Shown here: positions 1 through 64,000 of the stretch, one piece after another
How the letters are laid out: each line of letters opens with the position of its first letter
How positions within the stretch are numbered: the stretch's first letter is position 1
Assembly: GCA_964503595.1 (NCBI GenBank)
Contig: CAZDAM010000002.1
Span: 9,335 to 73,334, forward strand
Source of the DNA: an uncultured bacterium
Lineage (GTDB): Bacteria; Muiribacteriota; UBA6191
Reading direction: 5' to 3'
Length of the DNA stretch: 64,000 bases
Made by a program: the position numbers and the translations under genes
The notes under the pieces: generated by a model
Databases searched by the model: none
What the model was told of the DNA's origin: nothing
The model's input: only the letters and a program-made list of their open reading frames with translations

Positions 1-62
1 TCGTTTCCCTTTTGATGCGGGTATCATGATCGCGAATCGGTACCTGACACGGTGGTTCCTTA

Positions 63-974
63 GTGATGATGAAAACTGTTTTGAAGTGGCTGGCATTTGT
101 TGTCCTGGGCGCACTGATTTTGTGGCTCTTGGGACAAAAAGCCCTCGCCACAGAAGAGGCCTACATGCGTCAGGTTGTCCTGAAAAGCAGCCAGGATGTA
201 GCCTTTCTGACCGCCCGTCACGCTGTGGACACCCTCAAGCAGACGGAAAGCCAGATTGCCGGTCTTGCGCGGGCCCTGATCCGTGAAAACCCTTCCGCAG
301 ACCGTATTCACGAACTCCTGAGAATTCATTTCGGCGCCCACCCCTGTGTTGTTGGTGTCCGCTTCTTCCCCAATACAACAAACCCTGCCGAAATCGCCTT
401 CAGAAATGCCGCCTCCGGTTTTGGCACCGATCTTCTTCTCCCCAGAAAAAGCCCGGAAAACATCCAGTCCCTGCTGGCCCATCCGTCTCCACCAGCAACA
501 ACCCAGAACATCAAGAATGAATCCTTTGCCTACCTGATGCTTCCGGTGAAAGAGCTCAGGGAGAATCTCTATCTGGGAATGATCGAAGCTCAGGTTTCCA
601 TGAGCCGGCTCTTCAGCCCGGCCCAGGAACTTGCTTCAAGACGGGATGGAGAGCTTCTGCTTTTAGATGGCCAGGGAACCATCATTCTTCCCAAGGATCA
701 GGGTTTCAGCTTTGAAGAAGACGAGCTTAAAACCATTCGGGATGAGCGCTATGGAGGCTTTATCCGCAAAGGAGCTGCTCAGGGTGAAATGGTCTCCTTC
801 TGTACTCTGAATCTTCTGGGCACCGGTCCCCTTCCAGATATGGCTGTCCTAAGCCTGGGAGATCCGGAAATCGTCAAGAAATTCGTCGAGCGCATGCGTC
901 TGAATCTGGGCATTCTGATGAGCTTCGGCCTGCTTTTAGTCATGTATCTGGGAAGACTGGTTTTCTTTCGGTGA
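63..974 (+). CDS. Membrane-anchored protein with N- and C-terminal TM helices and a ~250-aa periplasmic sensor-like domain (Cache-like); no output domain
   Basis: 303-aa ORF; N-terminal hydrophobic segment LKWLAFVVLGALILWLL and C-terminal hydrophobic segment ILMSFGLLLVMYLGRLVFF; stop overlaps the GTG start of the next ORF (GTGA). Confidence 0.45.
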   Translation: MMMKTVLKWLAFVVLGALILWLLGQKALATEEAYMRQVVLKSSQDVAFLTARHAVDTLKQTESQIAGLARALIRENPSADRIHELLRIHFGAHPCVVGVRFFPNTTNPAEIAFRNAASGFGTDLLLPRKSPENIQSLLAHPSPPATTQNIKNESFAYLMLPVKELRENLYLGMIEAQVSMSRLFSPAQELASRRDGELLLLDGQGTIILPKDQGFSFEEDELKTIRDERYGGFIRKGAAQGEMVSFCTLNLLGTGPLPDMAVLSLGDPEIVKKFVERMRLNLGILMSFGLLLVMYLGRLVFFR

Positions 975-2677
975 GCCTGAATCTTCATCTCAAACTTCTT
1001 TACCCTCTGCTCCTGACTTTATTTACGGCTGGTTATTTCGCCGGACATCGCTTTGATCTGAATCCTCTAAGCCCGGGCAATTACCAGAACTGTGAGCTGG
1101 TGCAGAAGAAAGGACAGATTTATCTCAGCGCCCAGAAAGGGAGAATCTGTTTTTTTGACTGGAAACTCTACTACCCATCTCAGGACATCCCTAAGCAGGT
1201 AGATCTCAAAATCAGTGGCCAGGGTTCCCTTAAAATTCAGACCCGTCATGAATCCCACCTGATTCCTCTTCCTGCCGTTCTTAAACTGACCAATACCAAA
1301 AACCCCCTGACTCTCAAGTTTGAGATTCCGGACTCCACCTATCTTGAGGCTTTTCAGGAATCCCCCCACTCCCTGCCCTTTGAGAAAGTCCAGGGCCAGT
1401 TTCTGCCCCGCGAATGGAACCCCAAGACCCAGACTCTTTCCTCATCAGCCGTGATCGGGGTCAATCTGGAAGCGGAGTACCTGTTGAACGATCTGAAAGA
1501 AGAGGATTGGCGCCAGCTGTTTGACCAGATCAAAAAAGACGGCTTTCACTCCGTTCGCCTGCACAAGTTTTTCCGGGTTTTTCTAAAAAATCCAGACTCC
1601 CTCCGTCCCAAGCTTCAGGGAATCCTTAAGGAAATCTCCCACTTCGGGCTCAGCCTTTACATGGATGGAATCAGCTTCCCTGAAACCCCAAATCAAGCCC
1701 TTGGATGGGTCTGGGAAATCTTCCTTCAGGAAGACCTCAAGGCCCGACTCTGGGACTGGCTTCACTTCTTGAGTGAACTGAAGCTGGGAGATCCACCATT
1801 CTTCACTTCCAGAAACCTCAAATGGTTTGGAGTTCTGAATGAAAACAGTCTGTTTGCTCCAGCCCCAAGTACAAATGCAAATCTTGAATTCTTAAGACTC
1901 TGGCTCAAACGCCGCGAGGAAAAAAGTGCGGTTTTATCCTTAAGCGGTTTCAAAGCCCAGCTCATGCTCGAATTTGGCCTTGAAGCCTATTCCCACCTCA
2001 AGGCATATGGCTATGAAGAACGGGTTTTTCTGAACAACAGCATGCTTGGCGGGGAAGATGCCCAGGTCTCCCGTTTCTTATCCTATGGAGAAACTGACCG
2101 CCATTTTTATCTGGATTATCCCGCCTTTCATTCCGGCTTCAAGCGCATCAGGAATCTCAATCCGGTTGAACGCTACCAGATCCTCAAGTCCCTGTTTCTT
2201 TCCATGGGCTCCAGCAAGGGAATCTGGCTTTCCGAGGTCAACCTGCCCTGGCCCAATCAATACCAGCACCAGCTTCTGCCCCTGCTTTTGGCCCTTCATC
2301 AGACAACTCCCATCAAAGGACTCTGGTTTTATGACTACCGCTTAAGAAGCAGGGATTTCCACAAAGGTGGAATCTTCGGAGTCCAGAGATTTTCTTCCAT
2401 CATTAACCCTCTGCCACTCTTTTCAGAACTCCTGAACCAGGGCATGTCCATCAAGGAGCATGAAGGATATATTAAGCTTGAATCCCCCAATGCCCGTGTC
2501 CTCTTCGGAATGACCCCAAAAGCCAGAAAGCTCGGTCTTCTTTCCATCACAGAATGGCATACAAGAAATCAGTCCCTGTGCTTCAGTTTTGAGAAAGCCC
2601 AGGGTGACAGGTTTGATGTTCAGGGAAATCTACAGTTTCATTCAGGAAAGACCCCTGTTCACATTCCGTGTGACTGA
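971..2677 (+). CDS. Hypothetical 568-aa protein (possible TIM-barrel glycosyl-hydrolase-like fold); GTG start
   Basis: Long uninterrupted ORF translationally coupled to the upstream ORF; N-terminal hydrophobic segment; no confident family assignment from sequence alone. Confidence 0.45.
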   Translation: MSLNLHLKLLYPLLLTLFTAGYFAGHRFDLNPLSPGNYQNCELVQKKGQIYLSAQKGRICFFDWKLYYPSQDIPKQVDLKISGQGSLKIQTRHESHLIPLPAVLKLTNTKNPLTLKFEIPDSTYLEAFQESPHSLPFEKVQGQFLPREWNPKTQTLSSSAVIGVNLEAEYLLNDLKEEDWRQLFDQIKKDGFHSVRLHKFFRVFLKNPDSLRPKLQGILKEISHFGLSLYMDGISFPETPNQALGWVWEIFLQEDLKARLWDWLHFLSELKLGDPPFFTSRNLKWFGVLNENSLFAPAPSTNANLEFLRLWLKRREEKSAVLSLSGFKAQLMLEFGLEAYSHLKAYGYEERVFLNNSMLGGEDAQVSRFLSYGETDRHFYLDYPAFHSGFKRIRNLNPVERYQILKSLFLSMGSSKGIWLSEVNLPWPNQYQHQLLPLLLALHQTTPIKGLWFYDYRLRSRDFHKGGIFGVQRFSSIINPLPLFSELLNQGMSIKEHEGYIKLESPNARVLFGMTPKARKLGLLSITEWHTRNQSLCFSFEKAQGDRFDVQGNLQFHSGKTPVHIPCD

Positions 2678-2730
2678 TTCACCATCCTTGACTTCATCTT
2701 CCGAGTGGATCTATTCTGCGCCGCCTGATA

Positions 2731-3732
2731 TTGAAAACCATTTTCAAAATGTGCGCAGAAGTATTATTTCCAAATCTAGAAAAAGCCGATCGTCGCCTCC
2801 TGGAGCAGTTCATGGAACTCCTCACTCAAAGCGGCCACTCTCTGACTGAAACCCAGCTCACCATTGCCAAATCTCTTTTGAGACTGAAGCACCATACCGA
2901 GATTGCTCTGGCCCTTCAGGCAGTTGAGCAGAATACCCAGGCATCTCAGCAGGAAGTCGAAACCGTTCTTAAGATTCTGAAGGAATACGGAATTCTGGAA
3001 GTCAAATCTGTCGAAGGCCGCCAGACGATTGAACACAACCATCCGGATCGCAGACATTTTCATATGGTCTGCCTGAAAACCGGGCAGATCGAAGAATTCA
3101 CCTCAGAAATTCTGGAAGAAGTCCTGCATGAAACTGGTGCCCGCCACGGGTTTGTTCCGGTTTTCTCGGATATCGTCCTCTACGGGATCAAGGATGAAAT
3201 CATCCAGTCCGGACAAACCGGCTTCTCCCTGGTTCAGGCTGTCCAGAATCAGGGAGTTCAGATTCTGAGTTTTCCTGATGATGAACCTGAATTTCTTGAA
3301 AACGCAGCTAAAATCGGCCTTCAGGCCGGCTCTCATCTGGAAGTTCTGCATCAGGTGGAATCCACGGGAGAAATCCTTTGCCGCTTTCAGACTCACCGAC
3401 TGGTGATTCCGAAAAAAAAGGCCGAAAAAATCCTGATTCGGGCATTGAATGCCGAAGAAACCCGAACCCTTCGAACCTCTTTGAAGGAAGTGGAAAAAGT
3501 CTGGCCCAGCCTTGAAGATCTGAAAAACGGAGAAGAGGCCCGCATTGTCAGAATCCGTCCAGGCTCCCCCATTCAACGACGCCTGATGGAAATGGGGTTT
3601 GTTGCTGGAGCCAGCATCAAACGCTTAAGAATCGCTCCTTTGGGAGATCCGATTGAATTCAGCCTCAGGGGAGCTCATGTCAGCCTCAGACGAGTTGAAG
3701 CCCGCGATGTATTTGTGGAGCGCCAAGCATGA
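2731..3732 (+). CDS. feoA: FeoA-domain protein with ~250-aa N-terminal extension
   Basis: C-terminal ~75 aa (ARIVRIRPGSPIQRRLMEMGFVAGASIKRLRIAPLGDPIEFSLRGAHVSLRRVEARDVFV) match the FeoA SH3-like domain; stop overlaps feoB start (ATGA). Confidence 0.7.
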   Translation: MKTIFKMCAEVLFPNLEKADRRLLEQFMELLTQSGHSLTETQLTIAKSLLRLKHHTEIALALQAVEQNTQASQQEVETVLKILKEYGILEVKSVEGRQTIEHNHPDRRHFHMVCLKTGQIEEFTSEILEEVLHETGARHGFVPVFSDIVLYGIKDEIIQSGQTGFSLVQAVQNQGVQILSFPDDEPEFLENAAKIGLQAGSHLEVLHQVESTGEILCRFQTHRLVIPKKKAEKILIRALNAEETRTLRTSLKEVEKVWPSLEDLKNGEEARIVRIRPGSPIQRRLMEMGFVAGASIKRLRIAPLGDPIEFSLRGAHVSLRRVEARDVFVERQA

Positions 3733-6125
3733 ATGTCCAGCACGAAATCGTCCTCGCCGGAAACCCCAACTGTGGCAAAACCTCTGTTTTCAACCTGCTT
3801 TGCAAGACCCATCAGAAAGTCGGCAACTATCCCGGCGTCACAGTGGAAAAGAAAACCGGTCTGATCTTTTTGGATCAGGCAGTGATTCGGGTAACGGATC
3901 TTCCCGGTACCTACTCCATCCAGCCCTCCTCCCTGGAGGAAAAAGTGGCCCGGCGCTGGCTGATGGACACTTCCCCCCGCCTGATTGTCAATATTGTGGA
4001 TGGCACCAATCTTGAGCGAGGCCTTTATCTGACCCTCCAGCTCATGGAGCTTGGCAGGCCCCAGATTCTTGTCATCAACATGGCCGATGAGATGGAACGC
4101 TCGGGAATTGAGCTTGATACCGCGGCTCTTCAGGAAGAACTCAGAATCCCTGTTATCCTGACGGCTGCCGCCCGTAAGGAAAGCCGGGAACCTCTTCTGA
4201 ATTTCATCCTGCCCCATCTGAATCAGGAACCCCAGCTTCCGGATTTCCCAACCGAACTGAACCCCACCATGCGGGAATCCATCCAGGAAATCCTGGAGGA
4301 AGCTCCGAAGAGTCTCATTTTGGAATGGAAAGTACGTCCTGAGTGGGTAGCCCTGAGCCTGCTTGAAAATGACGCCTCACTAATGGAACGCTTTGAAGGC
4401 CTTGGCCACACAAATCTCCTGGAATCAGCCAGAAACAAGGCCAGTCGTATCCACGCCTTCTATGATGAAAGCCCGATGGTGCTGGCAACCGAAGCCCGCC
4501 ATCGTCTTGCCCAGTCCCTGACCAGCCGCCATCAGAAAATCACCCAGATCAAAGCCGATTTCAGAGAAACTCTCGACACCCTGCTTCTGTCGCGAATTTT
4601 CGGCCTTCCAATCTTCTTGGGCATTGTCTATCTGACCTTCCAGCTGGTCTTTACTGTGGGCTCCTATCCGATGGACTGGATTGATGCTCTCTTTGGCTTT
4701 CTTGGCGAAGAAGTTGCCCGGTTCTGGCCCAAGGCCTCGGATTCTTCCCTGAGATCCCTGATTCTGGATGGCATCATCGGCGGGGTTGGGGGAGTCATCA
4801 TCTTTCTTCCCAATATTGTCCTTCTTTTTACCGCGATTGCCTTTCTTGAGGGAACCGGCTATATGGCCCGCGCCGCTTTTCTGATGGATCGCCTGATGCG
4901 TGGTTTTGGCCTTCACGGAAAAAGCTTCATGCCTCTTGCTTCCGGCCTGGGCTGTACCGTTCCTTCCATCATGGCGACCCGGATTCTGGAAAACCGCTCC
5001 GATCGGATGATCACCCTCTTCATGCTTCCCATGGTGAGCTGCTCGGCCCGCCTTCCCATCTATGGACTCCTGATCCCCGTTTTCTTCCCCCTTCAGTACC
5101 GGGGAGCCGTCCTGATGGCCGTCTATCTGGCAGGATTCTTCATCCTGATTGCCGGAGCCTGGGTTCTAAGACTGACCCATTTCAAATCCGAGGCCTCCTC
5201 CTTCATGCTCGAACTGCCCCCTCTAAGAATGCCCACAATGGGATTTGTTGTTGCCGAAATGTGGCACCGTTCAAGCATCTATCTGAGGAAGGCCGGCACC
5301 ATCATTTTAGCCTGCTCCCTGATCCTCTGGGCCATGTCCCGCTGGCCCCGTCTGCCTGAAGAGCATCTGGGAACTCCCCCTGCCTTCACCTTCTCGGAGA
5401 ATGCCAGAATCCATAAACTCGAAGAACTCTGGCTCAACACTCATGCCATCAGCCAGGACTTCTGGGATTTTGCTCCAGAATACAAGAAGGCAGAGAAAGG
5501 CCTATTGAGTCAGGCCCAAACTCTTGGGATCACTCAGACCATAACTCTGGCCAGTCTGGAAGAGTTTCTGGCAGAGCTTCCTGAGATTCAGGAAAAAGTC
5601 GCATACCACACCGAAGCTGTGACCGATTTTGAAAACCACCGGACCACCGAAGAACTCGCCCATAGTCTGGCAGGCCGGATTGGGAAGTTTGTCGAACCCG
5701 TTTTCACCCCGGTGGGATTTGACTGGAAGATCTCCACCGCCCTGATAGGCGCCATTGCCGCCAAGGAAGTCTTTGTCACTCAGTTTGGGATTATCTACGA
5801 ACTGGGCTCAGAAATTGATCTGGATGCAGAATCCGACATGGAGAGAGAAAACGACGGTACCCGTCTGGGGCAGGCTCTTTTAAGAGACACTTACCCCGAA
5901 GACCACCAAAGAGCCGGACAGAAGGTTTTCCATCCCCTGGTCGCTGTCAGCCTGATGATTTTCTGTCTGGTTTCCTCCCCCTGTATGGCAACCATTGCCG
6001 TCACCATCCGCGAAACAGGAAGCTGGCTCTGGGGATTCTGGCAGTTCTTCGGCTTTACCTTTCTGGCCTGGATCCTCGCTCTGATCATCTACCAGGGAGG
6101 AATGGCCTTGGGGTTTGGGCCTTGA
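3729..6125 (+). CDS. feoB: Ferrous iron transporter FeoB (N-terminal G-domain plus polytopic permease)
   Basis: N-terminus IVLAGNPNCGKTSVFNLLC (G1/P-loop) and DLPGTYS (G3); 798 aa with multiple TM helices and Gate motifs. Confidence 0.95.
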   Translation: MNVQHEIVLAGNPNCGKTSVFNLLCKTHQKVGNYPGVTVEKKTGLIFLDQAVIRVTDLPGTYSIQPSSLEEKVARRWLMDTSPRLIVNIVDGTNLERGLYLTLQLMELGRPQILVINMADEMERSGIELDTAALQEELRIPVILTAAARKESREPLLNFILPHLNQEPQLPDFPTELNPTMRESIQEILEEAPKSLILEWKVRPEWVALSLLENDASLMERFEGLGHTNLLESARNKASRIHAFYDESPMVLATEARHRLAQSLTSRHQKITQIKADFRETLDTLLLSRIFGLPIFLGIVYLTFQLVFTVGSYPMDWIDALFGFLGEEVARFWPKASDSSLRSLILDGIIGGVGGVIIFLPNIVLLFTAIAFLEGTGYMARAAFLMDRLMRGFGLHGKSFMPLASGLGCTVPSIMATRILENRSDRMITLFMLPMVSCSARLPIYGLLIPVFFPLQYRGAVLMAVYLAGFFILIAGAWVLRLTHFKSEASSFMLELPPLRMPTMGFVVAEMWHRSSIYLRKAGTIILACSLILWAMSRWPRLPEEHLGTPPAFTFSENARIHKLEELWLNTHAISQDFWDFAPEYKKAEKGLLSQAQTLGITQTITLASLEEFLAELPEIQEKVAYHTEAVTDFENHRTTEELAHSLAGRIGKFVEPVFTPVGFDWKISTALIGAIAAKEVFVTQFGIIYELGSEIDLDAESDMERENDGTRLGQALLRDTYPEDHQRAGQKVFHPLVAVSLMIFCLVSSPCMATIAVTIRETGSWLWGFWQFFGFTFLAWILALIIYQGGMALGFGP

Positions 6126-6303
6126 TACAGCGTGAGCTTCCCGCACAGGTTTCACAGCCTGGGACTGTTCTGGTTCTTCGATCCGCCCTGTGACAGATAG
6201 AGCAGACTTTTCAGCTCGGCTTGTGACGGACGGAGGCAGAGAGCCCATGGGCTCTGCAATTATGTCTACTACACTTCCAAAGCACTGGATTGAAGTTACA
6301 CAA

Positions 6304-6332
6304 TTTGCGGAAGTTGCGGAATTTGTGCACAA
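6304..6332 (+). promoter_or_regulatory. Putative phd/doc operator: direct repeat TTGCGGAAG/TTGCGGAAT followed by perfect palindrome TTGTGCACAA, 20-30 bp upstream of phd; GGAG RBS at 6342-6345
   Basis: Direct reading of sequence; Phd/YefM antitoxins typically autoregulate through palindromic operators. Confidence 0.3.
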
Positions 6333-6353
6333 TAGATGGACAGGAGATGAACT

Positions 6354-6608
6354 ATGGCTATTGTCAGCGCATCCGAATTTCAGAAGAACTTTGGGCATTT
6401 TAAGGAATTGGCTCAGAGAGAACCCATTTGCATCACCAGCAATGGCCGGGAAAGTGTCGTACTGCTTTCAGCTGCTGAATACAAGGAATTTCAGGAATAT
6501 ATGAAATCCCGTTATGCCTATAATGGTAACGTCAACGATGCCTTCAAGTCCGATGTCGATGCGTTCATGAACACGCATGGCGAAGTACTTGACGAGCTCG
6601 CTAAATGA
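6354..6608 (+). CDS. phd: Phd/YefM-family antitoxin
   Basis: 84 aa; N-terminus MAIVSASEFQKNFGHFKELA...EPICITSNGRESVVLLSAAEYKEF typical of Phd/YefM; 4-bp overlap (ATGA) with the downstream Doc toxin. Confidence 0.8.
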   Translation: MAIVSASEFQKNFGHFKELAQREPICITSNGRESVVLLSAAEYKEFQEYMKSRYAYNGNVNDAFKSDVDAFMNTHGEVLDELAK

Positions 6609-7003
6609 CCTCAGCTCCCGAACCTAAGTGGATTAGCAAAGCCCAGACGCTCTATATTCATGAGCAGTCGATTGCACGGCATGGCGGCCGCTTAGGGACA
6701 CGCAATGAAGGGCTGCTTGAATCGGCTCTCGCCCGCGCCGAGAACTTCCATGCCTATGGGGAAACCGGTCTTTGCAAATTGGCAGCGGTTTATGCCGTGG
6801 GCATCGCCCGCAATCATACGTTCATTGATGGCAACAAGCGCACCGCCTATGCGGTGGCAGGTCTATTCTTGTATCTGAATGGGCTGTTGCTGACAATTCC
6901 AGAAGTGGCGGCACAAATCAAATTGTTTGAAGATGTCGCTTCCGGGAAAGTTCCGGCGGAAGAACTGTCGGAGTTCTACCGCAAGAACACCACACCGAGA
7001 TAG
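6605..7003 (+). CDS. doc: Doc (death-on-curing) Fic-fold toxin
   Basis: 132 aa; HTFIDGNKRTA matches the Fic/Doc motif HxFx(D/N)GNKR. Confidence 0.85.
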   Translation: MTSAPEPKWISKAQTLYIHEQSIARHGGRLGTRNEGLLESALARAENFHAYGETGLCKLAAVYAVGIARNHTFIDGNKRTAYAVAGLFLYLNGLLLTIPEVAAQIKLFEDVASGKVPAEELSEFYRKNTTPR

Positions 7004-7053
7004 CGGGAGCCCTAAAAAAAACGGGATTGATTCTGTAAAAGAAGAGATGAAGT

Positions 7054-9300
7054 TCACTCAACCTGTGAAGCGACCATACCATCCGGCAGAACCTTGAGGT
7101 GACAGACCACACCGTTCTCAGTTGGACTGACAAGCTTCTTTACCTGAAGCTTCTGTCCCTGAGGAACTTCAGCAAGCAGGTGAACCTGGGCCTCACCATC
7201 GGTATTCGTGCGCAGACGATGACGTTTGGGATCACGGCTCATTCCTTCCAGAATCCTTACTCCCCAGGGAACCTCGGAAAGATCCAGTTCAAACTGGACC
7301 AGAGTGTCGGAATACGGCACCCGATCCTGGTCAAGAAGGGTCAGGGTAATCGGAATCAGGGATTTATCATCCTGCAGACGATGGGCCACAAGCTCTGGAT
7401 AAGCCAGACCTCCCTGCACTCCCGCAACATAGTTCTCAAACTGCCCGGCCGGATGCATCAGTAACGGCATACCGGTTTCCCGTGGTCCGGAAGGCCGACT
7501 TTTGGGCTCAACCGGGCCGGGATATTCGCCCATATACTCAATCACCATTTCCTGGTGTTCCTGAAAATCTCTGGGCTGAAACGGAAACTGCACGGCCTCT
7601 TTGGTGACATGCACAGCGTGCATGGTTTCTCCATCTATTCCGGCATTCAGCTCTTCATGCTTACGGGGAACCGCGAGGCGACCCAGAAACTCTTTGGAAG
7701 AAACCGATTCCACAACGGGAGTTTTCTGGGTTTGATCCGGAACCCTGGAAGCTTTCAGCACAACTCCGGATTTCACGGGTTCGAGGGATTTCAGAAAGCC
7801 TTCAAATTCCTGCTTAGTCGGTTTATGGGTATCCAGGCGAATATCATTCAGCCATTTATTCATCCCAAGAATCGGTTTCAAGGCCCCTTTGGGCTCCATC
7901 ACGACCCGTTTCTTCTCCCGCGCTCTCTCCTGGTCATCGATCTGGGTCATAAGATGGGCAACGGTCTGGCGGGATTGAGCCGGATTCGGTTCATCCACCT
8001 TGGGATGCTGACGGATCGCCTGGACGTTTTCCACGTCCTTTTCACTCAGATCTTCCACATTCTGCAAAAACCTGCGGAAATCCTGATTCAAACGATCCTC
8101 ATCCCAGTCAGTTTCTCCATCCATTCCGGCATTCAGCTCTTCATGCTTGTGGGGAACCGCGAGGCGAACCAGAAACTCTTCGGAGGAAACCGATTCCACC
8201 ACGGGAGTTTTCAGGGTGCGGGCCGGAACCCTGGAAGCCTTCAGCACAATTTCGGATTTTATGGGTTCAAGCGATTTCAAAAAGCCTTCAAATTCCTGCT
8301 TAGCCGGTTTGTGGGCATCCAGGCGAATGTCATTCAGCCATTTGTTCATCCCAAAAATCGGTTTCAAAGCCCCTTTGGACTCCATCACAACCCGTGTCTT
8401 CTCCCGCACTCTCTCCTGATCATCGATCTGGGTCATAAGGTGGGCAAAAGTCTGGCGGGATTGAGCCAGATTCGGTTCATCCACCTTGGGATGCTGGCTG
8501 ATCACCCGGACGTTTTCCATGGCCTTTTCATTCAGACCCTCCACATTCTGCAAAAACCTTCGGAAATTCTGATCCGAACGATCCTCATTCCAGTCAAAGG
8601 TCGGATCCTTGGCCTGGGCTTTCACCAGCTGCTGGTGAAACTCATCCAGACTCTGACGTCCCAGAGTCGGAATCGTCTGGATTTCCGGCTTGTCCGTAGA
8701 TTTCAGGCTGGCATCCAGACTCTGCATAAAACCGGTGAACTGACCATCTTCACGAAGGGCGGCATCCCGAAGACCCAGAAGGTGTCCCCCCCGATCGATT
8801 GCCTGGGCAAGACTCTTCTGATCCTCTTCCAGGCGATAACGGGGATCTCCCGGATTGATGAATGTTGAAAAATGGGGCATGGCCCCCTCGCCCTCCATCG
8901 TCTCCAGAACCTGGGGAAGATGAATTTCCTTCACCAGAGAGGCATTCTGCTCCATGACCTTCAATCGATCATCAAGGGCAATCATGAATTCCTTGAGCTG
9001 GGGAACTTTGATGAAAGTCAGACGCAAACGCCTTAAATCCTGAAGACGGCTCTCCATGTCATCCAGACGAACCTTGAGTCTTTCCTTGACCCTGGCCTTG
9101 CGCATGGCCGTGGAAGAGGCATTCAGGACCTGATCCATTTCAAGGACTTCGGTATGAAGGCCCTCGACAATGCCTGTCATCTGGTTCAGAGTCGCCTTGA
9201 TCCGGTCATTTTCCTCAGGCGTGAAGACAGCCTTAGTCCATCCGAAAGACGAAAGTCCCCAGAAAATTCCAAAGCAAAGCAGCCGTTTGATCTGTTTCAT
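7054..9300 (-). CDS. Secreted 748-aa protein of unknown function with internal 162-aa tandem duplication
   Basis: Signal peptide MKQIKRLLCFGIFWGLSSFGWTKA; two consecutive ~162-aa repeats (NEDRSDQNFRRFLQNVEGL...AGMDGET and DEDRLNQDFRRFLQNVEDL...AGIDGET) at ~90% identity. Confidence 0.7.
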   Translation of the reverse strand: MKQIKRLLCFGIFWGLSSFGWTKAVFTPEENDRIKATLNQMTGIVEGLHTEVLEMDQVLNASSTAMRKARVKERLKVRLDDMESRLQDLRRLRLTFIKVPQLKEFMIALDDRLKVMEQNASLVKEIHLPQVLETMEGEGAMPHFSTFINPGDPRYRLEEDQKSLAQAIDRGGHLLGLRDAALREDGQFTGFMQSLDASLKSTDKPEIQTIPTLGRQSLDEFHQQLVKAQAKDPTFDWNEDRSDQNFRRFLQNVEGLNEKAMENVRVISQHPKVDEPNLAQSRQTFAHLMTQIDDQERVREKTRVVMESKGALKPIFGMNKWLNDIRLDAHKPAKQEFEGFLKSLEPIKSEIVLKASRVPARTLKTPVVESVSSEEFLVRLAVPHKHEELNAGMDGETDWDEDRLNQDFRRFLQNVEDLSEKDVENVQAIRQHPKVDEPNPAQSRQTVAHLMTQIDDQERAREKKRVVMEPKGALKPILGMNKWLNDIRLDTHKPTKQEFEGFLKSLEPVKSGVVLKASRVPDQTQKTPVVESVSSKEFLGRLAVPRKHEELNAGIDGETMHAVHVTKEAVQFPFQPRDFQEHQEMVIEYMGEYPGPVEPKSRPSGPRETGMPLLMHPAGQFENYVAGVQGGLAYPELVAHRLQDDKSLIPITLTLLDQDRVPYSDTLVQFELDLSEVPWGVRILEGMSRDPKRHRLRTNTDGEAQVHLLAEVPQGQKLQVKKLVSPTENGVVCHLKVLPDGMVASQVE
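7620..8595. repeat. Intragenic tandem direct repeat, 2 copies x 486 bp (~90% identical)
   Basis: The 7626-7634 region recurs at 8112-8120; the opposite-strand shadow ORF (7555..8868) shows the same duplication in its translation. Confidence 0.85.
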
Positions 9301-9336
9301 CCTGATTCGTTATCGTATGCTCCGCCTCTCCAATTT

Positions 9337-10635
9337 ATGACAATCACAGATATGAGCCTTTCTTCCCTTGATTCTCTGGCCTTAAAAAAGCTTCGCTCCG
9401 AAAAATCCTTCTATGAATCCGAGACCATGAAGGCCCTGGCCGGAATCAGTCCTGTTTTTCAGAATCTGCCGCCCCATATCCTGATCGGAGGAACCAATGG
9501 TAAAGGCAGCACCACCGCTCTGATGGAAGGAATTCTGATGGCATCCGGCCATCGGGTGGCCACTTTCATTACACCCCATCTTCTGCACCCAAGAGAAAGG
9601 ATCCGGATCCAGGGAGAAGATCTACCTTTCGGAATCTTTCATGAAGCTCTCAGGGATATGCAGGAGTCTGTCCCCAGACTGCTTCAGAAAGGCTTTAGAA
9701 GCCCGAGTTTCTTTGAAGGAATGCTTTACACACTAATCTGGGCAGCCCGCCATTTTGAATGCACGGCCATGGTTATTGAAGCAGGACTTGGAGGGCGAAG
9801 AGACGCAACAGCCTGTCTCTCACCCCAGGCAACCCTGATCACAAACATCAGCCTGGATCATGCTCATATTCTGGGAGAGACCCATGAGGCGATTGCCCAG
9901 GAAAAAGGGACCCTCTATACGATTGCCCAAAAAAAGTTCTATGGCGGAAAGGAAGATCCCAAAAACCTGTTTTCCGAAATCTCCGGCATTCAGATTCTGT
10001 CTGACTCCATTCCGATCACAATCGTTTCACAAGGGCTTGAGGGGCAGAGCGGACAGTTTGACTGGAATGGTCAGTCTCACCGGTTTCGTTGCCCGCTTCT
10101 TGGCTCATTTCAAAGAGAAAACCTTCAAAATGCCATTGCTCTTGCCTTTGAGATCAGAGAAAAATTTGGCATCACACCTCAAAGCGTGGTGCAGGGGATC
10201 CGCCAAATCCGCCATCCCTTCAGAATGGAGCTCTTAAGCAAAACTCCTCCTCTTCTCATCGACGGAGCCCATAATGCAGATGGCCTCAAGAAGCTTCTGG
10301 ACTCCATGAATGAGCTGCTCCCAAACCAAAAACCAGTCCTCTTCATGGGCCTAAAGAGAACAAAAAGCAATCAAAATCTTAGCTTTTTGTCCCATGGGTG
10401 GGACATTGAGGGAGTCTGTCTAAAAGGTGACAGCTTTTTGAGCCCCGCAGGACTGAAGAAACAGATTCCTCTGAGAAGAGTGCACTGCAGTCTGAAAAGC
10501 ACGCTGGAAGCCATGCACGAAACCCTCAAAATCAGGCCTGTTGTTCTTTGCGGGTCTCTTTATCTGGTTGCCCGCTTCACACGATTCTGGAAAAGAAAAA
10601 ACTCTGGCAACAAAAAAATACAGAAAAAAACATAA
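9337..10635 (+). CDS. folC: Folylpolyglutamate synthase / dihydrofolate synthase (Mur-ligase family)
   Basis: ILIGGTNGKGSTTA P-loop; Mur-ligase middle and C-terminal regions; start placed at ATG 9337 (MTITDMSL), after the convergent gene ends at 9300. The listed ORF start 9154 overlaps that gene. Confidence 0.8.
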   Translation: MTITDMSLSSLDSLALKKLRSEKSFYESETMKALAGISPVFQNLPPHILIGGTNGKGSTTALMEGILMASGHRVATFITPHLLHPRERIRIQGEDLPFGIFHEALRDMQESVPRLLQKGFRSPSFFEGMLYTLIWAARHFECTAMVIEAGLGGRRDATACLSPQATLITNISLDHAHILGETHEAIAQEKGTLYTIAQKKFYGGKEDPKNLFSEISGIQILSDSIPITIVSQGLEGQSGQFDWNGQSHRFRCPLLGSFQRENLQNAIALAFEIREKFGITPQSVVQGIRQIRHPFRMELLSKTPPLLIDGAHNADGLKKLLDSMNELLPNQKPVLFMGLKRTKSNQNLSFLSHGWDIEGVCLKGDSFLSPAGLKKQIPLRRVHCSLKSTLEAMHETLKIRPVVLCGSLYLVARFTRFWKRKNSGNKKIQKKT

Positions 10636-10660
10636 AGAATTTGAAGCAATGTACCGATAC
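10633..10660 (+). promoter_or_regulatory. Sigma-28 (FliA)-type promoter candidate upstream of fliD: TAAA-N16-CCGATAC
   Basis: TAAAgaatttgaagcaatgtaCCGATAC resembles consensus TAAA-N15-GCCGATAA; lies ~35 bp upstream of the fliD start. Confidence 0.4.
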
Positions 10661-10692
10661 CGTAAGATAGGCGAAATTGTCCACTCTGGGAG

Positions 10693-12975
10693 TTGGCTAT
10701 GGCAAACGATCTGGCATTATCCACTGGTCTTGTGTCCGGTATTGACTCTGGAGCGCTGGTTGAAGCTCTGACCATCCGGCAGCGGGAAACCATCAAGATT
10801 CAGGAAAGAAAACAGCATGAGCTGACTATTTCCAAGGAAGAATACCAAAGCATTCACTCGGCCCTGTCTTCACTCGAAGAAGCCGCTGTCAATGTATCTT
10901 TTGAATCCACCTTCTCCCGCAAAACCGCAAAAGTCGGCGATGAGGATCTTTTAGGGGCCACTGCCAACACTTCTGCTGAGGCTGCCAATTATCAGCTCAG
11001 TATCAGCCAGCTCGCGACCAGGCACCGGGTTGCCTCGGACATTCAATCCAGCATGACCTCCCCCCTTCTTTCTGAAGACGCTACCATCCAGCTCAACGGA
11101 GTCAGCCTCACGGTTTCTGCCGGGGCTAATCTGAATGATCTGAAAACCGGGATCAATAGCCTCAGAAGCCAGACGGGAGTTTCTGCCGAAATCATTGACA
11201 AACGTCTGATCCTGTCAAGCGTGGATACCGGTACAGAGAACTCCATGGAGATTATGGATGCTGATGGAGAGTTGCTTCAGAGCATCGGAATCCTGAATGA
11301 CCCCAGCAGCTCCGGTTTTGGAGAAGCCAATGCCAAAGGCCAGGCCCTCAGGTCCGTTACCATTGATGACTGGCGTTTTGCTCCCGGAACCTTCAATATC
11401 AACGGAGCCGAATTCACACTTGGAGGCGGAGAGACTTTCAATGATCTGGCCGATATGATCAACAATTCCGGCGTTGAAGGACTGACAGCAGAAGGAGTCG
11501 GAACCAGAATCCTTATTTACAGTGACGGACAGCCTCTTAACCTGCAGGATGTTGAAGGGAATACCACCCGAATCCTTCAGGATGTGCATTATGAGGAATC
11601 CGATTCTCTTGGCGCACTCAACCTGAATGGAAAATCCCTGTTCATAAATGGCCAGCAAATTGATTTCACTACCGAAACAACAGCCGAAGAAGTCATGGAC
11701 CGGATCAATGCCAAAGGCATTTCCGGAGTCAAGGCCACAGTCGCTCCTGACTCCAGCCGTCTGAGGATTTACTCGGAACCCAACATCAACCTCAATATCT
11801 CCGGGACCGCTGCCGCTGATTTTGGTGCCTTCACCTCAAGAATACCTTCCGATCCTTCCTTTCAGTGGGATTATTTCAATGATGTGGATGAAACCATCAA
11901 CATCAACGGGGAAGACGTGGTCATTCCCGCCTACAGCAGCATGACCCAGATCTACAGTGCCATCAATGCAGTTTCCGGTGACTCCGGTGTGACGGCCTCC
12001 ATTGTCGATGGCACCGAATTGAACTTCAATTCCTCCGACACCATTGTCATCGGTGATGTTTCCGGAAGTTTTGCCGAAAGAACAGGTCTTCTTTCCAGTT
12101 CCTTCAAAAATGAGTTAAAAACCCCACAGGATGCTATTTTCACCATCAATGGAGTTCAGGCTACACGCTCCTCCAACATCATCACCGATGTGGTTGAAAA
12201 CCTGACTCTGGAACTCAAATCTACCGGAAGCAGCACCCTGAATATCCAGAACGATTCCGATACTGCTCGTACTGCGATTGAAAACTTCATTGAGCGCTAC
12301 AACGCCGCAATTGAACTGATTGATGAAAAAGTCCGGGCAAAAAAAGACTACAACCTCAAATATCTGGCCGAAGAAGAAAGAGAAAATCTGGATGCCGAAG
12401 CCCTTGCCGAAAAAGAGGACGAACTCAGAAAACAGGTTCTGGCAGGAGACCCCCTGCTTCAGAGAGCCTACAACACTTTGAGGCAGTTCTCTTATATGCG
12501 GGTTGAAGGCCCAGATGGCATTAATTCTCTTTCCAAAATGGGAATCTCCACCGGCGCTATCGGCTCCAATCCAGCTGAAACACGGATCGGAAAACTTCAG
12601 ATTGCAGATGAATCCAAGTTCAAGGCTGCTCTGGAAAACAATCTGGATCAGGTGAAAACCTTCTTTACCCGAACCGATGAAAACAACCCCAAGGGACAGG
12701 GAATTGGCGAACGTCTGAAAGTTGAAATCCGCCGCTTTACATCTTTCAGCGGCCTTTTGACCCAAAAAGCCGGAAGACCCGGCCAGGCTGTTTCAAACAG
12801 TCTGATTGATAAAGAAATTGCGGGTCTTACTCTAGATATCTTGAACAAGAACCGCTCTCTGCTAAAATATCAGGAAAGCTTATTGCTCACATTTCAGAAC
12901 ATGGAGTCTTCCTTGCAGACGTTGCAGAATCAATCCAACGCCATTGCCCAGGCAGGATCCACTGGCGGTTTCTAA
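10693..12975 (+). CDS. fliD: Flagellar filament cap protein FliD (hook-associated protein 2)
   Basis: N-terminus LSTGLVSGIDSGALVEALTIRQRETIKIQERKQ and C-terminal coiled coil LLTFQNMESSLQTLQNQSNAIAQAG are characteristic of FliD; 760 aa. Confidence 0.85.
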   Translation: MAMANDLALSTGLVSGIDSGALVEALTIRQRETIKIQERKQHELTISKEEYQSIHSALSSLEEAAVNVSFESTFSRKTAKVGDEDLLGATANTSAEAANYQLSISQLATRHRVASDIQSSMTSPLLSEDATIQLNGVSLTVSAGANLNDLKTGINSLRSQTGVSAEIIDKRLILSSVDTGTENSMEIMDADGELLQSIGILNDPSSSGFGEANAKGQALRSVTIDDWRFAPGTFNINGAEFTLGGGETFNDLADMINNSGVEGLTAEGVGTRILIYSDGQPLNLQDVEGNTTRILQDVHYEESDSLGALNLNGKSLFINGQQIDFTTETTAEEVMDRINAKGISGVKATVAPDSSRLRIYSEPNINLNISGTAAADFGAFTSRIPSDPSFQWDYFNDVDETININGEDVVIPAYSSMTQIYSAINAVSGDSGVTASIVDGTELNFNSSDTIVIGDVSGSFAERTGLLSSSFKNELKTPQDAIFTINGVQATRSSNIITDVVENLTLELKSTGSSTLNIQNDSDTARTAIENFIERYNAAIELIDEKVRAKKDYNLKYLAEEERENLDAEALAEKEDELRKQVLAGDPLLQRAYNTLRQFSYMRVEGPDGINSLSKMGISTGAIGSNPAETRIGKLQIADESKFKAALENNLDQVKTFFTRTDENNPKGQGIGERLKVEIRRFTSFSGLLTQKAGRPGQAVSNSLIDKEIAGLTLDILNKNRSLLKYQESLLLTFQNMESSLQTLQNQSNAIAQAGSTGGF

Positions 12976-12978
12976 TTC

Positions 12979-13596
12979 ATGCAGATACATCTCAATGGGA
13001 AACAGGTCGAAGTTGAAACTCAGGAACTACAGGGTTTTGGCCAGTTGATTCAAAAAATTGAAAAACAGATTCTGGAGCCAGGCGGCAGTGTCATTACCGC
13101 CCTGCACTTAAATGGTCGTGAACTGGATGCTCAGGGAGAAGCCGATTATTCCACCTTTCCTCTGGATCGGGTAGAATCTCTTGAGATTCGGGCCAGCAAT
13201 AAACAGGAATTGGCTCTACAAGCCCTTGGCGATGCCGTTCACATTCTTCCCGAACTCTCTTCCGTTGTGGATGAATGTCTGAAAAAGTTTGACGAGCTGT
13301 CCGAAAACGCCGGCATGCAGATTTTTGTCACGGTTGCGGATGGCCTCAGCTGGCTTTCCACCGTTTCTCAAGGAGCCGAAGTCATCTTTCATCCGAAGAT
13401 TCAGAATTCCGGCATGGAAAACTCTGCTTTTCTGGTCGCAAGCCGAAAGCTGCAGAATATTGCCCGCGAACTTCTGAATGCCCAGCAGCAGAGCGACTAC
13501 ACCACATTTCGGGATTTGTTGGAATATGAATTAAAACCGACCCTGAATGAAATTGCCGAAGGTATCCCTGAATTTTGCCAAAGCGTTCAGGCCTGA
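12979..13596 (+). CDS. Hypothetical protein in the flagellar locus (205 aa)
   Basis: ORF tightly packed between fliD and the maf-like gene; no recognisable motif. Confidence 0.45.
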   Translation: MQIHLNGKQVEVETQELQGFGQLIQKIEKQILEPGGSVITALHLNGRELDAQGEADYSTFPLDRVESLEIRASNKQELALQALGDAVHILPELSSVVDECLKKFDELSENAGMQIFVTVADGLSWLSTVSQGAEVIFHPKIQNSGMENSAFLVASRKLQNIARELLNAQQQSDYTTFRDLLEYELKPTLNEIAEGIPEFCQSVQA

Positions 13597-13608
13597 TAAT
13601 CTGATTCC

Positions 13609-15528
13609 ATGTCCGATCCCTATCTGTTTCTGAAGGAAGTTGCCCCTCCACTTTACCAGACTCTGGTCTTTCGGGCTGATAAAGAAGAACTTCTGGATGC
13701 GGTTGAAGGCTTTATCAGCAAGGAAGGCAAAACCAATCTGCGCTTTATCCTGGGTGGACGGAATCTTACAGTTCATTCTTCCTACAATCCGGAAAAAGAA
13801 GCCGAAAAAATCCTGAGCCGCTATGAAAACAACCCCCATAAGCTCACTGTTTGTCTGGGGGTCGGAATCGGTTACCACGTCGATGCCTTTCTGAAGGCCT
13901 ACCCGGATCGTCAACTCGTGATCCTGGAGCCAAGCTATAAAACTCTCCGACAGGCCATGAAACTGCGGGACTTCGAAACCTATTTCAGAAACCCCCGAAT
14001 CACCTTTATCATCACCCCGAATCCTGATGAACTCGCTGACTTTCTGGCTTCCCAGTACAACTTCAACCAGCATTCAGGGGTCCAGTTCATCGAGCCTCCG
14101 GTTTATGCCCGCTGGTTCAATGATGTCTTCAATGCCGTCAAAAAAAGGTTTCTGGAGCATCTGGCCAAGTTCACCGCCAATATGGCCACAATCATGGAAG
14201 CGGATGATGATTTCATCATCAACTGCGTGAACAACGTAAAACACCTGGGGAAATTCCCCTGGGCTGCCCAGCTTTTTGGTCGTTTCCCCGGCATTCCCGC
14301 CATCATTATCAGTGCCGGCCCCTCCCTTCACCTTCATCTGGAAAAACTCAGGGAACTCAAAAACAAGGCCTTTCTGATTGCCGTCGATACGGCTTATCCG
14401 ATTCTTTTGAAAAACGGAATCAATCCCCATTTCGTCTGCACAGCCGATCCCAATGATGTCAATTTCATGCATCTCAAGGGTCTTGATGTCAGCAAAACCT
14501 TTCTGGTTGTTGAGCCCATGACCTGGCATGAAACCCTTGATATGGAGGGAGCGCGGGCTTTTATCTGCAACTTCAATGGATATTATTCCTCGTATTTTTC
14601 CAAATTCTCAGCCTTCCCCAAGCCTCTTCTATCCTGGGGTTCGATTGCAACAACCTGCTTTGATCTGGCCCGCCAGATGGACTGTGGCCCAATTATCTTC
14701 GTGGGTCAGGATCTGGCCTATTCCGACATGCTCACCCACTGCCCAGGTTCCCGCTACGATGAACAGTATTACGCCCAGGTCGAAGCCTGCCCGAATCTTG
14801 AGCTTTATACTTCCTATGAAACATTTCACCTGCAAAGAATCCTGGCAAGACCAGTTGTCAGCCACTTGGACATCCATGGCAATCAGGTTTTGACCCAGAA
14901 CAATCTGATTCTCTATGCCCAGTGGCTGGAAGAACAGTTTTCCAAAACCCGACAGCCAGTGATCAATGCCACAGAACGAGGGATCTTGAGGAAAAACTGC
15001 CGTCAGATGAGCTTTGACAAGGTCTGTCGGGATTATCTGACTCAGGACAGGAATCTGAGTGACGCACTGGAAGTCATCTACAATGAGCCCCGTCGCTTTC
15101 TCTTTCCTGAGCTTCTTGCCGATGTCAGCCGGAAAATCGAAAGTCTGGGCAATGCCGAGGCCCTGGCCACATCCCGCAAGGAGGACAGCAAAGCACTGCT
15201 TGATGCCGCAAAAAACAATTCCGAAAAGGAAATGCGGCAGATGTTCAATGAGCTTTCCAAAGGCATCCATTGCGGGATTGAAGACCCCGTTCTTCTGGGA
15301 TGGCTCGAGCACAAAAACCAGAAAGCCGAAGTTTATTTCCAGCGTTCTTTGGGGAAGCTTGTCGGAGCCCGGTTCAGTCAGGATCTGATCGTGAAAATGG
15401 CTGAACTCTACACCGGATACTACGGTTCTCGACTCAAGTCCTTCCAGGAATTGCAGCATTTTCTGAAAATAGCCGCCAAAGGATGTCAGGAGGGTCTGGA
15501 GATCCAGCCCCTTGATGTCTTAGAATAA
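13609..15528 (+). CDS. Motility-accessory-factor (Maf)-like protein with central DUF115/MptE-like domain (putative flagellin glycosylation factor)
   Basis: 639 aa; central region IIISAGPSLHLHLEKL...AFLIAVDTAYPILLKNGINPHFVCTADP matches the DUF115 fold of Campylobacter/Helicobacter Maf proteins; size and position between fliD and fliS fit. Confidence 0.6.
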   Translation: MSDPYLFLKEVAPPLYQTLVFRADKEELLDAVEGFISKEGKTNLRFILGGRNLTVHSSYNPEKEAEKILSRYENNPHKLTVCLGVGIGYHVDAFLKAYPDRQLVILEPSYKTLRQAMKLRDFETYFRNPRITFIITPNPDELADFLASQYNFNQHSGVQFIEPPVYARWFNDVFNAVKKRFLEHLAKFTANMATIMEADDDFIINCVNNVKHLGKFPWAAQLFGRFPGIPAIIISAGPSLHLHLEKLRELKNKAFLIAVDTAYPILLKNGINPHFVCTADPNDVNFMHLKGLDVSKTFLVVEPMTWHETLDMEGARAFICNFNGYYSSYFSKFSAFPKPLLSWGSIATTCFDLARQMDCGPIIFVGQDLAYSDMLTHCPGSRYDEQYYAQVEACPNLELYTSYETFHLQRILARPVVSHLDIHGNQVLTQNNLILYAQWLEEQFSKTRQPVINATERGILRKNCRQMSFDKVCRDYLTQDRNLSDALEVIYNEPRRFLFPELLADVSRKIESLGNAEALATSRKEDSKALLDAAKNNSEKEMRQMFNELSKGIHCGIEDPVLLGWLEHKNQKAEVYFQRSLGKLVGARFSQDLIVKMAELYTGYYGSRLKSFQELQHFLKIAAKGCQEGLEIQPLDVLE

Positions 15529-15549
15529 CAGAGTAGAAGGGAGAAGCCT

Positions 15550-16185
15550 ATGGCTCTTGCGTACCAGAATCAGCAGCTTGGACAATACAAGCGTATGAAG
15601 ATTGAAACGGCCACGCCGGAGATGCTCATTCTCATGCTCTATGACGGGGCTGTGAAGAACATCACTCTGGCCCGTGAAATCATGGGGGATCGATCTAAAA
15701 TCGATCAGTGCAGTAACCATTTTATCAAGGCTCAGAACATCATCACAGAATTGATGGTTTCCCTGAATTTTGAAATCGGGGGCGAAATTGCCCGCAACCT
15801 TTTCAACATCTACGAATTCATCAACTACACCTTGGCCCAGGCCAATATCACCAAATCCGAAGAAAATCTGGATACCGTGATCACCATGCTCAAGGATCTC
15901 AAGGGCACCTGGCAGGAAGTCATCCGTATCAATCGCGAACGCTACCCGGCCGGTCTTCCATCCGCAGAAGAGATTGCCGCCCGCGAGGGTCGTCCCAGCC
16001 CGGATCCTCAAGGTGGAGTCAATCCTCTGGCCCGTACGGAAAATATGGATGTTGCGGCCAGTGAGGCCGAAGAACCGATACCTGCTCCCGAGCCGGAGAA
16101 GTCCGTAACTTCCAGTACCCGACCCCAGCCTGGCCAGCAGAACCGTTTCAAACAGATTTACGGCAAAGTTCTGTCCCGCAAGTAA
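15550..16185 (+). CDS. fliS: Flagellar export chaperone FliS with Pro/Glu-rich C-terminal extension
   Basis: MALAYQNQQLGQYKRMKIETATPEMLILMLYDGAVKNI matches the FliS N-terminus; four-helix-bundle length plus ~70-aa low-complexity tail. Confidence 0.85.
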   Translation: MALAYQNQQLGQYKRMKIETATPEMLILMLYDGAVKNITLAREIMGDRSKIDQCSNHFIKAQNIITELMVSLNFEIGGEIARNLFNIYEFINYTLAQANITKSEENLDTVITMLKDLKGTWQEVIRINRERYPAGLPSAEEIAAREGRPSPDPQGGVNPLARTENMDVAASEAEEPIPAPEPEKSVTSSTRPQPGQQNRFKQIYGKVLSRK

Positions 16186-16189
16186 TTTC

Positions 16190-16690
16190 ATGCCTAAACA
16201 GCCCGCCAACCTCCTCATTGAGGACATGCAGCCCTGGCATGTGGAAGATGTTCTCAAACTTGAGGCCTTAATTCCTCAGCATGGTGATACTTCCCGCATG
16301 CAAAAGCAAAGAGAAGATCTGATCCGCGCCTTCCTGCGCTACCGCGATCTGGGACAGGCAGTTTGCCGGGTTCTGGAAGCCGATGAAGAAAAGGTCATTG
16401 GCTACTATATTCTTCTGACTCATCCCGCGCGGGTGGCCTCCTTCTGGAAAAAATCCCTTCAGGCAAGTCAGGGCATGGCCTATCTGGCCCAGATTGCCAT
16501 GGATGAGGAATTCCAGCAGATGGGTCTTGGGAAAATCCTTCTTAGGAATGCCGAGGAAAGTTCCCGAAACATGGGTTTGAACGAAATGATTCTGGAAGTC
16601 ATGAGTGGCTCTGATGCTCATACCTGGTACCAGCACCATGCCTACGAAGAAATTGGAGCCCAGATCTATCTGAAGAAAGCCCTGGCATGA
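16190..16690 (+). CDS. GNAT-family N-acetyltransferase (PseH-like position in the flagellar locus)
   Basis: 166 aa; motif A-like QIAMDEEFQQMGLGKILLRNAEE; immediately follows fliS. Confidence 0.7.
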   Translation: MPKQPANLLIEDMQPWHVEDVLKLEALIPQHGDTSRMQKQREDLIRAFLRYRDLGQAVCRVLEADEEKVIGYYILLTHPARVASFWKKSLQASQGMAYLAQIAMDEEFQQMGLGKILLRNAEESSRNMGLNEMILEVMSGSDAHTWYQHHAYEEIGAQIYLKKALA

Positions 16691-18237
16691 ACCCCGTTTT
16701 CATCCGGCAGGTCCTGATCTGCCTGATGCTCTGCCTCTGGACTCCTTTTGGGGAAGCTTCCCCTCTGAAGATCATTCCCTTGGGAGTGCTGGTTGCCCTT
16801 CTTCCCCTGCATCTGAAACCCCCGGAAAAACTGGTCTTTTGTGGATTTGCCCTGCTCCCCTTCGCGGTTCCTTCCCTGGAGCAGCGCTTCTATTTTGCCG
16901 AAGCCTGGCTGATTCTGGCAGCCTTTGCTGGCCGCTATATGAGAAGGGAAGAACTTTCATCCCCCCTGATTCTCTTTGTCTTCGCCAATTTTCTGTTTGT
17001 CCTGTTCAGCAGGCTGGGCTGGCTCCCTTTCCGATGGTTTCAGGCTCATGTGGAATGGAATGAGCCGTCCTTGATTCTGGCCAGCTCTCACCCTGGCCTC
17101 ACAGACTCCCCCTTAAGCCTGTGTCTGCCCCTGATTCTGGGCTGGATCGTAATTCCTCAAAACCCCAGACATCGTCTGGTCTATGGACTCCCGGGGCTCT
17201 TTCTCTGCCTTCAGTCCGGCTCCCGAATCGGTGTTCTTCTCTTTCTTCTGGCCTTTCTTCAGCATGCCTTCCCCAAAATTTCCCCCAAAACAATCCTGCT
17301 GGGACTATGCGCCCTGATTGGGTTGATGTTTCTCACTCTGGATGCCCACTACACCAAGCGCCCCTTAAAAACCCGCCTCATGATCTGGGAGGCCGCCACA
17401 AAAGAACTCAGCCTGCTCGGGCATGGACCTGCCTGGTTTCAAAAGAACAGTGGTCGTCTCATGCCTCCTGATACCGAATGCCAAAAACTCAGCCGGATCC
17501 AGTTTCATCCACACAACGATCTTCTCCACTGGCTTCTGGCTTTTGGATTGCCCGGTCTTGGACTCCGCATCTTCTTCTATTTTCTGGTTTTCAAAACCGT
17601 TCGATCCCATCCCCAAAGCTTTCCCCTGCTCCTCGCTCTGATCGGAGCCCAACTCAATCCCGATCTTCTGACCTCTCCCGGAGTTCCGCTCTTTGGCCTT
17701 TTATGGGGAAGTTTTCACTCCGGATCTGAAACCGGAAAGTCCTCCTGGCTTGCAATCGCCGGGGGGTTCATCCTCATTGTCCTGGCCCTTCTTCAGTGGC
17801 AGACTTCGATTCAGTCCCAGAGCATCCTCAAGGGCCAGTCTGTTCAGCTGAACCCCTGGTTTCAAAGTCCAAGCCTGCTTCTCAATCATGCCTCCTCGCT
17901 GGCACAAAGAGGAAAATTCGCCCAGGCTCTGGAAGAGCTGGAACAACTGGAAAGACACGCCCCGCATTATGCCAACCTGGATTATCTCAAGGCAGGCTGC
18001 CAGATGTACCTAGGACAGCAGGAACAGACTCTTCATTCCTTGCGTGAATCTCTGGAGTTCAATCCCTGTCATCTACAATCCATGCGGGCTTTGGCCGATA
18101 TTCTTCGGAGAAACCATGAAGAAGAAGAGGCTTTGCTCTGGGAAAACAAGGCAACATCTCTGTCCAAGGGAATCATTGAAAATGAGGAAATCTACCAGCC
18201 TGATTCTACTGATGGGACTATGTCTCCCAATCCATAG
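16687..18237 (+). CDS. Polytopic membrane protein, O-antigen-ligase (Wzy_C)-like, with C-terminal TPR repeats
   Basis: ~10-12 predicted TM helices with a large loop, C-terminal ~110 aa TPR-like (AQRGKFAQALEELEQLERHAPHYANLDYLKAGCQMYLGQ...); the Wzy_C assignment is a judgement from topology and composition, not a motif match. Confidence 0.4.
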   Translation: MNPVFIRQVLICLMLCLWTPFGEASPLKIIPLGVLVALLPLHLKPPEKLVFCGFALLPFAVPSLEQRFYFAEAWLILAAFAGRYMRREELSSPLILFVFANFLFVLFSRLGWLPFRWFQAHVEWNEPSLILASSHPGLTDSPLSLCLPLILGWIVIPQNPRHRLVYGLPGLFLCLQSGSRIGVLLFLLAFLQHAFPKISPKTILLGLCALIGLMFLTLDAHYTKRPLKTRLMIWEAATKELSLLGHGPAWFQKNSGRLMPPDTECQKLSRIQFHPHNDLLHWLLAFGLPGLGLRIFFYFLVFKTVRSHPQSFPLLLALIGAQLNPDLLTSPGVPLFGLLWGSFHSGSETGKSSWLAIAGGFILIVLALLQWQTSIQSQSILKGQSVQLNPWFQSPSLLLNHASSLAQRGKFAQALEELEQLERHAPHYANLDYLKAGCQMYLGQQEQTLHSLRESLEFNPCHLQSMRALADILRRNHEEEEALLWENKATSLSKGIIENEEIYQPDSTDGTMSPNP

Positions 18238-18964
18238 CTATGAACCGCCAGCCTATCCTGAGCTGGCCCTGGCCAAACGGCAGTTTCAGGAAGGTCGCTA
18301 TGAAGACACCGTCATAGAGCTTCTGAAAACCAAAAAGCGCAAGACATCCGATGAACTTCTGTTCCTGCTTGCCAAAGCTATGGAGAGGCTTGAAAGTCCC
18401 TCTCTTGAGGCCGTATACTGGCAGGAACTCCTCTCCCAGTTTCCGGAATCCCCTTATGTACCAAGTGCCCGCGTGCGCCTGAAAAACCTGGTCGAACTTT
18501 ATCTGAGCGAGGACTTTCTGGAACTTACCGTTGACGTAGAGACTTCATTGGAACAGGGAATCCAGGAAGGAAAAAACCGCGAGCATGACGCCGCAATTCT
18601 CTGGCTTTTGAAAAGCCTGAGCCTGAAGCCGGACTCTTCCTCAGCCCATTTCTGGCTGGGCTGGAACTATCACCACCTTTACCAGTTCCGACCTTCTCAG
18701 ACAGGCTACCGGGAGCTGGCCATGATTCATTACCGACGTTCCTCCTCCATTATTCCTTCCTCAAGATCTCTGAACAACCTGGCTTGCCTCTTGGCTCAGG
18801 CAGAAGATCCGATTATGGCCCGGTACTATTTTGACAAGGCCCTGGAAGTGGCAGCAACACCGGGTATCCGGGAAGCCGTGGCTGCCAACCGAAACAGTTT
18901 TGCCTCACGCACCAATGCTTTACGCTACCAGCTTCTGCAGGAAGATGAAGATCTGAATCCATGA
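18182..18964 (+). CDS. TPR-repeat lipoprotein/secreted protein
   Basis: Start chosen at ATG 18182 (MRKSTSLILLMGLCLPIHS signal peptide); TPR-like helices (AKRQFQEGRYEDTVIELL...); stop overlaps the next ORF. Confidence 0.5.
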   Translation: MRKSTSLILLMGLCLPIHSYEPPAYPELALAKRQFQEGRYEDTVIELLKTKKRKTSDELLFLLAKAMERLESPSLEAVYWQELLSQFPESPYVPSARVRLKNLVELYLSEDFLELTVDVETSLEQGIQEGKNREHDAAILWLLKSLSLKPDSSSAHFWLGWNYHHLYQFRPSQTGYRELAMIHYRRSSSIIPSSRSLNNLACLLAQAEDPIMARYYFDKALEVAATPGIREAVAANRNSFASRTNALRYQLLQEDEDLNP

Positions 18965-19941
18965 AGTTCTTGCTCTGTCTTCTGCTGTCTTTGTCCTGGC
19001 TTCAGGCTGAAGTCTCTCCCTACCGGGATCCAAATTATCAGGCCTGGCTGGACTCCCATGACGGCACAGAAAATCCCTTTCGCTACAACCTCGCTGCCTT
19101 TTCCGGCAATCGGGTTGAAAATCGCCAGAACCCACACACGCTGGCCTCACCTCACGAGCGACCCGTACCTTCTTCCTTTGCCGGTAATTTCCGCCTTGAA
19201 ATCGCCCCGGTGGATGTCAGAGGCCTGAATCAGCCTCTTCTCGTACCGGCGGCAGGCTCTTCTCGTGGATTTGAGCCCCGAGGGCAGGAGATCAAGATTT
19301 CCAAGCGCTTTTCCCGACCTGAAGATCGGCTGGATTTTCGTCTGGAAGCCACCATGATGAATGCCAGTGACAGCTTCAGCCTTCAGGGAGGAGCCACGAT
19401 CCGGGATGGGAGGGTTCTTAACAACCCTCAGGGGAATCTTGACTTTGACCAACAGAATCTGCGCTTGGAATGGGCCTGGCACCCAACCGAAAACCTCCAG
19501 TCCCGCCTTGGCACCCTGGCTGGCTTCAGTTTAAGGCGGATGAATGCCGACAGCCATATCGCCGATACCCTGCAGTTCGCAGACTGGAAGCTCAGCCAGT
19601 GGGGAATCATTCCCTATGTCGGCCTGGAAGGAGAAACCCCTCTGTCCCGCTCGGTCCATCTGTATGGCCGGGCCCGCCTGGGCTACGCCTTCACCAAATC
19701 CGAAGTTCGCCGCGATACGGGTCAGGCACCGGCAACAACCCAGACCATCCGGCGCAAAAGGGATTTTATCGAATCCGATATCTCAGCCGGATTTGCCTGG
19801 TTCTGGGATCGAACCCATCGCCTCAGTGCAGGCTGGCAGTACAGCCACGCTGACTTTCCCAACCTTGACGGCCCTACCGGAATTCCTCTCGAAGAACTCT
19901 CCTGGTCAGGCCCTCAGATAAGGCTCGACTTCCTGTTTTAG
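18961..19941 (+). CDS. Outer-membrane beta-barrel protein (hypothetical)
   Basis: Signal peptide MKFLLCLLLSLSWLQA; alternating amphipathic strands; C-terminal ...RLDFLF with terminal Phe typical of OMPs. Confidence 0.5.
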   Translation: MKFLLCLLLSLSWLQAEVSPYRDPNYQAWLDSHDGTENPFRYNLAAFSGNRVENRQNPHTLASPHERPVPSSFAGNFRLEIAPVDVRGLNQPLLVPAAGSSRGFEPRGQEIKISKRFSRPEDRLDFRLEATMMNASDSFSLQGGATIRDGRVLNNPQGNLDFDQQNLRLEWAWHPTENLQSRLGTLAGFSLRRMNADSHIADTLQFADWKLSQWGIIPYVGLEGETPLSRSVHLYGRARLGYAFTKSEVRRDTGQAPATTQTIRRKRDFIESDISAGFAWFWDRTHRLSAGWQYSHADFPNLDGPTGIPLEELSWSGPQIRLDFLF

Positions 19942-19975
19942 GCTCTGTCATCAAGTGTGCTAAAATCCGCGCCGC

Positions 19976-21292
19976 ATGAATCGCATGATTGACAATCGCA
20001 AGCACAAAGCCCGGGCTATTCTGGTTGGAGTTCTTTTGAAAGACGACTCCATGGGCGAGCTGCAAAAAGATCTGGAAGAGCTGAGGAGGCTTCTGGACAC
20101 CCTTGGTGTAGAAGCTCACGCCACCATGATTCAAAGCCGCGAGACTATTGATTCGCGCACGTTCATCGGCTCCGGCAAGGTCGAGGAAATTAGAAATCGC
20201 CTGGGTCCGGAAGAGATCAGCGTAGTTGTCTTTGATGATGAACTTTCCCCTTCCCAGATGCGAAGCCTGGAACAGGATCTGAAGATTGAGGTTCTGGATC
20301 GCACCGGTGTGATTCTGAGAATTTTCAGCCAGAATGCCCGTACCTATGAATCCAAGCTTCAGATTGAACTGGCCGGACTGGAGTATGCCCTTCCCCGCCT
20401 GAAGCGTCAGTGGACTCACCTTTCCCGTCAGAGGGGGGGACGAGGATTTTTATCCGGAGAGGGAGAAACCCAGCTTGAAGCGGACCGCCGGGCAATTCGT
20501 ACCAGTATCCAGCAGACCAAGGCCAAACTGGAAAAGATTCAGTCACAGAGGGATTCCCAGAAAAAGAACCGCCGTCACTTTTTCAAGGTTGCCATTGCCG
20601 GTTACACCAACTCCGGGAAATCAACCCTGCTCAATGCCCTCACCCAATCCGAGGTTCTGGTGGAGGACAAGCTTTTTGCCACGCTGGATCCATCAACCAG
20701 AATCATCAAACCAGATGAAAAACCGGCTATTCTGTTCTCTGATACAGTGGGCTTTATCAAGAAACTGCCCCATGCCCTTGTGGCTTCCTTTCGCTCCACA
20801 TTTGAGGAAATCCGCGATGCCGATCTGATTCTTCATGTCGTGGACTGTTCCGATCCTGATTATACTCATAGAATCCATGATACCGTGAAGGTTCTGAAAG
20901 AACTGGATCTGGATTCCATTCCTCGCCTGATGGTCTTCAATAAAATCGATCGCATGAAGCGTCAGCCGATCAAGCTCAAGATGATCAAATCTGTACATTC
21001 CCAAGCTGCCTTTGTTTCTGCAATCAAAAGCGAAGGTCTGGAAGATCTGAAAAACAAGATCTACGCCAGCTTCAAGCGCCATATGCGGGAAATGCAGATT
21101 GAAGTCAGTTTTGGATGTGAGTCCATTCTGGAAAAAATCTATGAATGGGCCCGTGTCCTGCAAACCGAATACACCGAAGATTCCATTTCCATTCATTTCA
21201 GGGGAGCCCGCCGGGATCTTGAGCCGGTCCTCGATCAGCTCCGGCGGAATGGTTATCTTCTTACGGAAAAATCTTTGCAGGTAAGTTTATGA
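19976..21292 (+). CDS. hflX: GTPase HflX
   Basis: HflX N-domain, GYTNSGKSTLLNALT G1 motif, DTVGF G3, NKID G4; 438 aa. Confidence 0.9.
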   Translation: MNRMIDNRKHKARAILVGVLLKDDSMGELQKDLEELRRLLDTLGVEAHATMIQSRETIDSRTFIGSGKVEEIRNRLGPEEISVVVFDDELSPSQMRSLEQDLKIEVLDRTGVILRIFSQNARTYESKLQIELAGLEYALPRLKRQWTHLSRQRGGRGFLSGEGETQLEADRRAIRTSIQQTKAKLEKIQSQRDSQKKNRRHFFKVAIAGYTNSGKSTLLNALTQSEVLVEDKLFATLDPSTRIIKPDEKPAILFSDTVGFIKKLPHALVASFRSTFEEIRDADLILHVVDCSDPDYTHRIHDTVKVLKELDLDSIPRLMVFNKIDRMKRQPIKLKMIKSVHSQAAFVSAIKSEGLEDLKNKIYASFKRHMREMQIEVSFGCESILEKIYEWARVLQTEYTEDSISIHFRGARRDLEPVLDQLRRNGYLLTEKSLQVSL

Positions 21293-21534
21293 GTCTTCTG
21301 GAAAAAATAATTGCGTTCTTCGCACAGACCCTGTTGACCCTGGCTCTGGCTGCGGCTGTGGCCCATCGACTCGGCTATGATGTCATCAGCCTGGGACAAG
21401 GCAAAGTCGTCCTGAGACAGGAGCCCGAAAAAGAAATTCAGGATGATGGCAAAACCCCCATCCCGATTCAGGAAAACCCGCTTCAGGTTCCAACAAGCGC
21501 CGAGTCTTCCACCAGCACTTCAGCTTCAACATAA
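21289..21534 (+). CDS. Small hypothetical protein (81 aa) with N-terminal hydrophobic helix, translationally coupled to hflX
   Basis: ATGA overlap with the hflX stop; overlaps a minus-strand Cys-rich ORF, so only one of the two is likely real. Confidence 0.3.
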   Translation: MSLLEKIIAFFAQTLLTLALAAAVAHRLGYDVISLGQGKVVLRQEPEKEIQDDGKTPIPIQENPLQVPTSAESSTSTSAST

Positions 21535-21800
21535 TGGGCCAAAGTATTTCCGCAGCTCAGGCAGGAACGATATTCAACCCGGATCCAGGAATCATCCTCA
21601 AGTTCCTGAAAACCCAAGAAAGAAGTACCTTTCAGGAAAGCTTCCCGGCTCAGAAATTTAAGCTCACAACACCGACAGGTTTTATATCCTTTTGAATGCA
21701 TTCTGGATGCATCGGCATCTGGAACACAACAGATGAGACACTGCAGTTTTTTACGAAAGCTCTATCACAAAAGGTAGACAGAGCCCACCAGAAAAGTGAC

Positions 21801-22361
21801 TTAAATGTATTCCTGAAACAGTTCCGGCCTGGGGCTTGCAATCACTGTTCGGGCAACAACCATACCACGCTCACTGGCAGCTTCACAGGCAACATCGATC
21901 GAAGCCTTCACACTGGACAGATCGCCGGTAATCAGGAGAAAGCCCTTGCCGCCGACAGCCATGGCCAGGTGAACCCGAAAAACCTGCCCATCCGAAGTTT
22001 TGGCTGCAGCATCCGCCGCTTCCACAATGGATGCCACGGAAAAGGTCTCGAGAATTCCCAAGGCCCCGACCTGTTCCGGTTCGAGATGAATCGAGCCTCC
22101 AATGGCACGGAATACATCCGGATGAAGATTGGGAATAATGAGCTCTTCAATCAGAACCCCCCGAGCTGCTGCTGCTCCGGCCTGAACCGCAGCCTCAACT
22201 TCTGAGACCTGTCCTCCAACCACTACCATATATTTCCCCGAACAGATGGAACGGGCCACCATCAGTTCAACATCGGCCGCCTTGAGCATGGAGTCCTGAG
22301 CAGCGTAGCCAATCGCAATGGATGAGAGTTCGATCATTCCAATGGCATCATGATTCTTCAT
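21801..22361 (-). CDS. pduT: Bacterial microcompartment shell protein, tandem-BMC-domain PduT-like (Fe-S pore type)
   Basis: 186 aa; near-colinear with Salmonella PduT as recalled: AIGMIELSSIAIGYAAQDSMLKAADVELMVARSICSGKYMVVVGG vs [45 protein letters not shown], including the pore Cys; second BMC repeat present. Confidence 0.85.
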   Translation of the reverse strand: MKNHDAIGMIELSSIAIGYAAQDSMLKAADVELMVARSICSGKYMVVVGGQVSEVEAAVQAGAAAARGVLIEELIIPNLHPDVFRAIGGSIHLEPEQVGALGILETFSVASIVEAADAAAKTSDGQVFRVHLAMAVGGKGFLLITGDLSSVKASIDVACEAASERGMVVARTVIASPRPELFQEYI

Positions 22362-23663
22362 CTAGCGTTCCTCAACGATTACGGCATCCCCCACCGAAGT
22401 TACCACACCGGAAATGGATGCATGGATCCAGGCACCCAGCCCTTCAGGGCGACCAATCGGATCCCCGGCCTCAACCTTCTGCCCCACCTTGACCAAAGCC
22501 ACTGCCGGAGCTCCGACATGCTGGTTCAAAGGAATTGTCACGAGTTCTCCTCCGACAATCCCGGCTTTCAGGGGTGCTTCATTTCTGTACTGATCAATAT
22601 TGAGTTTTTTCATCAGCTTGGGGATCGGAGCCTTTCGAAAAGGTGCCATCGGGTGAGCTTTCACACTGCCTGGCTCAAATTTCATGCGCTCGGCCTTATC
22701 TTTGACCTGCATCATACGCTTGAAGTTCGTAGAAATATTCTTGGGATCCAGATCTTCCGGACAGGCATAGAAACTGCACAGATTGCACTCGCAGCAGAAC
22801 TCCGCCCCCTTGACCAGATCCAGAGGCGTCGTCCAAAACCCCATGCTGCGCATGTTTTTATGTGGCTCAATCGGATGACCCAGCAGATAACGGGGGCAGA
22901 GCTCAGTGCAGAAATTGCACTGATCGCAACTGGCCTTGGCTATTTTATCGTACTCCTTGCGGGGCCTGACATGCCGGCGAATCAGATCGTGATTGCGGGG
23001 AAAGACCAGAATCCCTCCCATGGTTTTGGTCACCGGGGTCTCGAAATTCTCCGAGACGCTTCCCATCATGACTCCGCCCAGCAACAGAACCGGGTCCTCA
23101 CAGGTAACCCCACCAGCAGCATCGATACACTCCCTCACAGTTGCTCCGACCTTGACTTCCAGAGAACAGGGCTCAACAACAGCTCCACCCACCGACAGCC
23201 AGGACGTGATCACGGGACGGGAACGGGCTACATTCAGAAGAGTTTCCACATTGGTAACTATACAACCAACAGAAAGCGGAATATTCCCGGGAGCTACGGT
23301 CCGGCCCGTGGCTTCCCAAACCAGAACCAGCTCATCCCCTGCCGGATAGTAATTCCCCATTTTCAGAAATTCCATACCCTCCAGAAGATGAGGTTCAAGG
23401 GCTTCAAACACAGATTTGTATTTGGCCTTGATCCCAAAGATTCCCCGCGTGGCCCCACTCAGATCCATGATCTGCCTCAAAGCCTGGATCACCTCTTTGG
23501 GGTAAGCCTTGAGAATTTCCTTGTCCTTATGCAGAAGTGGCTCACACTCGGCGGCATTGACAATTACGGTATCGGCCTTGGCGTTGTATTTGACATGGGC
23601 CGGAAACCCGGCACCGCCGGCACCGACAACACCCCAGTTTTCAATATTTTTCACAAGCGACAT
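22362..23663 (-). CDS. pduS: PduS-like RnfC-family flavin/Fe-S oxidoreductase (cobalamin-reductase-like)
   Basis: 433 aa; N-terminal NADH-binding GVVGAGGAGFPAHVKY (Complex1_51K-like), two 4Fe-4S motifs (CDQCNFCTELCP, CCECNLCSFYACP), C-terminal RnfC_N-like barrel (LVKVGQKVEAGDPIG...IHASISGVVTSV); this domain order is that of PduS; abuts pduT with 0-bp spacing. Confidence 0.75.
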   Translation of the reverse strand: MSLVKNIENWGVVGAGGAGFPAHVKYNAKADTVIVNAAECEPLLHKDKEILKAYPKEVIQALRQIMDLSGATRGIFGIKAKYKSVFEALEPHLLEGMEFLKMGNYYPAGDELVLVWEATGRTVAPGNIPLSVGCIVTNVETLLNVARSRPVITSWLSVGGAVVEPCSLEVKVGATVRECIDAAGGVTCEDPVLLLGGVMMGSVSENFETPVTKTMGGILVFPRNHDLIRRHVRPRKEYDKIAKASCDQCNFCTELCPRYLLGHPIEPHKNMRSMGFWTTPLDLVKGAEFCCECNLCSFYACPEDLDPKNISTNFKRMMQVKDKAERMKFEPGSVKAHPMAPFRKAPIPKLMKKLNIDQYRNEAPLKAGIVGGELVTIPLNQHVGAPAVALVKVGQKVEAGDPIGRPEGLGAWIHASISGVVTSVGDAVIVEER

Positions 23664-23694
23664 GCAAGCATTCTGACCCAGAGAGCCGGCAAAA

Positions 23695-24396
23695 TCAACG
23701 CAGGAAGAAAAGGATCCTGCGTTCGATCGAAGAATCTCCCAGCCTCAAAGTGCTGGTTTCTTCGTAAAATTTCCTCAGACCGGCAATCTGAGCTTTGCGG
23801 GAAGCCTCCAGAAGCTCCTCATCACTCATTCCCGGTCCTTTGGTCAGGACAATACCCTTTGAAACAGTAGGAGCCAGAATTCCCACCAGTTCGCCAGCCT
23901 GGGCTACAGCCCTGGCAACACTGACGTCTACCCTGCCATAGGCACGGGCAAACTTCTGGGCATCCCTGGTTTTCCAGTTGGCATGAAAAGCCCGTCCGCG
24001 AACAGAAAGCTCCTGCATCACCCGATTGACAAAATCAACCTTCTTATTGCGGGCATCCACCCCAAAAAGCTTCAGTTCAGGATATCCAAGAGCAATCGGA
24101 ATTCCCGGAAAACCGCCGCCACAGCCAAAATCAAGCATACTGGAAATTTTTCTTGGGCCGAAATACGCACGCATCACCCGAAAAATCAGCCAGGAATCCA
24201 TATAGTGTTTCAGCACCGCATCCTCTAAAGAAATAATCCGAGTCAGGTTGTGGCGGGTGTTCTCATCTACCAGAAGGGCGTGAAATTTCTGCCAGAGGGG
24301 CAGGATCCGAGCCGATGGATCGCCGCCTTCCTCAAGCCATTCTCCTGCCTGGGACCAGATCTTTGTACTCTCGCATGGGTTGCCAGTTTCATTCAT
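23695..24396 (-). CDS. rsmG: 16S rRNA (guanine527-N7)-methyltransferase RsmG (GidB)
   Basis: SAM-binding motif LDFGCGGGFPGIPIAL and conserved RsmG core; true start may be an internal Met. Confidence 0.8.
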   Translation of the reverse strand: MNETGNPCESTKIWSQAGEWLEEGGDPSARILPLWQKFHALLVDENTRHNLTRIISLEDAVLKHYMDSWLIFRVMRAYFGPRKISSMLDFGCGGGFPGIPIALGYPELKLFGVDARNKKVDFVNRVMQELSVRGRAFHANWKTRDAQKFARAYGRVDVSVARAVAQAGELVGILAPTVSKGIVLTKGPGMSDEELLEASRKAQIAGLRKFYEETSTLRLGDSSIERRILFFLR

Positions 24397-24450
24397 GGAC
24401 TGTCACAATGGTAAGTAGTCGCAATTCCTGCAAGTTTCCCGGAGGTTATC

Positions 24451-24771
24451 ATGGCCTTTTACAATGACGGACAGCTAGGCAACTGGGTTGCATATCTGCA
24501 CGCTGACGGAAGTCTGGCCGTCTGTGTTCAGCTTCACCAGAATGGCCAGGAACATCGCCAGGGACGTGTCTCCACCCGCGGTTTTACCTCTCCTGAAGAA
24601 GCCTACATATACCTGAACCGCGATTTGAACATGAGTGCGGAAAAGATCCGGTTTTATGTTGCCAGTCCCGAGCAGTTCTACCTGACAGCCTGTCTGGCCG
24701 GACCTCATCTTCCTCTGCATCCCCATCAGATCTTGAGAGGACTAAGCCCAATCAGCTTCGTTCCTTTCTGA
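24451..24771 (+). CDS. Small hypothetical ORF (106 aa); C-terminus runs into a perfect hairpin
   Basis: ORF only; no motif; last ~10 codons are encoded by the stem-loop at 24741-24787, so it may be spurious. Confidence 0.2.
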   Translation: MAFYNDGQLGNWVAYLHADGSLAVCVQLHQNGQEHRQGRVSTRGFTSPEEAYIYLNRDLNMSAEKIRFYVASPEQFYLTACLAGPHLPLHPHQILRGLSPISFVPF

Positions 24772-24787
24772 TTGGGCTTAGTCCAGA
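24741..24787. terminator. Perfect 17-bp inverted repeat (GGACTAAGCCCAATCAG-13 nt loop-CTGATTGGGCTTAGTCC), bidirectional hairpin abutting the tRNA-Gly 3' end
   Basis: Read directly; no flanking U-run, so terminator function is uncertain. Confidence 0.45.
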
Positions 24788-24791
24788 TGAG

Positions 24792-24862
24792 AGCGGGTGA
24801 ACAGAATCGAACTGTCGTAGCCAGCTTGGAAGGCTGGTGCTTTACCACTAAGCTACACCCGC
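24792..24862 (-). tRNA. tRNA-Gly (anticodon UCC)
   Basis: Minus-strand cloverleaf folded by hand: acceptor GCGGGTG/CACCCGC, anticodon stem CCAGC/GCTGG with loop CUUCCAA, T-loop TTCGATT; 71 nt, no encoded CCA. Confidence 0.7.
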
Positions 24863-24877
24863 AGTCTGCCCTATGAA

Positions 24878-24952
24878 TCGGACATGCAGGATTCGAACCT
24901 GCGACCCCCTGTTCCCAAAACAGGTACGCTAGCCAGGCTGCGCTAATGTCCG
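24878..24952 (-). tRNA. tRNA-Pro (anticodon UGG)
   Basis: Minus-strand cloverleaf: acceptor CGGACAT/ATGTCCG, anticodon stem CCTGT/ACAGG with loop UUUGGGA, T-arm GCAGG-TTCGAAT-CCTGC; 75 nt. Confidence 0.75.
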
Positions 24953-25008
24953 ATGTCTTAGGACAGCCGCAGTTATATCATGAGCAGGATCAACGGTCAA
25001 GAAAGTTT

Positions 25009-25761
25009 TTACATCCCATAGGTCAGTCTCTGAATCAGAAACGACGGAACACCACGGGAACGGAAAAGGTTCTGAGTCGCTGCGATATCGTAAGCCACCC
25101 TTAGAAACATAAGTTCTCCGCTTCTGGTATCAAACAGAATGCAGGCAGCCCTGGGGTCTCCATCTCTTGGCTGGCCACAGGAACCTGCATTGGCAATCCA
25201 GGTTTCCTTTGTGTGAGACTTGAGAGTCACGGACTGGGGCTGCTGCATATGTTCACGCTCGCCACCTGCAGAAGCGTGCTGAAGCATGGGCCGGTGAGTA
25301 TGCCCGTAAAGACAGAGGACGGTCTGACCCTCATGAGAAGCTGGGTGAGAAAAGTGCAGATCCTGAGAATAATAGCACCATCCATGCGGATCACTTGGAT
25401 GGGCATGGGTCAGGGCGATCAGAAAACCATCCCGGGACAGGTTCATTTCCATGGGGAGAGAATGAAGCCAGTCAAGAGCTTCAGGAGACATTTCCTGACG
25501 GGCCTTCTGAAGTGTGCCGGCCACTTCCGGATGATAGCCCACCGGGCTCATCCGCCCGGCAACGACAGCATCATGATTCCCCAGAAGGGTGCCGTCACAA
25601 TACTCCCGCACCAGTTCAAGACAGCCCTGAGCTTCACTGCCATAGCCGACAATATCCCCCAGACACCAGATGGATTCTGCGCTCAGGCTTTTCAGGGTCC
25701 TGATACACTCGGTCAATCCTGCCGGATTCCCGTGGCTGTCACTAACAAAACCAATACGCAT
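25009..25761 (-). CDS. Metallophosphoesterase (YfcE/MJ0936-like phosphodiesterase)
   Basis: MRIGFVSDSHGN...CLGDIVGYG...GNHD motifs of the calcineurin-like phosphoesterase fold. Confidence 0.75.
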   Translation of the reverse strand: MRIGFVSDSHGNPAGLTECIRTLKSLSAESIWCLGDIVGYGSEAQGCLELVREYCDGTLLGNHDAVVAGRMSPVGYHPEVAGTLQKARQEMSPEALDWLHSLPMEMNLSRDGFLIALTHAHPSDPHGWCYYSQDLHFSHPASHEGQTVLCLYGHTHRPMLQHASAGGEREHMQQPQSVTLKSHTKETWIANAGSCGQPRDGDPRAACILFDTRSGELMFLRVAYDIAATQNLFRSRGVPSFLIQRLTYGM

Positions 25762-25853
25762 AAAACGAATGATTCTAGCATGAGGAAATCAAGTTGGCCT
25801 TGTATCCAAGTAAAAATAAGCCTAAAATGAGCCCTTCGGGAGGGGAAACTGTC

Positions 25854-26993
25854 ATGAAAAGCTTCACAGGAATGTGGAAAATACTAGTCATCGGGCTGGG
25901 CCTTTCTGTTCTTTCCGGCTGCCTTTCCAAAAACCCCGGGACTCCGTATTCCCAGAAGCCTCAGGCATCCATTGAGGACCGCATCCTGACCAAGGAACTT
26001 TTCGACGGTGGTTTTGCCCGCAATGGCCTTCAGGCTGTTTTCCCGGTCCAGGACGAGCTCTGGGTCGCCACCAGCCACGGGCTTTACGTCTTCGGGCGCA
26101 AGGATCTGGAAGAAAGACGCAGCTACCTCAAGGATCAGAAAATCCTCGACATCGCCCGCAGTTCCAACGGAACCATCTTTGTCGCTCTGGAAGGTCAGAG
26201 TATGATGGTCCTCCCTCCGGGTGAAACAATGTTCTATGCCGGTGGAACTCCCCCTGTCCGTCGTCTGGCAATCCAGGAAGGCTCCGATCAGATCTGGGGA
26301 GCCACCGCAAGCGGCCTGATCAGCTGGGAAAACGGCTCCACTTTCCGTACCCGCATTGACAGCCCTTCAGAATTTGCCTCCCAGGCCAATGATGTGACTT
26401 CACTTGCTTTTGACAGGTCAGGCAACCTCTGGATAGGAACCCAGTTCGGCATCTACCGCAAAAATGGCTCCAGCTTTTCCTTTTTCTACGGAAACTATCA
26501 GATCGTTCAGGGACTTTCCGTAGTCAACAAACGAGGAAATTCTCCGCTTGGCGGCAACTATATTTACGATGTCGCCCTGAATCCAGCCGACAACGCCATG
26601 CTTTTTGCAACCAATGGAGGCTTAAGCGTACTCCGCGATCCCCAAAAGCCTGAGCAAGACTCAATGTGGCAGGTCTACACCGGAGATCACACCACAACCA
26701 TCATGAATATGGGTAAACTCTCTGAGATGCCTGTCAAGGGAAACTCCGGTCTTCCCAGCAATTTTATTCGCTCTGTCACCGCTTTTCAGGATTTTGTTTT
26801 TGCCGGTACTGACTCCGGCCTTGCCATTCTGAATCAGGGAAAATTCACGACCCTGACTCTGGACAATGGCCTGGCTGGTGATACCATCATGAAACTGTTT
26901 CACGAATCCAGTATTGAAGAGGATCGAATTCTGGTGGCTACCAATGGTGGCCTGAGTATTCTGAACTATCCCCGTAAGGCCCTGTCCCGGTAG
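25854..26993 (+). CDS. Lipoprotein with two-component-regulator-propeller (Reg_prop)-type beta-propeller repeats
   Basis: Signal/lipobox LSVLSGC; recurring blades WVATSHGLYVF, IWGATASGLISW, LWIGTQFGIYRK, LFATNGGLSVL, VFAGTDSGLAIL, ILVATNGGLSIL; start at ATG 25854 preceded by GGAGG. Confidence 0.6.
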   Translation: MKSFTGMWKILVIGLGLSVLSGCLSKNPGTPYSQKPQASIEDRILTKELFDGGFARNGLQAVFPVQDELWVATSHGLYVFGRKDLEERRSYLKDQKILDIARSSNGTIFVALEGQSMMVLPPGETMFYAGGTPPVRRLAIQEGSDQIWGATASGLISWENGSTFRTRIDSPSEFASQANDVTSLAFDRSGNLWIGTQFGIYRKNGSSFSFFYGNYQIVQGLSVVNKRGNSPLGGNYIYDVALNPADNAMLFATNGGLSVLRDPQKPEQDSMWQVYTGDHTTTIMNMGKLSEMPVKGNSGLPSNFIRSVTAFQDFVFAGTDSGLAILNQGKFTTLTLDNGLAGDTIMKLFHESSIEEDRILVATNGGLSILNYPRKALSR

Positions 26994-27008
26994 AGGAGAA
27001 TCGCCCCA

Positions 27009-27533
27009 ATGAAAATCAACACCTCCCGCTTTGGCGAGATTGATGTGCCTGATGAGGACATCATTACCTTTCCCTATGGAATTCTGGGATTTGACAAGTC
27101 ATCCCAGTATGTCATCCTCAATGATCCTGCCACTGAACCTCTCCGATGGCTTCAGAGCATTCAGGAAGACGATCTGGCCTTCGTGATCATCGACCCCTTG
27201 CGCTTCAGGGTCGAATACGAACTCGATCTTTCCGATGAAGATGTCGAAAGTCTGGAACTGACATCCCCGGAGGAAGCCATCACCTATGCCATTGTGGTTA
27301 TTCCCAAGAATGAACCCCAACGTATGACGGCCAATCTTCAGGGCCCCATCGTCATCAACGCTGCCAAAATGGTGGCCAAGCAGGTCATCTCCACAAACCC
27401 CCAGCACAGGCTCAAGCATTTCGTCCTCGAAGAAATGCGATCCATGATGCTTGCCCGCAAGAAATCCGAGCGCCCTGATCTGAAGCTGAACCGCAAACAG
27501 CATCCATCGAAAACGGGTCAGGGAGGCGTATAA
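27009..27533 (+). CDS. fliW: Flagellar assembly factor FliW
   Basis: ITFPYGILGFDKSSQYVIL, LAFVIIDPLRF, MTANLQGPIVIN are diagnostic FliW segments. Confidence 0.85.
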   Translation: MKINTSRFGEIDVPDEDIITFPYGILGFDKSSQYVILNDPATEPLRWLQSIQEDDLAFVIIDPLRFRVEYELDLSDEDVESLELTSPEEAITYAIVVIPKNEPQRMTANLQGPIVINAAKMVAKQVISTNPQHRLKHFVLEEMRSMMLARKKSERPDLKLNRKQHPSKTGQGGV

Positions 27534-27766
27534 TGCTTGTACTGACTCGTAAAAAGAACCAGAAAATCATGATCGGAGACACCATAGAGCTCACGATCGT
27601 GGACATTAAGAATGAACAGATCAAAATCGGGGTCAACGCTCCCTCTCACGTCAAGGTCTTCCGCAAGGAAGTCTATGATGCGATTCAGGAAGAAAACCGC
27701 GCCGCTTCACAGGAAGGCATCACTGTAGAAAGCCTGAGAAGCCTCTCGGATCTTTTCAAGGGCTGA
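27533..27766 (+). CDS. csrA: Carbon storage regulator CsrA
   Basis: MLVLTRKKNQKIMIGDTIELTIVDIKNEQIKIGVNAPSHVKVFRKEVYDAIQEEN is a near-consensus CsrA; start overlaps the fliW stop. Confidence 0.9.
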   Translation: MLVLTRKKNQKIMIGDTIELTIVDIKNEQIKIGVNAPSHVKVFRKEVYDAIQEENRAASQEGITVESLRSLSDLFKG

Positions 27767-27785
27767 ACCAAATCCCCATCAGCAG

Positions 27786-27826
27786 AAAAGCTGCGCTGCA
27801 TATGGCAGGGCGGCTTTTTTATCTCC
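27786..27826 (+). terminator. Rho-independent terminator candidate after csrA (GC hairpin AAAAGCTGC...GCGGC followed by TTTTTTAT)
   Basis: Imperfect stem followed by a T6 run. Confidence 0.45.
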
Positions 27827-28161
27827 TCCTGCTTTGAAACATCAGGCATCCCGCAGATGATTGAAGAACAGGTGAGTATGGCGGAAGGAATCTGACTTCG
27901 GCTCCTCGAGCCTTGATGAACTTTATGGATTCGCGATCTTTATGAACAGCGAGATTATCCATAATCACGCTGTCTCCCTGCTTGAGAGAAGGGGCGAGAA
28001 AATGACGGACATATTGCCGAAATGAAATCGAACCGGCTGCCCCGGCATGAACTCAATCAGTCTCATGGCGGATGTCATTGCAAGCGCAATCCAGTTTCCT
28101 CCTGAGCTGAGCCCTGTTTTGTAAAGTGCTCCAGATGCTTCAAATGGAAGGAACTTTCAAT

Positions 28162-28199
28162 AAAAAAAAGGCCAGCCGGCATCCTCATGCTGGCTGGCC
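28162..28199 (-). terminator. Rho-independent terminator for the minus-strand gene ending at 28217: GGCCAGCCAGC-loop-GCTGGCTGGCC followed by U8 on the minus strand
   Basis: Perfect 11-bp GC-rich stem with A8 on the plus strand, i.e. U8 on the minus transcript. Confidence 0.7.
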
Positions 28200-28216
28200 T
28201 TGTCCAATAAAATTTT

Positions 28217-28996
28217 TCAGGACAGATCGGCATCCTTCACTCCGATAGCCCGGCGCTCCTGGCGCCACTGAACAAGATTCCAAAGTGAGTATTTGCGATT
28301 GAGTCTTTCAATCAGATATTTCTTATCTTCATTCTGGTTCTTGATGATATGAGTCAGAGTCTCAATCTTGCGACGAAGCTCCATATTTTCTTTTTTCAGG
28401 ATTTCCAGTTCACGAAGGCCCCTCAGCCTTTCAGTTTCCTCACGGGCATTCAGACGTGTTTCAATGAACTCACGCTGCTCCCTGAGAATTTCCAGAACCT
28501 GATTCAAGCTCTCTTCGGAATTCTGGGATGAAACCTTTTTATGCTTCAGAGCGCTCAGATCCTGATCTTTCTGAATGCGACCCAGGACATCGGCTGCTGA
28601 AAGGATTTTGCGACCATCAGGAAGAATCTCTTCTTTTTCTTCCTTAAGGGTTCCTTTGTGAACGGCCCACTTCAGACCGCGAGGAGCTGATTTCAGGGGA
28701 ATTGCACGAGGCGGCTCCCCGATTTCTTCTGACTGCTTTACAAAAGCGTCCGAATTCAGAAGCTCCTGGGCTCCGGCCTCACGGGCAGCCATCTGTGGGT
28801 CCAGTTCAGGCAGCTCCGGGGCTCCCCCAAGGGCTTCTTCGAAAAGCTGGCGCAGGGCCTCAAGGTGTTCGCTGGAATATTGGAAATGGCCCTCTTTGTC
28901 CTTATCCAGATGGAAAACCGTCGCAACGGAGGGTTCGATACGGAGAAATTCTTCTTCATCAATATGCAGAATGCGAGCGACTTCAGATGCGTTCAT
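28217..28996 (-). CDS. Hypothetical coiled-coil protein with possible N-terminal HTH
   Basis: 259 aa; long Glu/Arg/Lys-rich heptad region; no family motif. Confidence 0.45.
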   Translation of the reverse strand: MNASEVARILHIDEEEFLRIEPSVATVFHLDKDKEGHFQYSSEHLEALRQLFEEALGGAPELPELDPQMAAREAGAQELLNSDAFVKQSEEIGEPPRAIPLKSAPRGLKWAVHKGTLKEEKEEILPDGRKILSAADVLGRIQKDQDLSALKHKKVSSQNSEESLNQVLEILREQREFIETRLNAREETERLRGLRELEILKKENMELRRKIETLTHIIKNQNEDKKYLIERLNRKYSLWNLVQWRQERRAIGVKDADLS

Positions 28997-29070
28997 AGGT
29001 ACTCCCGGTCAACTTCTCTGGACCCATCGGAACAAAAGGTGGGATATTTGACACTTTTTGTATGAATTCG

Positions 29071-30669
29071 TCAGCGCAGGCGCTCTGCGGAATCCTGGAG
29101 AAATCTGGAATCCTGATTCAAACGGAGATCGAGCTGGCGACGGAGCTGAATCAAGCTGGCTCTTCCTTCCTGAATAAGAGCCAAAACCCGGCTCTGGGCT
29201 TCAATCAGGGCCTGCTCCTGCTGCTGAAGATTGCGTTTGTCTTCCATCAGAAAAGCCACATTCTCCGCAGAAATGCTTCCTGACTGCTCCAATAATCGAA
29301 GCTTGCGATCCAGATTGTCCTTGTCCCTCTGAATTTTTTCCCGTTCCCGTTCGATTCTTAGAAGATCCGACTCCCGCTGGGCAATGAAACGCCGGGTCTG
29401 ATCCAGCTGACCGCCTTTTGCCAGAAGATTGGTCCGGATATCCTCAGGACTCACTCCCCGACGGGCGACTTCTTCCCGCAAACGGGCCCGTTCATCCATT
29501 ACGCGACGGGAATCCGCTTCCAGAAGGTTCTGCCGCCCCTCAATCTTGTCCCCGGAAATTCCCGGAGGCAGATTCATGGCTCCCCCCATACCGGGAAACA
29601 GAGTTGCCGCCTGGCGATCCATTCCCATTGGCAGGACATCCGTCTGGGCAAGAGGAATATCAAGCCAGTGAGCATAAGTTGTGGTTCTGGGGGTATTTTC
29701 TTTGGATGGATCCTTCAAACCCTTCTCTTCCCTCTCTCTCCACTCTTCAGCCCTCGTCTGAATTTCCATCATGCGGCTCTGTTCCGGATCTACATTCACA
29801 CTCGTTGAGGGGGGCAGCTGACTCAAAGGCCCCAGAAGAGCCTGCTCCCAGGCATGAATCCTGTTTTCCAGAGCAAAGCGGGCGGGCTCTTCCGGGTTAC
29901 CCCGCACAAGCCGTGAAAGTTCTCCCGGTTTCAACAGGTACTGAATGTCTCTTGAGCCATTCAAAACTGCCAGAATCCCTTCCAGAGAATAGACCTGCAC
30001 CACATCCTCCCTCAAAAGCTCTGCATAGGCTCTTTGACCAAGCATCCGGACTCCGGCTCCGGCAATATGAAGCTCTCGACGTGAGGCTGACTCACCGATA
30101 CTGATATGCATACCTCCGGCAATCAGCTGGGGAATTCGACCCGCAATCAGAACGGAGCGTGGTAGAAGAAGAAGTTCCAGACCCTCAAGAAACACCTTGG
30201 TCAGACCCCTGGGGCCTGTTTCCAGCCGATCTCCCTGAGTCAGAAGAATACTTCCCTGGACAACCCGGAAATCAAAGACCCCGGGACGGGAGAGACGCAC
30301 CGGCCAGGCAGCTTCAGCTTTCATCGTCGTATCCGGAACCGGTCCGTTCTGTTGAGAAGTTTCCCCTCCTGTATCCAGAACCCATTGCCACTGATTCTGC
30401 CACCGACTCAGGAGCTGACCATTTCTCAAGGTATAGGTGCGTCCTGGAGCCAGAGTGAAACTCCCCTGTCCTCCGGCAATGATCCCACCCCGGAAATCAT
30501 CCGAGGTCTGCCATTCACTTCCATTTTTCAGCCATTCCCTGCTCAGGATTCGACGGGGAGCCTCTCCGGAAAATATCCAGGCACTTCCTTCCGCCACAAT
30601 CAGTTCCACAGCAAGGCTGAATCCCGACAGAAACAGAAAGAGACTACAGGCGCAGACGCGTACCCACAT
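29071..30669 (-). CDS. Secreted hypothetical protein (532 aa) with C-terminal coiled coil
   Basis: Signal peptide MWVRVCACSLFLFLSGFSLA; C-terminal heptad-rich region. Confidence 0.5.
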   Translation of the reverse strand: MWVRVCACSLFLFLSGFSLAVELIVAEGSAWIFSGEAPRRILSREWLKNGSEWQTSDDFRGGIIAGGQGSFTLAPGRTYTLRNGQLLSRWQNQWQWVLDTGGETSQQNGPVPDTTMKAEAAWPVRLSRPGVFDFRVVQGSILLTQGDRLETGPRGLTKVFLEGLELLLLPRSVLIAGRIPQLIAGGMHISIGESASRRELHIAGAGVRMLGQRAYAELLREDVVQVYSLEGILAVLNGSRDIQYLLKPGELSRLVRGNPEEPARFALENRIHAWEQALLGPLSQLPPSTSVNVDPEQSRMMEIQTRAEEWREREEKGLKDPSKENTPRTTTYAHWLDIPLAQTDVLPMGMDRQAATLFPGMGGAMNLPPGISGDKIEGRQNLLEADSRRVMDERARLREEVARRGVSPEDIRTNLLAKGGQLDQTRRFIAQRESDLLRIEREREKIQRDKDNLDRKLRLLEQSGSISAENVAFLMEDKRNLQQQEQALIEAQSRVLALIQEGRASLIQLRRQLDLRLNQDSRFLQDSAERLR

Positions 30670-32110
30670 AGGTCAGCCTTTCGTTACGGTCATTGATCGG
30701 AAAATTGGGATGACGCTCCTCTTCCTGACGATATCCGGCATTCAGGGAAATATTTTTGCCGGTACGATACTCGAACATGATGTCCTGACCATCCAGATCA
30801 AAGCTGGAATCAATCGTATTCTCAAAAGCCAGAATTGTACGGGATTCCCTTTCCAGAGTCCCGGTAACACTAAAGCGGGGGCGAAAATCCCAGGTTGCAC
30901 TCAAAACGGCAAAGCTTCGATCTGCATCCGCATAAAGCAGGCGGGAAGAGTCATAGCGCTTTTCTTCCATTTCATACCAGAGCATGGCCGACCAGTTGGT
31001 ATCAAAACCCCAGTCAATGCTGGTGCGGGCATTGAACTGCCCAAAATCCCTGGAAGAATCCAGATCATAAAAAGTCTTCTGGTATTCCACTTCCTGTCCA
31101 ATCTGCCAGCCCCCTCTTTGCAGATTCCAGGTAAAGCGCCCTTCTCCCCGCTCATAATCAAGAATATCGGAAGGCAGGGACTGCTGGGTATAATCGCGAA
31201 CGGAATAGCCCCCACCCACACCAAAGCTATGCCCTTCATTCAAGACAAAAAGAGTCTGGGCCATAAATCGGTTTTCCAGAAAACTGCGGGCCGCAGAGGT
31301 TCTCAGATCCACATCACGCATGCGGTATTCCGCATCAAAATACATCGCACTGGTTTCCCTTACCGTCTCTTTGTAGGGCTCGGGAATCTCGGGAACATCC
31401 ACTACACTTGCCGCATAGCCAAAACCGCCGTCCTTGAGAAGCTCTCTTTCGGTATCCGAAAAATGACGGCCTATGAAAACTCTCCCCCTTCCCGCGGGAA
31501 TTACCATCCGGCTTCTGTATCGGGGGGGGGCCACCCGGTAAAAGCTGATGAAAAGCTCCTGAGTGTCATAGCTGTCCGAGGGACTGAAATCAAAATCCAC
31601 TTGGTGGCGGGCATAGCCCGCAGCAATCCGGCGAAAGCCATCCAGATGCCTTTCCAGAGCCAGACTTGCTCCCAAATCATCATAGGCAAAGCTGGTGAAT
31701 CTCCTGTCATCGTGGGTTTCATATGAAATCTGCCCCCGCAAGAAGGCAGGCCCCATCCAGTGGAGAAGTCCATCAATGCGTAGATCATTGTCAAGTGATT
31801 CATAGCGCCGGGCCAGCTGAAAATCGTCATTCAGCCTGAAAGAAAGGGAATCCGTGATGGATAGATCCAGCTTATCTATGCGGCGATACCAGGAAAACCA
31901 GGCATCTCCATGCTGCCGAACCCCTTTGACATCCGTTTTGACCGGGATCGTGCGGGTCAGAAAAGCTGAACGGGTTTCTGATTCCCCGTCCTCCATGAAA
32001 ATACCCAGAGTACCGCCCAGATAGCCATATTTCCCGATTTCCAGGGCAGGGGCGTCCCTGGCTCCAATCAAGGCCAAGCAGAATGCGATAAGAAAAGGAC
32101 GAAAACCCAT
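30644..32110 (-). CDS. Outer-membrane beta-barrel protein (hypothetical)
   Basis: Signal peptide MGFRPFLIAFCLALIGA; Tyr/Arg/Asp-rich alternating strands; contains an in-frame C9 tract (plus-strand G9, 31522-31530). Confidence 0.45.
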   Translation of the reverse strand: MGFRPFLIAFCLALIGARDAPALEIGKYGYLGGTLGIFMEDGESETRSAFLTRTIPVKTDVKGVRQHGDAWFSWYRRIDKLDLSITDSLSFRLNDDFQLARRYESLDNDLRIDGLLHWMGPAFLRGQISYETHDDRRFTSFAYDDLGASLALERHLDGFRRIAAGYARHQVDFDFSPSDSYDTQELFISFYRVAPPRYRSRMVIPAGRGRVFIGRHFSDTERELLKDGGFGYAASVVDVPEIPEPYKETVRETSAMYFDAEYRMRDVDLRTSAARSFLENRFMAQTLFVLNEGHSFGVGGGYSVRDYTQQSLPSDILDYERGEGRFTWNLQRGGWQIGQEVEYQKTFYDLDSSRDFGQFNARTSIDWGFDTNWSAMLWYEMEEKRYDSSRLLYADADRSFAVLSATWDFRPRFSVTGTLERESRTILAFENTIDSSFDLDGQDIMFEYRTGKNISLNAGYRQEEERHPNFPINDRNERLTYVGTRLRL

Positions 32111-32194
32111 GAGATCCCCGAGGATTTTCGACAGTTTTACTCAAAAATTGTAGAAGACTGTATTGATTTCCTGAGCAGATGCGTCGATATTAAA

Positions 32195-32557
32195 GTGGTC
32201 ACTATGCTATCCTTCGGGCCTGCACGGAGGTATTCAGGAATGAGCAAAACCCGCCCACTCATGAAATATCCAACACGACGTGGCTCACGGCGTGAAGTTC
32301 GTGAACTGCTCAAGCGCGACATCCTTTTGGGGCCGCGGAAGTCCGGTTGCGACTGGATTCGTTATTTCAGCCTGGCTCTTGGCGGCATCTCAACGCTATC
32401 AGGGCTCATTCTTGGTGTCCGGGCCCTTCTGACTCATCAGTCTGTCGAAGCTGCCGTGAATGCTGTTCTGCTCTTTCTCTTCGGCATGATCATCACCTAC
32501 GCCGGAAATCATGATCACTTCGTGACCCGCCAGTTAAGTAACGGCAAGCATCACTAA
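32195..32557 (+). CDS. Small membrane protein (hypothetical)
   Basis: ORF in the gap between two minus-strand genes; two hydrophobic helices; weak support. Confidence 0.3.
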   Translation: MVTMLSFGPARRYSGMSKTRPLMKYPTRRGSRREVRELLKRDILLGPRKSGCDWIRYFSLALGGISTLSGLILGVRALLTHQSVEAAVNAVLLFLFGMIITYAGNHDHFVTRQLSNGKHH

Positions 32558-32558
32558 A

Positions 32559-32960
32559 TCAGGCCTGTTCTGAAATCTCAATCAGATGACCGCAGGTATC
32601 CTTGGGGTGGAAAAACATGACCCGGGTTCCGTGGGCTCCATTACGGGGAGATTCATCCAGAGCTCTTAGTCCTTTACTGGTAAGCTCGGCCGCAGCTTCC
32701 TCCAGGTTCTCCACCCGATAGCAGATATGGTGGATTCCTTCACCCCGTCTGGCAATATGCTTTCCAATGGCGCAGTCTTCCTCAAGCGGCATCAAAAGTT
32801 CAACGGATGCTTCTCCAACAGGGAAAAAAGCAATTTTCACCTTCTCGGGAGGAAATTCCAGAATCGCTTCCGGTTCAACTCCGAGGATATCCCGGTACAA
32901 CCGGATCCCGGCTTCCAGATCTTTGACGGCAATTCCCAGATGATCAATTCTCTTCAGCAT
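32559..32960 (-). CDS. VOC-family protein, methylmalonyl-CoA epimerase-like
   Basis: IDHLGIAV...HHICYRVENLEEA...GTRVMFFHP pattern of glyoxalase/MCE paired beta-alpha-beta-beta-beta modules. Confidence 0.65.
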   Translation of the reverse strand: MLKRIDHLGIAVKDLEAGIRLYRDILGVEPEAILEFPPEKVKIAFFPVGEASVELLMPLEEDCAIGKHIARRGEGIHHICYRVENLEEAAAELTSKGLRALDESPRNGAHGTRVMFFHPKDTCGHLIEISEQA

Positions 32961-33255
32961 GAGTATCCTTTTCTAAAAACCAGTCCCGGTTGGGCTCGGC
33001 AAGCGATGCATCCAAAAGCAGAACTTCACAGAAAGCTTCAATCGTAATGCGAGTCTGTTTGGGGGCATGAAACATTTCTCCCCGGCTGCGTTTTAAGCTC
33101 AAGCCTTCAAGAGTCACCTGAGCTTCTCCCTCAAGCACCACAAAGCTTCTGGAATGGCGACGATGCAGAAATGGGCCAAGCTTCTCCCCGGATTTCAGCC
33201 TTAAAAGTCCCAAATGATAGCTTTCTGATCGTTTGAGAATTTCCTGATCCATCAT
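32944..33255 (-). CDS. Cupin-domain protein
   Basis: 103 aa, small beta-barrel composition; family-level call only. Confidence 0.4.
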   Translation of the reverse strand: MMDQEILKRSESYHLGLLRLKSGEKLGPFLHRRHSRSFVVLEGEAQVTLEGLSLKRSRGEMFHAPKQTRITIEAFCEVLLLDASLAEPNRDWFLEKDTHAEEN

Positions 33256-34014
33256 CTAAAACTGCCAGCGCAATGCCGCATAGGGACCGTCAATATCAAG
33301 ATTGATCCTGCCTTCATCGGCCCTGCCATCATCAAAAACCGCGTCGAGTTCCCGGCGGCGATACCCCATAATAAAAGATCCCAGAGAGTCCGAAGAACGA
33401 GCCAGACTGACTCGAAGCGAAACATCAGCTTCCAGATATTCTACGGAATTTCCCGAAATATCCAGGTTGAAATAGCGAATGTCCCCTCCCAGATGCATTC
33501 TTTCATTGACCCTGAACTCAGTCTTTCCTCCAAGATAGGGAAGAGGCAGGGTCTCATCGACATCGGCTCTCACTCCGGTTGTCACCGAGCGTAAGTCTAC
33601 CCTGATATCTGCAATCTGAAGGCCCGCGATCAGATCCATGCGCAAGGTTTTCTCTCCCAGTTTGAAAAAGCGGAAATTCCAGTCAAAAGAGTTCCAGTCA
33701 AAATCCAGAAGAACCTGTTCTCCAACTCCAAAAGCCCGGTTATCAAACAGAAAGGCTGACTGAACATCAACCCAGGCAGAATAGGCTAAGGGCCTGTATT
33801 CGAAGGTGGCGTTATAGCCCAGGAAATGCAGGTTCAGGGAAGCCCCAAAGGAAGTGTCATCGGATTTACGGAGATGACCACGTCCACCTCCGCCACCAAG
33901 GCTTCCCGTCAGCTCCGTATCCCAGATACTCAGAACGGGACGAAGCCCACCCAGGGCAAAACTGCAGGATGAAGCTGCCAGGGCCAGAACCAGACCGCAC
34001 CAGATAGTATGCAT
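33256..34014 (-). CDS. Outer-membrane beta-barrel protein (OmpA/OmpW-like small barrel)
   Basis: Signal peptide MHTIWCGLVLALAASSCSFA; C-terminal ...ALRWQF with terminal Phe. Confidence 0.5.
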   Translation of the reverse strand: MHTIWCGLVLALAASSCSFALGGLRPVLSIWDTELTGSLGGGGGRGHLRKSDDTSFGASLNLHFLGYNATFEYRPLAYSAWVDVQSAFLFDNRAFGVGEQVLLDFDWNSFDWNFRFFKLGEKTLRMDLIAGLQIADIRVDLRSVTTGVRADVDETLPLPYLGGKTEFRVNERMHLGGDIRYFNLDISGNSVEYLEADVSLRVSLARSSDSLGSFIMGYRRRELDAVFDDGRADEGRINLDIDGPYAALRWQF

Positions 34015-34024
34015 GCAAACCCTT

Positions 34025-35044
34025 TCAGGTAATCAGTTCGTCTTCGCCACCTCGGGAGATCACCAGATCTCCGGCCTCTTCCAGGGTACGAACCACATTG
34101 ACGATTTTCTGCTGAGCCTCTTCCACGTCCCTGATTCTGACCGGACCCATAAAGGCCATGTCGTCCTGAAGCATCTGCGCCGCACGTTTGGACATGTTTT
34201 TGAGGAATTTCGATTTGACGTCGTCGGAGGAACCCTTGAGAGCAAGCCCCAGATCCTTGGTGTCGATTTCCTTGAGAACCCTCTGAATTCCGCGGTCGTC
34301 GAGCATGTTGAGATCCTCGAAAACGAACATGCGCTTTTTGATTTCCTCGGCAAGATCCGGATTCTGGATTTCCAGGTTGTCAATAATGGTTTTCTCAGTA
34401 CCACGATCGACGATATTAATGATTTCCACCAGAGAGTCCACCCCCCCCACCGTGGTGTAATCGGTAGACGATACCGTAGAGAGCTTCTTTTCCAGAATGG
34501 CTTCCACATCACGGACGATCTCAGGAGAAGTTCTGTCCATAAGAGCCAAACGCTTGGCTGCCTCCACCTGAATTTCCGAAGGGAAGCTGGAAAGAATCGC
34601 CGCCGCCTTGTCTGGTTGCAGATAGGCCAGAATGAGAGCAATCGTCTGGGGATGCTCACCGGAAATGAAGTTCTGAAGATGTTCCGGATCCGCTGCACGA
34701 ATCAAATCAAAAGGCTGGACCTCAAGAGAGGATGTCAATTTGGAAATGATGCTCTCCGCCATGTCATCACCCACTGCTGAACGCAGGAAATCACGGGCTG
34801 CGGAAACACCTCCCTGGGTGATGAACTCCTGAGCTTTGAGCATATTATAGAACTCTTCAACCACCAGATCCCGATCCTCGGGTTCCACCTTGCGAATCTT
34901 GGCAATTTCTATGGCAACGGATTCCATCTCTTCTTCGGTCAAAAGCTTCACTACATCCCGTGACAGATCCGGCCCCAGAAACATCAGAAAGATGGCCACT
35001 TTGATGCGGGCCGTAAGTTCTTTCTTTTTCGTAGGACTTGCCAT
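34025..35044 (-). CDS. fliG: Flagellar motor switch protein FliG (stand-alone copy)
   Basis: 339 aa; FliG N, middle and C-domain signatures (ILAYLQPDKAAAILSSFPSEIQVEAAKRLALMD; MFVFEDL; DDMAFMGPVRIRDVEEAQQKIVNVVRTLEEAG). Confidence 0.9.
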   Translation of the reverse strand: MASPTKKKELTARIKVAIFLMFLGPDLSRDVVKLLTEEEMESVAIEIAKIRKVEPEDRDLVVEEFYNMLKAQEFITQGGVSAARDFLRSAVGDDMAESIISKLTSSLEVQPFDLIRAADPEHLQNFISGEHPQTIALILAYLQPDKAAAILSSFPSEIQVEAAKRLALMDRTSPEIVRDVEAILEKKLSTVSSTDYTTVGGVDSLVEIINIVDRGTEKTIIDNLEIQNPDLAEEIKKRMFVFEDLNMLDDRGIQRVLKEIDTKDLGLALKGSSDDVKSKFLKNMSKRAAQMLQDDMAFMGPVRIRDVEEAQQKIVNVVRTLEEAGDLVISRGGEDELIT

Positions 35045-35055
35045 AGATTTCTTCC

Positions 35056-37020
35056 TTAGAGCGGTTCGTCAATTCCCGGCAGCTGAGGTTTAACGCTCAA
35101 AGCGGCTTCATACCCGATGCGAAAACCCAAACCCTGGCCAGTTCCCTGCTTCAGGTAGACCTGAATCGTCAGTTCTTCCTGCTTGAAGTCCCAGTCCAGT
35201 CGGCCTTCAAGACAGTCCCAATCCCGGACCAGACCAAGTTTTACACGAGTGAATTCTTCCGTCAATGCATTGTAATGGTTCTGCGTTGTCACAAAGACTT
35301 TTGGATGAACATAAAACTCGGCCATCTGGGTGAAGGACTCCCAGGTGTTGCCTCCCCAGTCATACTGCCCCCTCAGATCAAAGCTCCACTGCCCTGTTTC
35401 CCTAAGCGTGAAATTAAAAGAAGTCCGATCCAAAGAAAGATCAAAAACGTCATCCGGAACCGCTCCCAGATCATAGCCCGCCTGGACTCCAAAAGCCCAG
35501 GGCCGGCCATTCCAGACACTGCGATAACTCACAGCCGAACTAGCACCATTCCAGAAGCCTGTTTTGTAATCATAGGCCGCCTGGAAAAGAGTTGCCGAGT
35601 ACTGATCCCTTCTCAGGTGAAGACGATGGGTCAGACGCTTCTGATCCGTCAGACGATCGTAGGAAGTCCAGGGGGAGTTTCCATGCGTATCATTCAGGTT
35701 GAAGCGGCTTACATAAGTCAGGCCACTGCCCAGATCCTGGATCAGGCCGGCATTCAGACGCACAAACCTTCGCTCTCCACCAACCGAGTAATCGTTATAG
35801 CGGCCCAGCACATTGAAATCAAAGCGGGTTCGGCCCCACTGAACCGTATCCTGGATAAAATTGACCCAGAGTTCACGGTCTTCACTATCCACCCTTGAGG
35901 TAAAGCTTTTTTCCGAATAATTGGCAAATTTGGTCCCGTAGCGCATCTGAAAAGGAGAAATCCCCAGTCTTCTGGTCGGAGAGTCCAGACGGATTTCCGG
36001 GCGTTTCTCAAAGCTCTGAACCCGATTGTCCAGGATATAATCACCCTTATCCAGATCATAGCGGGCCTGATATTCACCACTCAGGGCAAAACCGGAATCA
36101 AAACGATGCTTCCAGACAACGGAATAGTTCAGTTCCTCATTTGCCGAACCAACATCAAAAGCATCCCTTAAATAATCAAGCCGCAGAGTTCCGTAGGAAT
36201 CTTCCGTCGCCTCAAAACGCTGATCCCAGGTTGTGCGCAATGTCTCGGTACGAACAAATTCATCCCTCTGCATATCAAGGGTCAGTCGCCCCGGATGCTT
36301 GGTCTGCTGGAAAGCTTCGATTTCAGCATCCCATTCAAGCCCCTGACGGGAGGTCGGCGTCACCCCAAGGGTTCCGTAAAGATTATCATTTACAAAAAAA
36401 TTCGAGCGGATTCTCGCATGCACACCCCGTGAAGAATCATAACCAGGGATGATGAACAAGGGAGCAGAAAGCTGACTGTCCTTATTGATCTTGAGCTTGT
36501 AGGCAGGCAAAGAAAACAGGCGGGTATTGCCAATATAGAATCTGGCTCCCTTCAGAAAAAGGGCCTCCTGATCCAGAAGTACCATTTCATCCGCCATGAT
36601 TTTGTAGTGGCAGTTGTTTTCTTCACAGGTGGTGGCATACCCCTTGTTCAGCTGCATGCTGGTCGGCATGAGAATCGCTGACTGCCCGACAACAAAAGTG
36701 TTTTCGAGAACGGCCTTGAATTCTTCCACACGGCCTTCACGGGTGCGAACATTGTAAAGCAGGCTATCTGCATTGAGAATGTCCTCACCCCGAATCAGGC
36801 GCACATTGCCCTGGGCCGCAATATCACCGGTATTGAGATTGTACTGAAGGTTGTTGGCATCAATCTGAAAATCGTGGCCCAGAATCGAAGCATGGTCCTT
36901 AAGCACCACGAAGCCTGCAGCCTGGTTGTATTCCTGATAGCCCGCGCTGAAGCTGATCGGTACGGGACCGTCCGACCAAAGGGGGTACAAAAGACAAAGA
37001 AAAGTCAGAAAAATACGCAT
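35056..37020 (-). CDS. lptD: LPS-assembly protein LptD/OstA-like outer-membrane protein
   Basis: OstA_N-like region ANNLQYNLNTGDIAAQGNVRLIRGEDILNADSLLYN followed by ~500-aa beta-barrel; start chosen at ATG 37020 (MRIFLTFLCLLYPLW signal peptide) instead of listed ORF start 37167. Confidence 0.6.
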   Translation of the reverse strand: MRIFLTFLCLLYPLWSDGPVPISFSAGYQEYNQAAGFVVLKDHASILGHDFQIDANNLQYNLNTGDIAAQGNVRLIRGEDILNADSLLYNVRTREGRVEEFKAVLENTFVVGQSAILMPTSMQLNKGYATTCEENNCHYKIMADEMVLLDQEALFLKGARFYIGNTRLFSLPAYKLKINKDSQLSAPLFIIPGYDSSRGVHARIRSNFFVNDNLYGTLGVTPTSRQGLEWDAEIEAFQQTKHPGRLTLDMQRDEFVRTETLRTTWDQRFEATEDSYGTLRLDYLRDAFDVGSANEELNYSVVWKHRFDSGFALSGEYQARYDLDKGDYILDNRVQSFEKRPEIRLDSPTRRLGISPFQMRYGTKFANYSEKSFTSRVDSEDRELWVNFIQDTVQWGRTRFDFNVLGRYNDYSVGGERRFVRLNAGLIQDLGSGLTYVSRFNLNDTHGNSPWTSYDRLTDQKRLTHRLHLRRDQYSATLFQAAYDYKTGFWNGASSAVSYRSVWNGRPWAFGVQAGYDLGAVPDDVFDLSLDRTSFNFTLRETGQWSFDLRGQYDWGGNTWESFTQMAEFYVHPKVFVTTQNHYNALTEEFTRVKLGLVRDWDCLEGRLDWDFKQEELTIQVYLKQGTGQGLGFRIGYEAALSVKPQLPGIDEPL

Positions 37021-37090
37021 GTGCAGAGGTCTTCTACAGGAACCGCAGAATATAACAAAAACAGCCAAAAACGGACAGTTTTGAATGAAA

Positions 37091-38095
37091 TTACTCCGTA
37101 CGATCTTTACCCGTACGCAGGATGATTTCATCCATGGCTTCTTCAGCGAGAGCCCGGAGCTCGCCATCTCCGGCTTCTCTTAACCTCAGAAGGGTTTTAA
37201 TTGCCTTGCGATCACCCGCAAATTTCAGAATCATCACGGATTCCACCTGAACCACCTGATTTAAAGTCGAGCGGATTTCCTTGAGGAGAGGCCCTTGAGC
37301 ATCGAGCCCGAATTTGACCAAGGCATCCCTGACATTACGCCGGATGACAAAAGAAGGATCCGATAAAAGAGAAATCAGAATGGAAATATGAGCTGTATTT
37401 CTCAATTCCCCCATGGAATAGATGGCCCCCACTCTTTCATGATCCTGGCGGGAATATACCATTTCTTCAAGGGTCCGGCGAGCCGACTCATCTTCTCCAT
37501 GCCTAGACAGAACCATCGCTACATTGGCCCTCATCCTCACATTGGAGTCCTCCAGATAGGGTTTGAGAATCGGCGCCACCATGGAAGTGGAATAGAACCC
37601 AAGGCCCTCAACGGCATTGGCTCTGACACGGGAATCTTGATCCTCAAGATAGGCTGCAATGATGGGAATCAGTCTTTCTTCCTGAAAGGAACCCAGATGC
37701 TTCACCAGAGTGGCCCGCACCTTGGGATGGGTTTCCGAATCCAGATACTGGACAAAGGCTTCCCCTGCCTTCTGGCAGTTTCTCTGCCCCAGACCTTCGA
37801 CCGCCCGGATCCGAACCCATTCATCCGAATCACCAAGAGCAAACAGAAGGGCATCGTCCACATTGGGAGCATCCAGCTTCCTAATGCCAACAACAGCCGC
37901 ATAGCGCACTGAAGGATGCTCATCATCAAGGGCTTCCCGCAGAAGAACCGCTTTTTCTACATCGTGACAGGAAGAGGCCGAAACCTGCTTGACCCTGACA
38001 AAACGCTGTTCCCAGGAGCTGTCAGCCAGCTCATCGTCAAAATCATCGCTGTCCAGAAAATCTTCGAAATCACCGCGCATAATACCTCTGTCCAA
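37091..38095 (-). CDS. PBS-lyase HEAT-like repeat protein
   Basis: Repeated motifs SVRYAAVVGIRKL, DEWVRIRAVEGLGQ, KVRATLVKHLG, RVRANAVEGLG, NVRMRANVAMVL typical of HEAT_2/PBS-lyase repeats. Confidence 0.7.
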   Translation of the reverse strand: MDRGIMRGDFEDFLDSDDFDDELADSSWEQRFVRVKQVSASSCHDVEKAVLLREALDDEHPSVRYAAVVGIRKLDAPNVDDALLFALGDSDEWVRIRAVEGLGQRNCQKAGEAFVQYLDSETHPKVRATLVKHLGSFQEERLIPIIAAYLEDQDSRVRANAVEGLGFYSTSMVAPILKPYLEDSNVRMRANVAMVLSRHGEDESARRTLEEMVYSRQDHERVGAIYSMGELRNTAHISILISLLSDPSFVIRRNVRDALVKFGLDAQGPLLKEIRSTLNQVVQVESVMILKFAGDRKAIKTLLRLREAGDGELRALAEEAMDEIILRTGKDRTE

Positions 38096-38260
38096 TATAC
38101 ATCAAAACCACGAATATCGCGGCAATCCAACTGTCACTGACTTCATCACCTTCGGGAAGGCGCCACTTATGAATGCGTTCAATCATAATCAATTCACAGT
38201 AACTGACAATCTCTGAAATGAAAAAAGCCGGGCTAAGAGCCCGGCCAGAACCTCTGGAAA

Positions 38261-39970
38261 TCAGTAATGCATCAGGGACTGTACCCCGTAATCTTTCAGG
38301 CGCTCACGACCTTCCAGAAAATCGAGCTCAATCAGAAACATCATTCCGGCCACCTTGCCCCCGGACTTTTCAATCAGAAAAGCCGTTGCCTCTGCTGTGC
38401 CTCCGGTTGCCAGAACATCATCAATGACCAGAACGGACTGGCTCTTGACGATTCCTTCCTGAATCTCAAGCGTAGCTTCTCCGTACTCAAGAGCATAGGA
38501 ACGGCTTAGAACCGGTCCTGGCAACTTCCCGGCCTTGCGAATGGGAACAAACCCAACCCTGAGGGCCTGGGCCAAAGCCGCCCCCAGAATAAACCCGCGG
38601 GATTCCACTCCGGCAATCAGATCAACCTGGCGGTCCTTGATCAGCCCCTGAAAAAGCCGGATGACATCAGAAAGACCATTGGGAGCCGCCAGTAAAGGAG
38701 CGATATCCTTGAAAACCACCCCGGGTTTCGGAAAATCCGGAACATCCCTCACGAGTTCCTTCAGACGCCCGAGGGCGGTGCGAACCCGTTTGGACTGCAA
38801 ATCGGTAAAGACCTTGCGGGTAAAATCCTGAACCCACTCTTCACTGATCTGCTCTTTCTGCTGCTTGATTTCCCCAATCCGGCTTAAAGCCACCATGGCG
38901 TTTTTCTTGACGTATTCCGAGGAATCCCGCAAAGCATCCACCAGATCCAGAGTGGAATCCTCAACACCGATTTCTCCAAGTGCCTGGGCTGCTGAAGCCC
39001 TGACCGACCAGAAGGAATCATGCTTGAGAATATGGGTGATCTGATCGAGCATTTCCTTGGCCTGCAAGTCCCCCAGAACCTTCACTGCCCAGTAGCGGAT
39101 ATCCGTATTTTTACTTTTTAAGGCACGCGAGAGTTTTTCAATACAGGAATCCCCAAGTTCCCACAGGGTTTCAGCCGCCTGCTTCCTGACAAACCAGTTG
39201 GCATCCCCAAGCATCTGAATCAGAGGATCAATGATTTCCGGGGTATCCATGGAGCGCATGCCCTGAATGATGGATTGCTTCTGATCTACCGGAAGCTCCT
39301 CATCCATGAGCTTCACCACCAAAGCCTTGCAGGCCTTGCTGCCACCGACTTCACTTAGAACCTGGATGGCCCAGAACTCCCGATCATGATGCCCGCAGTT
39401 CAAAACTCCAATTACTTCATCCACGCAAAGCTGCCCAAGCTGAATCAGACCGCTGGCAGCAGATTTTCGAATTGTCCACTGAGTGTCATCCAGACAGTGA
39501 ATCAATGGCTTGACAGCTTCCCGGACCCCGGTTCTTCCCAAGGCCGAAATCGCACAGAGCTTCGCCGGGAGTTCCTCCCCTTCAATCAGAGAAACCAGGG
39601 TTTCTACCGAGCGGCTCCCGAACTGGGAAATCACTTCGCTGATCCAGAACTGAATATCGTCATCATTGCTGCGGGCCATATCCAGAAGAGTATCCAGATA
39701 ATGGCTGCCCAATCCGGCAAGGACTCTGGCCGCATTGCGCCTGACACCCCAGGAGGAATGCTTCAGGGCTCCAATCAGATGGGGAAGAGCACGCTCTCCA
39801 TATCCTTCCAGCACCTTGACTGCTTCCTGGGAAACCGCTTCATTATCATCGCCTAACGCTTCGATCAGAAGCGAGATTGATTCAGCTCCCGGTTTATCCT
39901 TGAGCGATGCCACGGTTTCACGGCGCACCCGGTAATCCACATCCTGTAAAGCTTCCAGAATTGCTTTCAT
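38261..39970 (-). CDS. apt: Fusion protein: N-terminal PBS-lyase HEAT repeats (~390 aa) + C-terminal adenine phosphoribosyltransferase
   Basis: C-terminal 170 aa match APRT (FKDIAPLLAAPNGL, VDLIAGVESRGFILGAALA, PRPP motif VLVIDDVLATGGTAEA); N-terminal RRETVASLKD, WGVRRNAARVLAGLG etc. are HEAT repeats; start ATG overlaps the dnaN stop (ATGA). Confidence 0.8.
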   Translation of the reverse strand: MKAILEALQDVDYRVRRETVASLKDKPGAESISLLIEALGDDNEAVSQEAVKVLEGYGERALPHLIGALKHSSWGVRRNAARVLAGLGSHYLDTLLDMARSNDDDIQFWISEVISQFGSRSVETLVSLIEGEELPAKLCAISALGRTGVREAVKPLIHCLDDTQWTIRKSAASGLIQLGQLCVDEVIGVLNCGHHDREFWAIQVLSEVGGSKACKALVVKLMDEELPVDQKQSIIQGMRSMDTPEIIDPLIQMLGDANWFVRKQAAETLWELGDSCIEKLSRALKSKNTDIRYWAVKVLGDLQAKEMLDQITHILKHDSFWSVRASAAQALGEIGVEDSTLDLVDALRDSSEYVKKNAMVALSRIGEIKQQKEQISEEWVQDFTRKVFTDLQSKRVRTALGRLKELVRDVPDFPKPGVVFKDIAPLLAAPNGLSDVIRLFQGLIKDRQVDLIAGVESRGFILGAALAQALRVGFVPIRKAGKLPGPVLSRSYALEYGEATLEIQEGIVKSQSVLVIDDVLATGGTAEATAFLIEKSGGKVAGMMFLIELDFLEGRERLKDYGVQSLMHY

Positions 39971-41106
39971 GCTACCCTCTGAGTCAAAGACATGATCACA
40001 CAGACAAAGCGCCCCTCTCCCTCGGCCTGTTCTTCAGGCCAGAAGTAAACCGGCATTTCTTCACCTTCACAAAACAGGCTGATACGATCGGATTCCACCG
40101 AACCCAGAAAATCAAGAACATATTTGGAATTCAGGGCAACGCTCAGGCCTTCCAGTTCCTGCGATTCCACTTCAAGCTCTCTCCAGCCTGTTCCCATTTT
40201 ATCCGAGAAAGACTCCATTCCAAAAGACGAACCCTTCACCTGGAAGGAAACCCGGTTGCCAATATCGCGGGAAACCGGCATCAGGCCCCTGAGATGATTG
40301 GTAAGCGGAAGACGGGGAAGGGCGATACTGCGCTCACCAAGGTCTTCGGGAAAGAAACCCTCGTAATCCATGAACTGACCTTCTGCCAGCATGGTCTGGA
40401 AAATCAGGCTTCCATGGCGGAGCAGAACGCGGCCTCCACCCTGCTGAAACTCCACTTCATCATCCGGAAGAATTTTCAGAAGATCCTGCACCGAAGCCAG
40501 ACTGAGCAGCCATTCCAACTGAAGCTCTTCAAAACCTTCGAGGCCCAGGACAGATTCCGCAAGCCGCCAGCCATCCTGAGAAGCAATCTTCAGACTGCCA
40601 TTCTCGGCGAAAAGTCTTACCCCGTGAAAGCCCTGAACCGTATTCTCAGTCTGGGCAGATGCATGGGCTCCAAACTTCAGGGCCTTCTTGAGACGGGCAC
40701 CATGCAGAAGAAAGGAAAGATCTGCCTCAAGAAGTTCCACATTGGGGTATTCCTGCACATCACGGGTCATTGCCTCGAAGCGGGCCCCAAGATCAGGCAC
40801 AGCAATCAGAAGGCGCCGGTTTTCGAGGTTTTCCAGCAAAATGGGATGCCGATCGGATTCCGGCATACTTCTGACACACTCAGAGAAAAACTGCCCCTGA
40901 ACCAGAGCTTCGCCCTCTGAATCGACCTTTGCAGGAATTTCAGTCGAAATGAAAGTCTTCAGATCCGTGGCTGCCATTTCCAGCACGCCACCTTTGGCAC
41001 GCAGGCGGATGCAGGTTAACTCCAGAATGGAAGTACTGCCCGGCAAAGCCCTCTGGACAACTTCAAGACCTTTTAAAAGTTCCGCACGTTCGCAATGAAT
41101 TTTCAT
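39967..41106 (-). CDS. dnaN: DNA polymerase III beta sliding clamp (divergent DnaN)
   Basis: 379 aa; MKIHCERAELLKGLEVVQRALPGSTSILELTCIRL...ATDLKTFIST parallels DnaN domain I; C-terminal VALNSKYVLDFLGSV parallels the DnaN domain III motif. Confidence 0.75.
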   Translation of the reverse strand: MKIHCERAELLKGLEVVQRALPGSTSILELTCIRLRAKGGVLEMAATDLKTFISTEIPAKVDSEGEALVQGQFFSECVRSMPESDRHPILLENLENRRLLIAVPDLGARFEAMTRDVQEYPNVELLEADLSFLLHGARLKKALKFGAHASAQTENTVQGFHGVRLFAENGSLKIASQDGWRLAESVLGLEGFEELQLEWLLSLASVQDLLKILPDDEVEFQQGGGRVLLRHGSLIFQTMLAEGQFMDYEGFFPEDLGERSIALPRLPLTNHLRGLMPVSRDIGNRVSFQVKGSSFGMESFSDKMGTGWRELEVESQELEGLSVALNSKYVLDFLGSVESDRISLFCEGEEMPVYFWPEEQAEGEGRFVCVIMSLTQRVA

Positions 41107-41578
41107 GCTGGCCCCTCTCTTTTAAAGATTTTTTTTCGCGAAGGAATGAAAACACAGGGAGATTGGGATCGCAAAGACGAAAAAAGAGCCCCTCGCAGCA
41201 ACAAGCGGCCAGGGGCTCTTTCCTAAGAAACCAAATCCAGACGCTCCCACATAAGTTCACCCGTCATTTTCAGCTCTGTCCCGACTTCATGCTGAAACCA
41301 CTTTCCAGGACTGTTCCGAAAATCGTAGTCAGAAGTATTCGGACTTCAAGAATTAAAACGATCCACTCCTTGTTGCCCTCTTGACAGACAGGGTAAAATA
41401 ATTTCGAGGGCGTTGATCCGTGCGTCCTGCGACAGTGGAAGACTCCGAACCCCGCCAGGTCTGTGATGGAAGCAACGGCAGGATGCGCTTTCAGGTGTTT
41501 CAGGGTTTCCGTGCGGGGAGTCCTCTTTTCTTTTTCCAGATTCTTGACACATTTTACATGTGGCTTAAGGTCCTTGAC

Positions 41579-42067
41579 ATGACGTATAAATTTCTGATTC
41601 CCACTCTAGCTCTTTCCACGTTGCTCCACCTGGCCCATCATACCAATGCAGGCGGTTTTGGCCAGTCCACAGAGTCGGACACGATTGAGCTTCCCGAGCA
41701 GGATAGCCCTGTCTCTCCTCCCGAACTGGAAATGGTTTCAAAGGAATCTCTGGACGAAAGTACGTCAGCCTGGGAAACAACCACTCCGGAGAATTACCGG
41801 GGCTGGTGGATCTGCGCATCTCTCCGCTGCCGCATGTTCAAAGAGCCGGATCGTTCTTCTGAAGTTTTTCTGGAAATGACCAAAGGAGAAATGGTCTTCA
41901 TTCTCAACGAAGAAAGAGCCGCTGATTCGGAATTTTCCGAGCACATCCGCTATGCCAAGGCTGTACGCATTTTCGGCACCGAAGAATCCGAGGAAATCAA
42001 CGAAGTCAAAGGCTATGTGATTGAATTGGATGGCACCAGGCTCCCCCCCCAGAAAAATCGAGATTGA
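41579..42067 (+). CDS. Secreted protein, N-terminal part of a probably frameshifted gene (signal peptide + unknown domain)
   Basis: Start at ATG 41579 (MTYKFLIPTLALSTLLHLAHHTNA signal peptide); reading frame terminates 17 nt after a C8 tract (42043-42050). Confidence 0.45.
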   Translation: MTYKFLIPTLALSTLLHLAHHTNAGGFGQSTESDTIELPEQDSPVSPPELEMVSKESLDESTSAWETTTPENYRGWWICASLRCRMFKEPDRSSEVFLEMTKGEMVFILNEERAADSEFSEHIRYAKAVRIFGTEESEEINEVKGYVIELDGTRLPPQKNRD

Positions 42068-42674
42068 CCTGGCCGGTTCCATTACCGTGCAGAATATTCC
42101 TCAGTATAATCAGGGACTCCCTGATCCTCATGCTGAGGAAGAAGATTATGCCGGCTGGAAACCCGGTGGCTACTGCGGTCCAACCTCACTTCAGATGCTG
42201 GCTGAATTCCATGGCTACAAACTCACCCGCGATCAAATTGCCCGTACCAGCGCCCGTGACGGCGAAATCAGCCTGGACAAAGGCACCATGCATGGAAGCG
42301 AATACATTTATGCCTGGGATAAGGGAACTGCCCGGGCCAACATCCCTGATGTCATGAAGAAGCTGGGCTTTCGGACCGCAGATCTCAGGCAGGGAGAAGA
42401 CTATTCCCGGCTAAGATATATGGTTCGCCGGAGCACCCATCTTCTGGTCAATGTCAAAGGCAGAGTCAAATTCACGGATGAGGGCCCAAGCTACAAGACC
42501 GGTGGGCACTATATGGTGCTGGTGGGCATGGATGCCAACGACAATCCGATTGTCAACGACCCCTACCCCTGGAAAGCCGAGCAGGAAGTCCCCGTACAAA
42601 GAATTATGGATCGGGAATCCTTTGAAAACGCGTGGAGCCGGGGTGGCGCCATGTGGCTGAAGCTCATTCCCTAA
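42021..42674 (+). CDS. C39-like papain-fold peptidase domain protein (likely C-terminal part of the same gene; frameshift at the C8 tract)
   Basis: CGPTSLQMLAEFHGY (catalytic Cys region) and GGHYMVLVGMDANDNPIVNDPY (His region) resemble Peptidase_C39-like; no RBS before its ATG; a -1 change in the C8 tract fuses it to the upstream ORF. Confidence 0.5.
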   Translation: MNWMAPGSPPRKIEIDLAGSITVQNIPQYNQGLPDPHAEEEDYAGWKPGGYCGPTSLQMLAEFHGYKLTRDQIARTSARDGEISLDKGTMHGSEYIYAWDKGTARANIPDVMKKLGFRTADLRQGEDYSRLRYMVRRSTHLLVNVKGRVKFTDEGPSYKTGGHYMVLVGMDANDNPIVNDPYPWKAEQEVPVQRIMDRESFENAWSRGGAMWLKLIP

Positions 42675-43506
42675 ACCAACCCCAGACCTTTGCCCCCAGA
42701 CTCAGGCCATTCAAAACCGGACTCAGCAATGCCAGTCCGGTTTTTTTATGCCGGAAAATCAGCGAGGCAAAGCTGATGCCAAACCAGCGGAACTGGGCCG
42801 AAAACAAAGGCCAGGTTTTCTCCTTATGCCTCTTCATCATGCGGGCCTGCCAATAGCCATGCAAAAAAACCATGCGGCAGAAGCTTCTGAACGAGTCTTT
42901 TCTTTGATGACAGACCCGAAGATCCGGCTCATAACAGATGCCTACTCCCTGCTTTCTCAGGCGATAGCTCAAATCCAGATCTTCCCCATGTGAGACCAGT
43001 TCCAGAGAAAACCGTTTTTCACCAAGCAGGCTCTTTGTCCCCAGAAAGCAAAGACCCATGCAGAACGGAACTTCTTCCAGGGCCTTCTCTCCAAACGTCT
43101 GACGAAAGAAATGAAAGCGGTAAAAATCCCAGTCCGTCAGAATCGGAGCTGTCGCTTCCTGCCCTGCCGTAAGCGTTTCTCCAGAAAATTTCTGTAAGAT
43201 CTCCCGACAGGATGAATCCGGCATGGTATCCGCATCCAGAAACCAGAAGCCTTCCGTCTGGCAGTGAGACAAAAGCTCATTTCTGGTGTAGGAAAGACCC
43301 CGATTCTCCTCCCGCTTCAGATGCCGGACTGGAATCTCTCCCCCGGTAGGAAACCGGCACTCGGTTTTACAACCATCGCAACACACCAGAATCTCCTGAA
43401 TCTCGGGGGCAAAACCCTGCTGCAAAGACTCCAATAGCGAAAACAGAGTCCCGTGCATTTCATAGCAGGGAATCAGAACGGAAATTTCCATGCCGCTGTT
43501 TTTCAT
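42664..43506 (-). CDS. Family-2 glycosyltransferase
   Basis: ISVLIPCYEM...D.D motif region FLDADTMPD; 280 aa. Confidence 0.65.
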   Translation of the reverse strand: MKNSGMEISVLIPCYEMHGTLFSLLESLQQGFAPEIQEILVCCDGCKTECRFPTGGEIPVRHLKREENRGLSYTRNELLSHCQTEGFWFLDADTMPDSSCREILQKFSGETLTAGQEATAPILTDWDFYRFHFFRQTFGEKALEEVPFCMGLCFLGTKSLLGEKRFSLELVSHGEDLDLSYRLRKQGVGICYEPDLRVCHQRKDSFRSFCRMVFLHGYWQARMMKRHKEKTWPLFSAQFRWFGISFASLIFRHKKTGLALLSPVLNGLSLGAKVWGWFRE

Positions 43507-43567
43507 TACTCCATCCTCTCAAGAAATGGAGTTTCCGGCAAATGCGGAGTCGTTCAGTCTGGTTGTA

Positions 43568-43882
43568 CTAAACTAGCTTCTCATCAATAACGTTTTGTAT
43601 AAGCCTTGCTGCATGGAAAATGGTTACGATTTCTATGCTGTCCTCTCTGACTCGATAGACTATGCGGTAAGACTTGTGAATCCTCTCTCTTAAGTCTTCC
43701 CGTCCGTATTCAGGAACGATACGCCCAGAGCTTGGAAATGGTGCCGCCTTCTCAATCAAAAAGATTACCTTTTCGGCTGTGACTTTAGCGTAATAAGCAG
43801 AACGATTTGCGATGTATTCGCAAACTCTCTCTAGATCACCAGCAGCTTTTTCAGACCAGACTACCCTTAGCTTTCGAGCCAT
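43568..43882 (-). CDS. RelE/ParE-family type II toxin
   Basis: 104 aa; ...RIVYRVREDSIEIVTIFHAARL typical RelE/ParE C-terminal beta-strand motif; overlaps the upstream small antitoxin gene by 16 nt. Confidence 0.7.
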   Translation of the reverse strand: MARKLRVVWSEKAAGDLERVCEYIANRSAYYAKVTAEKVIFLIEKAAPFPSSGRIVPEYGREDLRERIHKSYRIVYRVREDSIEIVTIFHAARLIQNVIDEKLV

Positions 43883-44055
43883 TTGGAGAGCTTTAGTTTT
43901 ACTTGATCATGTTCCAGAGTTTGGCCATTGTCCAGCTGTTCCATGCCTTCATCAACTTGCATCTTGAAGCAAAGCTCTTCAATGACATCGTCAATAGTAA
44001 GGGTGTCTGGCATCTTCTCAATGAGATCAATAATTTGCTGTTTTAAGACTGACAT
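43867..44055 (-). CDS. Putative antitoxin (addiction-module component) paired with the RelE/ParE toxin
   Basis: 62-aa acidic protein immediately upstream of and overlapping the toxin; local AT-rich composition relative to flanks. Confidence 0.55.
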   Translation of the reverse strand: MSVLKQQIIDLIEKMPDTLTIDDVIEELCFKMQVDEGMEQLDNGQTLEHDQVKLKLSKWLES

Positions 44056-44351
44056 GAAGTTTCTCTCCTACCCTCAATATACCATTTTACGAGCTAGCTA
44101 TAAGTGTTTCTCCCAATTTTGCCGGATGATGAGTAGCTGAGCGGATTACCTTGAGCTTGACCCCATGACTTTCTCCAGCATCGCTTGAGAGAAGCTGAAG
44201 CAAGAATGAGCTTTAAAATGTTTCGCTCCATCAAAAATCTGACATCACTTGCTCAAACCCTGATTCACTCCGAATTTCACTCACCTTCCGAATCGAGCGG
44301 GTAAATACAGACGTCCATCCTTTCAAAAACTTATCATTCACGTAAAAAAAT

Positions 44352-45635
44352 GTGCGGCACACTCCGAAAATTCCTTTGATGCGTGCATTTCTACGCCTGA
44401 TCGGCCCAGCTTTTGTCTTCATGGCGCTTTCATCGCCGGGATTTGCCCTGCTCATGAAAGGCAAGATCGAGCTGGTCAAGGGCCAGGTGTATGTGTACCG
44501 CGAGGGCCGCACCCTTCAGGCTGTGGATGATATGAACCTCTATACCGGGGACATTCTGGAAACTTCCCGCTCTGGCTCCATTATGGTCCAGATGATGGAC
44601 ATGGGACTTCTGAAGCTCAAGCACTCCACCCAGGTACATTTTCCTGCTCAGGATGAAAACCAGATCCAGGTTTCACGCATGAATCTGGAATTTGGTGAAA
44701 TCTGGACACGGGTTCGCCCCCTTCAGGTCGGCGAGAGCTTTCAGATCAAAACCCCGCATACAACAGCCATGCTCAATGGAACCATTGCCGTTCTGGGTCA
44801 TGACACCCGTCGCAAGAAATCGAGCTTCTCCGTCATTGAAGGCCGGGCTGAAGTGCACCGCAGCCAGGATCATTTCTTTCTGGATACCTCCGACAAGCTG
44901 GTTCTGGACATTCGAGCCAATTCCAGAGAAAGAAAAAGCCGGATTGATGTCTTTGTTCTCAACCAGGAATGGAAGGATCTGATCACAATCCGGGAAAAAG
45001 TTGTTCGTCGCCTGAAGCGCGAGCAGATGATGACAGATGTCAACGGTGGAGCAGACTTTGAAAAGCCAGTGGTTCACATCGTCAGCCCCCGCGCTGAAGC
45101 ACCTCAGAAAAAAGCCCTGGTCGAACTCAGGGCCACGGTTTATGACCCCAGTCTTGAGCGGATCATCATCCGTATCAATGGCAAGGTCATCAAGGACCTT
45201 CAGACAGGGCTCTCCGAAATTGTCCAGAATATCGAACTGATTCCTGGCCTGAATGAAATCGAAGTCGAGGCCATTGATCGCTTTGGAAACACGGGCCGGG
45301 ATCTGCGCGAAATCCGGCTTTCGGAAATCCCGCCGGTCATTACCCTGTTTCAGCCCATCGATCAGGATGAACTGACTTCCAGATTTGTCGATTTGCAGGG
45401 AGTCGTGGATGATCCTGATGTAAGAGAAGTCCAGGTTTACCTGAATGGCCGTCGTATTGCCCGGGATCGGGCTACTCCGACATTTCTGATTCCCATCATT
45501 TTAGATATAGGCCACAACCGGATTCGGGTCACAGCCACCAACGGCATTGGCCTGAGCGGCGAAACCGAAATCGAAGTCTATACCGACACCAACGCCAACC
45601 TCATCATCAACTTTGATGAGATTCTGAACCAATGA
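44352..45635 (+). CDS. Secreted FecR-domain protein with C-terminal Ig-like repeats
   Basis: Signal peptide; VYVYREGRTLQAVDDMNLYTGDILETSRSGSIMVQM resembles the FecR fold; repeated beta-rich C-terminal modules; ATGA coupling to the next ORF. Confidence 0.5.
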   Translation: MRHTPKIPLMRAFLRLIGPAFVFMALSSPGFALLMKGKIELVKGQVYVYREGRTLQAVDDMNLYTGDILETSRSGSIMVQMMDMGLLKLKHSTQVHFPAQDENQIQVSRMNLEFGEIWTRVRPLQVGESFQIKTPHTTAMLNGTIAVLGHDTRRKKSSFSVIEGRAEVHRSQDHFFLDTSDKLVLDIRANSRERKSRIDVFVLNQEWKDLITIREKVVRRLKREQMMTDVNGGADFEKPVVHIVSPRAEAPQKKALVELRATVYDPSLERIIIRINGKVIKDLQTGLSEIVQNIELIPGLNEIEVEAIDRFGNTGRDLREIRLSEIPPVITLFQPIDQDELTSRFVDLQGVVDDPDVREVQVYLNGRRIARDRATPTFLIPIILDIGHNRIRVTATNGIGLSGETEIEVYTDTNANLIINFDEILNQ

Positions 45636-47380
45636 AACCGAAATTTCTCATTCTCACCCTGCTTGCCACCGGCCTCTGGGCCACGGCTGCGGCATCCTCG
45701 GATACCCTTGGGGAATATCTGAGCATGATTGAGAATTCATCGGATTTCACCGATGCCGAGAAGGACTTCGCCCGCTCCCTGATTTATGAGGCAAACGGGG
45801 ATGATTCGCTTCTGGACATGGTTCTCAAATCCCCTCATGTTCCCGAGCGCTCCAAACAGCTGGCCAAAAATTTTCTGACCACTGGCAAGGAGCCCGATAA
45901 AATCCGCTATCGTGATCCGGCAATGGATCCTGATTTTGAGCTCCGAAGCCCTCCTACCCGATTTCACGGGGATTTGAGCCTGAGGCTTCAGGATATCTAT
46001 ACCCGAAACGATATCTCAGATTACTTCCAGCTGAACAATGCCCACTATTACCGGGGTTTTGAAAGCCGTCTGGAAGGCCAGATCCGCTGGGCTCCCGAAG
46101 TGGAGAATGCCCCAACTTATGGCTATCTTGACTTAAGAGTCAGAACCCGTGATCCGGAAACCGAAATCGTCAACGCCTACATGCACAACCGGGAAAACTG
46201 GTATGCAGCAGGGACATATCTTGAGCCTTATACAACCGAATTCGGCCTGAAAAACACCGAGATCACGGGTTTTGCCGGTCATTTTGAATGGCTTAAGAAG
46301 TGGCGGGTGGATCTCATTGCCGGGGAAACCGTAGAAGATTATGTCACCGGTCTGAATGGACTGGAAACCATGGGATTCTATCTCACCAGGGACATTGGCC
46401 GGGGTGGAGCCGACAGAAGCGGCCTCTCTTACTACTACGCCAATGACGTCCACTACTATGGTCTGACCCAGGATCTCAAGCTTTATGACGGACTTACCCT
46501 GCACGGCGAATACATGCAGCGTGAATCCACAACCAGGGCCAGCAACCGGGGTGGTGCCTGGGAATTCGAACTCGACTATGAAAAAGACAAGGTTCTGTGG
46601 CAGAACGAATACCAGAGGATTACCCCAAATTTCAGTTCAACCCTGAACCCCGAATTCACCTATCTTACCGGTGTTCAGACCGATCGTGTCCAGCAGGAAT
46701 CGAGTTTCACCTATCGTTTCGATCCATGGGTGGCCTCCTCGGCGACCTTCCGCCAGTATAATCTGGATCCGGTTGGCATTCGTCCAGAAATTTCCTTTAC
46801 GGATTACACCTGGACACTTTCGACCCAAAGGCCTGGAAAGCCGATTTACATGGTAGTCCTCAAAGGGAATAACCGTGATGATGGGGCATTTACCGTAGAT
46901 GAAAACAATTTCATCGGCATGGGCAGAACCGTTTTCAAGAACCGGGATCTGATCACCAGCGTGGAGTTCCTAAGAACCGATCATAATGACAAACTTCAGC
47001 CCAGGCTTTCCTATCTTCAGCATGCCATGGGAGTGGAATTTTCCCGTCCCTTCATGAAAAGACTGAAACTGAAGGAAAGAATCCGTTTCATCGACAGTCA
47101 GGTAGAAGACCCCACTTTGAGTCATGAAGCCCTTTCCCATCATCTTCAGGCCCGCTATCAGGTGGATCAGCGCACCACCCTTACGGGAGAGCACCGCTAC
47201 CGCCGGGTTACCTCCACGGCTTTCCCGGACAAATACAAAATCCAGCTCGCCCTGGAAGCCCGCCGCAGAATTGATGAAAACTCTTCGTACTCATTTCGGG
47301 CCGAGTCTTTCAACTATGACGAATTCGGGCGCGGGTACGATGCCCGTCTGTTTCAGGCCGGAATGGACTTTTCATTCTGA
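45632..47380 (+). CDS. Outer-membrane beta-barrel protein (hypothetical, 582 aa)
   Basis: Signal peptide MKPKFLILTLLATGLWATAAA; Tyr-rich alternating strands; C-terminal ...GMDFSF. Confidence 0.5.
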   Translation: MKPKFLILTLLATGLWATAAASSDTLGEYLSMIENSSDFTDAEKDFARSLIYEANGDDSLLDMVLKSPHVPERSKQLAKNFLTTGKEPDKIRYRDPAMDPDFELRSPPTRFHGDLSLRLQDIYTRNDISDYFQLNNAHYYRGFESRLEGQIRWAPEVENAPTYGYLDLRVRTRDPETEIVNAYMHNRENWYAAGTYLEPYTTEFGLKNTEITGFAGHFEWLKKWRVDLIAGETVEDYVTGLNGLETMGFYLTRDIGRGGADRSGLSYYYANDVHYYGLTQDLKLYDGLTLHGEYMQRESTTRASNRGGAWEFELDYEKDKVLWQNEYQRITPNFSSTLNPEFTYLTGVQTDRVQQESSFTYRFDPWVASSATFRQYNLDPVGIRPEISFTDYTWTLSTQRPGKPIYMVVLKGNNRDDGAFTVDENNFIGMGRTVFKNRDLITSVEFLRTDHNDKLQPRLSYLQHAMGVEFSRPFMKRLKLKERIRFIDSQVEDPTLSHEALSHHLQARYQVDQRTTLTGEHRYRRVTSTAFPDKYKIQLALEARRRIDENSSYSFRAESFNYDEFGRGYDARLFQAGMDFSF

Positions 47381-47385
47381 GTCCC

Positions 47386-47763
47386 TCAAGAAGAAGGTGG
47401 CAGCAGTTTTTCCACCGTAAAGATGACATTCCTTAGGGCCAGCGGCTTGGGAATGAGAGCATCCACCCCGATTCTTTCCACAATGGATCCTGCATTGGTC
47501 TGACGCACGTAGATTCCGCCCCCGGAAATCGCCACAATTCTGACTTCGGGTTTTCCTCTGCGAACTTTCCGAATCAATTCAATGCCATCCATATCCGGCG
47601 TGGTGATATCCGTGATCATCAGATCCACCTGATTTTCATTCAGATGGAGCAGGGCTTCACAGCCGTTTTCTGCCTCACTAACAGTATACCCCCTGGACTC
47701 AAGAGTAATTCTCAGCACATGGCGGATCTCACTTAAATCATCCACCACAAGAATATGGGCCAA
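47386..47763 (-). CDS. Single-domain response regulator (CheY-like receiver)
   Basis: ILVVDD...DLMITDITTPDMDGIELIRKVR...KPEVRIVAISG: receiver Asp pocket and phospho-acceptor Asp. Confidence 0.8.
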   Translation of the reverse strand: MAHILVVDDLSEIRHVLRITLESRGYTVSEAENGCEALLHLNENQVDLMITDITTPDMDGIELIRKVRRGKPEVRIVAISGGGIYVRQTNAGSIVERIGVDALIPKPLALRNVIFTVEKLLPPSS

Positions 47764-47802
47764 AACAGACTCCCGATTTCATTCACAGGTTCTACCTGCG
47801 CT

Positions 47803-49155
47803 TTAAATCTCAAGATAGGTCAGATATCCATCCCGAATCAAGACCAGTAAATGATTCCCATCTTTTTGCAGGCCGTCCATACCGGCATAAAAATCTTCGG
47901 CACTCTGAATCGAACGGCGATCCAGCTGAACAACAATATCTCCATTCCTGAGTCCAAGTGTCCAGCCTTTCAGGCCAGGCCGGACCTTTTCGAGCAGAAC
48001 TCCTTCAGTTCCCTGATGCAGGGAAAACTTCTGTATGTCTTCCGGACGAAGAGTCTTTGCTTTCACACCCAAATCTCCGGAAACCGGAATCTCGGCCTTA
48101 ACCTTATGGCCCATTTCTTCAAGTCTGACCATAAGAGTCATTTCTTCGCCTTTTCTAACAATCAGGAGCCGGGCTTCTTCGCCAACCGGAACCTCCTGAA
48201 TCTTCTCAATCAGAATGCTTGGATCTTCAATCAGGGTGCCATTCATTTTCAGAATCACATCACCAGGCTGGAGCCCCGCCCTTTCTGCCGGAGTTTTAGC
48301 CACAACCCGACGAATAACAACCCCGCGGGGAGATTTCAGCCCCAGATAGCGATAGGATTCCTGATCCACCCCGGACATCTCCACCCCAAGCCAGGAGCGC
48401 CTGACTCTTCCGAACTGGGCCAAATCCGAAGTCACCCGACGGGCCAGATTGATCGGAATGGCAAACCCAAGCCCCTGTCCAGCGGCATTGATGGCCGTAT
48501 TGATTCCGATGACCTCGCCCTTCAGATTCAGAAGAGGACCCCCGCTATTTCCAGGATTGATCGAGGCATCGGTCTGAATGAGGTTGGAATAATCCGCATC
48601 TTCATCCGCTGAAAGCTTACGCCCCTTGGCAGAGACAATTCCTACCGTAACCGTTTTGTCCAGACTGAAAGGAGAGCCGATGGCAATCACCCACTGGCCA
48701 ACCCTCAAATCATTACTGTCCCCTAAACGGGCAACTTCAGAAGCATCAAAGCCGGAAAAGTTTCTGTCCTCAATCTTCAGGATGGCAATATCCCGACGGG
48801 GATCGCCACCATGCAGAACTGCCCGGTACTGCCTGCCATCATGCATGTTAATCAGGATTTCATCCGCCCCTTCAATCACATGATGATTGGTCAGAACGAA
48901 TCCATTGGCATCATAGATAAACCCTGAGCCTTCCCCCTTCTGGGGAATGATGTTATTGGGATTCACGTAGTAATAGTCATAATAGCCTGGAACCCTTCTT
49001 ACCGAAGGCATCCTGAGGTTTTTGCGGGAAACAATATTGACTACGGACGGGCCTGCTTCCTCCACAATATTGGCTATCGTATCATCAGCCATCAGGGGTT
49101 TGGCTGCAAGGAGAGAAGAAAACAGCATAAACGGGACCCACAGATTAAGCTTCAT
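47803..49155 (-). CDS. htrA: Periplasmic serine endoprotease DegP/HtrA (trypsin domain + two PDZ)
   Basis: Signal peptide; GSGFIYDANGFVLTNHHVIEGA (His), DASINPGNSGGPLLN (Ser) catalytic motifs; two PDZ-like regions. Confidence 0.9.
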   Translation of the reverse strand: MKLNLWVPFMLFSSLLAAKPLMADDTIANIVEEAGPSVVNIVSRKNLRMPSVRRVPGYYDYYYVNPNNIIPQKGEGSGFIYDANGFVLTNHHVIEGADEILINMHDGRQYRAVLHGGDPRRDIAILKIEDRNFSGFDASEVARLGDSNDLRVGQWVIAIGSPFSLDKTVTVGIVSAKGRKLSADEDADYSNLIQTDASINPGNSGGPLLNLKGEVIGINTAINAAGQGLGFAIPINLARRVTSDLAQFGRVRRSWLGVEMSGVDQESYRYLGLKSPRGVVIRRVVAKTPAERAGLQPGDVILKMNGTLIEDPSILIEKIQEVPVGEEARLLIVRKGEEMTLMVRLEEMGHKVKAEIPVSGDLGVKAKTLRPEDIQKFSLHQGTEGVLLEKVRPGLKGWTLGLRNGDIVVQLDRRSIQSAEDFYAGMDGLQKDGNHLLVLIRDGYLTYLEI

Positions 49156-49185
49156 GGCACGCCTCCGGTTCAGAAACTGTACGAT

Positions 49186-50220
49186 TTACCAGGCCACATG
49201 CTTTCGACCTCTTAGAATATCCCAGATCGCCAAGAGCCAGGCCTGTATCAGATACATACCGCGAGAAGGACCGATGAGTCTAAGAAGGACCAGAAGCGTC
49301 CCAATCAAGAACACTGCCGGGTGGCCCGTCTGAAACGCTATCAGAAATGACAGCAGCAGAAAAACCGGAGACAACCATCTCAGAATCTTACGAAAGATCA
49401 GGGAAAACACTGTATTGAAAGCTCGGGCTTCCAAAAGAATCGGAATATACCGCAGGACGCAGCGGAATCCGCGAATCAGCGTCCGGGTACGCCTTCGGGC
49501 AAGATCACGGTGAGCCAAAGACTCGAAAACCTTGACTTCAGGCAGGGCTATCGAAGGCTTTCCGCGACAAACCAGCTGGAGGCACAGCTCCATATCGGAA
49601 GGGCAGTCTGCCTGCAAGGGCTGAAAGTCAGCAACTCTCAAACACATCAGAGCCCCGGACAGGCCAGCATGAAAACCGCGGGCATTTTCTTCTCTTCTCA
49701 GACGATTTTCCCATTTCATATAACGGATTTCAAAAGCTTCAGCTTCTTCATATTCGACTTCAGCGGCAACGAGTCCAACCTCTTCTCCAAGGGCCCGGGA
49801 AAGTGTCCGCAGATCTTCCGGCTGAAAATGGGTGTCCGCATCTGCCAGAAACAAAAGACCGGCCTGGATTTCACTTTGAGAAGCCATCACGTTGAGCAAG
49901 GCACTTTTGCCCACCCGGACTTCAAAGCAAAAAACCCGGACCCGCTCTGGGCAGGTCAGCCCGGAAAGCCAGCCTTTATCAGAAAAGCCGTCCAGGCCAA
50001 TCTCAAGCCTTATTTCAGGGAATTTCTCCAGAGTCCGATTCCAGACATCAAGCCATTCCTTACGGGGAATTTGATTCAGACAAATACGTAAAACCCCTTC
50101 GGTACGGTCTTCCAGAGCACCCACAAAACCTTTTTTAGGAAAAAGAAGCAGACAGGCGGGATAAAAACACCAGGGCCACAAAGTTAGCAGGATAAGCCCC
50201 AGCCATATCCATTCAGACAT
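49186..50220 (-). CDS. Membrane-anchored family-2 glycosyltransferase-like protein
   Basis: N- and C-terminal TM helices; central LFLADADTHF (DxD-like) region; weak family assignment. Confidence 0.45.
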   Translation of the reverse strand: MSEWIWLGLILLTLWPWCFYPACLLLFPKKGFVGALEDRTEGVLRICLNQIPRKEWLDVWNRTLEKFPEIRLEIGLDGFSDKGWLSGLTCPERVRVFCFEVRVGKSALLNVMASQSEIQAGLLFLADADTHFQPEDLRTLSRALGEEVGLVAAEVEYEEAEAFEIRYMKWENRLRREENARGFHAGLSGALMCLRVADFQPLQADCPSDMELCLQLVCRGKPSIALPEVKVFESLAHRDLARRRTRTLIRGFRCVLRYIPILLEARAFNTVFSLIFRKILRWLSPVFLLLSFLIAFQTGHPAVFLIGTLLVLLRLIGPSRGMYLIQAWLLAIWDILRGRKHVAW

Positions 50221-51031
50221 TCAGGTACTCCAGGCAGGGAGATTTTTCAAGAAACCCGGCCTTCAGAAGTTCCCGGGCAAAAACGGCCAGTCCCAGCCAG
50301 TCTCTGGCTTCCGGAAAATAGTGCAGTTTGCGACCGAGAAAATCGACAAAATCCCGGTAACTCAGATGTCGCGAATCCTTTTCCCAAAGTTCCTTGAGAT
50401 GCATCTGACCCCAGGCTGCCGAGGATGTCAGTGCACTCAGAGCTTTCAGGATTTCCTGTGGGAATTTCTGGTAGGAGTCCTTACGAATCACCCATAGGGC
50501 AAAGACAAAGGGGAGTCCGGTTACAGATTTCCAAAGAGTCGCCAGGTCATGACAGATCACCTGCTCCTCCCCAAGCATGGTCTGGGCATGATCCCCGATC
50601 AAAACTGCGCCGTCATAAGAGGAAAAAATCTGGCTTACGGTCTCGGTCTGCAAATCCTCTTGCTCCTGATAGATAAACTCTGTATCCACACCAAGATGGG
50701 ACAAAAGAAGCTGGGCCAGATGAATCGATGTTTCACTGGCTCCACTGAGAAGAATCCGGCCGCCTGAAATCTCTGAAAGCCGTTTTTTCGTGACCAGAAA
50801 GACCGAACCGGCTTCTTCTCTGGCCGCGATCAGAAGATGGGGCCAGATGAGATACTGATCAGAGTTTCTTAAGGCCTCAAAGGAGGAAACTGCCGAGATA
50901 TCAAGTTCACCGCCAGCAATCGCCCGGTTCAGCCGCGAGGGGACTTCAAACACCAGCAAAGCATTTTCCGGGTGAAAACGGGCATTGGGCACAACGCCAT
51001 TGGTAAACGGAAGCATTCCGATTCTAAGCAT
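50213..51031 (-). CDS. mqnA: MqnA/MqnD-family menaquinone (futalosine pathway) biosynthesis protein
   Basis: MLRIGMLPFTNGVVPNARF...GGELDISAVSSFEAL pattern of MqnA-like periplasmic-binding-fold enzymes. Confidence 0.55.
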   Translation of the reverse strand: MLRIGMLPFTNGVVPNARFHPENALLVFEVPSRLNRAIAGGELDISAVSSFEALRNSDQYLIWPHLLIAAREEAGSVFLVTKKRLSEISGGRILLSGASETSIHLAQLLLSHLGVDTEFIYQEQEDLQTETVSQIFSSYDGAVLIGDHAQTMLGEEQVICHDLATLWKSVTGLPFVFALWVIRKDSYQKFPQEILKALSALTSSAAWGQMHLKELWEKDSRHLSYRDFVDFLGRKLHYFPEARDWLGLAVFARELLKAGFLEKSPCLEYLNV

Positions 51032-51091
51032 AAGGGAATTCTACCACGCCCCAATTCCGACCCGGTGTATTCATGGTGTATCCTTGCCCTC

Positions 51092-53776
51092 ATGAACAAT
51101 TTAGACAAACTCCTGCAAAAACCTCCCCAGGAAATCGTGAGCCAGATCCTGAACGCTCTGGTTCAGGCCGAATGGAATGAAAGACGCCAGACCGCCCTGA
51201 GTCTGGCCCAGATGGGGCCTGAAGGCCTGGATATACTGATGCAGGCTACCGAGAATGCCAAAGAAACCGAACTGGTTCAAACTGGCTGCTTCTGGGCAGA
51301 TTTTGTCTTCTTTCAGCTCAAAAGCGGCCAGGAGGTCTGTAGCCTGCGGCGTATCTACGAAGCCTCGGATGCCAGCATCCGCAAACGGACTCTTGAACGT
51401 CTGATCGATGCCCCGATTCTCTCCGAATCCCAGCCTTTCCTGTATCTAGCTCTGGGGGATGAATCCTGGGATGTGCGGGAACGGGCCTGCCAGGGATTCC
51501 TGAAACTGGGCCGGGAAGTCGTCCCCTTTCTGGAAGAGCGCTTTCAGCACGGAAACTCCCATCAGCGATACTGGACTTTCCGCATTCTCGCCCGCCTGCT
51601 GGGCCCGGAAGCCATCAAGAGCTTTTCCAACTTCTTCAAACTGGATCCAAAAAACGAGGAACTGCAGATTTTTGCCGTCTCCAATCTGGGAGAAATCGAT
51701 GAGCCCCGGATTGTCCGCACCCTGCTCAATTTTTTGCGGACAGAATCCTTTTTCATCCATGAAGAAGTTCACCGAAGCCTGAAAAAACTGGTCCGCACCC
51801 AGTTTGAGGAAATGATTCAGATTCTGGAACAGGAACCGGATGTGCGTACTGCCGAGACTCTCTTCAGGGTTCTGGAATCCGCTCTGAATGACACCATTCT
51901 GGAGCGGGCAAAGACTCTGCTTCAGAGTGAACACTATCCAACCCGCTATATGGCTATCTCCCATCTTGGAACCTACCCCTCCCAGCTCTGTGCCCGCCTC
52001 CTTCTGAAATGCTTTGAAGACCCCAAATGGGGCCTGAGACGCCAGGCCATGGAGAAGCTCTGCCAACTGGGCACCTATGCCATCCCCGCTCTTCTGGAAG
52101 GACTGGAAAGCAAAAGCGGCAATCAGATTTTCTGGTCTTTGAAAAGCCTCATCCAGCTTCGTGAGCCTTCCACCCTTCCGGCAATTGCATCCATCCTGAG
52201 GGAAAGCCCCAGTAAGGAGCACCGCATGATGGCTCTGGAAGCCGCTGCCATCCTTCAAAGTGAGGATTCGCCGGAAGTTCTGCTGGAAGCTTTTGACAAT
52301 TCCATGTGGGAAGTCCGCCAGAAAGCCAGCGAACTTCTGCCCCTCCAGAAATTCCATCCTCTGGTTTCTCTTCTGTCCGGGGCAATCAGTGACAGCAACA
52401 ATATCCGCTTCTGGTCATTGCGAACCCTCGAAAGCATCGGGGCCAAAGGGGCCGAGTCCCTGCTGCATCAAATCCAGACCCAGACCGACAACAACCCCTG
52501 GAACTGCATCCGCCAGCTAAGACTGGCCAATCAGGGAGTCCTGAAGCGAGAACTGGAAAAAAGTCACCCGATTCTTTCCCAGATTGAACTGACCATCCAT
52601 GATGATAAAGCCTCTGCCCCCGCATCTGGTGGACCTCAGCAGATCGTCATTCAGCAGGCTTTGGGAATGGAAAGTCTGTATCACGTCAAACTTCCCGAAG
52701 CTGAAGGCCTGAACGCCTATCCCATCTCCGTCGATGAGATGTTTGAACAGGCCTGCAATCTTTCCGCTTCTGACATCCACCTCAAAATCAGCCATCCTCC
52801 AATCCTCAGGGTTCAGAACAAACTGATCACCATGCGCCACCCTGCCCTGAGTACGGGAAACCTGGTTCTGATTGTGCGTCAGCTTCTCTCTCAGCAACTG
52901 GTCCGCTACCTGGAAACCAATCACCAGGTGGACAGCTCCTACGAGTCCGACAAAGGCCGCCGTCTGCGCCTCAATATCTTCAAAACCCGCCTGGGCTATG
53001 AAATTGCCGGGCGTTTCATTACTGAAAAACTGCCTACGTTTGAATCCCTGAACCTGCCTGTGAACATCATGCAGAAACTGGCCAACATGGAAACAGGACT
53101 GGTCATTCTGACCGGCCCGACCGGTTCCGGCAAGACTTCCACGCTCGCCGCCATGATTCACTACATCAACCTGCTCTATCACAAGCACATCATCTGCATT
53201 GAAGATCCGATTGAGTACATCCATAACTCCAAGCTTTCCTATATTTCACAAAGGGAGATTCTAAGAGATGTTCCTTCCTTCCCCATGGGAATCCGGGCAA
53301 CTCTTCGCGAGGATCCCGATGTGATTCTGGTCGGAGAGCTTCGCGATCAGCAAAGCGTGGAAACAGCCATGACCCTGGCCGGTACCGGTCACCTGGTTCT
53401 GACAACCCTGCATGCGCCGACTTCCACAACCGCCGTCGAACAGCTGATGGACTTTTTTGCCGAGGAACAGCAGGCCCATATCCGAAAGCAGGTTGCCTTC
53501 AACTTGAGAGCCATCATTTCCCAAAGGCTTCTGAGGCATAAAAACGGGAAGGAACGGGTCCCTGCCTGTGAAGTTCTGATTGCAACCCCTGCCGTCAAAA
53601 ACATCATCCGGGATGGAAAAACCGAGCAGCTTCAGACCATGATTGAAACAAGCAAGAAAGAGGGCATGATTGCCCTGGATCAGTCCCTGAAGAACCTTCT
53701 TGATATGGGCAGAGTCACCTTCGAAGAAGCCTGGCCCCACGTCATTGATCAGAAGACATTTCGCGGGGGGAATTAA
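51092..53776 (+). CDS. pilT: Fusion protein: N-terminal ~520-aa HEAT/PBS-lyase repeat region + C-terminal PilT-type type IV pilus retraction ATPase
   Basis: C-terminus GLVILTGPTGSGKTSTLAAMI (Walker A), DVILVGELRD (Walker B/Asp box), His-box TTLHAPTSTTAVEQL, and the PilT-characteristic AIISQRLL; N-terminal repeats (DVRERACQGFLKLG, GLRRQAMEKLCQLG, WEVRQKASELL) are HEAT-like; start placed at ATG 51092, divergent from mqnA. Confidence 0.8.
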   Translation: MNNLDKLLQKPPQEIVSQILNALVQAEWNERRQTALSLAQMGPEGLDILMQATENAKETELVQTGCFWADFVFFQLKSGQEVCSLRRIYEASDASIRKRTLERLIDAPILSESQPFLYLALGDESWDVRERACQGFLKLGREVVPFLEERFQHGNSHQRYWTFRILARLLGPEAIKSFSNFFKLDPKNEELQIFAVSNLGEIDEPRIVRTLLNFLRTESFFIHEEVHRSLKKLVRTQFEEMIQILEQEPDVRTAETLFRVLESALNDTILERAKTLLQSEHYPTRYMAISHLGTYPSQLCARLLLKCFEDPKWGLRRQAMEKLCQLGTYAIPALLEGLESKSGNQIFWSLKSLIQLREPSTLPAIASILRESPSKEHRMMALEAAAILQSEDSPEVLLEAFDNSMWEVRQKASELLPLQKFHPLVSLLSGAISDSNNIRFWSLRTLESIGAKGAESLLHQIQTQTDNNPWNCIRQLRLANQGVLKRELEKSHPILSQIELTIHDDKASAPASGGPQQIVIQQALGMESLYHVKLPEAEGLNAYPISVDEMFEQACNLSASDIHLKISHPPILRVQNKLITMRHPALSTGNLVLIVRQLLSQQLVRYLETNHQVDSSYESDKGRRLRLNIFKTRLGYEIAGRFITEKLPTFESLNLPVNIMQKLANMETGLVILTGPTGSGKTSTLAAMIHYINLLYHKHIICIEDPIEYIHNSKLSYISQREILRDVPSFPMGIRATLREDPDVILVGELRDQQSVETAMTLAGTGHLVLTTLHAPTSTTAVEQLMDFFAEEQQAHIRKQVAFNLRAIISQRLLRHKNGKERVPACEVLIATPAVKNIIRDGKTEQLQTMIETSKKEGMIALDQSLKNLLDMGRVTFEEAWPHVIDQKTFRGGN

Positions 53777-54257
53777 GCCGGGAACTGACAAGATCCCGCG
53801 AGGCCTTCAGGAGAGAATCCGCCACATCGGAGAGCAGATCGCGGCCGCTGGCCCATTCCGGATGCCCAAAAGCCTGGAGCATGACGGAATCCTCTTTCGT
53901 TTCTCCGTTCCGGCAGGCCCGAAGAGTAAAGGTCGCCTCCGCAAAGGATACCTGAAACGGGCCATCCTGACCCATGCGGCCAAAGGCTGTGTCCACTCCA
54001 TTCTGCATGGACTGAAGCCAGACTTTACCCTCTGCCCTGACCCAGGAGCCTAACTCCTTTCCACATGCCGGTGGAGTCTCCACAATCAGAAATACTCCAC
54101 TCTGCCTGGCCCTGCTGTCCAGAACCTCCCGAAACAGGGCTGGCGATTCCATCAGAATTGTCTGGAGTTGAAGTTCTTCTCCCAGCCAGACAGATGACTG
54201 GCGGGCTGAAAGCAGAGAGGTCAGACTAAAAAGCAGAAGAGTTTTTGTAAGTCGCAT
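53742..54257 (-). CDS. Secreted hypothetical protein
   Basis: Signal peptide MRLTKTLLLFSLTSLLSA; 3' end overlaps the convergent pilT-fusion stop by ~35 nt. Confidence 0.35.
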   Translation of the reverse strand: MRLTKTLLLFSLTSLLSARQSSVWLGEELQLQTILMESPALFREVLDSRARQSGVFLIVETPPACGKELGSWVRAEGKVWLQSMQNGVDTAFGRMGQDGPFQVSFAEATFTLRACRNGETKEDSVMLQAFGHPEWASGRDLLSDVADSLLKASRDLVSSRLNSPREMSSDQ

Positions 54258-54307
54258 ACCAGAAATTTCGGTCCCGGCCATGCCCCTCTGTTCCTTTTCA
54301 CCACAAA

Positions 54308-54360
54308 GAAAAAATGCCGGTTGGGCAAGTCTGACAAGACTTGCCCAACCGGCATTTTCT
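54308..54360 (-). terminator. Rho-independent terminator downstream of secG (perfect 16-bp stem GCCGGTTGGGCAAGTC/GACTTGCCCAACCGGC flanked by A/T runs on both sides)
   Basis: Read directly from sequence. Confidence 0.7.
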
Positions 54361-54370
54361 TGGATCTGTC

Positions 54371-54673
54371 TTACTGGGCAGGAGCCTGTACAGGCACCAT
54401 GGGAGCATATTCCGTCCGGTCAACCATGTCTTTGCTCGCCATCAGGGAAAGACTGAAGGATGTCACCATGAAAATCATGACGAGACCGGCCGTAAAACGG
54501 GCAACGGCACCAGCCGCACCTTTTTTACCGAACATGGCACCCCGTCCTCCACTACTGCTTGCCGAGGTTCCAAATGCACCCGAAAGGCCTTCGCCCTCTT
54601 CAGCCTGAAACAAAACGACGACAATCATCAGAATGGAAACGATGAGATGAACAGCAGTGACCAGCGTATACAT
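54371..54673 (-). CDS. secG: Preprotein translocase subunit SecG
   Basis: MYTLVTAVHLIVSILMIVVVLFQ...GLSGAFG...GRGAMFG...FTAGLVMIFMVTSFSL: two TM helices with a Gly-rich loop; start at ATG 54673. Confidence 0.75.
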   Translation of the reverse strand: MYTLVTAVHLIVSILMIVVVLFQAEEGEGLSGAFGTSASSSGGRGAMFGKKGAAGAVARFTAGLVMIFMVTSFSLSLMASKDMVDRTEYAPMVPVQAPAQ

Positions 54674-54792
54674 AAAATTTCTCCCAAATTTTAAGGCAAA
54701 AATTAAAACACAGCGTGCCCACGATTTCAAGAGTTCAAAATCAGGGCTTTTGCATTACTTTTTGTATGAACTTCGACGATAATCATGGTGAT

Positions 54793-55767
54793 ATGGGCAA
54801 AATTCTGGTCTTTTTTCTCTGCATTCCTTTCTGTATTGCTCAAGCAGACCGTCCGGATGCTGCCCAAAAAATGGAACGTATTGAGCAGCGCTGGTTCCAG
54901 CTTCACTGGCAACAGTTCCAGGACAGCCTGCAACTTTGCCGGCATTTCACAGATTTTCTGAAAGCCCGTCAGAAGAATTTGACCATCAGTGAGTCCATGG
55001 CCCGCTTTCAGCAATTCCGGAAACTGAATTCCAGTCATATGGAAAGAGCCGTTCTGAGCCAGAACGGACTCAGAAGCCTGCACACATCCATCACCAATCT
55101 TAGAAAAGAACTCGAACTCCTTTCGGCAAAGGCCTTGAAAACCCGTTATTACCCTATGCTCGCCGAACTCAGGCAAAAGCTTCTCTATCAGGAAGAAACA
55201 TGGCTTTTCCTTCTAAGAGAAATCAATCAGCGTCATCAGACCCTTCTGAGTGAACTGAACCAGAAAATCCAGGATCTGATGACCTCAATACGCACAAGTG
55301 AAGAAGAAAACTGGAAAAGCTCCCGCCAGAATCACCTCCTGATTCAGGAGGGTGAAATCGTGCGCCAGATCCGCCAGATGACTGCCAGTTCAGCGGCCAA
55401 CCTGAAAAAACTCAAGGATTTCTATACCTGGTCTGAAGCGCGCCTGCGCGAACCCAGACTCCAGACTGCAACCCCGCCATTTGGAGTTCTGAAAGCTCTG
55501 GGCCCACGGGAAAAACAGGAATGGCATATAACTCTTTCCCTGCTAAGCGAAAGGATTGAGCAAGTCACCTCAGATCAGAAAATCCGACTGAAAGTTATTG
55601 AAGGACTACTTCAGAGCGAAACCGTACTTGCTGAAGTGAGCCTGCCTCACCTCTCCCTGCACCTCTATACCAACAACAGTCTTCATAAAAAGCCGGATCC
55701 TGATATTCAGGCCAAGAAAACCGCACCCATATCCGAGTCTCAACCCCTTGAAACAGGCTGGCTCTGA
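54793..55767 (+). CDS. Secreted coiled-coil hypothetical protein
   Basis: Start chosen at ATG 54793 (MGKILVFFLCIPFCIAQA signal peptide); Gln/Leu/Glu-rich heptads. Confidence 0.4.
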   Translation: MGKILVFFLCIPFCIAQADRPDAAQKMERIEQRWFQLHWQQFQDSLQLCRHFTDFLKARQKNLTISESMARFQQFRKLNSSHMERAVLSQNGLRSLHTSITNLRKELELLSAKALKTRYYPMLAELRQKLLYQEETWLFLLREINQRHQTLLSELNQKIQDLMTSIRTSEEENWKSSRQNHLLIQEGEIVRQIRQMTASSAANLKKLKDFYTWSEARLREPRLQTATPPFGVLKALGPREKQEWHITLSLLSERIEQVTSDQKIRLKVIEGLLQSETVLAEVSLPHLSLHLYTNNSLHKKPDPDIQAKKTAPISESQPLETGWL

Positions 55768-56780
55768 TAGAGAATCCGGGCAAATATCGCCAAAGCCAGG
55801 GCCAGAAGGCAGCCCAGAAGTGCGCCAGCCAAGGGAAGCTTTTCGGGAGCGATCCCATAGAGAATACGGCTGTCCCTGGCCCAAAGGGCGACTGCCGCAT
55901 GCTTCAGACCACTGGCCGGGCGAGCCAGAACAGAAAACCGCTCACCTTCTTCGAGAACCGCTGTTCTCAAAAGCAGGGCCCGCCTGAAAGCCTCGGCCAG
56001 ATCTGCATTGTGCTCCTCCCTGAAAGGGAAAAGCTGGAGGATATTGCCATCGGGATCAGAAAACACGGCAGCTCGCCCAAGATCATCCTGAATCGCGGAA
56101 CGGGAAGCAAAATAATCTCTGGAGTAATTGAGCAGGTCGATTTCGGCCAGAAACAGCCCCCTCACACATTCTTCGGCCCCGGTCCCCCTGGTCACAGCTG
56201 CAGGGCAGCGCTTGTGGATCACATTCCAGTAGAAAAGAGAAGGAGAACCCAGAAAGGAAAGCTCATGAAACTGCCCGGGTTCGGTGAGCTCCCCCAGACC
56301 ACTTCCCTTCATCAGCATCCCCACCATACCCTGAAGCTTGGCATCTCCCTCTTCCCGGTATTCCCTGCTACGCTTGAGAGCTTCTTTCGCCAGCATATCC
56401 AGAACTTTTTCCCAGATTGCGGCAGGTTTGTGAGAATCAAAGACTTCGCGAACCCGGACTTCCCCATCCCTGAAGTCCACGCTGGCAGACATAATCCTTA
56501 AAACAGAGTTCTGGGAATCTTCCTTGCGATCCGCGGCCCAGGCCTTACGCATCCCCGGACGGGAAAATTTCTGGACTTCGTCGGAAATATAGGCTTGCCG
56601 GATCTGTTCTTTCAAACCACCTAATCCGTCATGAAACCCCCGCGCCAGACTTTCAGACTCCAGAAGATAATCTTTAACAGAGGTACGGACCGACTCCAGC
56701 TCCAGAGCGCTACCTGCAAGCCAGCCCAGACCAGCCGCCGGAAGCGTCGCCAGAATCCAGAAAATGACGGTTCTTAGCAT
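55740..56780 (-). CDS. Membrane-anchored hypothetical protein (N- and C-terminal TM helices)
   Basis: ORF with hydrophobic termini; no motif. Confidence 0.4.
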   Translation of the reverse strand: MLRTVIFWILATLPAAGLGWLAGSALELESVRTSVKDYLLESESLARGFHDGLGGLKEQIRQAYISDEVQKFSRPGMRKAWAADRKEDSQNSVLRIMSASVDFRDGEVRVREVFDSHKPAAIWEKVLDMLAKEALKRSREYREEGDAKLQGMVGMLMKGSGLGELTEPGQFHELSFLGSPSLFYWNVIHKRCPAAVTRGTGAEECVRGLFLAEIDLLNYSRDYFASRSAIQDDLGRAAVFSDPDGNILQLFPFREEHNADLAEAFRRALLLRTAVLEEGERFSVLARPASGLKHAAVALWARDSRILYGIAPEKLPLAGALLGCLLALALAIFARILYQSQPVSRG

Positions 56781-56840
56781 TGTTCCCTCATGCAGGTCAT
56801 GTTAGCATAATTCAGTTTTTTAAGATGGAGGTCTGTCCTG

Positions 56841-57191
56841 ATGTCAAATCCATTGATTATTCGCCGTGAAGAAGCCGCAGATAAAGGCGCTGTTGTTCTG
56901 GAGCTGAAGGGCCGTCTGGATATGACTGTCCTGGAAAACTTCAAGAATCTGTTTTCCGATGAATTCTCGGCTGGCAATCACAAACTGGTCCTGAATTTTG
57001 CCGGCATCAGCTTCATTGTGTCTACCCACCTGGGTGTGATCATGTCAAGCTACAAAACCGCTCAGTCCAAAGGTGGCGATATCAAGTTCACCAATCTGAC
57101 TGAAGAGGTATACGGAATTTTTGATCTGCTTCAGCTCACCAGCATTCTGAGCATTCACAAATCCGAGGAAGATGCCCTGGCTGAATTCTGA
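56841..57191 (+). CDS. STAS-domain anti-sigma-factor antagonist (SpoIIAA-like)
   Basis: 116 aa; LELKGRLDMTVLENFKN...LVLNFAGISFIVSTHLGVIMSSYK...GGDIKFTNL with the Ser/Thr phospho-site region typical of SpoIIAA/RsbV. Confidence 0.75.
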   Translation: MSNPLIIRREEAADKGAVVLELKGRLDMTVLENFKNLFSDEFSAGNHKLVLNFAGISFIVSTHLGVIMSSYKTAQSKGGDIKFTNLTEEVYGIFDLLQLTSILSIHKSEEDALAEF

Positions 57192-57208
57192 TTTCCCGGT
57201 TCTTTTTC

Positions 57209-57556
57209 ATGAATGCATCCATAGTGACGCTTTTTTTCATTCTGGTGAAAACACATGAACTCACTCTTCTGACAATTCCATTCCAGGCTTCTCTGGCAGA
57301 GCTGATTCGCGATATTGACCTGTCAATCCCAGGTGAAAATGAAGACGTTTACGAGAAACAAACCCGGGTAGTCAAATTGGATTACTCCCACGTTCAAGAC
57401 GCCGTTTTCTATCCACAGAGAGCAAAAATCCCGAAGATGCTGAAAAAGGAAATGACCTTTGAAACCAGGCATTTCACTCAACTGAATGAAAAAGCCCAGC
57501 ACATATCAGTGAGTCAAGCCGGTTCAAATCAGATTTCGAGTTCAAGGCCCTCATAG
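57209..57556 (+). CDS. Hypothetical small protein
   Basis: ORF only; 3' end overlaps the convergent MBL gene. Confidence 0.25.
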   Translation: MNASIVTLFFILVKTHELTLLTIPFQASLAELIRDIDLSIPGENEDVYEKQTRVVKLDYSHVQDAVFYPQRAKIPKMLKKEMTFETRHFTQLNEKAQHISVSQAGSNQISSSRPS

Positions 57557-58485
57557 GCTCCGGTCAGCTTCAAATCACGATTGCCCGCAACGGCCCTGTA
57601 TTTGATCGCTTCTTCAATGATCTGATCGATCTTGGAATCATCGTAGGAAGGTTCATGATGAAAGAGAAAAAGCTCCTTCACATTGGCTGAAGTCGCAATA
57701 TCAATTCCGGTAAAGACCGAAGAATGCCCCCAGTCCATCTTGCTGATACAGTCGGCAAAAGTGAACTGACAGTCGAAGATGAAGGCATCTGCATCCTTGC
57801 AGAAATCAACGGCATTCTGAATCAGCTGCATATTGGTGAGGTTGAATTCAGAGTCTGTCATATAGACAATTTTCTTGCCGTTCTTCTGAATCACAGAAAA
57901 AGCATGGGTCACCTGGGGGTGATAAAGCCTTTCATTGCCAATCGATACGTTCTTATCCAGCTCCAGAATAGAAGATTCCTGCAGCTCCTCAAAATCGAAG
58001 CTGGCTGCAAGGTGTTCAAAAAGTACCGGAAAATAAGGGTAGGACATCTGGCTTTTAAACTTCTTTTCCAGATCCGAAATGACCCCTTTCACATGAATTT
58101 TATTGCCCGGAATGTAAGCCGGAACGAAAAAAGGAAAACCCTGAATATGATCCCAGTGCAAATGAGATAAAAAGAGCCACAGCTCTGCCTGTCCCTTCCC
58201 ACAGGGACCGCCAAGCAAAGCTCCCGCCAGGTTCTTGATCCCTGTACCTGCATCGAAAATCAGACTATGCCCGTAGTCTGTTTCGACCTGAACGCAGCTT
58301 GTGGAGCCCTTGTACGTGCCAATACTGCTGTGAGGCTGGCGATTCAGAAAATTCTCGACAGCTTCTTCACTGCCCAGATCTTCCGGTTTTGCGGCCATGA
58401 GGAGGCGCTTCGCCTTGTCGCGAATCTGGGAGGACGTGCAGGGAGAGGCTATTGAGCCCGACACTCCCCAGAATTTCAGCTTCAA
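57529..58485 (-). CDS. MBL-fold metallo-hydrolase
   Basis: FLSHLHWDHIQGFPFF (HxHxDH motif) and downstream His/Asp ligands. Confidence 0.7.
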   Translation of the reverse strand: MKLKFWGVSGSIASPCTSSQIRDKAKRLLMAAKPEDLGSEEAVENFLNRQPHSSIGTYKGSTSCVQVETDYGHSLIFDAGTGIKNLAGALLGGPCGKGQAELWLFLSHLHWDHIQGFPFFVPAYIPGNKIHVKGVISDLEKKFKSQMSYPYFPVLFEHLAASFDFEELQESSILELDKNVSIGNERLYHPQVTHAFSVIQKNGKKIVYMTDSEFNLTNMQLIQNAVDFCKDADAFIFDCQFTFADCISKMDWGHSSVFTGIDIATSANVKELFLFHHEPSYDDSKIDQIIEEAIKYRAVAGNRDLKLTGAYEGLELEI

Positions 58486-58937
58486 GGATTCGTCCTTTCT
58501 TCAAGCCAGTTCGGGCATTCTACATTTAGAGTATTATAGGAATCCAGACTCAGCAGTTCAAGCAAATGCGACAGGATATCAGGGCGAAACTCCAACTCCT
58601 GGGGTTTATCCACAAAACGATATCCGGTCACTCTGGTATCTTCGCCGGTAATTCTGGGTTCATCCTCACTGAATACCTCAAAGATCAGATGCAGAATATT
58701 GCGTTTTCCTTCCGGATGTATGGACTGAGCCACAGAAATCAGGCATCCAACTTCAACATGCATGCCGAGCTCTTCCTGAAACTCCCGGGCAAGATCCTCC
58801 TTGATGGAATCCGCTCCCCCGTCAGCTCCGCCTCCGGGAAGCAGTAAGGTACTGACTCCGTTCTTGGTATGCTCTGCTGCCAGAAATTTTCCACCACGCT
58901 TCAAAAAACCGGCGACCCGGACTCTGAGATTCTTCAT
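58482..58937 (-). CDS. NUDIX hydrolase
   Basis: Nudix box GGGADGGADSIKEDLAREFQEELG (Gx5Ex7REUxEExGU); 4-bp overlap with the downstream MBL gene. Confidence 0.75.
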   Translation of the reverse strand: MKNLRVRVAGFLKRGGKFLAAEHTKNGVSTLLLPGGGADGGADSIKEDLAREFQEELGMHVEVGCLISVAQSIHPEGKRNILHLIFEVFSEDEPRITGEDTRVTGYRFVDKPQELEFRPDILSHLLELLSLDSYNTLNVECPNWLEERTNP

Positions 58938-59070
58938 ATCTTCATTCTAGCACTCTCAAAACCTCCTTCCGTTTCATTTCATGCCAGTCACCGACAATTT
59001 TCAGAACAGGCTCCATGTTCTGTTGAACTAAAGTGGAAAGGAGCCCTGGAAGTCCCAGGCTCCCTTTATA

Positions 59071-60192
59071 ATGAAATCCATTTTCAATAAACCAATCGTT
59101 CCCATCAGGAAATCTATGGCCATACCCAAACTTCTCGGACTTCTGTTTACCCCTGCCCTGGCTTTTTTCATCTGGTATTCCGGTGCTCTTGGAAACAAGC
59201 AGGAAATCGGAGGACTTGAAGCCAGAAAACCCGCATCCCAAATGCAGGTCAGAGTCGTTGTCAAACCTGTTCTTGAGATGCACGATGCGAAAACCTTCCG
59301 TTCGGTTGGGACAGGACGGGCCCATAAATCCGTTAGTCTGCATCCCCCGGTATCCGAGGAAATTTTAGAAGTCCTCTTCAAGGGGGGGGAAAGTGTCAAA
59401 CAGGGACAGGTTCTGGTTCGACTGGATGATCGGGATGAAAAACTGGCCGTAGAACTTGCTCAGGTTCGCTTGAACGAAGCCCGGGTTCTCTTGAAGCGCT
59501 ATGATTCCGCAGCCAAGGGAAATGCGATTGCCGAAAACGAGGTCGTTGCGGCCAGAGCTGCCGTCGATGTTGCCGAAGTCGTCCTCAAGCAGGCCCAGCT
59601 TGCCCTGACCCAGAGAACCGTGCTGGCCCCGTTTGACGGAACCGTTGGTATCCCAAGAGTGGATCCGGGGGATCGGATCACAGCCAGTACAGAAATTGCC
59701 CCCTTAGATGATCAAAGCCGGATTCAGGTTGATTTTGAAATTCCGGAAATCCTGATTGATTCCATCAAACCCGGAATGAAGGTCTTTGCCAGGACTCCAG
59801 CCTTCCCCGATGAACAGTTTGCCGGGACAGTCGAAGCCATCAATACCAGAGTCGATCCCCTGACCAGAACCATCCAGCTCAGAACCCTGATTCCCAATCC
59901 CAGGGACCGCCTCAAATCGGGAATGTCCTTTGAAGTCAGTCTCGATTTCACCGGAGCGACCTACCCATCCATTCCGGAAATCGCCCTCAAGTGGAGCCGG
60001 GAAGGTTCTTATGTCTGGGTCGTGCGCGAAGGAAAGTCCCACAAGGTCATGGCCCGTGTCATTGCCCGCTCCCGTGGCTATGTCATGGTAGAAGCTGAAC
60101 TCAAGGCTGATGAGCCTGTCGTCGTCGCCGGAGCAGAGCGCTTAAGAGACGGGCGGGAAGTGCTCACCGGACAACTGAAAGTTCAGGAGTAG
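59071..60192 (+). CDS. RND efflux periplasmic adaptor (membrane fusion protein)
   Basis: Lipoyl/alpha-hairpin/beta-barrel layout (QVLVRLDDRDEKLAVELAQVRLNEARVLLKRY...); precedes the RND permease with a 4-nt gap; contains an in-frame G8 tract. Confidence 0.8.
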   Translation: MKSIFNKPIVPIRKSMAIPKLLGLLFTPALAFFIWYSGALGNKQEIGGLEARKPASQMQVRVVVKPVLEMHDAKTFRSVGTGRAHKSVSLHPPVSEEILEVLFKGGESVKQGQVLVRLDDRDEKLAVELAQVRLNEARVLLKRYDSAAKGNAIAENEVVAARAAVDVAEVVLKQAQLALTQRTVLAPFDGTVGIPRVDPGDRITASTEIAPLDDQSRIQVDFEIPEILIDSIKPGMKVFARTPAFPDEQFAGTVEAINTRVDPLTRTIQLRTLIPNPRDRLKSGMSFEVSLDFTGATYPSIPEIALKWSREGSYVWVVREGKSHKVMARVIARSRGYVMVEAELKADEPVVVAGAERLRDGREVLTGQLKVQE

Positions 60193-60196
60193 GGCC

Positions 60197-63100
60197 ATGC
60201 CATATCAGGAATCCCTGGCATCTCTTGCCATCCGCCGCCCCGTCCTGATGGTCGTGATCAACCTTCTGGTCATGGTCGCTGGAGCCGCCGCCCTCATGAA
60301 TGTGGAGATTCGGGAGCTTCCCGATGTGGATCGTCCCCAGATTACGGTCAGGGCAAGCTATGACGGAGCATCCCCGGAAACTCTGGACACAGAGGTAACA
60401 AGCGTTCTGGAGAGCGCCATTGCCCGAGTGCAGGGAATTAAAACCATGCGCTCCGGCAGTGAGGAAAACAGCTGCCGGGTCCGGGTGGAACTCCAGCCTG
60501 GGGTGAATATCAATGATGCCGCCAACGACATCCGTGAAGCCGTCAGCCGCAACCAGAGACAGCTTCCGGAAAACGTCGAGAATATTTTCGTCATCAAGGC
60601 CAATGACGATGCCGAGGCCATCATTCAGCTTGCCGCCATCAGTGATTCCCTGACCAAGGAAGAACTCGCAAAAAGGGTGGAAAAGGATGTCATCCCGGCC
60701 CTGATGGCCGTACCAGACATTGCCGAAGTCCGCTTAAGCGGAAACCAGCAGCGCGTGCTCAGAGTTCTTCTGAACCCTGCCCGCATGTCAAGCCTCAAGG
60801 TATCCGTGGCTGAAGTTGCCCAGACTCTGAGAAACGCCCGCCTGGACGTTCCTGCCGGAAGTTTTGAATCCATCGAGCAGGATTTTCTGGTCCGCGCCAA
60901 TGCAACTGTAGTCGATCCGGATCTGCTGCTGAAACTCTATATCCGGGAAAATGTCCGGCTCGGTGACATTGCCACCGCCTTCTTCGGCCCTGAAGACACC
61001 GAGTCCTACGCCCGTCTCAACGGCCACCTGGTTATCGGACTTGATATTGTCAGACAGGCCGGGGGCAATACGATTGCCATTTCCGACGGAGTGAAAGTCG
61101 TCCTCAGGGATCTCAACGAACGTCTCAACGAACTGGAAATCTTCACTACTGCCGACGATGCTGAATTCATCCTGGGAGCTATCGAAGAAGTCATTTCCAG
61201 TCTGCTGATTTCCGTTCTTGTGGTTGTTCTGATCATTGCCCTCTTCATTGGCCAGTTCTTTGCAACCCTCGTTCCGGCCGTCACCATTCCCATCGCCCTG
61301 ATCGGAACCTTTGCCGCCATCTGGCTCATGGGACTCTCGATCAATCTTCTGACCCTGCTTGCCATGGTGCTGGCAACCGGCCTGATTGTGGATGATGCCA
61401 TTGTTGTCCTTGAGAACATCCAGCGCCACCGAAGACACGGAGCCGGCCCCCTGGCCGCAGCTGTTGCCGGGACCAATCAGGTTTTTTTCGCCGTCATTGC
61501 AACCACCGTTACCCTGGCCTCCGTGTTTTTGCCGATTGCCTTCCTGCCCAGTGAGACCGGTCAGCTCTTCCGGGAGTTCGGGCTGGTCCTGGCCATTGCT
61601 GTCAGCATCAGCTCATTTGTAGCCCTCACTCTATGCCCCATGCTGGCCTCCCGCCTGCCCAATGCCAGAGAAAATCACCCTCTTTTCAAACCAGTTCGCC
61701 GGCTTCTTGAAGATTCAGGAGATGAATTCTCCTCTCTTTACTCAAGGAGCCTCAAATTCTGCCTCAAATTCCGTTACCCGGTTCTGTTCGTCTGTATTCT
61801 TCTGTCCCTCTTCAGCCTCGATCTTCTCAAACACCTGCCCCAGGAGCTCCTGCCCGAGGAAGACAGAGGGGTTCTAAGGGTTATGGCCACCGGTCCTGAT
61901 GGCTCTTCCCTTCTGTTCAGCGATGGGATGAGTGAGCAGGTTGAAGCTATTCTGAAACCTTATCAGGACGCAGGAATCATTGACACCATGTACACCACCA
62001 TTGGGCAGTGGGATAAAAACCGGGCCTATACCGTTGCCACCCTCAAACCCTGGAAAGAACGTACTGTGTCCCAAATGGAGTTAAGCCAGGCCATCCAGAA
62101 TGAAACCGACAAACTGGCAGGCATTCAGGTCATGATCCGAAATGCCAACAGCCTGGGCATCCGGGGGGCTGGAGGTGGCGGGCTCGAACTTGCCATCACC
62201 GGCGACAATTTCCCCAATATCCTGACAGCCGCCGAAAAACTGGCCGAAACCGTCGAAAAGGAAATCCCCTCCATCACCCGTACCCGGGTCATGTTTGACA
62301 CCTCCCAGCCAGAACTCTCCTTTTCGATTGACCGGGACAAGGCTACCGACCTCAAAGTCTCTGTCGAAGCTATTTCCCAGACCCTCAGAGCCATGGTGGA
62401 CGGCTATGAAGTCACCGATTTCAATATTGATGATGAAGGGGTGCCCGTCATTCTGGGCTCCATGGAAGGCAGCATCAAGGATCCTCAGGATCTTCTGAGC
62501 CTTTACATTCCCAATCAGGATGGGGAGCTGATTTCTCTTCTGGCCTTCGTGAGCATTGAAGAAAGCGGCGTGGCTGCCGAGCTCAACCGCCACGAACAAA
62601 GGCGGGCCATTGAAATCAGAATCGATCTCAAAGCCGATGCCGTACTATCCGAAACCATGCAACAGGTACAGCAGATTGGAAACAGAATTCTGCCCTCCGG
62701 TACAGCCATCCTGTTTCTGGGAGATGCCGCCGATCTCGAACAGGCCAGCCACGATGTGGCCATTACCTTCGGCCTGGCACTTCTGATTGTTTTTCTGGTG
62801 CTTGCCGCCCAGTTTGAGAGCATTGGCAGTGCCCTGATCGTGATCTTCACTGTGCCCTTCGGTCTGGCTGCCGCCGTCTATGCTCTTGCCCTGACCGGCC
62901 AGTCCATCAATCTCTATTCCCAGATCGGCCTGATCATGCTTGTGGGCCTGATCACCAAAAATGCCATTTTGCTGGTAGAGTTCATGGATCAGCTCAGGGA
63001 AAAAGGTCTCAGTGTTGAAGACTCCATCATTCGTGGAGTCAAAGTCCGCTTCCGGCCCGTCATGATGACGGTCTTATCCACCGTAATCGGAAGCCTTCCC

Positions 63101-63316
63101 CTGATTTTAAGCACCGGCCCCGGCAGTGAAGCCCGTTCCGCCATTGGCTGGGTTGTCTTCGGAGGACTCGGCATGGCAACTTTCTTCACCCTCTACCTGA
63201 CTCCTGTTGGCTACGCTCTGATTGCCCCTCTCTTCAAACCCAGAAGCTATGCTGAAGATGATCTGAATCAGCAGATGCAGAATCTGGTTCTTGTTGATGA
63301 AACTGATGAGGCCTGA
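60197..63316 (+). CDS. RND family efflux permease (AcrB/HAE1-like, 1039 aa)
   Basis: 12-TM, two-large-loop architecture; conserved TM4 segment GLIVDDAIVVLENI and TM10-11 motifs. Confidence 0.9.
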   Translation: MPYQESLASLAIRRPVLMVVINLLVMVAGAAALMNVEIRELPDVDRPQITVRASYDGASPETLDTEVTSVLESAIARVQGIKTMRSGSEENSCRVRVELQPGVNINDAANDIREAVSRNQRQLPENVENIFVIKANDDAEAIIQLAAISDSLTKEELAKRVEKDVIPALMAVPDIAEVRLSGNQQRVLRVLLNPARMSSLKVSVAEVAQTLRNARLDVPAGSFESIEQDFLVRANATVVDPDLLLKLYIRENVRLGDIATAFFGPEDTESYARLNGHLVIGLDIVRQAGGNTIAISDGVKVVLRDLNERLNELEIFTTADDAEFILGAIEEVISSLLISVLVVVLIIALFIGQFFATLVPAVTIPIALIGTFAAIWLMGLSINLLTLLAMVLATGLIVDDAIVVLENIQRHRRHGAGPLAAAVAGTNQVFFAVIATTVTLASVFLPIAFLPSETGQLFREFGLVLAIAVSISSFVALTLCPMLASRLPNARENHPLFKPVRRLLEDSGDEFSSLYSRSLKFCLKFRYPVLFVCILLSLFSLDLLKHLPQELLPEEDRGVLRVMATGPDGSSLLFSDGMSEQVEAILKPYQDAGIIDTMYTTIGQWDKNRAYTVATLKPWKERTVSQMELSQAIQNETDKLAGIQVMIRNANSLGIRGAGGGGLELAITGDNFPNILTAAEKLAETVEKEIPSITRTRVMFDTSQPELSFSIDRDKATDLKVSVEAISQTLRAMVDGYEVTDFNIDDEGVPVILGSMEGSIKDPQDLLSLYIPNQDGELISLLAFVSIEESGVAAELNRHEQRRAIEIRIDLKADAVLSETMQQVQQIGNRILPSGTAILFLGDAADLEQASHDVAITFGLALLIVFLVLAAQFESIGSALIVIFTVPFGLAAAVYALALTGQSINLYSQIGLIMLVGLITKNAILLVEFMDQLREKGLSVEDSIIRGVKVRFRPVMMTVLSTVIGSLPLILSTGPGSEARSAIGWVVFGGLGMATFFTLYLTPVGYALIAPLFKPRSYAEDDLNQQMQNLVLVDETDEA

Positions 63317-64000
63317 TGGAGTTTTTCTCGTCGGCTCACAGCTGCCGGCTCATGAAATCGTCCTGGTGGAAGGATTCTGCGGCTTTCTGGAGGCTCTGAC
63401 GGATCCTTCCTATTCGGGACAGATTCTGTTCTTCACCCATCCGAATCCAGGAACCCATCCCCTCGAAGAACAGTGGCAAAGTCAACAGATTCAGGCCAGC
63501 GGAGTCATTGCCATTGCTCCCGAAGTCCATTTGCTTGAATTCTGCAAACACTGGGGCCTTCCTCTCTTCCAGCCTCATCAACCCCTGAAATGGATTTATG
63601 AGCTGCGCACCCCAAAGAGTATGGATAGCCCTCAACCCGGAAAGCTCCTCCCGCGTGCCTCCCTTGAAGAGCTAAGCCACTTTGCCGGTTTTTATGGAAA
63701 TGGACCCGGAAACCCGTTTTCCCTGCAAAATGAGATTCAGGAAATCCAGAAGCTTCTCTCCCTGAAACAGCCCTTCCTTGGAATCTGCCTGGGGTTTGAA
63801 CTTCTCGCCCTTGCTCTTGAGCTTAAAGTGGAAAAGCTGGAGTTTTCTGAACATGGTTCCCGCTTTGCCGTTTTAGAAAAGCCCTCAAACCGGATCTGGC
63901 AGGTTGCCCAGAACCATGGCTATGGAGTCCCGGTTCAGCCTCTTCCAGACGGGTGGGAAATCTGGTTTGAAGATGTCTGGCCAGGATATATTCAGGGGCT
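63306..64000 (+). CDS. carA: Carbamoyl-phosphate synthase small-subunit (CarA)-like glutamine amidotransferase, 5' partial (runs off the window)
   Basis: Own translation of the open frame from ATG 63306: EALTDPSYSGQILFFTHP (CPSase_sm N-domain), later GNGPGNP and GICLG (catalytic Cys; the His/Gln after it are replaced by F/E) and AQNHGYGV; the region between the N-domain and GATase core is much shorter than E. coli CarA as recalled. Confidence 0.5.
   Translation, partial: MRPDGVFLVGSQLPAHEIVLVEGFCGFLEALTDPSYSGQILFFTHPNPGTHPLEEQWQSQQIQASGVIAIAPEVHLLEFCKHWGLPLFQPHQPLKWIYELRTPKSMDSPQPGKLLPRASLEELSHFAGFYGNGPGNPFSLQNEIQEIQKLLSLKQPFLGICLGFELLALALELKVEKLEFSEHGSRFAVLEKPSNRIWQVAQNHGYGVPVQPLPDGWEIWFEDVWPGYIQG

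Follow-up and report, generated by a model that had tools for sequence, protein, structure and literature searches.

The gene for the beta sliding clamp, dnaN, has its canonical place in the origin cluster rnpA-rpmH-dnaA-dnaN-recF-gyrB, and its unlinking from dnaA is already known, for example in the Helicobacteraceae (PMC5043019). In E. coli K-12 the gene for adenine phosphoribosyltransferase (APRT), apt, is located directly upstream of dnaX-ybaB-recR, of which dnaX-ybaB-recR itself is a widely seen cluster (PMC9610160). APRT domains joined to other modules are present in public data, with partners that include MTA phosphorylase-type PNP (PF01048), NTPase PF01931, MTR-1-P isomerase (PF01008), SecD/F and NUDIX. 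Most of these partners (phosphorylase, NTPase, isomerase, NUDIX) are enzymes of nucleotide or methionine salvage, so that their fusion to APRT makes metabolic sense; SecD/F belongs to membrane transport.

The locus described here is located in a stretch of 64,000 nucleotides from an uncultured bacterium (the window) and consists of dnaN followed by a gene in which HEAT repeats are fused to APRT. It shares the clamp gene family with the canonical origin cluster, and rsmG/gidB, a gene frequent near origins, is found 17 kb away. However, it is without dnaA, recF, gyrB, a DnaA-box cluster or a skew switch. As in the apt region of E. coli, apt is adjacent to and co-directional with a gene of the DNA polymerase III holoenzyme, and the ybaB-recR neighbours also recur, since in a second lineage (lineage 2, described below) they directly precede dnaN-HEAT1-apt. 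The polymerase III gene in E. coli, however, is the clamp loader dnaX and not the clamp, apt is located upstream rather than downstream of it, and its product is a plain enzyme of 183 amino acid residues without a HEAT partner. The protein has an APRT domain joined to another module, like the other APRT fusions, but its partner in the little-studied candidate phylum UBP17 is a non-enzymatic HEAT scaffold. The repeats are of the same type (PF03130 and PF13646) as in CpcE/CpcF/NblB and the alphaRep family; the scores are far below the lyase cut-offs, and the resemblance to CpcE/CpcF/NblB is one of repeat, not of function.

Both genes are on the minus strand. The gene dnaN (positions 39967-41106) encodes a clamp of 379 amino acid residues, and its stop codon overlaps the start of the second gene within the four nucleotides ATGA (39967-39970). 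The second ORF (38261-39970) encodes 569 residues and consists of a PBS-type HEAT solenoid, named HEAT1 here (residues 1 to about 375; 38846-39970), a floppy linker (approximately residues 376-401; 38768-38845) and a complete APRT domain (residues 402-569; 38264-38767). The first-pass annotation of this DNA had pointed to the ATGA coupling and to HEAT repeats fused to a complete APRT with its PRPP motif intact. The overlap is read directly in the sequence, and the domain HMMs agree on the fusion (241 bits for PF13646; 218.4 bits for NF002636, cut-off 125). The APRT domain is also recognized by TIGR01090 (195.7 bits, cut-off 185.85). The PRPP motif VLVIDDVLATGGT (38396-38437, minus strand) and the motifs DFPKPG, ESRGF, RKxGKLP and LEYG are all invariant in 15 aligned orthologues.

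AlphaFold2 models the HEAT1 module as a solenoid made entirely of helices, for which most pLDDT values are 85-95, and the APRT part superposes on solved APRT structures with a TM-score of about 0.9 and 42-51% identity (type I PRT fold). Two stretches, residues 387-397 and 411-419, have a pLDDT below 50. The docking of the two parts is not confident (pTM 0.56, disordered linker), and a tight intramolecular complex of HEAT and APRT is thus unsupported by the model. The linker, low in pLDDT, is also the least conserved segment across the UBP17 orthologues (31-75% identity), while the identity of HEAT1 ranges from 41 to 71%, on par with the APRT domain.

The best structure and sequence matches of the HEAT repeats are alphaRep designs, which derive from the PBS-lyase HEAT-like repeat proteins. 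In a comparison with the lyase/NblB equivalog profiles (NF058515, NF058502, NF045915), the fusion reached none of the cut-offs: 101.9 against 220 for CpcF, 84.2 against 300 for NblB and 71.3 against 330 for CpcE. No phycobiliprotein family was matched among the scanned ORFs of the window. An AlkD-like DNA glycosylase and a bilin lyase were considered for the HEAT domain and rejected, the cross-matches being weak, sub-threshold and typical for HEAT repeats. Canonical clamp-binding motifs, the hexapeptide or the pentapeptide of QL[SD]LF type, were sought by regular expression in the 15 orthologues, and none of these canonical forms is conserved. For the fusion, the PADLOC matches were limited to generic HEAT-ARM repeats and a weak similarity to the PRT domain of ShosT (E 2e-4); the clamp had no match, and a defence-system reading was rejected. 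The HEAT::APRT architecture had been noted as undescribed; in agreement with this, the literature search found no paper on such a fusion in the library covered, and nothing relevant on HEAT repeats plus the beta clamp. The architecture is present in databases as about 20 clusters, which are labelled merely as adenine phosphoribosyltransferase.

The clamp aligns over residues 1-373 with the clamp of D. radiodurans (4trt), the best match among solved clamps (E 8.8e-28), and the pocket motif DGWRLA is readable in its sequence. The dnaN equivalog TIGR00663 is passed narrowly (139.7 bits, cut-off 137.65). Of the three Pfam domains, the N-terminal PF00712 (70.8 bits) and the central PF02767 (29.1 bits) are above cut-off, and the C-terminal PF02768 is below it (24.5 against 27 bits). 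The clamp can be fairly called divergent, as it had been at first reading, because of the marginal equivalog score and the sub-cut-off C-terminal domain, yet it aligns with clamps from end to end. Its orthologues within UBP17 are 40-48% identical and are annotated at NCBI as DNA polymerase III subunit beta. A search for dnaN homologues by word index was low-yield (7 matches) and is hardly informative on paralogues. The clamp patterns of the UBP17 clade occur at one locus per genome in all eight matching UBP17 species genomes.

The absence of dnaA, recF and gyrB, noted initially, holds for the 64-kb window. The DnaA probe found nothing in the window or in any UBP17 or lineage 2 locus, while in the control it placed dnaA directly 5' of dnaN in 8/8 Firmicutes loci. 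RecF and GyrB are absent by Pfam scans of essentially all window ORFs of at least 150 amino acid residues. The non-coding stretch upstream of dnaN (41107-41576) contains no DnaA box with up to one mismatch and has no match to an Rfam family; there is no DnaA-box cluster, and two tRNAs are the only Rfam matches in the whole window. The GC skew stays negative throughout the 64 kb without a sign change, whether taken for the genes of either strand or at third codon positions. A dnaA gene just beyond the 470-bp gap, in a rearranged but ordinary origin region, is ruled out as far upstream as the contig extends (about 28 kb), and an origin beside dnaN was rejected, since a DnaA-box cluster, a skew switch and dnaA are all lacking. 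A regulatory RNA or a conserved small ORF in the gap was rejected as well; the window lacks counterparts of the small ORFs that precede dnaN in two other UBP17 loci (L001 and L003).

About 20 full-length homologues of the fusion were found, with 46-100% identity, and all belong to UBP17. Among the best 150 matches listed in an exhaustive search, the UBP17 family is the only one that combines HEAT repeats with APRT. The 15 orthologues in the alignment run through without interruption and share an invariant M1. The gene directly upstream of the fusion is dnaN at each of the UBP17 loci studied (L001-L004; L005-L012, which are eight GTDB species representatives; and seven metagenome loci). The gap between them ranges from -4 to 108 nt, and from 4 to 108 nt in the other species, so that the ATGA overlap is lineage-specific while the adjacency is conserved. 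The flanking genes invert around the pair, and the pair is never split. Between the window and L005 the fusion is 71% identical, compared with 36-67% for most neighbours, and the FecR-p582, GT2, HEAT2 and LptD-like neighbourhood is likewise conserved within UBP17. The locus is vertically inherited across the whole phylum.

In lineage 2, which is high in GC and known from metagenomes, the corresponding genes are separate and have the order ybaB-recR-dnaN-HEAT1(Zn-ribbon)-(X)-apt-HEAT2-hprK-LptD-like. Each lineage 2 protein has its positional counterpart as its best match among the window proteins tested. The HEAT1 part of the fusion and the free-standing HEAT1 proteins are 36-41% identical and collinear; the latter end in a double zinc ribbon, in place of which the fusion has the linker. 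At one locus (L036) the stop codon of HEAT1 overlaps the start of apt by one base (TGATG). The clamps of the two lineages are only 23-26% identical, and by Pfam that of lineage 2 is canonical, each of its three domains exceeding the cut-off. The dnaN-HEAT1 adjacency is seen in all of about 22 loci of both lineages. The APRT domains are 45-49% identical between the lineages and about 50% identical to Francisella APRT; as they are no closer to each other than to Francisella, their assignment as orthologues depends on gene order. The HEAT signature motifs are common to a wider family of HEAT proteins of about 700 residues, so that HEAT1 is recognized as orthologous by its collinearity, length and position in the gene order. 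A W-containing three-repeat signature was rejected as a marker of dnaN-linked HEAT proteins, as it occurs also in the 700-residue proteins of Wallbacteria and others.

The presence of unfused genes in the same order in lineage 2 indicates how the protein arose. On the evidence of gene order, HEAT::APRT is a fusion of neighbours within an old dnaN-HEAT1-apt-HEAT2 cluster. That the fused genes are adjacent elsewhere was invisible to the first-pass annotation.

The general reading that we favour, and consider probable, is that the locus represents a housekeeping operon located away from the origin in a flagellated bacterium of UBP17, in which the replicative clamp is co-transcribed with a HEAT1-apt fusion. 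It builds on the observations that these genes are present and keep their order, that HEAT1 and apt occur both fused and separate, that the catalytic motifs and the fold of APRT are intact, and that the region has neither dnaA nor an origin. The ancestral cluster would have been dnaN-HEAT1-apt-HEAT2-LptD-like, still unfused in lineage 2 behind ybaB-recR. The 569-residue protein would have originated by in-frame fusion of two adjacent genes, the first for a PBS-type HEAT protein of about 440 residues, whose C-terminal zinc ribbon was presumably lost in the process, and the second being apt. The clamp would be the replicative sliding clamp of the cell, fast-evolving in UBP17. The APRT domain probably still produces AMP from adenine and PRPP, as its motifs suggest. 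HEAT1 may be a protein-binding scaffold that acts with APRT by tethering or regulation; that the two cooperate is what the Rosetta stone argument from gene fusions would suggest. As regards the clamp, the connection may be mainly co-expression of replication and purine salvage, by analogy with apt-dnaX-ybaB-recR in E. coli. The arrangement is genuine and conserved, yet it is made from ordinary housekeeping parts, and on present evidence it does not reveal a new kind of system.

Other explanations were also considered. The order of dnaN and the fusion could be inherited without function, only the joining of HEAT1 to APRT being relevant, or even this being a neutral fusion of overlapping neighbours. 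Synteny in UBP17 is generally high, as the conserved FecR-p582, GT2, HEAT2 and LptD-like genes indicate, one small deletion or frameshift could yield the fusion from a one-base overlap as in L036, and the predicted structure suggests two independent domains on a floppy linker. However, the block is kept despite the very low identity of the clamps and between different flanks (ybaB-recR or FecR-p582), the HEAT module is under strong constraint comparable to that of the enzyme domain, and the fusion is more conserved than most neighbours. We consider neutral order unlikely. HEAT1 could also be an adaptor of the clamp or replisome, the solenoid binding the beta clamp or another protein encoded near recR and ybaB and thereby placing or regulating APRT at sites of replication or repair, or the PRT domain reporting adenine/PRPP status to replication. 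The dnaN-HEAT1 adjacency across such divergent clamps, the rearrangement of flanks around an intact pair and the position of the lineage 2 block directly behind ybaB-recR are all consistent with this, as is a third contig (L038) with a HEAT1 relative of about 700 residues encoded between dnaB and dnaN. In L038, however, dnaN is 3.7 kb from the HEAT gene with unrelated genes between, the Wallbacteria relative of about 700 residues has no dnaN nearby, the canonical clamp-binding motif is not conserved in the orthologues, and adjacency alone does not demonstrate binding. We regard such an adaptor as rather improbable. Its most far-reaching form, which we would put forward only as a speculation with a slender chance, is that HEAT1 is an unrecognised partner of the sliding clamp or of the RecR/YbaB machinery of DNA maintenance, that through the conserved (ybaB-recR-)dnaN-HEAT1-apt-HEAT2 block replication or gap repair is physically linked with the salvage or sensing of adenine/PRPP, and that the fusion in UBP17 hard-wires the enzyme to the adaptor.

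The clamp itself was initially suggested to be either a relocated housekeeping protein with a novel partner or a paralogue used by a non-replicative system. Such a system could be one of repair or defence or a mobile element, and the true dnaN would then be beside dnaA elsewhere. Its divergence, with TIGR00663 barely passed and the C-terminal domain below cut-off, would fit a paralogue. However, PADLOC has no match for it, its gene has neither a polymerase, nuclease or integrase gene nor any other gene of mobile elements or defence attached to it, and it is vertically inherited across the phylum, with one locus for the clamp patterns in each of the eight matching species genomes and orthologues annotated as a polymerase III subunit. 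The syntenic clamp of lineage 2 is canonical and dnaN-HEAT1-apt there directly follows the housekeeping ybaB-recR, a synteny that argues for a replicative role. A paralogue is very improbable, and the evidence agrees with the first suggestion: as far as MAG contig fragments and 10-kb flanks can tell, the clamp looks like the housekeeping one relocated from dnaA. The window comes from a metagenome scaffold, and the HEAT::APRT ORF might be an artefact of assembly or sequencing that joins two genes across an unrecognised stop. This is effectively refuted, because independent assemblies (NCBI, ENA, JGI, Logan, TARA) agree on the ORF of 569-570 residues and all 15 aligned orthologues are contiguous at that length.

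The HEAT solenoid joined to APRT is an architecture for which no published description was found, and with fused and unfused states both available the route of fusion is visible. The fusion gives a Rosetta stone prediction that the HEAT1 protein and APRT function together. Since dnaN-HEAT1-apt-HEAT2 is kept in two deeply diverged uncultured lineages, it is a testable lead to the function of the PBS-type HEAT proteins of bacteria, a numerous class with few characterised members. The locus is also a phylum-level case in which the clamp gene is separated from both dnaA and the origin, and this bears on automated origin prediction in MAGs, which uses the proximity of dnaA and dnaN.

Directly after the stop codon of the fusion there is a hairpin resembling an intrinsic terminator (38226-38246, minus strand) with a 9-bp stem including seven GC pairs, followed by the T-run TTTTTTCATT. 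It is clear in the window; in a crude scan of the other loci it was not consistently found. The terminator indicates that dnaN and HEAT::APRT form a two-gene unit and are not the head of one long operon; the two are probably co-transcribed, to judge from spacing and strand. A site resembling a promoter by consensus match only (TTGTCA-16-TATGAT, 10/12; 38182-38209, minus strand) precedes the gene for HEAT2, a second HEAT-repeat protein (37091-38095, minus strand; PF13646 135 bits). The true start of HEAT2 is probably near codon 28, where the matches to orthologues begin. These orthologues, 36-67% identical, come after the fusion in UBP17 and after apt in lineage 2. The next gene (35056-37167, minus strand) encodes an LptD-like outer-membrane protein with a weak LptD_N match (24.6 bits), whose orthologues are 39-42% identical in UBP17 and 25-27% identical over about 650 residues in lineage 2. 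The downstream genes are present and co-directional, as described at first reading; they encode HEAT2, the LptD-like protein and FliG, and then an outer-membrane protein, a cupin and a protein of glyoxalase fold. Their description as a long array headed by dnaN was overstated as regards a single unit, given the terminator, and the genes for HEAT2, the LptD-like protein and FliG run opposite to the pair in other species.

The gene fliG (34025-35044, minus strand; TIGR00207 424 bits) closes the conserved block, though only in UBP17, within which its identity is 83-87%; the block of lineage 2 lacks it. Solo or duplicated FliG paralogues occur, for example FliG1 of Borrelia, and fliG is similarly located here apart from fliF and fliH. 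However, the protein scores as a canonical equivalog, and the earlier term solo does not apply to the organism, since fliD, fliS, fliW and maf share the 64-kb window.

The two genes at the centre of this analysis are both located on the minus strand of the window. The dnaN reading frame (39967..41106, 379 amino acid residues) codes for the beta sliding clamp, and its stop codon shares an ATGA overlap with the start of the following frame (38261..39970, 569 residues), which codes for the HEAT::APRT fusion protein. A Shine-Dalgarno-like purine run precedes each of them. The clamp scores 139.7 bits against TIGR00663 (cut-off 137.65) and matches three clamp Pfam domains, the C-terminal one slightly under threshold. 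It can be aligned over its full length with solved clamps, the best being that of D. radiodurans (4trt, E 8.8e-28). In the fusion, residues 1 to about 375 are HEAT repeats of the PBS type (PF13646, 241 bits), and residues 402-569 form a full APRT domain, with scores of 218 bits for NF002636 and 195.7 bits for TIGR01090, both above the cut-off. In the AlphaFold2 model (mean pLDDT 84, pTM 0.56), a helical solenoid and an α/β domain are both confident, and the linker is disordered, with pLDDT below 50 at residues 387-397 and 411-419. The α/β domain superimposes on solved APRTs with a TM value of about 0.9 and an identity of 42-51%. The overlapping clamp and fusion genes described in the first-pass annotation are thus borne out.

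About 20 full-length homologues of 569-570 residues, with identities of 46-100%, were found in the protein search. They are labeled at NCBI as [quoted passage not shown]. [quoted passage not shown] In 15 aligned orthologues the HEAT-APRT junction is unbroken and all APRT motifs are invariant, which disposes of the possibility of two genes split by a missed stop codon. Identities among the orthologues are comparable for the HEAT module (41-71%) and the enzyme domain (58-68%), and the linker is the least conserved segment. The fusion is real and phylum-wide in UBP17. No protein combining HEAT repeats and APRT was found outside the UBP17 family among the best 150 matches listed in an exhaustive HMMER search; giant HEAT proteins make up most of that list and could conceal weaker examples. 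The literature search returned no paper on such a fusion.

In all UBP17 loci examined (L001-L004, L005-L012 from eight GTDB species representatives, and another seven from metagenomes), dnaN lies directly 5' of the fusion gene and shares its strand. The distances between the two are -4 (window), 4, 4, 19, 22, 22, 33, 33 and 108 nt. What is general is thus the adjacency; the ATGA overlap is a local feature. The orientation of the flanking FecR-like and HEAT2-LptD-like-FliG groups varies around the pair, which is split in no UBP17 locus examined. The first of these groups (window 44352..47380, plus strand) pairs a FecR-like protein, which has an Ig/glucodextranase-B domain, with a 582-residue protein that has no Pfam match; at every UBP17 locus it is next to the dnaN block, in one orientation or the other. 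A gene for a ParE-family toxin (window 43568..43882, minus strand) is located between a GT2 gene and the FecR-like gene. Codon 49 of the UBA6191 dnaN gene (L006, 290..1432) is an in-frame TAG, the only one in the gene; the closest relative, L005, has Leu at that position. An assembly error is the probable cause, a pseudogene the less likely one.

In the window, a GC-rich hairpin of 9 bp with a T-run (38226-38246) is found directly 3' of the fusion stop codon, and a promoter-like site precedes the gene of the second HEAT-repeat protein, HEAT2. The pair had been described as heading one long array. These signals divide that array, so that dnaN and the fusion gene look bicistronic and not like the start of a single long operon. 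Terminators of equal clarity did not emerge from a crude scan of the other loci.

In other loci the same parts are separate. The exhaustive search returned a protein of 451 residues (P0137), collinear with the HEAT module over 395 residues (40% identity, E 2e-101). It ends in a double zinc ribbon and has no APRT, and the gene 25 nt 5' of it codes for a clamp C-terminal domain (PF02768, 65 bits). The family of this protein (P0276-P0288) and a metagenome scan define a second lineage with a GC content of 59-63% and the gene order ybaB - recR - dnaN - HEAT1(ZnR) - [X] - apt - HEAT2 - hprK - LptD-like - pseudopilins. Here HEAT1 is the free-standing counterpart of the HEAT module, X codes for 237-256 residues with a predicted N-terminal signal sequence and is missing from some loci, and apt codes for 172-175 residues. 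Among the window proteins tested, the one that matches each of these best is its positional counterpart, with identities of 23-26% for DnaN, 36-41% for HEAT1, 45-49% for Apt, 36-41% for HEAT2 and 25-27% for the LptD-like protein. HEAT1 adjoins apt directly in L036 and L033 of this lineage, and the HEAT1 stop codon overlaps the apt start codon in L036 (TGATG). The UBP17 protein thus joins two genes that are neighbors here; the architecture is assembled from known parts, and its evolutionary origin is clear. The dnaN-HEAT1-apt-HEAT2-LptD-like block appears from this gene order to be older than the UBP17 fusion, although its presence in both lineages could reflect an old transfer rather than an ancestral cluster.

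The first-pass annotation offered two explanations of the clamp: a relocated housekeeping dnaN with a novel partner, or a paralogue serving a non-replicative system. The syntenic clamp of the second lineage has a canonical Pfam profile, and its gene adjoins the housekeeping pair ybaB-recR, part of the widely seen cluster dnaX-ybaB-recR (PMC9610160). In E. coli K-12, apt is located directly 5' of that cluster. At the UBP17 loci, neither ybaB nor recR was found within 10 kb. PADLOC reported nothing for the clamp, and its gene is not accompanied by any for a polymerase, a nuclease or a mobile element. A word-index search with the clamp as query gave only seven matches and says little about paralogues. 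The synteny favors the first explanation, that of a housekeeping clamp in an origin-distal neighborhood of DNA metabolism and salvage, over a specialized paralogue.

The fusion itself argues that HEAT1 and APRT act together. A direct interaction of HEAT1 with the clamp is possible but gains no support from the sequence, as no conserved canonical clamp-binding motif was found in HEAT::APRT. The HEAT "signature" motifs are common to a broader family of HEAT proteins of about 700 residues. One relative of HEAT1 with 704 residues, on an unrelated metagenome contig of 680 kb (L038, 1..12969), has dnaB about 6 kb upstream of it and dnaN 3.7 kb downstream; this arrangement may be a coincidence or a wider link of such proteins with replication genes. 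Another member of the family (L039) has no dnaN nearby.

The absence of dnaA, recF and gyrB noted on first reading was confirmed. The B. subtilis DnaA sequence served only as a probe; for each of the eight Firmicutes loci returned by a genome scan it placed dnaA directly 5' of dnaN, and it gave no match in the 64-kb window. A Pfam scan of essentially every window frame of at least 150 residues detected no DnaA, RecF or GyrB. About 5.8 kb separate the end of the last large reading frame of the window (63316) from that of the source contig (ENA ERZ23491156 scaffold_130, 106.8 kb), and that stretch contains carA, carB and BREX genes and no dnaA; a dnaA gene just beyond the 470-bp gap 5' of dnaN is thus not found through to the contig end. 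The BREX-type genes, for a BrxL ATPase and BrxB, are at the very end of the contig together with one for a DUF1016 protein (L021, 16189..18793), past the high-coordinate end of the window. The gap itself contains no DnaA box when up to one mismatch is allowed. The plus-strand GC skew is below zero in all 2-kb bins, with values of -0.08 for plus-strand genes (third positions -0.20) and -0.11 for minus-strand genes (third positions -0.12). Since it is negative on both gene strands, the whole window lies on one replichore. The region around dnaN is not an origin region. No dnaA was found in any locus of the second lineage. The two genes are unlinked in some groups (PMC5043019), so a dnaN without dnaA is not remarkable by itself.

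A gene commonly found near origins, rsmG/gidB, is located about 17 kb from dnaN (window 23695..24396, minus strand), beside tRNA-Gly and tRNA-Pro (24791..24953), with no skew switch near it. The gene fliG (window 34025..35044, minus strand) is 83-87% identical across UBP17 (L001-L012), compared with 36-71% for its neighbors. It lies apart from other flagellar genes and always follows HEAT2 and the LptD-like gene in UBP17; it is missing from the equivalent block of the second lineage, where hprK and pseudopilin genes are found instead. The genes fliD, a Maf-type flagellin glycosyltransferase, fliS and fliW are also present (window 10693..16185 and 27009..27533, plus strand), and the organism is probably flagellated.

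A second fusion of HEAT repeats with an enzyme is coded by a 934-residue frame (window 50972..53776, plus strand), with N-terminal HEAT repeats (PF13646, 113 bits) and a secretion ATPase of the T2SSE/PilB type (PF00437, 130 bits). It is kept in L005 with 52% identity, and within the window the HEAT1 module has its closest paralogue in the HEAT part of this protein. An unusual fusion of a FUR-family regulator with FeoA (window 2731..3732, plus strand, 333 residues) has the FUR-family domain at residues 35-144 and two FeoA stretches; feoB (3729..6125, plus strand) follows directly 3' and overlaps it.

What the first reader, a model, noticed from the sequence alone, without database searches (positions are those of the whole stretch)
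41579..42674. C8 homopolymer tract splits a secreted C39-like peptidase gene into two overlapping ORFs (phase-variation-like switch or frameshift)
An ORF starting with a signal peptide (41579) terminates 17 nt after a C8 run at 42043-42050. A second ORF in the -1 frame starts inside it, without an RBS, and encodes a papain-like C39-type peptidase with the Cys region CGPTSLQ and His region GGHYMVLVG.

Removing one C reads straight through as ...GTRLPPRKIEIDLAGS..., giving a single ~365-aa secreted peptidase. This is the classic slipped-strand ON/OFF configuration. It could also be a pseudogene or a homopolymer sequencing error.
Basis: seen in the sequence. Interest (0 to 1): 0.55.

Follow-up and report, generated by a model that had tools for sequence, protein, structure and literature searches.

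The report
Frameshifted secreted cysteine peptidase gene
A run of eight C's has knocked a secreted papain-like (C39-like) peptidase gene of an uncultured Black Sea bacterium out of frame; the break is real and ordinary, most likely a slippage-made null allele, with no evidence that it works as an on/off switch.

Summary
C8 sits at 42043-42050. ORF1 (41579-42067) stops 17 nt after it. ORF2 (42021-42674) overlaps it in the +1 frame, not -1 as written. Deleting one C gives a 364-aa protein: signal peptide, disordered stretch, beta-rich N-domain, linker, Peptidase_C39_2 domain (C199/H310/D327).

A 380-aa single-ORF homologue (P0003, 37% identity) aligns across the junction and has no C tract there. 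The gene was therefore once one ORF, and the tract is lineage-specific.

The frameshift is unlikely to be an assembly error:
- Three assemblies of one Black Sea sample show C8.
- A separate contig that differs by 2 SNPs also shows C8.
- Five other G/C runs of 7-9 nt in the window are in frame, three of them in Pfam-verified genes (FliG, HflX, HlyD-type).

Nothing shows a working switch:
- No in-frame (ON) allele exists in any public assembly searched.
- The tract is what Pro-Pro gives with this genome's preferred CCC codon, in a linker that is Pro-rich in two of the more distant relatives.
- Both SNPs between the two populations are nonsynonymous.

Programmed +1 frameshifting lacks a slow 0-frame codon and is not conserved.

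Best reading: a replication-slippage null allele (a young pseudogene, or the OFF state of a simple tract). It is reversible in principle. Read pile-ups are needed to decide. Interest is low.

The parts
41579..42067 (+). ORF1. It codes for a signal peptide (residues 1 to about 25), a disordered acidic/Pro-rich stretch (about 24-76), a beta-rich N-terminal domain (about 77-144) and the start of the linker. As sequenced it ends ...LPPQKNRD* at TGA 42065-42067.
   Evidence: The AF2 secondary structure shows helix 6-20 and strands 77-144. P0003 aligns from its own signal peptide onward. Gene callers used the upstream GTG 41420 instead, giving 215 aa (P0002/P0063).
42043..42050 (+). C8 homopolymer, read as CTC CCC CCC C. 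It codes Leu-Pro-Pro in the linker between the two domains (fused residues 155-157). C7 or C10 would put the two ORFs in frame.
   Evidence: The length is the same in L001, L002 and L026.
42021..42674 (+). ORF2, in the +1 frame relative to ORF1. It holds the rest of the linker and the complete catalytic domain. The first ATG is at 42030 and the stop is TAA 42672-42674.
   Evidence: P0001 (214 aa) is the gene call for this ORF in public assemblies.
42093..42566 (+). Peptidase_C39_2 (PF13529) domain, fused residues 172-329. The catalytic codons are Cys199 (42174-42176), His310 (42507-42509) and Asp327 (42558-42560).
   Evidence: Pfam E 1.5e-15, 58.5 bits against a cut-off of 24. C199 and H310 are conserved in at least 90% of 46 homologues and D327 is invariant. 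pLDDT is above 90. The top Foldseek hit is 3erv, a C39-like peptidase. Codons were checked.
42713..42747 (+). Hairpin with an 11-bp stem followed by T7, about 40 nt after the ORF2 stop. It is a likely intrinsic terminator for the peptidase transcript. It lies inside the 3' end of the convergent GT2 ORF.
   Evidence: RNA fold -21.5 kcal/mol, z = -2.4. Sequence read.

Best explanation
This is a genuine one-base expansion (C7 to C8) of a poly-C tract, made by replication slippage. The tract codes Pro-Pro in the linker between the two domains of a secreted peptidase gene. The ancestral layout was signal peptide, beta-rich N-domain, then a Peptidase_C39_2 catalytic domain.

As sampled, the gene is off:
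- Ribosomes translate the signal peptide and N-domain, read five out-of-frame codons and stop.
- The catalytic domain is not made. The exceptions are rare spontaneous +1 slips of tRNA-Pro on CCC-C, or weak internal initiation, which would give a cytoplasmic domain with no signal peptide.

The null allele is the consensus in two slightly diverged populations. It is therefore most likely a young pseudogene, or equivalently the OFF state of an unselected, weakly mutable tract. The same slippage could restore the frame (C7 or C10), but nothing shows that the organism exploits this as a switch.

Shown here: the tract, the split, the single-ORF ancestry, the intact catalytic residues, and the same tract length in all assemblies. 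Inferred: slippage as the cause, loss of function, secretion, and the substrate (possibly cell-wall peptides, because SH3b + C39_2 is a cell-wall-hydrolase-like layout).
For: - The tract, frames and repaired 364-aa product are as described.
- The single-ORF homologue P0003 (380 aa, E 1.4e-43) aligns over query residues 84-358 across the junction, and its DNA has no C run there.
- More distant relatives are single ORFs. Six of the nine scanned show an SH3_3 match followed by Peptidase_C39_2.
- C8 is present in the window, in Logan contig L001 and ENA scaffold L026 (same sample; 0 and 1 SNP, no indels), and in ENA contig L002 from another assembly (2 SNPs in 1450 bp).
- FliG (G8), the HlyD-type protein (G8), HflX (G7), the outer-membrane-protein-like ORF (C9) and a 748-aa ORF (C7) are all in frame. 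No other homopolymer-split gene pair turned up in 64 kb.
- CCC is the commonest Pro codon (264 of 690), and the linkers of two more distant homologues (P0004, P0010) are Pro-rich. A C7 tract therefore needs no selection for mutability.
- Both SNPs between the two populations are nonsynonymous (D34V, and Gly to Arg at ORF2 codon 32). This fits relaxed constraint.
- No in-frame (ON) allele of about 364 aa exists in the 5.8-billion-protein collection.
- Both halves keep gene-like GC at each codon position, and there is no further stop in 208 downstream codons, so the lesion is recent.
Against: - Consensus assemblies cannot show minority tract lengths, so a mixed ON/OFF population is not excluded.
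- The absence of any second lesion, the exported product, and the tract's position in a linker that would tolerate an extra Pro are also what a contingency locus would look like.
- Two SNPs are too few to measure constraint.
- The independence of the ERZ27251165 sample is inferred only from its SNPs.
Confidence: 0.55

Rival explanations
1. The tract is an evolved contingency (phase-variable) locus. It slips at high frequency, so each population holds ON (C7/C10) and OFF (C8) cells. The secreted peptidase is then made by only a fraction of cells, and both sampled populations happened to be OFF-dominant.
For: - The frameshift sits exactly at a G/C homopolymer of at least 8, and the product is exported, which is typical of contingency genes.
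- There is no other lesion, and the catalytic triad is intact.
- The tract lies in a linker where one extra or one fewer Pro should be tolerated.
- There is a mild excess of G/C runs of 8 or more: 4 observed against about 0.9-1.5 expected. One of them, a C9, is in frame in a signal-peptide-bearing outer-membrane-protein-like ORF.
Against: - All four assemblies, covering two populations, show C8, and no ON allele is found anywhere.
- P0003, the only protein homologous across both domains, has no tract.
- Equal tracts sit in FliG, HflX and a HlyD-type protein, so long G/C runs are not confined to contingency-type genes.
- C8 is at the lower limit of the tract lengths known to switch (general knowledge of Campylobacter, Neisseria and Helicobacter).
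- The tract lies 43% of the way into the gene rather than near the 5' end.
- Codon preference alone explains the tract.
Confidence: 0.25
2. It is a sequencing or assembly artefact. The true tract is C7 (or C10) and the gene is intact.
For: - Homopolymer indels are the commonest error class in metagenome-assembled genomes (MAGs).
- Three of the four assemblies come from the same reads (sample SAMEA7392479), so they are not independent with respect to read errors.
Against: - A contig from a different assembly, carrying 2 SNPs, has the same C8.
- All five other G/C runs of 7-9 nt, and the A/T runs, leave genes in frame.
- The assemblies look like short-read assemblies (MEGAHIT-style 'k141_' contig name; Logan). 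On such reads a C8 consensus is normally reliable. This last point is inference.
Confidence: 0.07
3. It is programmed recoding. The C8 allele is the functional form. A fixed fraction of ribosomes shift +1 on CCC-CCC-C (peptidyl-tRNA-Pro re-pairs with the overlapping CCC), or RNA polymerase drops a C. The result is both a secreted N-domain-only protein and the full-length peptidase.
For: - CCC-C is a documented slippery site for tRNA-Pro(UGG) (PMC4519876), and there are two such sites in tandem.
- A tRNA-Pro(UGG) gene is in the window.
- The same C8 occurs in two populations.
- The 0-frame stop follows within 5 codons.
Against: - The 0-frame A-site codon after the tract is CAG, which makes up 88% of Gln codons. 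There is no hungry or stop codon at the shift site.
- There is no convincing SD-like stimulator upstream. The nearest stable hairpin starts about 47 nt downstream, with z only -1.87.
- The site is not conserved: the homologue is a plain single ORF.
- Transcriptional slippage is best known on A/T runs (general knowledge).
Confidence: 0.06
4. They are two separately functional genes: a secreted N-domain protein, and a cytoplasmic stand-alone C39_2 peptidase translated from ATG 42030 or TTG 42021.
For: - Both frames keep coding-like composition.
- An ATG exists at 42030, and public gene callers annotate two genes.
Against: - The full-length relatives inspected carry N-terminal hydrophobic or lipoprotein-type leaders, and the short ones are fragments.
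- The 47-nt overlap has no start signal.
- The homologue shows a single ORF.
Confidence: 0.03

Closest known systems
Peptidase_C39_2 (PF13529) C39-like papain-fold cysteine peptidases, e.g. the Bacillus anthracis putative C39-like peptidase, PDB 3erv
   Same: - The Pfam match is well above the cut-off.
- The Cys, His and Asp positions are conserved.
- The predicted fold matches 3erv best (E 2.7e-8, TM 0.64 normalised to the target), followed by papain-like proteases.
- Like six of the nine relatives scanned, it has an N-terminal beta domain where they carry an SH3_3 (bacterial SH3) match.
   Different: - There is no sequence-level hit to any solved structure.
- The N-domain is not recognisable as SH3 by Pfam.
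- The gene is frameshifted.
- The substrate is unknown. PF13529 is listed as a catalytic domain of phage lysins (PMC8223927), but this protein has no phage relatives.
Canonical C39 bacteriocin-processing peptidase domains of ABC exporters (PF03412)
   Same: They belong to the same clan of papain-like Cys/His peptidases. There is a weak sub-threshold match (19 bits) around the catalytic Cys.
   Different: - The match is below the Pfam cut-off of 22 bits.
- The protein is not fused to or next to an ABC transporter. It is a Sec-type exported stand-alone protein.
- Its neighbours are dnaN and a GT2 glycosyltransferase.
Homopolymer (poly-G/C) phase-variable genes of Campylobacter, Neisseria, Helicobacter and Bordetella
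   Same: A G/C mononucleotide tract lies inside the coding region, its length sets the reading frame, and the product is exported.
   Different: - No length polymorphism is observed.
- The tract is at the minimal length.
- It is not conserved in the homologue.
- Similar tracts occur in housekeeping genes.
- The host is a free-living marine uncultured bacterium rather than a host-adapted one.
+1 programmed frameshift sites (prfB CUU-UGA-C; Listeria phage PSA CCC-UGA)
   Same: The P-site codon (CCC followed by C) allows perfect re-pairing in the +1 frame.
   Different: There is no stop or rare codon in the A site, no SD-like stimulator, and no conservation. The named examples are from general knowledge.

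Membership tests
Peptidase_C39_2 (PF13529), clan CA papain-like cysteine peptidase | Match to the family HMM above the curated cut-off | tested here: met
   58.5 bits against a cut-off of 24, E 1.5e-15, profile positions 2-143 of 143, residues 172-329 of the repaired protein.
Peptidase_C39_2 (PF13529), clan CA papain-like cysteine peptidase | Catalytic Cys and His (plus Asp/Asn) present at the conserved positions | tested here: met
   C199 and H310 are conserved in at least 90% of 46 homologues, and D327 is invariant. The codons are intact in the window.
Peptidase_C39_2 (PF13529), clan CA papain-like cysteine peptidase | Papain-like alpha+beta fold | tested here: met
   The AF2 model has pLDDT above 90 over most of residues 160-364. 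The top Foldseek hit is 3erv, a C39-like peptidase (E 2.7e-8), followed by papain-like toxins and cathepsins. This is a predicted structure only.
Peptidase_C39_2 (PF13529), clan CA papain-like cysteine peptidase | Peptidase activity and substrate | not testable with these tools
   This needs a biochemical assay of the repaired (C7) protein.
Canonical C39 bacteriocin-leader peptidase (PF03412) | HMM match above the cut-off | tested here: not met
   19.0 bits against a cut-off of 22.
Canonical C39 bacteriocin-leader peptidase (PF03412) | N-terminal domain of, or adjacent to, an ABC exporter | tested here: not met
   It is a stand-alone gene with its own signal peptide. Its neighbours are dnaN, GT2 and ParE.
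Phase-variable (contingency) locus driven by a simple sequence repeat | Repeat tract inside the gene, or between promoter elements, whose length sets expression | tested here: met
   C8 lies in the coding region. C7 or C10 restores the 364-aa ORF.
Phase-variable (contingency) locus driven by a simple sequence repeat | Tract length differs between strains or populations | tested here: not met
   C8 is seen in the window, L001, L026 and the SNP-distinct L002. No ON allele is found in the protein collection. The sample is only two populations.
Phase-variable (contingency) locus driven by a simple sequence repeat | Length heterogeneity within a population (reads or clones) | not testable with these tools
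   No read data are available. The Logan contig runs through the tract without a break, which is only weak evidence against a large minority allele.
Phase-variable (contingency) locus driven by a simple sequence repeat | Tract maintained by selection: conserved in orthologues, or confined to contingency-type genes | tested here: not met
   P0003 has no tract at the site. Runs of G8/G7 lie in FliG, HflX and a HlyD-type protein. The tract is explained by CCC codon preference.
Programmed +1 ribosomal frameshift | Slippery P-site codon that re-pairs in the +1 frame | tested here: met
   CCC CCC C: each CCC is followed by C. The slipperiness of CCC-C is documented in PMC4519876.
Programmed +1 ribosomal frameshift | Slow 0-frame A-site codon (stop or rare) at the shift site | tested here: not met
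   The A-site codon is CAG, 675 of 764 Gln codons in the window's genes. The stop lies 5 codons downstream.
Programmed +1 ribosomal frameshift | Shift site conserved in homologues | tested here: not met
   The homologue P0003 and the more distant relatives are uninterrupted ORFs.
Pseudogene | Reading frame disrupted relative to intact homologues | tested here: met
   The alignment to P0003 spans the break.
Pseudogene | Relaxed constraint or further lesions | tested here: inconclusive
   There is no further stop in 208 codons. Two of two SNPs between populations are nonsynonymous, which is too few to test.

The most novel reading that the evidence does not exclude
The C8 allele is the working form. 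Tandem CCC-C sites make a fixed share of ribosomes slip +1. One gene in a deep-branching marine bacterium would then yield an abundant secreted N-domain (binding?) protein and a small amount of full-length peptidase. This would be a stop-independent, tRNA-Pro-driven +1 recoding site.
Probability: 0.05. Interest if true: 0.6.

Novelty: new member of a known kind. Interest (0 to 1): 0.22.

Why it matters
Practically, the two annotated 'genes' (214 and 215 aa in public gene calls) should be treated as one disrupted gene for a secreted C39-like peptidase, not as two proteins. The frameshift should not be silently 'corrected' as an error.

If read data showed tract-length heterogeneity, this would be an example of homopolymer phase variation in a free-living marine member of a poorly sampled lineage. 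That would be mildly interesting, because such switches are mostly documented in host-adapted bacteria.

As it stands, this is an ordinary slippage lesion in an accessory gene.

Tried and rejected
- **Orthologue comparison of tract length.** The 5.8-billion-protein search returned only the two halves themselves. The JGI metagenome scan gave only relatives of 34% identity or less. Loci anchored on dnaN in the nearest GTDB genomes (47-48% identity: a MAG labelled Cloacimonadota, and UBP17) lack the gene. Only P0003 (37% identity) bridges the junction.
- **Tract mutability in the lineage, tested with the C9 outer-membrane-protein-like gene.** The only other copies come from the same sample and have the same length. 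FliG and HlyD look-ups gave no contig from the second population.
- **Frameshift-stimulating RNA structure.** The nearest stable hairpin starts about 47 nt downstream, with z = -1.87. Rejected.
- **Phage or endolysin origin.** There is no PHROG hit and no tblastn hit in 50,697 phage records. Rejected.
- **N-domain as SH3b.** Pfam gives only a meaningless SH3_1 hit at E 0.14. I call it 'beta-rich N-domain in the position where relatives have SH3_3'.
- **19-nt imperfect direct repeat bracketing the gene (41557-41575 and 42650-42668).** I considered it as an insertion footprint or a relic of a tandem paralogue. The local alignment score of 23 lies within the shuffles (19.6 +/- 2.0, maximum 27). 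Chance.
- **Replication origin next to dnaN.** GC skew is negative across the whole window, and there is no DnaA-box cluster in 41107-41578. Rejected.
- **First Markov simulation.** It timed out and was replaced by an analytic estimate.

Full report
**1. What is in the sequence**

The run of eight C's is at 42043-42050.
- ATG 41579 opens a frame beginning MTYKFLIPTLALSTLLHLAHHTNAGG. This has the look of a Sec signal peptide: a short N-terminal region with one basic residue (Lys4), a hydrophobic core, and T-N-A before the likely cut.
- That frame reads CTC CCC CCC CAG AAA AAT CGA GAT TGA and stops at 42065-42067, 17 nt after the tract.
- A second open frame runs 42021-42674 (first ATG at 42030, stop TAA 42672-42674).
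- It lies in the +1 frame relative to ORF1 (offset 442 nt = 3x147+1).

**2. It was one gene**

- Pfam places a complete Peptidase_C39_2 domain (PF13529, 58.5 bits against a cut-off of 24) at residues 172-329 of the repaired protein. That is entirely downstream of the tract at residues 155-157.
- An exhaustive HMMER search of 1.84 billion cluster representatives found 62 relatives.
- The best of these, P0003 (380 aa, E 1.4e-43), is a single ORF. It aligns with residues 84-358 of the repaired protein, so it spans the junction and covers part of ORF1's beta-rich domain as well as the catalytic domain.
- P0003's DNA at the equivalent position (gat ttg aaa ccc ttt gat cct gcc gat cct cag) has no homopolymer.
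- More distant relatives are also single ORFs. Six of the nine scanned show an SH3_3 match followed by Peptidase_C39_2.
- The full-length relatives inspected carry N-terminal hydrophobic or lipoprotein-type leaders. The short relatives are N-terminal fragments, not cytoplasmic stand-alone domains.
- Across 46 homologues, C199 and H310 are conserved in at least 90% and D327 is invariant.
- The AlphaFold2 model shows a signal helix (6-20), a disordered stretch (24-76), six low-confidence strands (77-144) and a catalytic domain over 160-364, most of it with pLDDT above 90. The tract is therefore in the inter-domain linker.
- Foldseek's best solved match is 3erv, a putative C39-like peptidase of Bacillus anthracis (E 2.7e-8), followed by papain-like toxins and cathepsins.
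- No solved structure matches by sequence.
- The match to the canonical bacteriocin-processing C39 family (PF03412) is below its cut-off, and no ABC exporter is nearby.

**3. Is the frameshift real?**

- The window is an NCBI MAG contig. Its 488-aa ORF equals P0065, which is recorded on a 78,433-bp NCBI contig.
- ENA scaffold KOPF15-1_SAMEA7392479_METAG-scaffold_130 (L026) differs from the window by 1 SNP and no indel over 21,467 bp, a stretch that includes the tract.
- Two Logan contigs from run ERR4674194 are identical to the window. One of them, L001, spans the tract.
- ERR4674194 is sample SAMEA7392479, Varna Bay, Black Sea (bioRxiv 10.1101/2023.07.09.547343). So three assemblers working on one sample agree.
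- Independently, ENA contig k141_1862879 of assembly ERZ27251165 (L002) differs by 2 SNPs in 1450 bp and also has C8.
- Internal controls are all in frame:
  - G8 in FliG, which has all three Pfam domains complete;
  - G8 in a HlyD-type membrane-fusion protein;
  - G7 in HflX;
  - C9 in a 488-aa outer-membrane-protein-like ORF;
  - C7 in a 748-aa ORF.
- A systematic scan found no other substantial same-strand ORF pair joined at a homopolymer.
- I therefore put an artefact at about 7%.

**4. Switch, decay or recoding?**

For a contingency switch:
- The product is exported.
- No second lesion occurs in 208 downstream codons.
- The tract sits in a linker where one extra or one fewer Pro is harmless.
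- There is a mild excess of G/C runs of 8 or more: 4 observed against about 0.9-1.5 expected, whereas A/T runs match expectation.

Against a contingency switch:
- Every assembly shows C8, and no protein of about 364 aa exists in the 5.8-billion-protein collection.
- The bridging homologue has no tract.
- Equal tracts lie in core genes.
- CCC is the commonest Pro codon (264 of 690), and the linkers of two more distant relatives (P0004, P0010) are Pro-rich. CTC-CCC-CCC-A (C7) can therefore arise without selection for mutability.
- C8 is at the bottom of the range of tract lengths that switch in known systems (general knowledge).
- Both SNPs separating the two populations are nonsynonymous: D34V, and Gly to Arg at ORF2 codon 32, a position that is not conserved. 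This leans towards relaxed constraint but is far too little to test.

Programmed +1 frameshifting:
- It has the slippery element. CCC-C is naturally shift-prone for tRNA-Pro(UGG) (PMC4519876), and a tRNA-Pro(UGG) gene is in the window.
- The A-site codon, however, is the abundant CAG (88% of Gln codons).
- No SD-like stimulator or nearby structure is present. The hairpin lies about 47 nt away, with z = -1.87.
- The site is not conserved.
- Spontaneous slips at this site may leak a little full-length protein. That is inference.

**5. Mechanism I commit to**

- *Inferred:* replication slippage added one C to a Pro-Pro-coding tract.
- *Shown from the frames:* the cell now makes a 162-aa exported fragment ending ...LPPQKNRD, and essentially no catalytic domain.
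- *Shown:* the null allele is the consensus in two closely related populations.
- *Inferred:* it is a young pseudogene or the OFF state of an unselected tract, and the same slippage could reverse it.
- The biochemical role of the intact protein is unknown. A beta-rich domain (SH3b in relatives) joined to a cysteine peptidase resembles cell-wall hydrolases, and PF13529 is listed among the catalytic domains of phage lysins (PMC8223927). This protein, however, has no phage relatives.

**6. Context**

- The gene is divergent from dnaN (39967-41106, minus strand) and convergent with a GT2 glycosyltransferase (42664-43506, minus strand), which it overlaps by 11 nt.
- A hairpin followed by T7 at 42713-42747 probably terminates its transcript.
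- The organism is poorly sampled. Its DnaN is only 47-48% identical to the nearest species representatives. The gene is absent next to dnaN there, so it is an accessory gene.

**7. Verdict**

- This is a new member of a known kind, and interest is low. Read-level tract counts would settle the question.

Noticed in passing
window 31522-31530 (ORF 30644-32110, minus strand): This is the longest G/C run in the window: G9 on the + strand, C9 on the coding strand, reading 'APPR'. It lies in frame in a 488-aa ORF with a signal peptide and beta-rich, outer-membrane-protein-like sequence, and no Pfam hit. The length is the same in the ENA and Logan assemblies of the same sample. If any tract here is a contingency tract, this is the better candidate.
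   Followed up: partly
window 34441-34448, 59382-59389, 20433-20439, 8786-8792: G/C runs of 7-8 nt sit in frame inside FliG, a HlyD-type membrane-fusion protein, HflX and a 748-aa ORF. Runs of G/C of 8 or more number 4, against about 0.9-1.5 expected from run-extension probabilities. A/T runs fit expectation (4 against 4-9). This is a mild excess of long G/C tracts with no explanation.
   Followed up: partly
window 38261-39970 (minus strand): A 569-aa protein fuses about 8 HEAT repeats to a C-terminal phosphoribosyltransferase (APRT-like) domain. Its coding region overlaps the dnaN stop by 4 nt. This is an unusual domain combination.
   Followed up: no
window 39967-41578: dnaN is not next to dnaA or to an origin. 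GC skew is negative across all 64 kb, and no DnaA-box cluster lies in the 470-bp region upstream of dnaN.
   Followed up: yes
window 42664-42747: The convergent GT2 glycosyltransferase ORF overlaps the peptidase 3' end by 11 nt. Its last 28 or so codons run through the strong hairpin plus T7/A7 terminator-like element at 42713-42747. The true 3' end of the GT2 gene may be worth checking against homologues.
   Followed up: no
window 43568-44055 (minus strand): A ParE-family toxin (104 aa, Pfam E 1.5e-15) has an overlapping 62-aa upstream ORF that is likely the antitoxin.
   Followed up: no
window 21801-23663 (minus strand) and 27009-27766 (plus strand): A BMC (microcompartment shell) domain protein lies next to an RnfC/Complex1_51K-like protein. 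A FliW-CsrA pair is also present. These come from the precomputed Pfam annotations of the identical ENA scaffold.
   Followed up: no
window 41557-41575 and 42650-42668: A 19-nt imperfect direct repeat (16 of 19 matches) brackets the peptidase gene almost exactly, just before the start codon and just before the stop. The local alignment score is within the range of shuffled controls, so this is probably chance.
   Followed up: yes
whole window: The organism is a poorly sampled lineage. DnaN is only 47-48% identical to the nearest GTDB species representatives (a MAG labelled Cloacimonadota, and UBP17). The genome itself was not found among the GTDB representatives. The source is a Black Sea (Varna Bay) metagenome.
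   Followed up: partly

What the first reader, a model, noticed from the sequence alone, without database searches (positions are those of the whole stretch)
51092..53776. PilT-type retraction ATPase fused to a ~520-aa N-terminal HEAT-repeat domain
The C-terminal ~380 aa carry Walker A, the Asp box, the His box and the PilT-specific AIISQRLL motif. The N-terminal extension consists of HEAT/PBS-lyase-like repeats instead of the usual ~100-aa PilT N-domain.

No pilB, pilC, pilM-Q or pilin genes are nearby. A HEAT scaffold fused to a hexameric secretion/retraction ATPase could be a novel regulatory or localisation arrangement, or the motor of a non-pilus system.
Basis: partly seen in the sequence, partly recalled or inferred. 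Interest (0 to 1): 0.6.

Follow-up and report, generated by a model that had tools for sequence, protein, structure and literature searches.

The report
PilT pilus motor with HEAT-repeat arm
This is a real, conserved gene in which a complete, apparently active PilT-type pilus-retraction ATPase carries an extra ~500-residue HEAT-repeat arm on a floppy linker; the design is shared by several uncultivated bacterial phyla, is already in databases under a routine PilT label, and has not been studied.

Summary
Window 51092-53776 (+) is one uninterrupted 894-aa ORF.

- **Residues 1-505:** about 16 HEAT hairpins.
- **Residues 506-545:** a poorly conserved linker that is predicted to be disordered.
- **Residues 546-884:** a complete PilT, containing both its own N-domain and the ATPase domain. 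All catalytic motifs are intact, and a variant of the PilT signature AIRNLIRE is present (AVKNIIRD).

The HEAT arm is added in front of a whole PilT; it does not replace the PilT N-domain.

The fusion is not an assembly artefact. Eight of nine related species genomes, plus many metagenome contigs, carry the same ~900-aa ORF in conserved synteny. These genomes are labelled Cloacimonadota or UBP17.

More distant ~890-950-aa HEAT+PilT proteins occur in Wallbacteria, Riflebacteria and marine MAGs. Two of these clades have degenerate ATPase motifs.

The most likely mechanism, which is inferred, is a type IV pilus retraction motor with a flexibly tethered protein-binding scaffold for recruitment or gating. 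Whether these genomes encode pili could not be tested. No literature on the fusion was found.

Verdict: a new variant of a known kind, of moderate interest.

The parts
51092..53776 (+). Complete CDS of the HEAT-PilT fusion (894 aa plus stop)
   Evidence: The ORF is uninterrupted. It is identical to the recorded product P0001. Full-length homologs of 50-61% identity exist.
51092..52606 (+). HEAT-repeat alpha-solenoid, residues 1-505, with about 32 helices (about 16 hairpins). WxVR-type and FW-type repeats alternate.
   Evidence: Pfam hits HEAT_2, HEAT and HEAT_PBS. AF2 gives pLDDT of about 95 and an all-helical fold. Invariant Trp, Arg, Phe and Asn columns are seen across 9 homologs. Mean pairwise identity is 0.49.
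52607..52726 (+). Inter-domain linker, residues 506-545
   Evidence: Mean pairwise identity is 0.18, with variable length. pLDDT is below 50 for residues 507-529 in both models.
52727..53026 (+). PilT N-terminal domain, residues 546-645
   Evidence: It aligns to the N-domain of solved PilT structures (5fl3 from residue 11). TIGR01420 matches from model position 2. The mixed alpha/beta fold has pLDDT above 90.
53027..53773 (+). PilT C-terminal ATPase domain, residues 646-894
   Evidence: T2SSE and TIGR01420 hits. Mean pairwise identity in the family is 0.76. Foldseek top hits are PilT, PilT4 and PilU structures.
53114..53140 (+). Walker A, GPTGSGKTS (residues 675-683)
   Evidence: G675, G680 and K681 are invariant in 69 aligned PilT-family sequences.
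53201..53218 (+). Asp box, EDPIEY (residues 704-709)
   Evidence: E704, D705, P706 and E708 are invariant.
53318..53347 (+). Walker B, DVILVGELRD (residues 743-752)
   Evidence: D743, G748, E749, R751 and D752 are invariant.
53384..53416 (+). His box, TGHLVLTTLHA (residues 765-775)
   Evidence: H767 and H774 are invariant.
53591..53620 (+). Variant of the PilT signature AIRNLIRE: AVKNIIRDGK (residues 834-843)
   Evidence: Canonical PilTs in the same alignment read AIRNLIRENK and SVANLIRNEK.
50213..51031 (-). Divergent neighbour, an MqnA-like menaquinone biosynthesis protein. It is syntenic with the fusion in all related loci and is context only.
   Evidence: Pfam VitK2_biosynth at 152.9 bits. 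Synteny.
53742..54281 (-). Convergent neighbour, a 179-aa protein with no family match and a hydrophobic N-terminus. Its 3' end overlaps the fusion gene by 35 nt. It is context only.
   Evidence: No Pfam or NCBIfam hit. A same-sized gene sits at this position in relatives.

Best explanation
The gene encodes a catalytically competent PilT-family hexameric ATPase. This is the kind of motor that depolymerises type IVa pili. Its N-terminus is joined, through a flexible linker of about 40 residues, to a HEAT-repeat solenoid of about 500 residues.

**Shown:**
- The ORF is intact.
- The PilT module is complete (N-domain and ATPase domain) with all catalytic motifs.
- Both halves are under purifying selection across a phylum-level lineage.
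- The HEAT arm and the PilT module are each confidently folded, but their mutual orientation is not defined.

**Inferred:**
- Six HEAT arms would surround each PilT hexamer and act as tethered protein-binding scaffolds.
- These arms would recruit the motor to, or gate its engagement with, the pilus base or a polar landmark.
- This would be a cis equivalent of the N1 domains of PilB/GspE, or of trans-acting solenoid partners such as the TPR protein SgmX, which acts on PilB in Myxococcus.
For: **The PilT module is complete and looks active.**
- TIGR01420 scores 383.5 bits against a cutoff of 319.1, over model positions 2-336 of 343.
- It aligns end to end with solved PilT structures, and scores higher against PilT (238-259 bits) than against P. 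aeruginosa PilU chain 9n32 (210 bits).
- Walker A, Asp box, Walker B, His box and the AIRNLIRE-like motif are all intact. The catalytic residues are invariant in a 69-sequence alignment with canonical PilTs.
- It is 43-46% identical to canonical PilTs of many phyla.

**The fusion is real and conserved.**
- Nine protein clusters of about 900 aa share 50-61% identity.
- Eight of nine GTDB species genomes carry an intact ~900-aa ORF with Walker A near residue 685.
- Synteny is conserved.

**Both halves are constrained, the linker is not.**
- Mean pairwise identity is 0.49 for HEAT, 0.54 for the PilT N-domain and 0.76 for the ATPase domain. The linker is only 0.18.

**The structure model fits a tether.**
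- AF2 with a deeper alignment gives pLDDT 92.4 but pTM only 0.57. Only residues 507-529 fall below 50.

**The whole architecture is older than this lineage.**
- Sixteen of the 149 best non-family hits to the HEAT profile are also 889-951-aa HEAT+PilT-like proteins. Many match the HEAT profile in one collinear stretch.
- The closest outside relative of this PilT module is the Wallbacteria fusion P0025, at 345-350 bits. The best canonical PilT scores 293-311 bits.

**A related HEAT protein sits next to a secretion ATPase.**
- A stand-alone collinear HEAT protein (P0061) lies 39 nt upstream of a GspE/PilB-like T2SSE ATPase on the same strand.

**Known analogies.**
- Solenoid partners and polar targeting of T4P motors are described in PMC7519303, PMC7668184 and PMC2784877 (listed).
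Against: - No type IV pilus gene (pilB, pilC, pilM-Q, pilins) was seen in the 64-kb window or within 10 kb of the gene in nine relatives. Whether these genomes encode pili at all could not be tested.
- No binding partner of the HEAT arm is known, and nothing shows localisation.
- HEAT arms are used promiscuously in this lineage. A HEAT plus adenine phosphoribosyltransferase fusion lies 11 kb away and is also conserved. The arm may therefore serve a general purpose rather than a pilus-specific one.
- Other stand-alone HEAT relatives sit in unrelated contexts.
- A pTM of 0.57 is only indirect evidence for flexibility. No inter-domain error map was available.
Confidence: 0.55

Rival explanations
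1. The ATPase has been repurposed. HEAT-PilT would drive or regulate a machine other than a type IV pilus, with the HEAT arm supplying the new docking specificity.
For: - No pilus genes were seen in the window or in the flanks of nine relatives.
- Related fusions include two clades with degenerate Walker B and His boxes, and in one of them a degenerate Walker A. The architecture can therefore persist without normal catalysis.
- Stand-alone HEAT relatives lie beside a GspE/PilB-like ATPase, a ClpB-like AAA+ gene and flagellar export genes.
- The PilT module is no closer than 43-46% identity to any canonical PilT found.
Against: - The module passes the curated PilT/PilU threshold.
- It keeps every catalytic motif and the AIRNLIRE-like signature.
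- Identity of 43-46% to canonical PilTs of several other phyla (Bacillota, Armatimonadota, Fervidibacterota) is what one search shows for its best matches, so it does not mark this module as unusually divergent.
- pilT is normally unlinked from other pil genes (PMC6668835).
Confidence: 0.2
2. The HEAT arm is an autoinhibitory or signal-responsive lid. It would dock on the PilT ring and keep the motor off until a partner or ligand releases it.
For: - The HEAT domain has many invariant surface-type residues (Arg, Asn, Glu, Gln) in addition to core residues.
- Its length is tightly conserved, at 889-960 aa in all fusions.
- N-terminal regulatory domains are the rule in the sister ATPases PilB, MshE and GspE (established knowledge; the review PMC11656802 is listed).
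Against: - AF2 gives no confidently fixed orientation between the two modules (pTM 0.57 despite pLDDT 92).
- The linker is unconserved and predicted to be disordered.
- No ligand-binding domain was detected.
Confidence: 0.15
3. The fusion is an artefact: two adjacent genes joined by a sequencing, assembly or gene-calling error.
For: - One relative, UBA6191 (L012, a 3.8-kb contig), has the ORF broken in the HEAT region.
- One distant relative has separate HEAT and ATPase genes.
Against: - The ORF is continuous in the window.
- It is continuous in 8 of 9 species genomes.
- It is continuous in 9 protein clusters from independent NCBI, JGI, ENA and Logan assemblies.
- It is continuous in 16 more distant clusters of the same length.
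- The separate ATPase in L017 is of a different subfamily, GspE/PilB-like with a zinc motif.
Confidence: 0.02

Closest known systems
PilT, the type IVa pilus retraction ATPase (TIGR01420 PilT/PilU family; structures 5fl3, 6ojx, 3jvu, 2ewv)
   Same: - The complete two-domain PilT core is present (N-domain plus ATPase domain).
- Walker A, Asp box, Walker B, His box and an AIRNLIRE-like motif are all present.
- It scores above the curated threshold.
- There is no C-terminal tetracysteine zinc motif.
- It is 43-46% identical to canonical PilTs.
   Different: - It carries an extra ~545 N-terminal residues: about 16 HEAT hairpins plus a linker. The solved PilTs listed are 356-390 residues long.
- AIRNLIRE reads AVKNIIRD.
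- Function, hexamer formation and a link to a pilus are untested.
PilB, GspE, MshE and Thermus PilF: assembly ATPases with N-terminal accessory domains (N1/MshEN/GSPII)
   Same: The design logic is the same. A hexameric T2SSE-family motor carries N-terminal, flexibly linked accessory domains that bind platform proteins or signals. Thermus PilF is of similar overall size (913-residue chain 6f8l).
   Different: - The core here is PilT-type, not PilB/GspE-type. PilB and GspE models score far below their cutoffs.
- No MshEN/T2SSE_N domain was found.
- The accessory domain is a HEAT solenoid, which I did not find described for any of these ATPases.
Trans-acting solenoid partners of T4P motors, for example the TPR protein SgmX, which acts on PilB in Myxococcus xanthus
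   Same: An alpha-solenoid repeat protein is functionally coupled to a T4P motor ATPase for polar recruitment or stimulation (PMC7519303, PMC7668184).
   Different: - SgmX is a separate protein. It is built of TPR rather than HEAT repeats, and it acts on the extension motor PilB.
- Here the solenoid is covalently fused to the retraction-type motor.
- The functional parallel is an inference.
Distant HEAT+PilT-like proteins in Candidatus Wallbacteria (MBI4865792.1), Candidatus Riflebacteria (MBI4861769.1) and marine MAGs
   Same: - They share the overall length (889-951 aa).
- They share a collinear HEAT domain followed by a PilT-like module.
- The Wallbacteria protein is the nearest outside relative of this PilT module.
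   Different: - Overall identity is only 25-33%.
- Genomic contexts differ.
- Two clades have lost the Walker B Glu and the His box. The Riflebacteria-like clade has also lost the Asp-box Asp, and three of its five members have Arg in place of the Walker A Lys.
- All carry only automatic annotation.

Membership tests
PilT/PilU family type IVa pilus ATPase (TIGR01420) | Score at or above the curated family cutoff, over the full model | tested here: met
   383.5 bits against a cutoff of 319.1. Model positions 2-336 of 343 match residues 547-882.
PilT/PilU family type IVa pilus ATPase (TIGR01420) | Intact Walker A, Asp box, Walker B and His box | tested here: met
   GPTGSGKTS, EDPIEY, DVILVGELRD and TGHLVLTTLHA are present. 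The catalytic residues are invariant in a 69-sequence alignment with canonical PilTs.
PilT/PilU family type IVa pilus ATPase (TIGR01420) | PilT signature AIRNLIRE near the C-terminus (distinguishes PilT from PilB/GspE; from my own knowledge of the family) | tested here: met
   It is present in variant form, AVKNIIRD, at residues 834-841. A, N, I and R are kept. N837, I839 and R840 are at least 90% conserved across the 69 sequences.
PilT/PilU family type IVa pilus ATPase (TIGR01420) | Compact two-domain protein of about 345-400 aa with no additional N-terminal domain | tested here: not met
   The protein is 894 aa, with about 545 extra N-terminal residues. The PilT core itself is complete.
PilT/PilU family type IVa pilus ATPase (TIGR01420) | Closer to PilT than to PilU | tested here: inconclusive
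   PDB PilT chains score 238-259 bits. P. aeruginosa PilU (9n32) scores 210 bits. No phylogeny with a broad PilU sample was made.
PilT/PilU family type IVa pilus ATPase (TIGR01420) | Co-occurrence with a T4aP machine (PilB, PilC, PilD, PilM-Q, pilins) in the same genome | not tested
   Only the 64-kb window and 10-kb flanks in relatives could be read, and none of these genes was seen there.
PilT/PilU family type IVa pilus ATPase (TIGR01420) | Hexameric ATPase that powers pilus retraction | not testable with these tools
   This needs biochemistry or genetics, and the organisms are uncultivated.
PilB/GspE/MshE-type assembly ATPases | N1/MshEN (PF05157) domain, C-terminal tetracysteine zinc motif, and family HMM scores above cutoff | tested here: not met
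   There is no PF05157 hit at E<=1. GspE scores 119 against a cutoff of 630, and PilB scores 94.5 against 676. Residues 815-894 contain a single Cys (sequence).
HEAT repeat proteins (PF13646 HEAT_2, PF02985 HEAT, PF03130 HEAT_PBS) | Tandem helical-hairpin repeats scoring above the Pfam gathering thresholds and forming an alpha-solenoid | tested here: met
   HEAT_2 scores 113.5 bits (cutoff 27.7), HEAT 52.7 (23.5) and HEAT_PBS 34.4 (20.9). About 32 helices are modelled at pLDDT of about 95.

The most novel reading that the evidence does not exclude
HEAT-PilT would be an ancient class of self-scaffolded secretion-type ATPases spanning several phyla (UBP17, Wallbacteria, Riflebacteria and marine lineages). 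The HEAT arm, rather than the pilus platform, would set what the motor acts on. The ATPase-degenerate clades would be regulators or adaptors derived from it. On this reading the family marks either a new mode of controlling pilus retraction or a PilT-derived motor for a machine that is not a pilus.
Probability: 0.2. Interest if true: 0.7.

Novelty: new variant of a known kind. Interest (0 to 1): 0.45.

Why it matters
PilT is regarded as the minimal member of the T2SSE motor family. It is also the strongest molecular motor known (PMC6668835).

How retraction motors are recruited to, and exchanged with, extension motors at the pilus base is an open question. So far it has been addressed only through trans-acting factors.

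A conserved PilT with a built-in ~500-residue protein-binding arm would give a natural handle on that question. Relatives in several candidate phyla, and pseudo-ATPase derivatives, add to this. The partners of the arm should reveal what positions or gates the motor. The dead-ATPase clades offer a natural experiment on non-catalytic roles.

The practical limits are that all carriers are uncultivated, and that pilus genes in the same genomes have not yet been shown.

Tried and rejected
- **Artefact hypothesis.** Rejected. The ORF is continuous in 8 of 9 species genomes and in many independent assemblies.
- **HEAT replacing the PilT N-domain.** Rejected by the TIGR01420 coverage and by PDB alignments from PilT residue 11 onward.
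- **The nearby HEAT+PRTase gene as a ComF-like competence protein linking HEAT to DNA uptake.** Rejected. It is an adenine phosphoribosyltransferase (TIGR01090 195.7 bits, cutoff 185.85).
- **Search for pilus genes.** Pfam and NCBIfam scans of 40 window ORFs, and a prepilin-motif regex over 350 kb, found none. The one hit was a 32-aa ORF in L008, which is about the number expected by chance.
- **Extending the contig leftwards.** Failed, because the gene products I supplied were not on record. The right end shows carAB and BREX genes only.
- **First AF2 run.** With 9 sequences it modelled the ATPase domain poorly. It was superseded by the 69-sequence run.
- **Promoter and terminator scan.** Gave nothing above shuffled expectation for the fusion gene.
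- **Literature.** Four searches found no description of a HEAT-PilT fusion.
- **Context of stand-alone HEAT relatives.** One of four sits beside a T2SSE ATPase. The others are in unrelated or uninformative contexts. This is suggestive only.
Full report
**1. What is in the sequence.**

Window 50972-53776 (+) is one open reading frame. The ATG at 51092 gives 894 aa. This is the product recorded for the same contig in public assemblies (P0001, 100% identity). It also leaves a 60-nt gap to the divergent mqnA-like gene, which starts at 51031.

Pfam finds HEAT_2 (113.5 bits, five stretches), HEAT and HEAT_PBS in the N-terminal half. It finds T2SSE at residues 545-862. NCBIfam places residues 547-882 on positions 2-336 of the 343-position PilT/PilU model TIGR01420, at 383.5 bits against a cutoff of 319.1. 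PilB, GspE, DotB, TadA and VirB11 models all score far below their cutoffs.

Sequence comparison with solved structures aligns residues 546-884 with residues 11-350 of the 368-residue Thermus PilT chain 5fl3. It aligns equally with Geobacter, Pseudomonas and Aquifex PilT. The C-terminal part is therefore a whole PilT, including its own N-domain.

The motif positions are as follows.

| Motif | Residues |
|---|---|
| Walker A | 675-683 |
| Asp box | 704-709 |
| Walker B | 743-752 |
| His box | 765-775 |
| AIISQRLL | 807-814 |
| AVKNIIRDGK (variant of AIRNLIRE) | 834-843 |

**2. The fusion is real and conserved.**

A search of 5.8 billion proteins returned eight further clusters of 902-960 aa. 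They share 50-61% identity over the full length, and both halves carry many invariant columns.

A scan of one genome per GTDB species, using only the HEAT half as query, found nine species. Eight have an intact ~900-aa ORF with the Walker A motif near residue 685. The ninth, a 3.8-kb UBA contig, is frameshifted.

The record titles read Candidatus Cloacimonadota (3), bacterium UBP17_UBA6191, or unclassified. UBP17 is a GTDB phylum with 10 genomes (PMC11382960). Assigning the window's organism to UBP17 is an inference from this pattern and from shared synteny.

Gene order around the fusion is conserved at about 50% protein identity:
- HEAT-Apt, dnaN, an unknown gene, a FecR-like gene, a GT2 gene, and in most loci htrA and an unknown gene;
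- mqnA-like, which is divergent from HEAT-PilT;
- HEAT-PilT itself;
- a convergent gene for a small protein of unknown function;
- secG, two unknown genes, STAS genes, an MBL gene and a NUDIX gene.

This is lineage-wide synteny that includes housekeeping genes. It does not point to a functional operon.

**3. Anatomy and constraint.**

Mean pairwise identity within the family differs sharply by region.

| Region | Mean pairwise identity |
|---|---|
| HEAT arm | 0.49 |
| Linker (506-545) | 0.18 |
| PilT N-domain | 0.54 |
| ATPase domain | 0.76 |

A first AF2 model from nine sequences folded the HEAT arm well but the ATPase domain poorly. A second model, using 69 sequences that included canonical PilTs, gave mean pLDDT 92.4. 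Only residues 507-529 fell below 50, yet pTM was only 0.57.

I read this as two well-defined modules with no confidently fixed mutual orientation, that is, a tether. This reading is indirect, because no inter-domain error map is returned. Foldseek against the PDB returns PilT, PilT4 and PilU chains first.

**4. The architecture is wider than this lineage.**

An exhaustive HMM search with the HEAT profile collapsed the close family into one representative (844 bits). It also listed many ~900-aa proteins that match the profile in one or two collinear stretches. Generic HEAT proteins, by contrast, matched in 4-19 stretches.

Reading these sequences and scoring them with a PilT-module HMM shows that 16 of the 149 best non-family hits carry a PilT-like module. 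Fifteen of these are 889-951 aa long. The sixteenth is a 637-aa protein that ends within the module.

Source names include Candidatus Wallbacteria, Candidatus Riflebacteria and marine MAGs. All carry automatic labels such as 'PilT/PilU family type 4a pilus ATPase' or 'TadA'.

A motif table sorts the fifteen full-length fusions into three groups:
- Five representatives have intact catalytic motifs.
- One clade of five keeps Walker A but has lost the Walker B glutamate and both His-box histidines.
- A Riflebacteria-like clade of five has lost the Asp-box Asp, the Walker B Glu and the His box. Three of its members also have Arg in place of the Walker A Lys.

The nearest outside relative of the window's PilT module is the Wallbacteria fusion, at 345-350 bits. 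The best canonical PilT among the top hits from the whole database scores 293-311 bits. This favours a shared origin of at least those fusions. A second intact group (P0124, P0044, P0127) is closer to canonical PilTs than to this family, so a single origin for all fusions is not established.

Genomic contexts of the distant fusions differ from this one. In the Wallbacteria locus a MshE/PilB-like gene lies 8 kb away.

**5. Evidence on what the HEAT arm does.**

There is no direct evidence.

One suggestive observation comes from a stand-alone 555-aa HEAT protein that is collinear with this HEAT arm. It is followed 39 nt downstream, on the same strand, by a 434-aa T2SSE ATPase. That ATPase is of the GspE/PilB type and has a tetracysteine motif. 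This kind of solenoid is therefore associated with secretion-type ATPases both in cis and in trans.

Three other stand-alone relatives give no such support. One sits beside a ClpB-like AAA+ gene. One sits beside flagellar export genes, with a prepilin-type gene 6 kb away. One is on a contig too short to judge.

Within the window's own lineage, HEAT arms are also fused to adenine phosphoribosyltransferase (window 38261-39970, minus strand; TIGR01090 above cutoff). That fusion is conserved in relatives. A HEAT-only gene lies next to it. The arm may therefore be a general-purpose module of this lineage rather than a pilus-specific one.

**6. Pilus genes.**

None was found among 40 window ORFs scanned against Pfam or NCBIfam. 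None was found in the 10-kb flanks of relatives. A prepilin-motif scan of 350 kb also found none.

The window does carry flagellar genes: fliD, a maf-like gene and fliG.

The absence of nearby pilus genes carries little weight. T4aP genes are typically scattered, with pilT apart from the rest (PMC6668835). Whole genomes could not be searched with the tools and caps available, so the key question remains open.

**7. Interpretation.**

Most likely (0.55), this is a working PilT-type retraction motor with six flexibly tethered HEAT scaffolds per hexamer. The scaffolds would bind a partner that positions or gates the motor. Known parallels are the N1 domains of PilB/GspE and solenoid partners such as SgmX.

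The rivals are:
- a repurposed motor for a machine that is not a pilus (0.2);
- an autoinhibitory lid (0.15);
- an artefact (0.02, effectively refuted).

**8. Novelty and score.**

Members of the family are in public databases under routine PilT labels. Four full-text searches found no description of a HEAT-PilT fusion.

It is a new variant of a known kind: a known motor, a known repeat, and a combination that has not been studied. Points of interest are the phylum-spanning distribution and the pseudo-ATPase offshoots. A pilus specialist would find it noteworthy but not shocking, and the carriers are uncultivated. Interest is 0.45.

Noticed in passing
window 38261-39970 (-), with the adjacent gene at 37091-38095 (-): A 569-aa protein joins about eight HEAT repeats to a full adenine phosphoribosyltransferase (TIGR01090 195.7 bits, cutoff 185.85). 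It is conserved in relatives (L005 70% identity; L010, L011, L013). A 334-aa HEAT-only gene lies next to it. HEAT arms therefore seem to be fused to unrelated cytoplasmic enzymes in this lineage.
   Followed up: partly
L017 950-2617 (+) and 2656-3960 (+): A stand-alone 555-aa HEAT protein (P0061) is collinear with the HEAT arm of the fusion. It is followed 39 nt later by a 434-aa GspE/PilB-like ATPase with a CPSC...CPDC zinc motif. This is a two-gene counterpart of a HEAT plus secretion-ATPase pairing.
   Followed up: partly
proteins P0026, P0039, P0041, P0042, P0084 and P0068, P0074, P0113, P0121, P0148: Two clades of ~900-aa HEAT+PilT-like proteins have degenerate catalytic motifs. The Walker B Glu and the His box are lost in both. 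The Asp-box Asp is lost throughout the Riflebacteria-like clade, and the Walker A Lys is replaced by Arg in three of its five members. They are probably pseudo-ATPases.
   Followed up: partly
window 2731-3732 (+), upstream of feoB at 3729-6125 (+): A single ORF combines a FUR-family domain (residues 35-144) with two FeoA domains. It lies directly upstream of FeoB, which is an unusual regulator-transport accessory fusion.
   Followed up: no
window 53742-54281 (-): A 179-aa protein has a hydrophobic, signal-like N-terminus and no family match. It converges on the fusion gene and overlaps it by 35 nt. A gene of similar size holds this position in relatives.
   Followed up: partly
window 54312-54357 (-): A 20-bp hairpin followed by a T-run lies just downstream of secG. 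It is a strong intrinsic-terminator-like site separating secG from the 179-aa gene.
   Followed up: no
window 10693-15528 (+) and 34025-35044 (-): Flagellar genes are present: fliD, a Maf-like flagellin glycosylation gene and fliG. The organism is therefore probably flagellated. Many neighbouring ORFs of 300-750 aa have no Pfam match at all.
   Followed up: no
L016 16189-18793 (contig beyond the right end of the window): BrxL-like and BrxB genes (a BREX phage-defence system) and a DUF1016 gene lie just past carAB on the same 106.8-kb contig.
   Followed up: no
L015 1679-7433 (-): Two very large flagellin genes (893 and 904 aa) lie about 2.5 kb from a distant HEAT-PilT relative (P0168).
   Followed up: no
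L012 290-3084: The UBA6191 (UBP17) copy of the fusion gene is split by a frameshift in the HEAT region. The contig is only 3.8 kb, so this is probably an assembly error rather than a true pseudogene.
   Followed up: partly
L008 near 17019 (-): A 32-aa ORF carries a good prepilin-like N-terminus (KKAGFSLVEMIVIV). About one such match is expected by chance in the DNA scanned.
   Followed up: no
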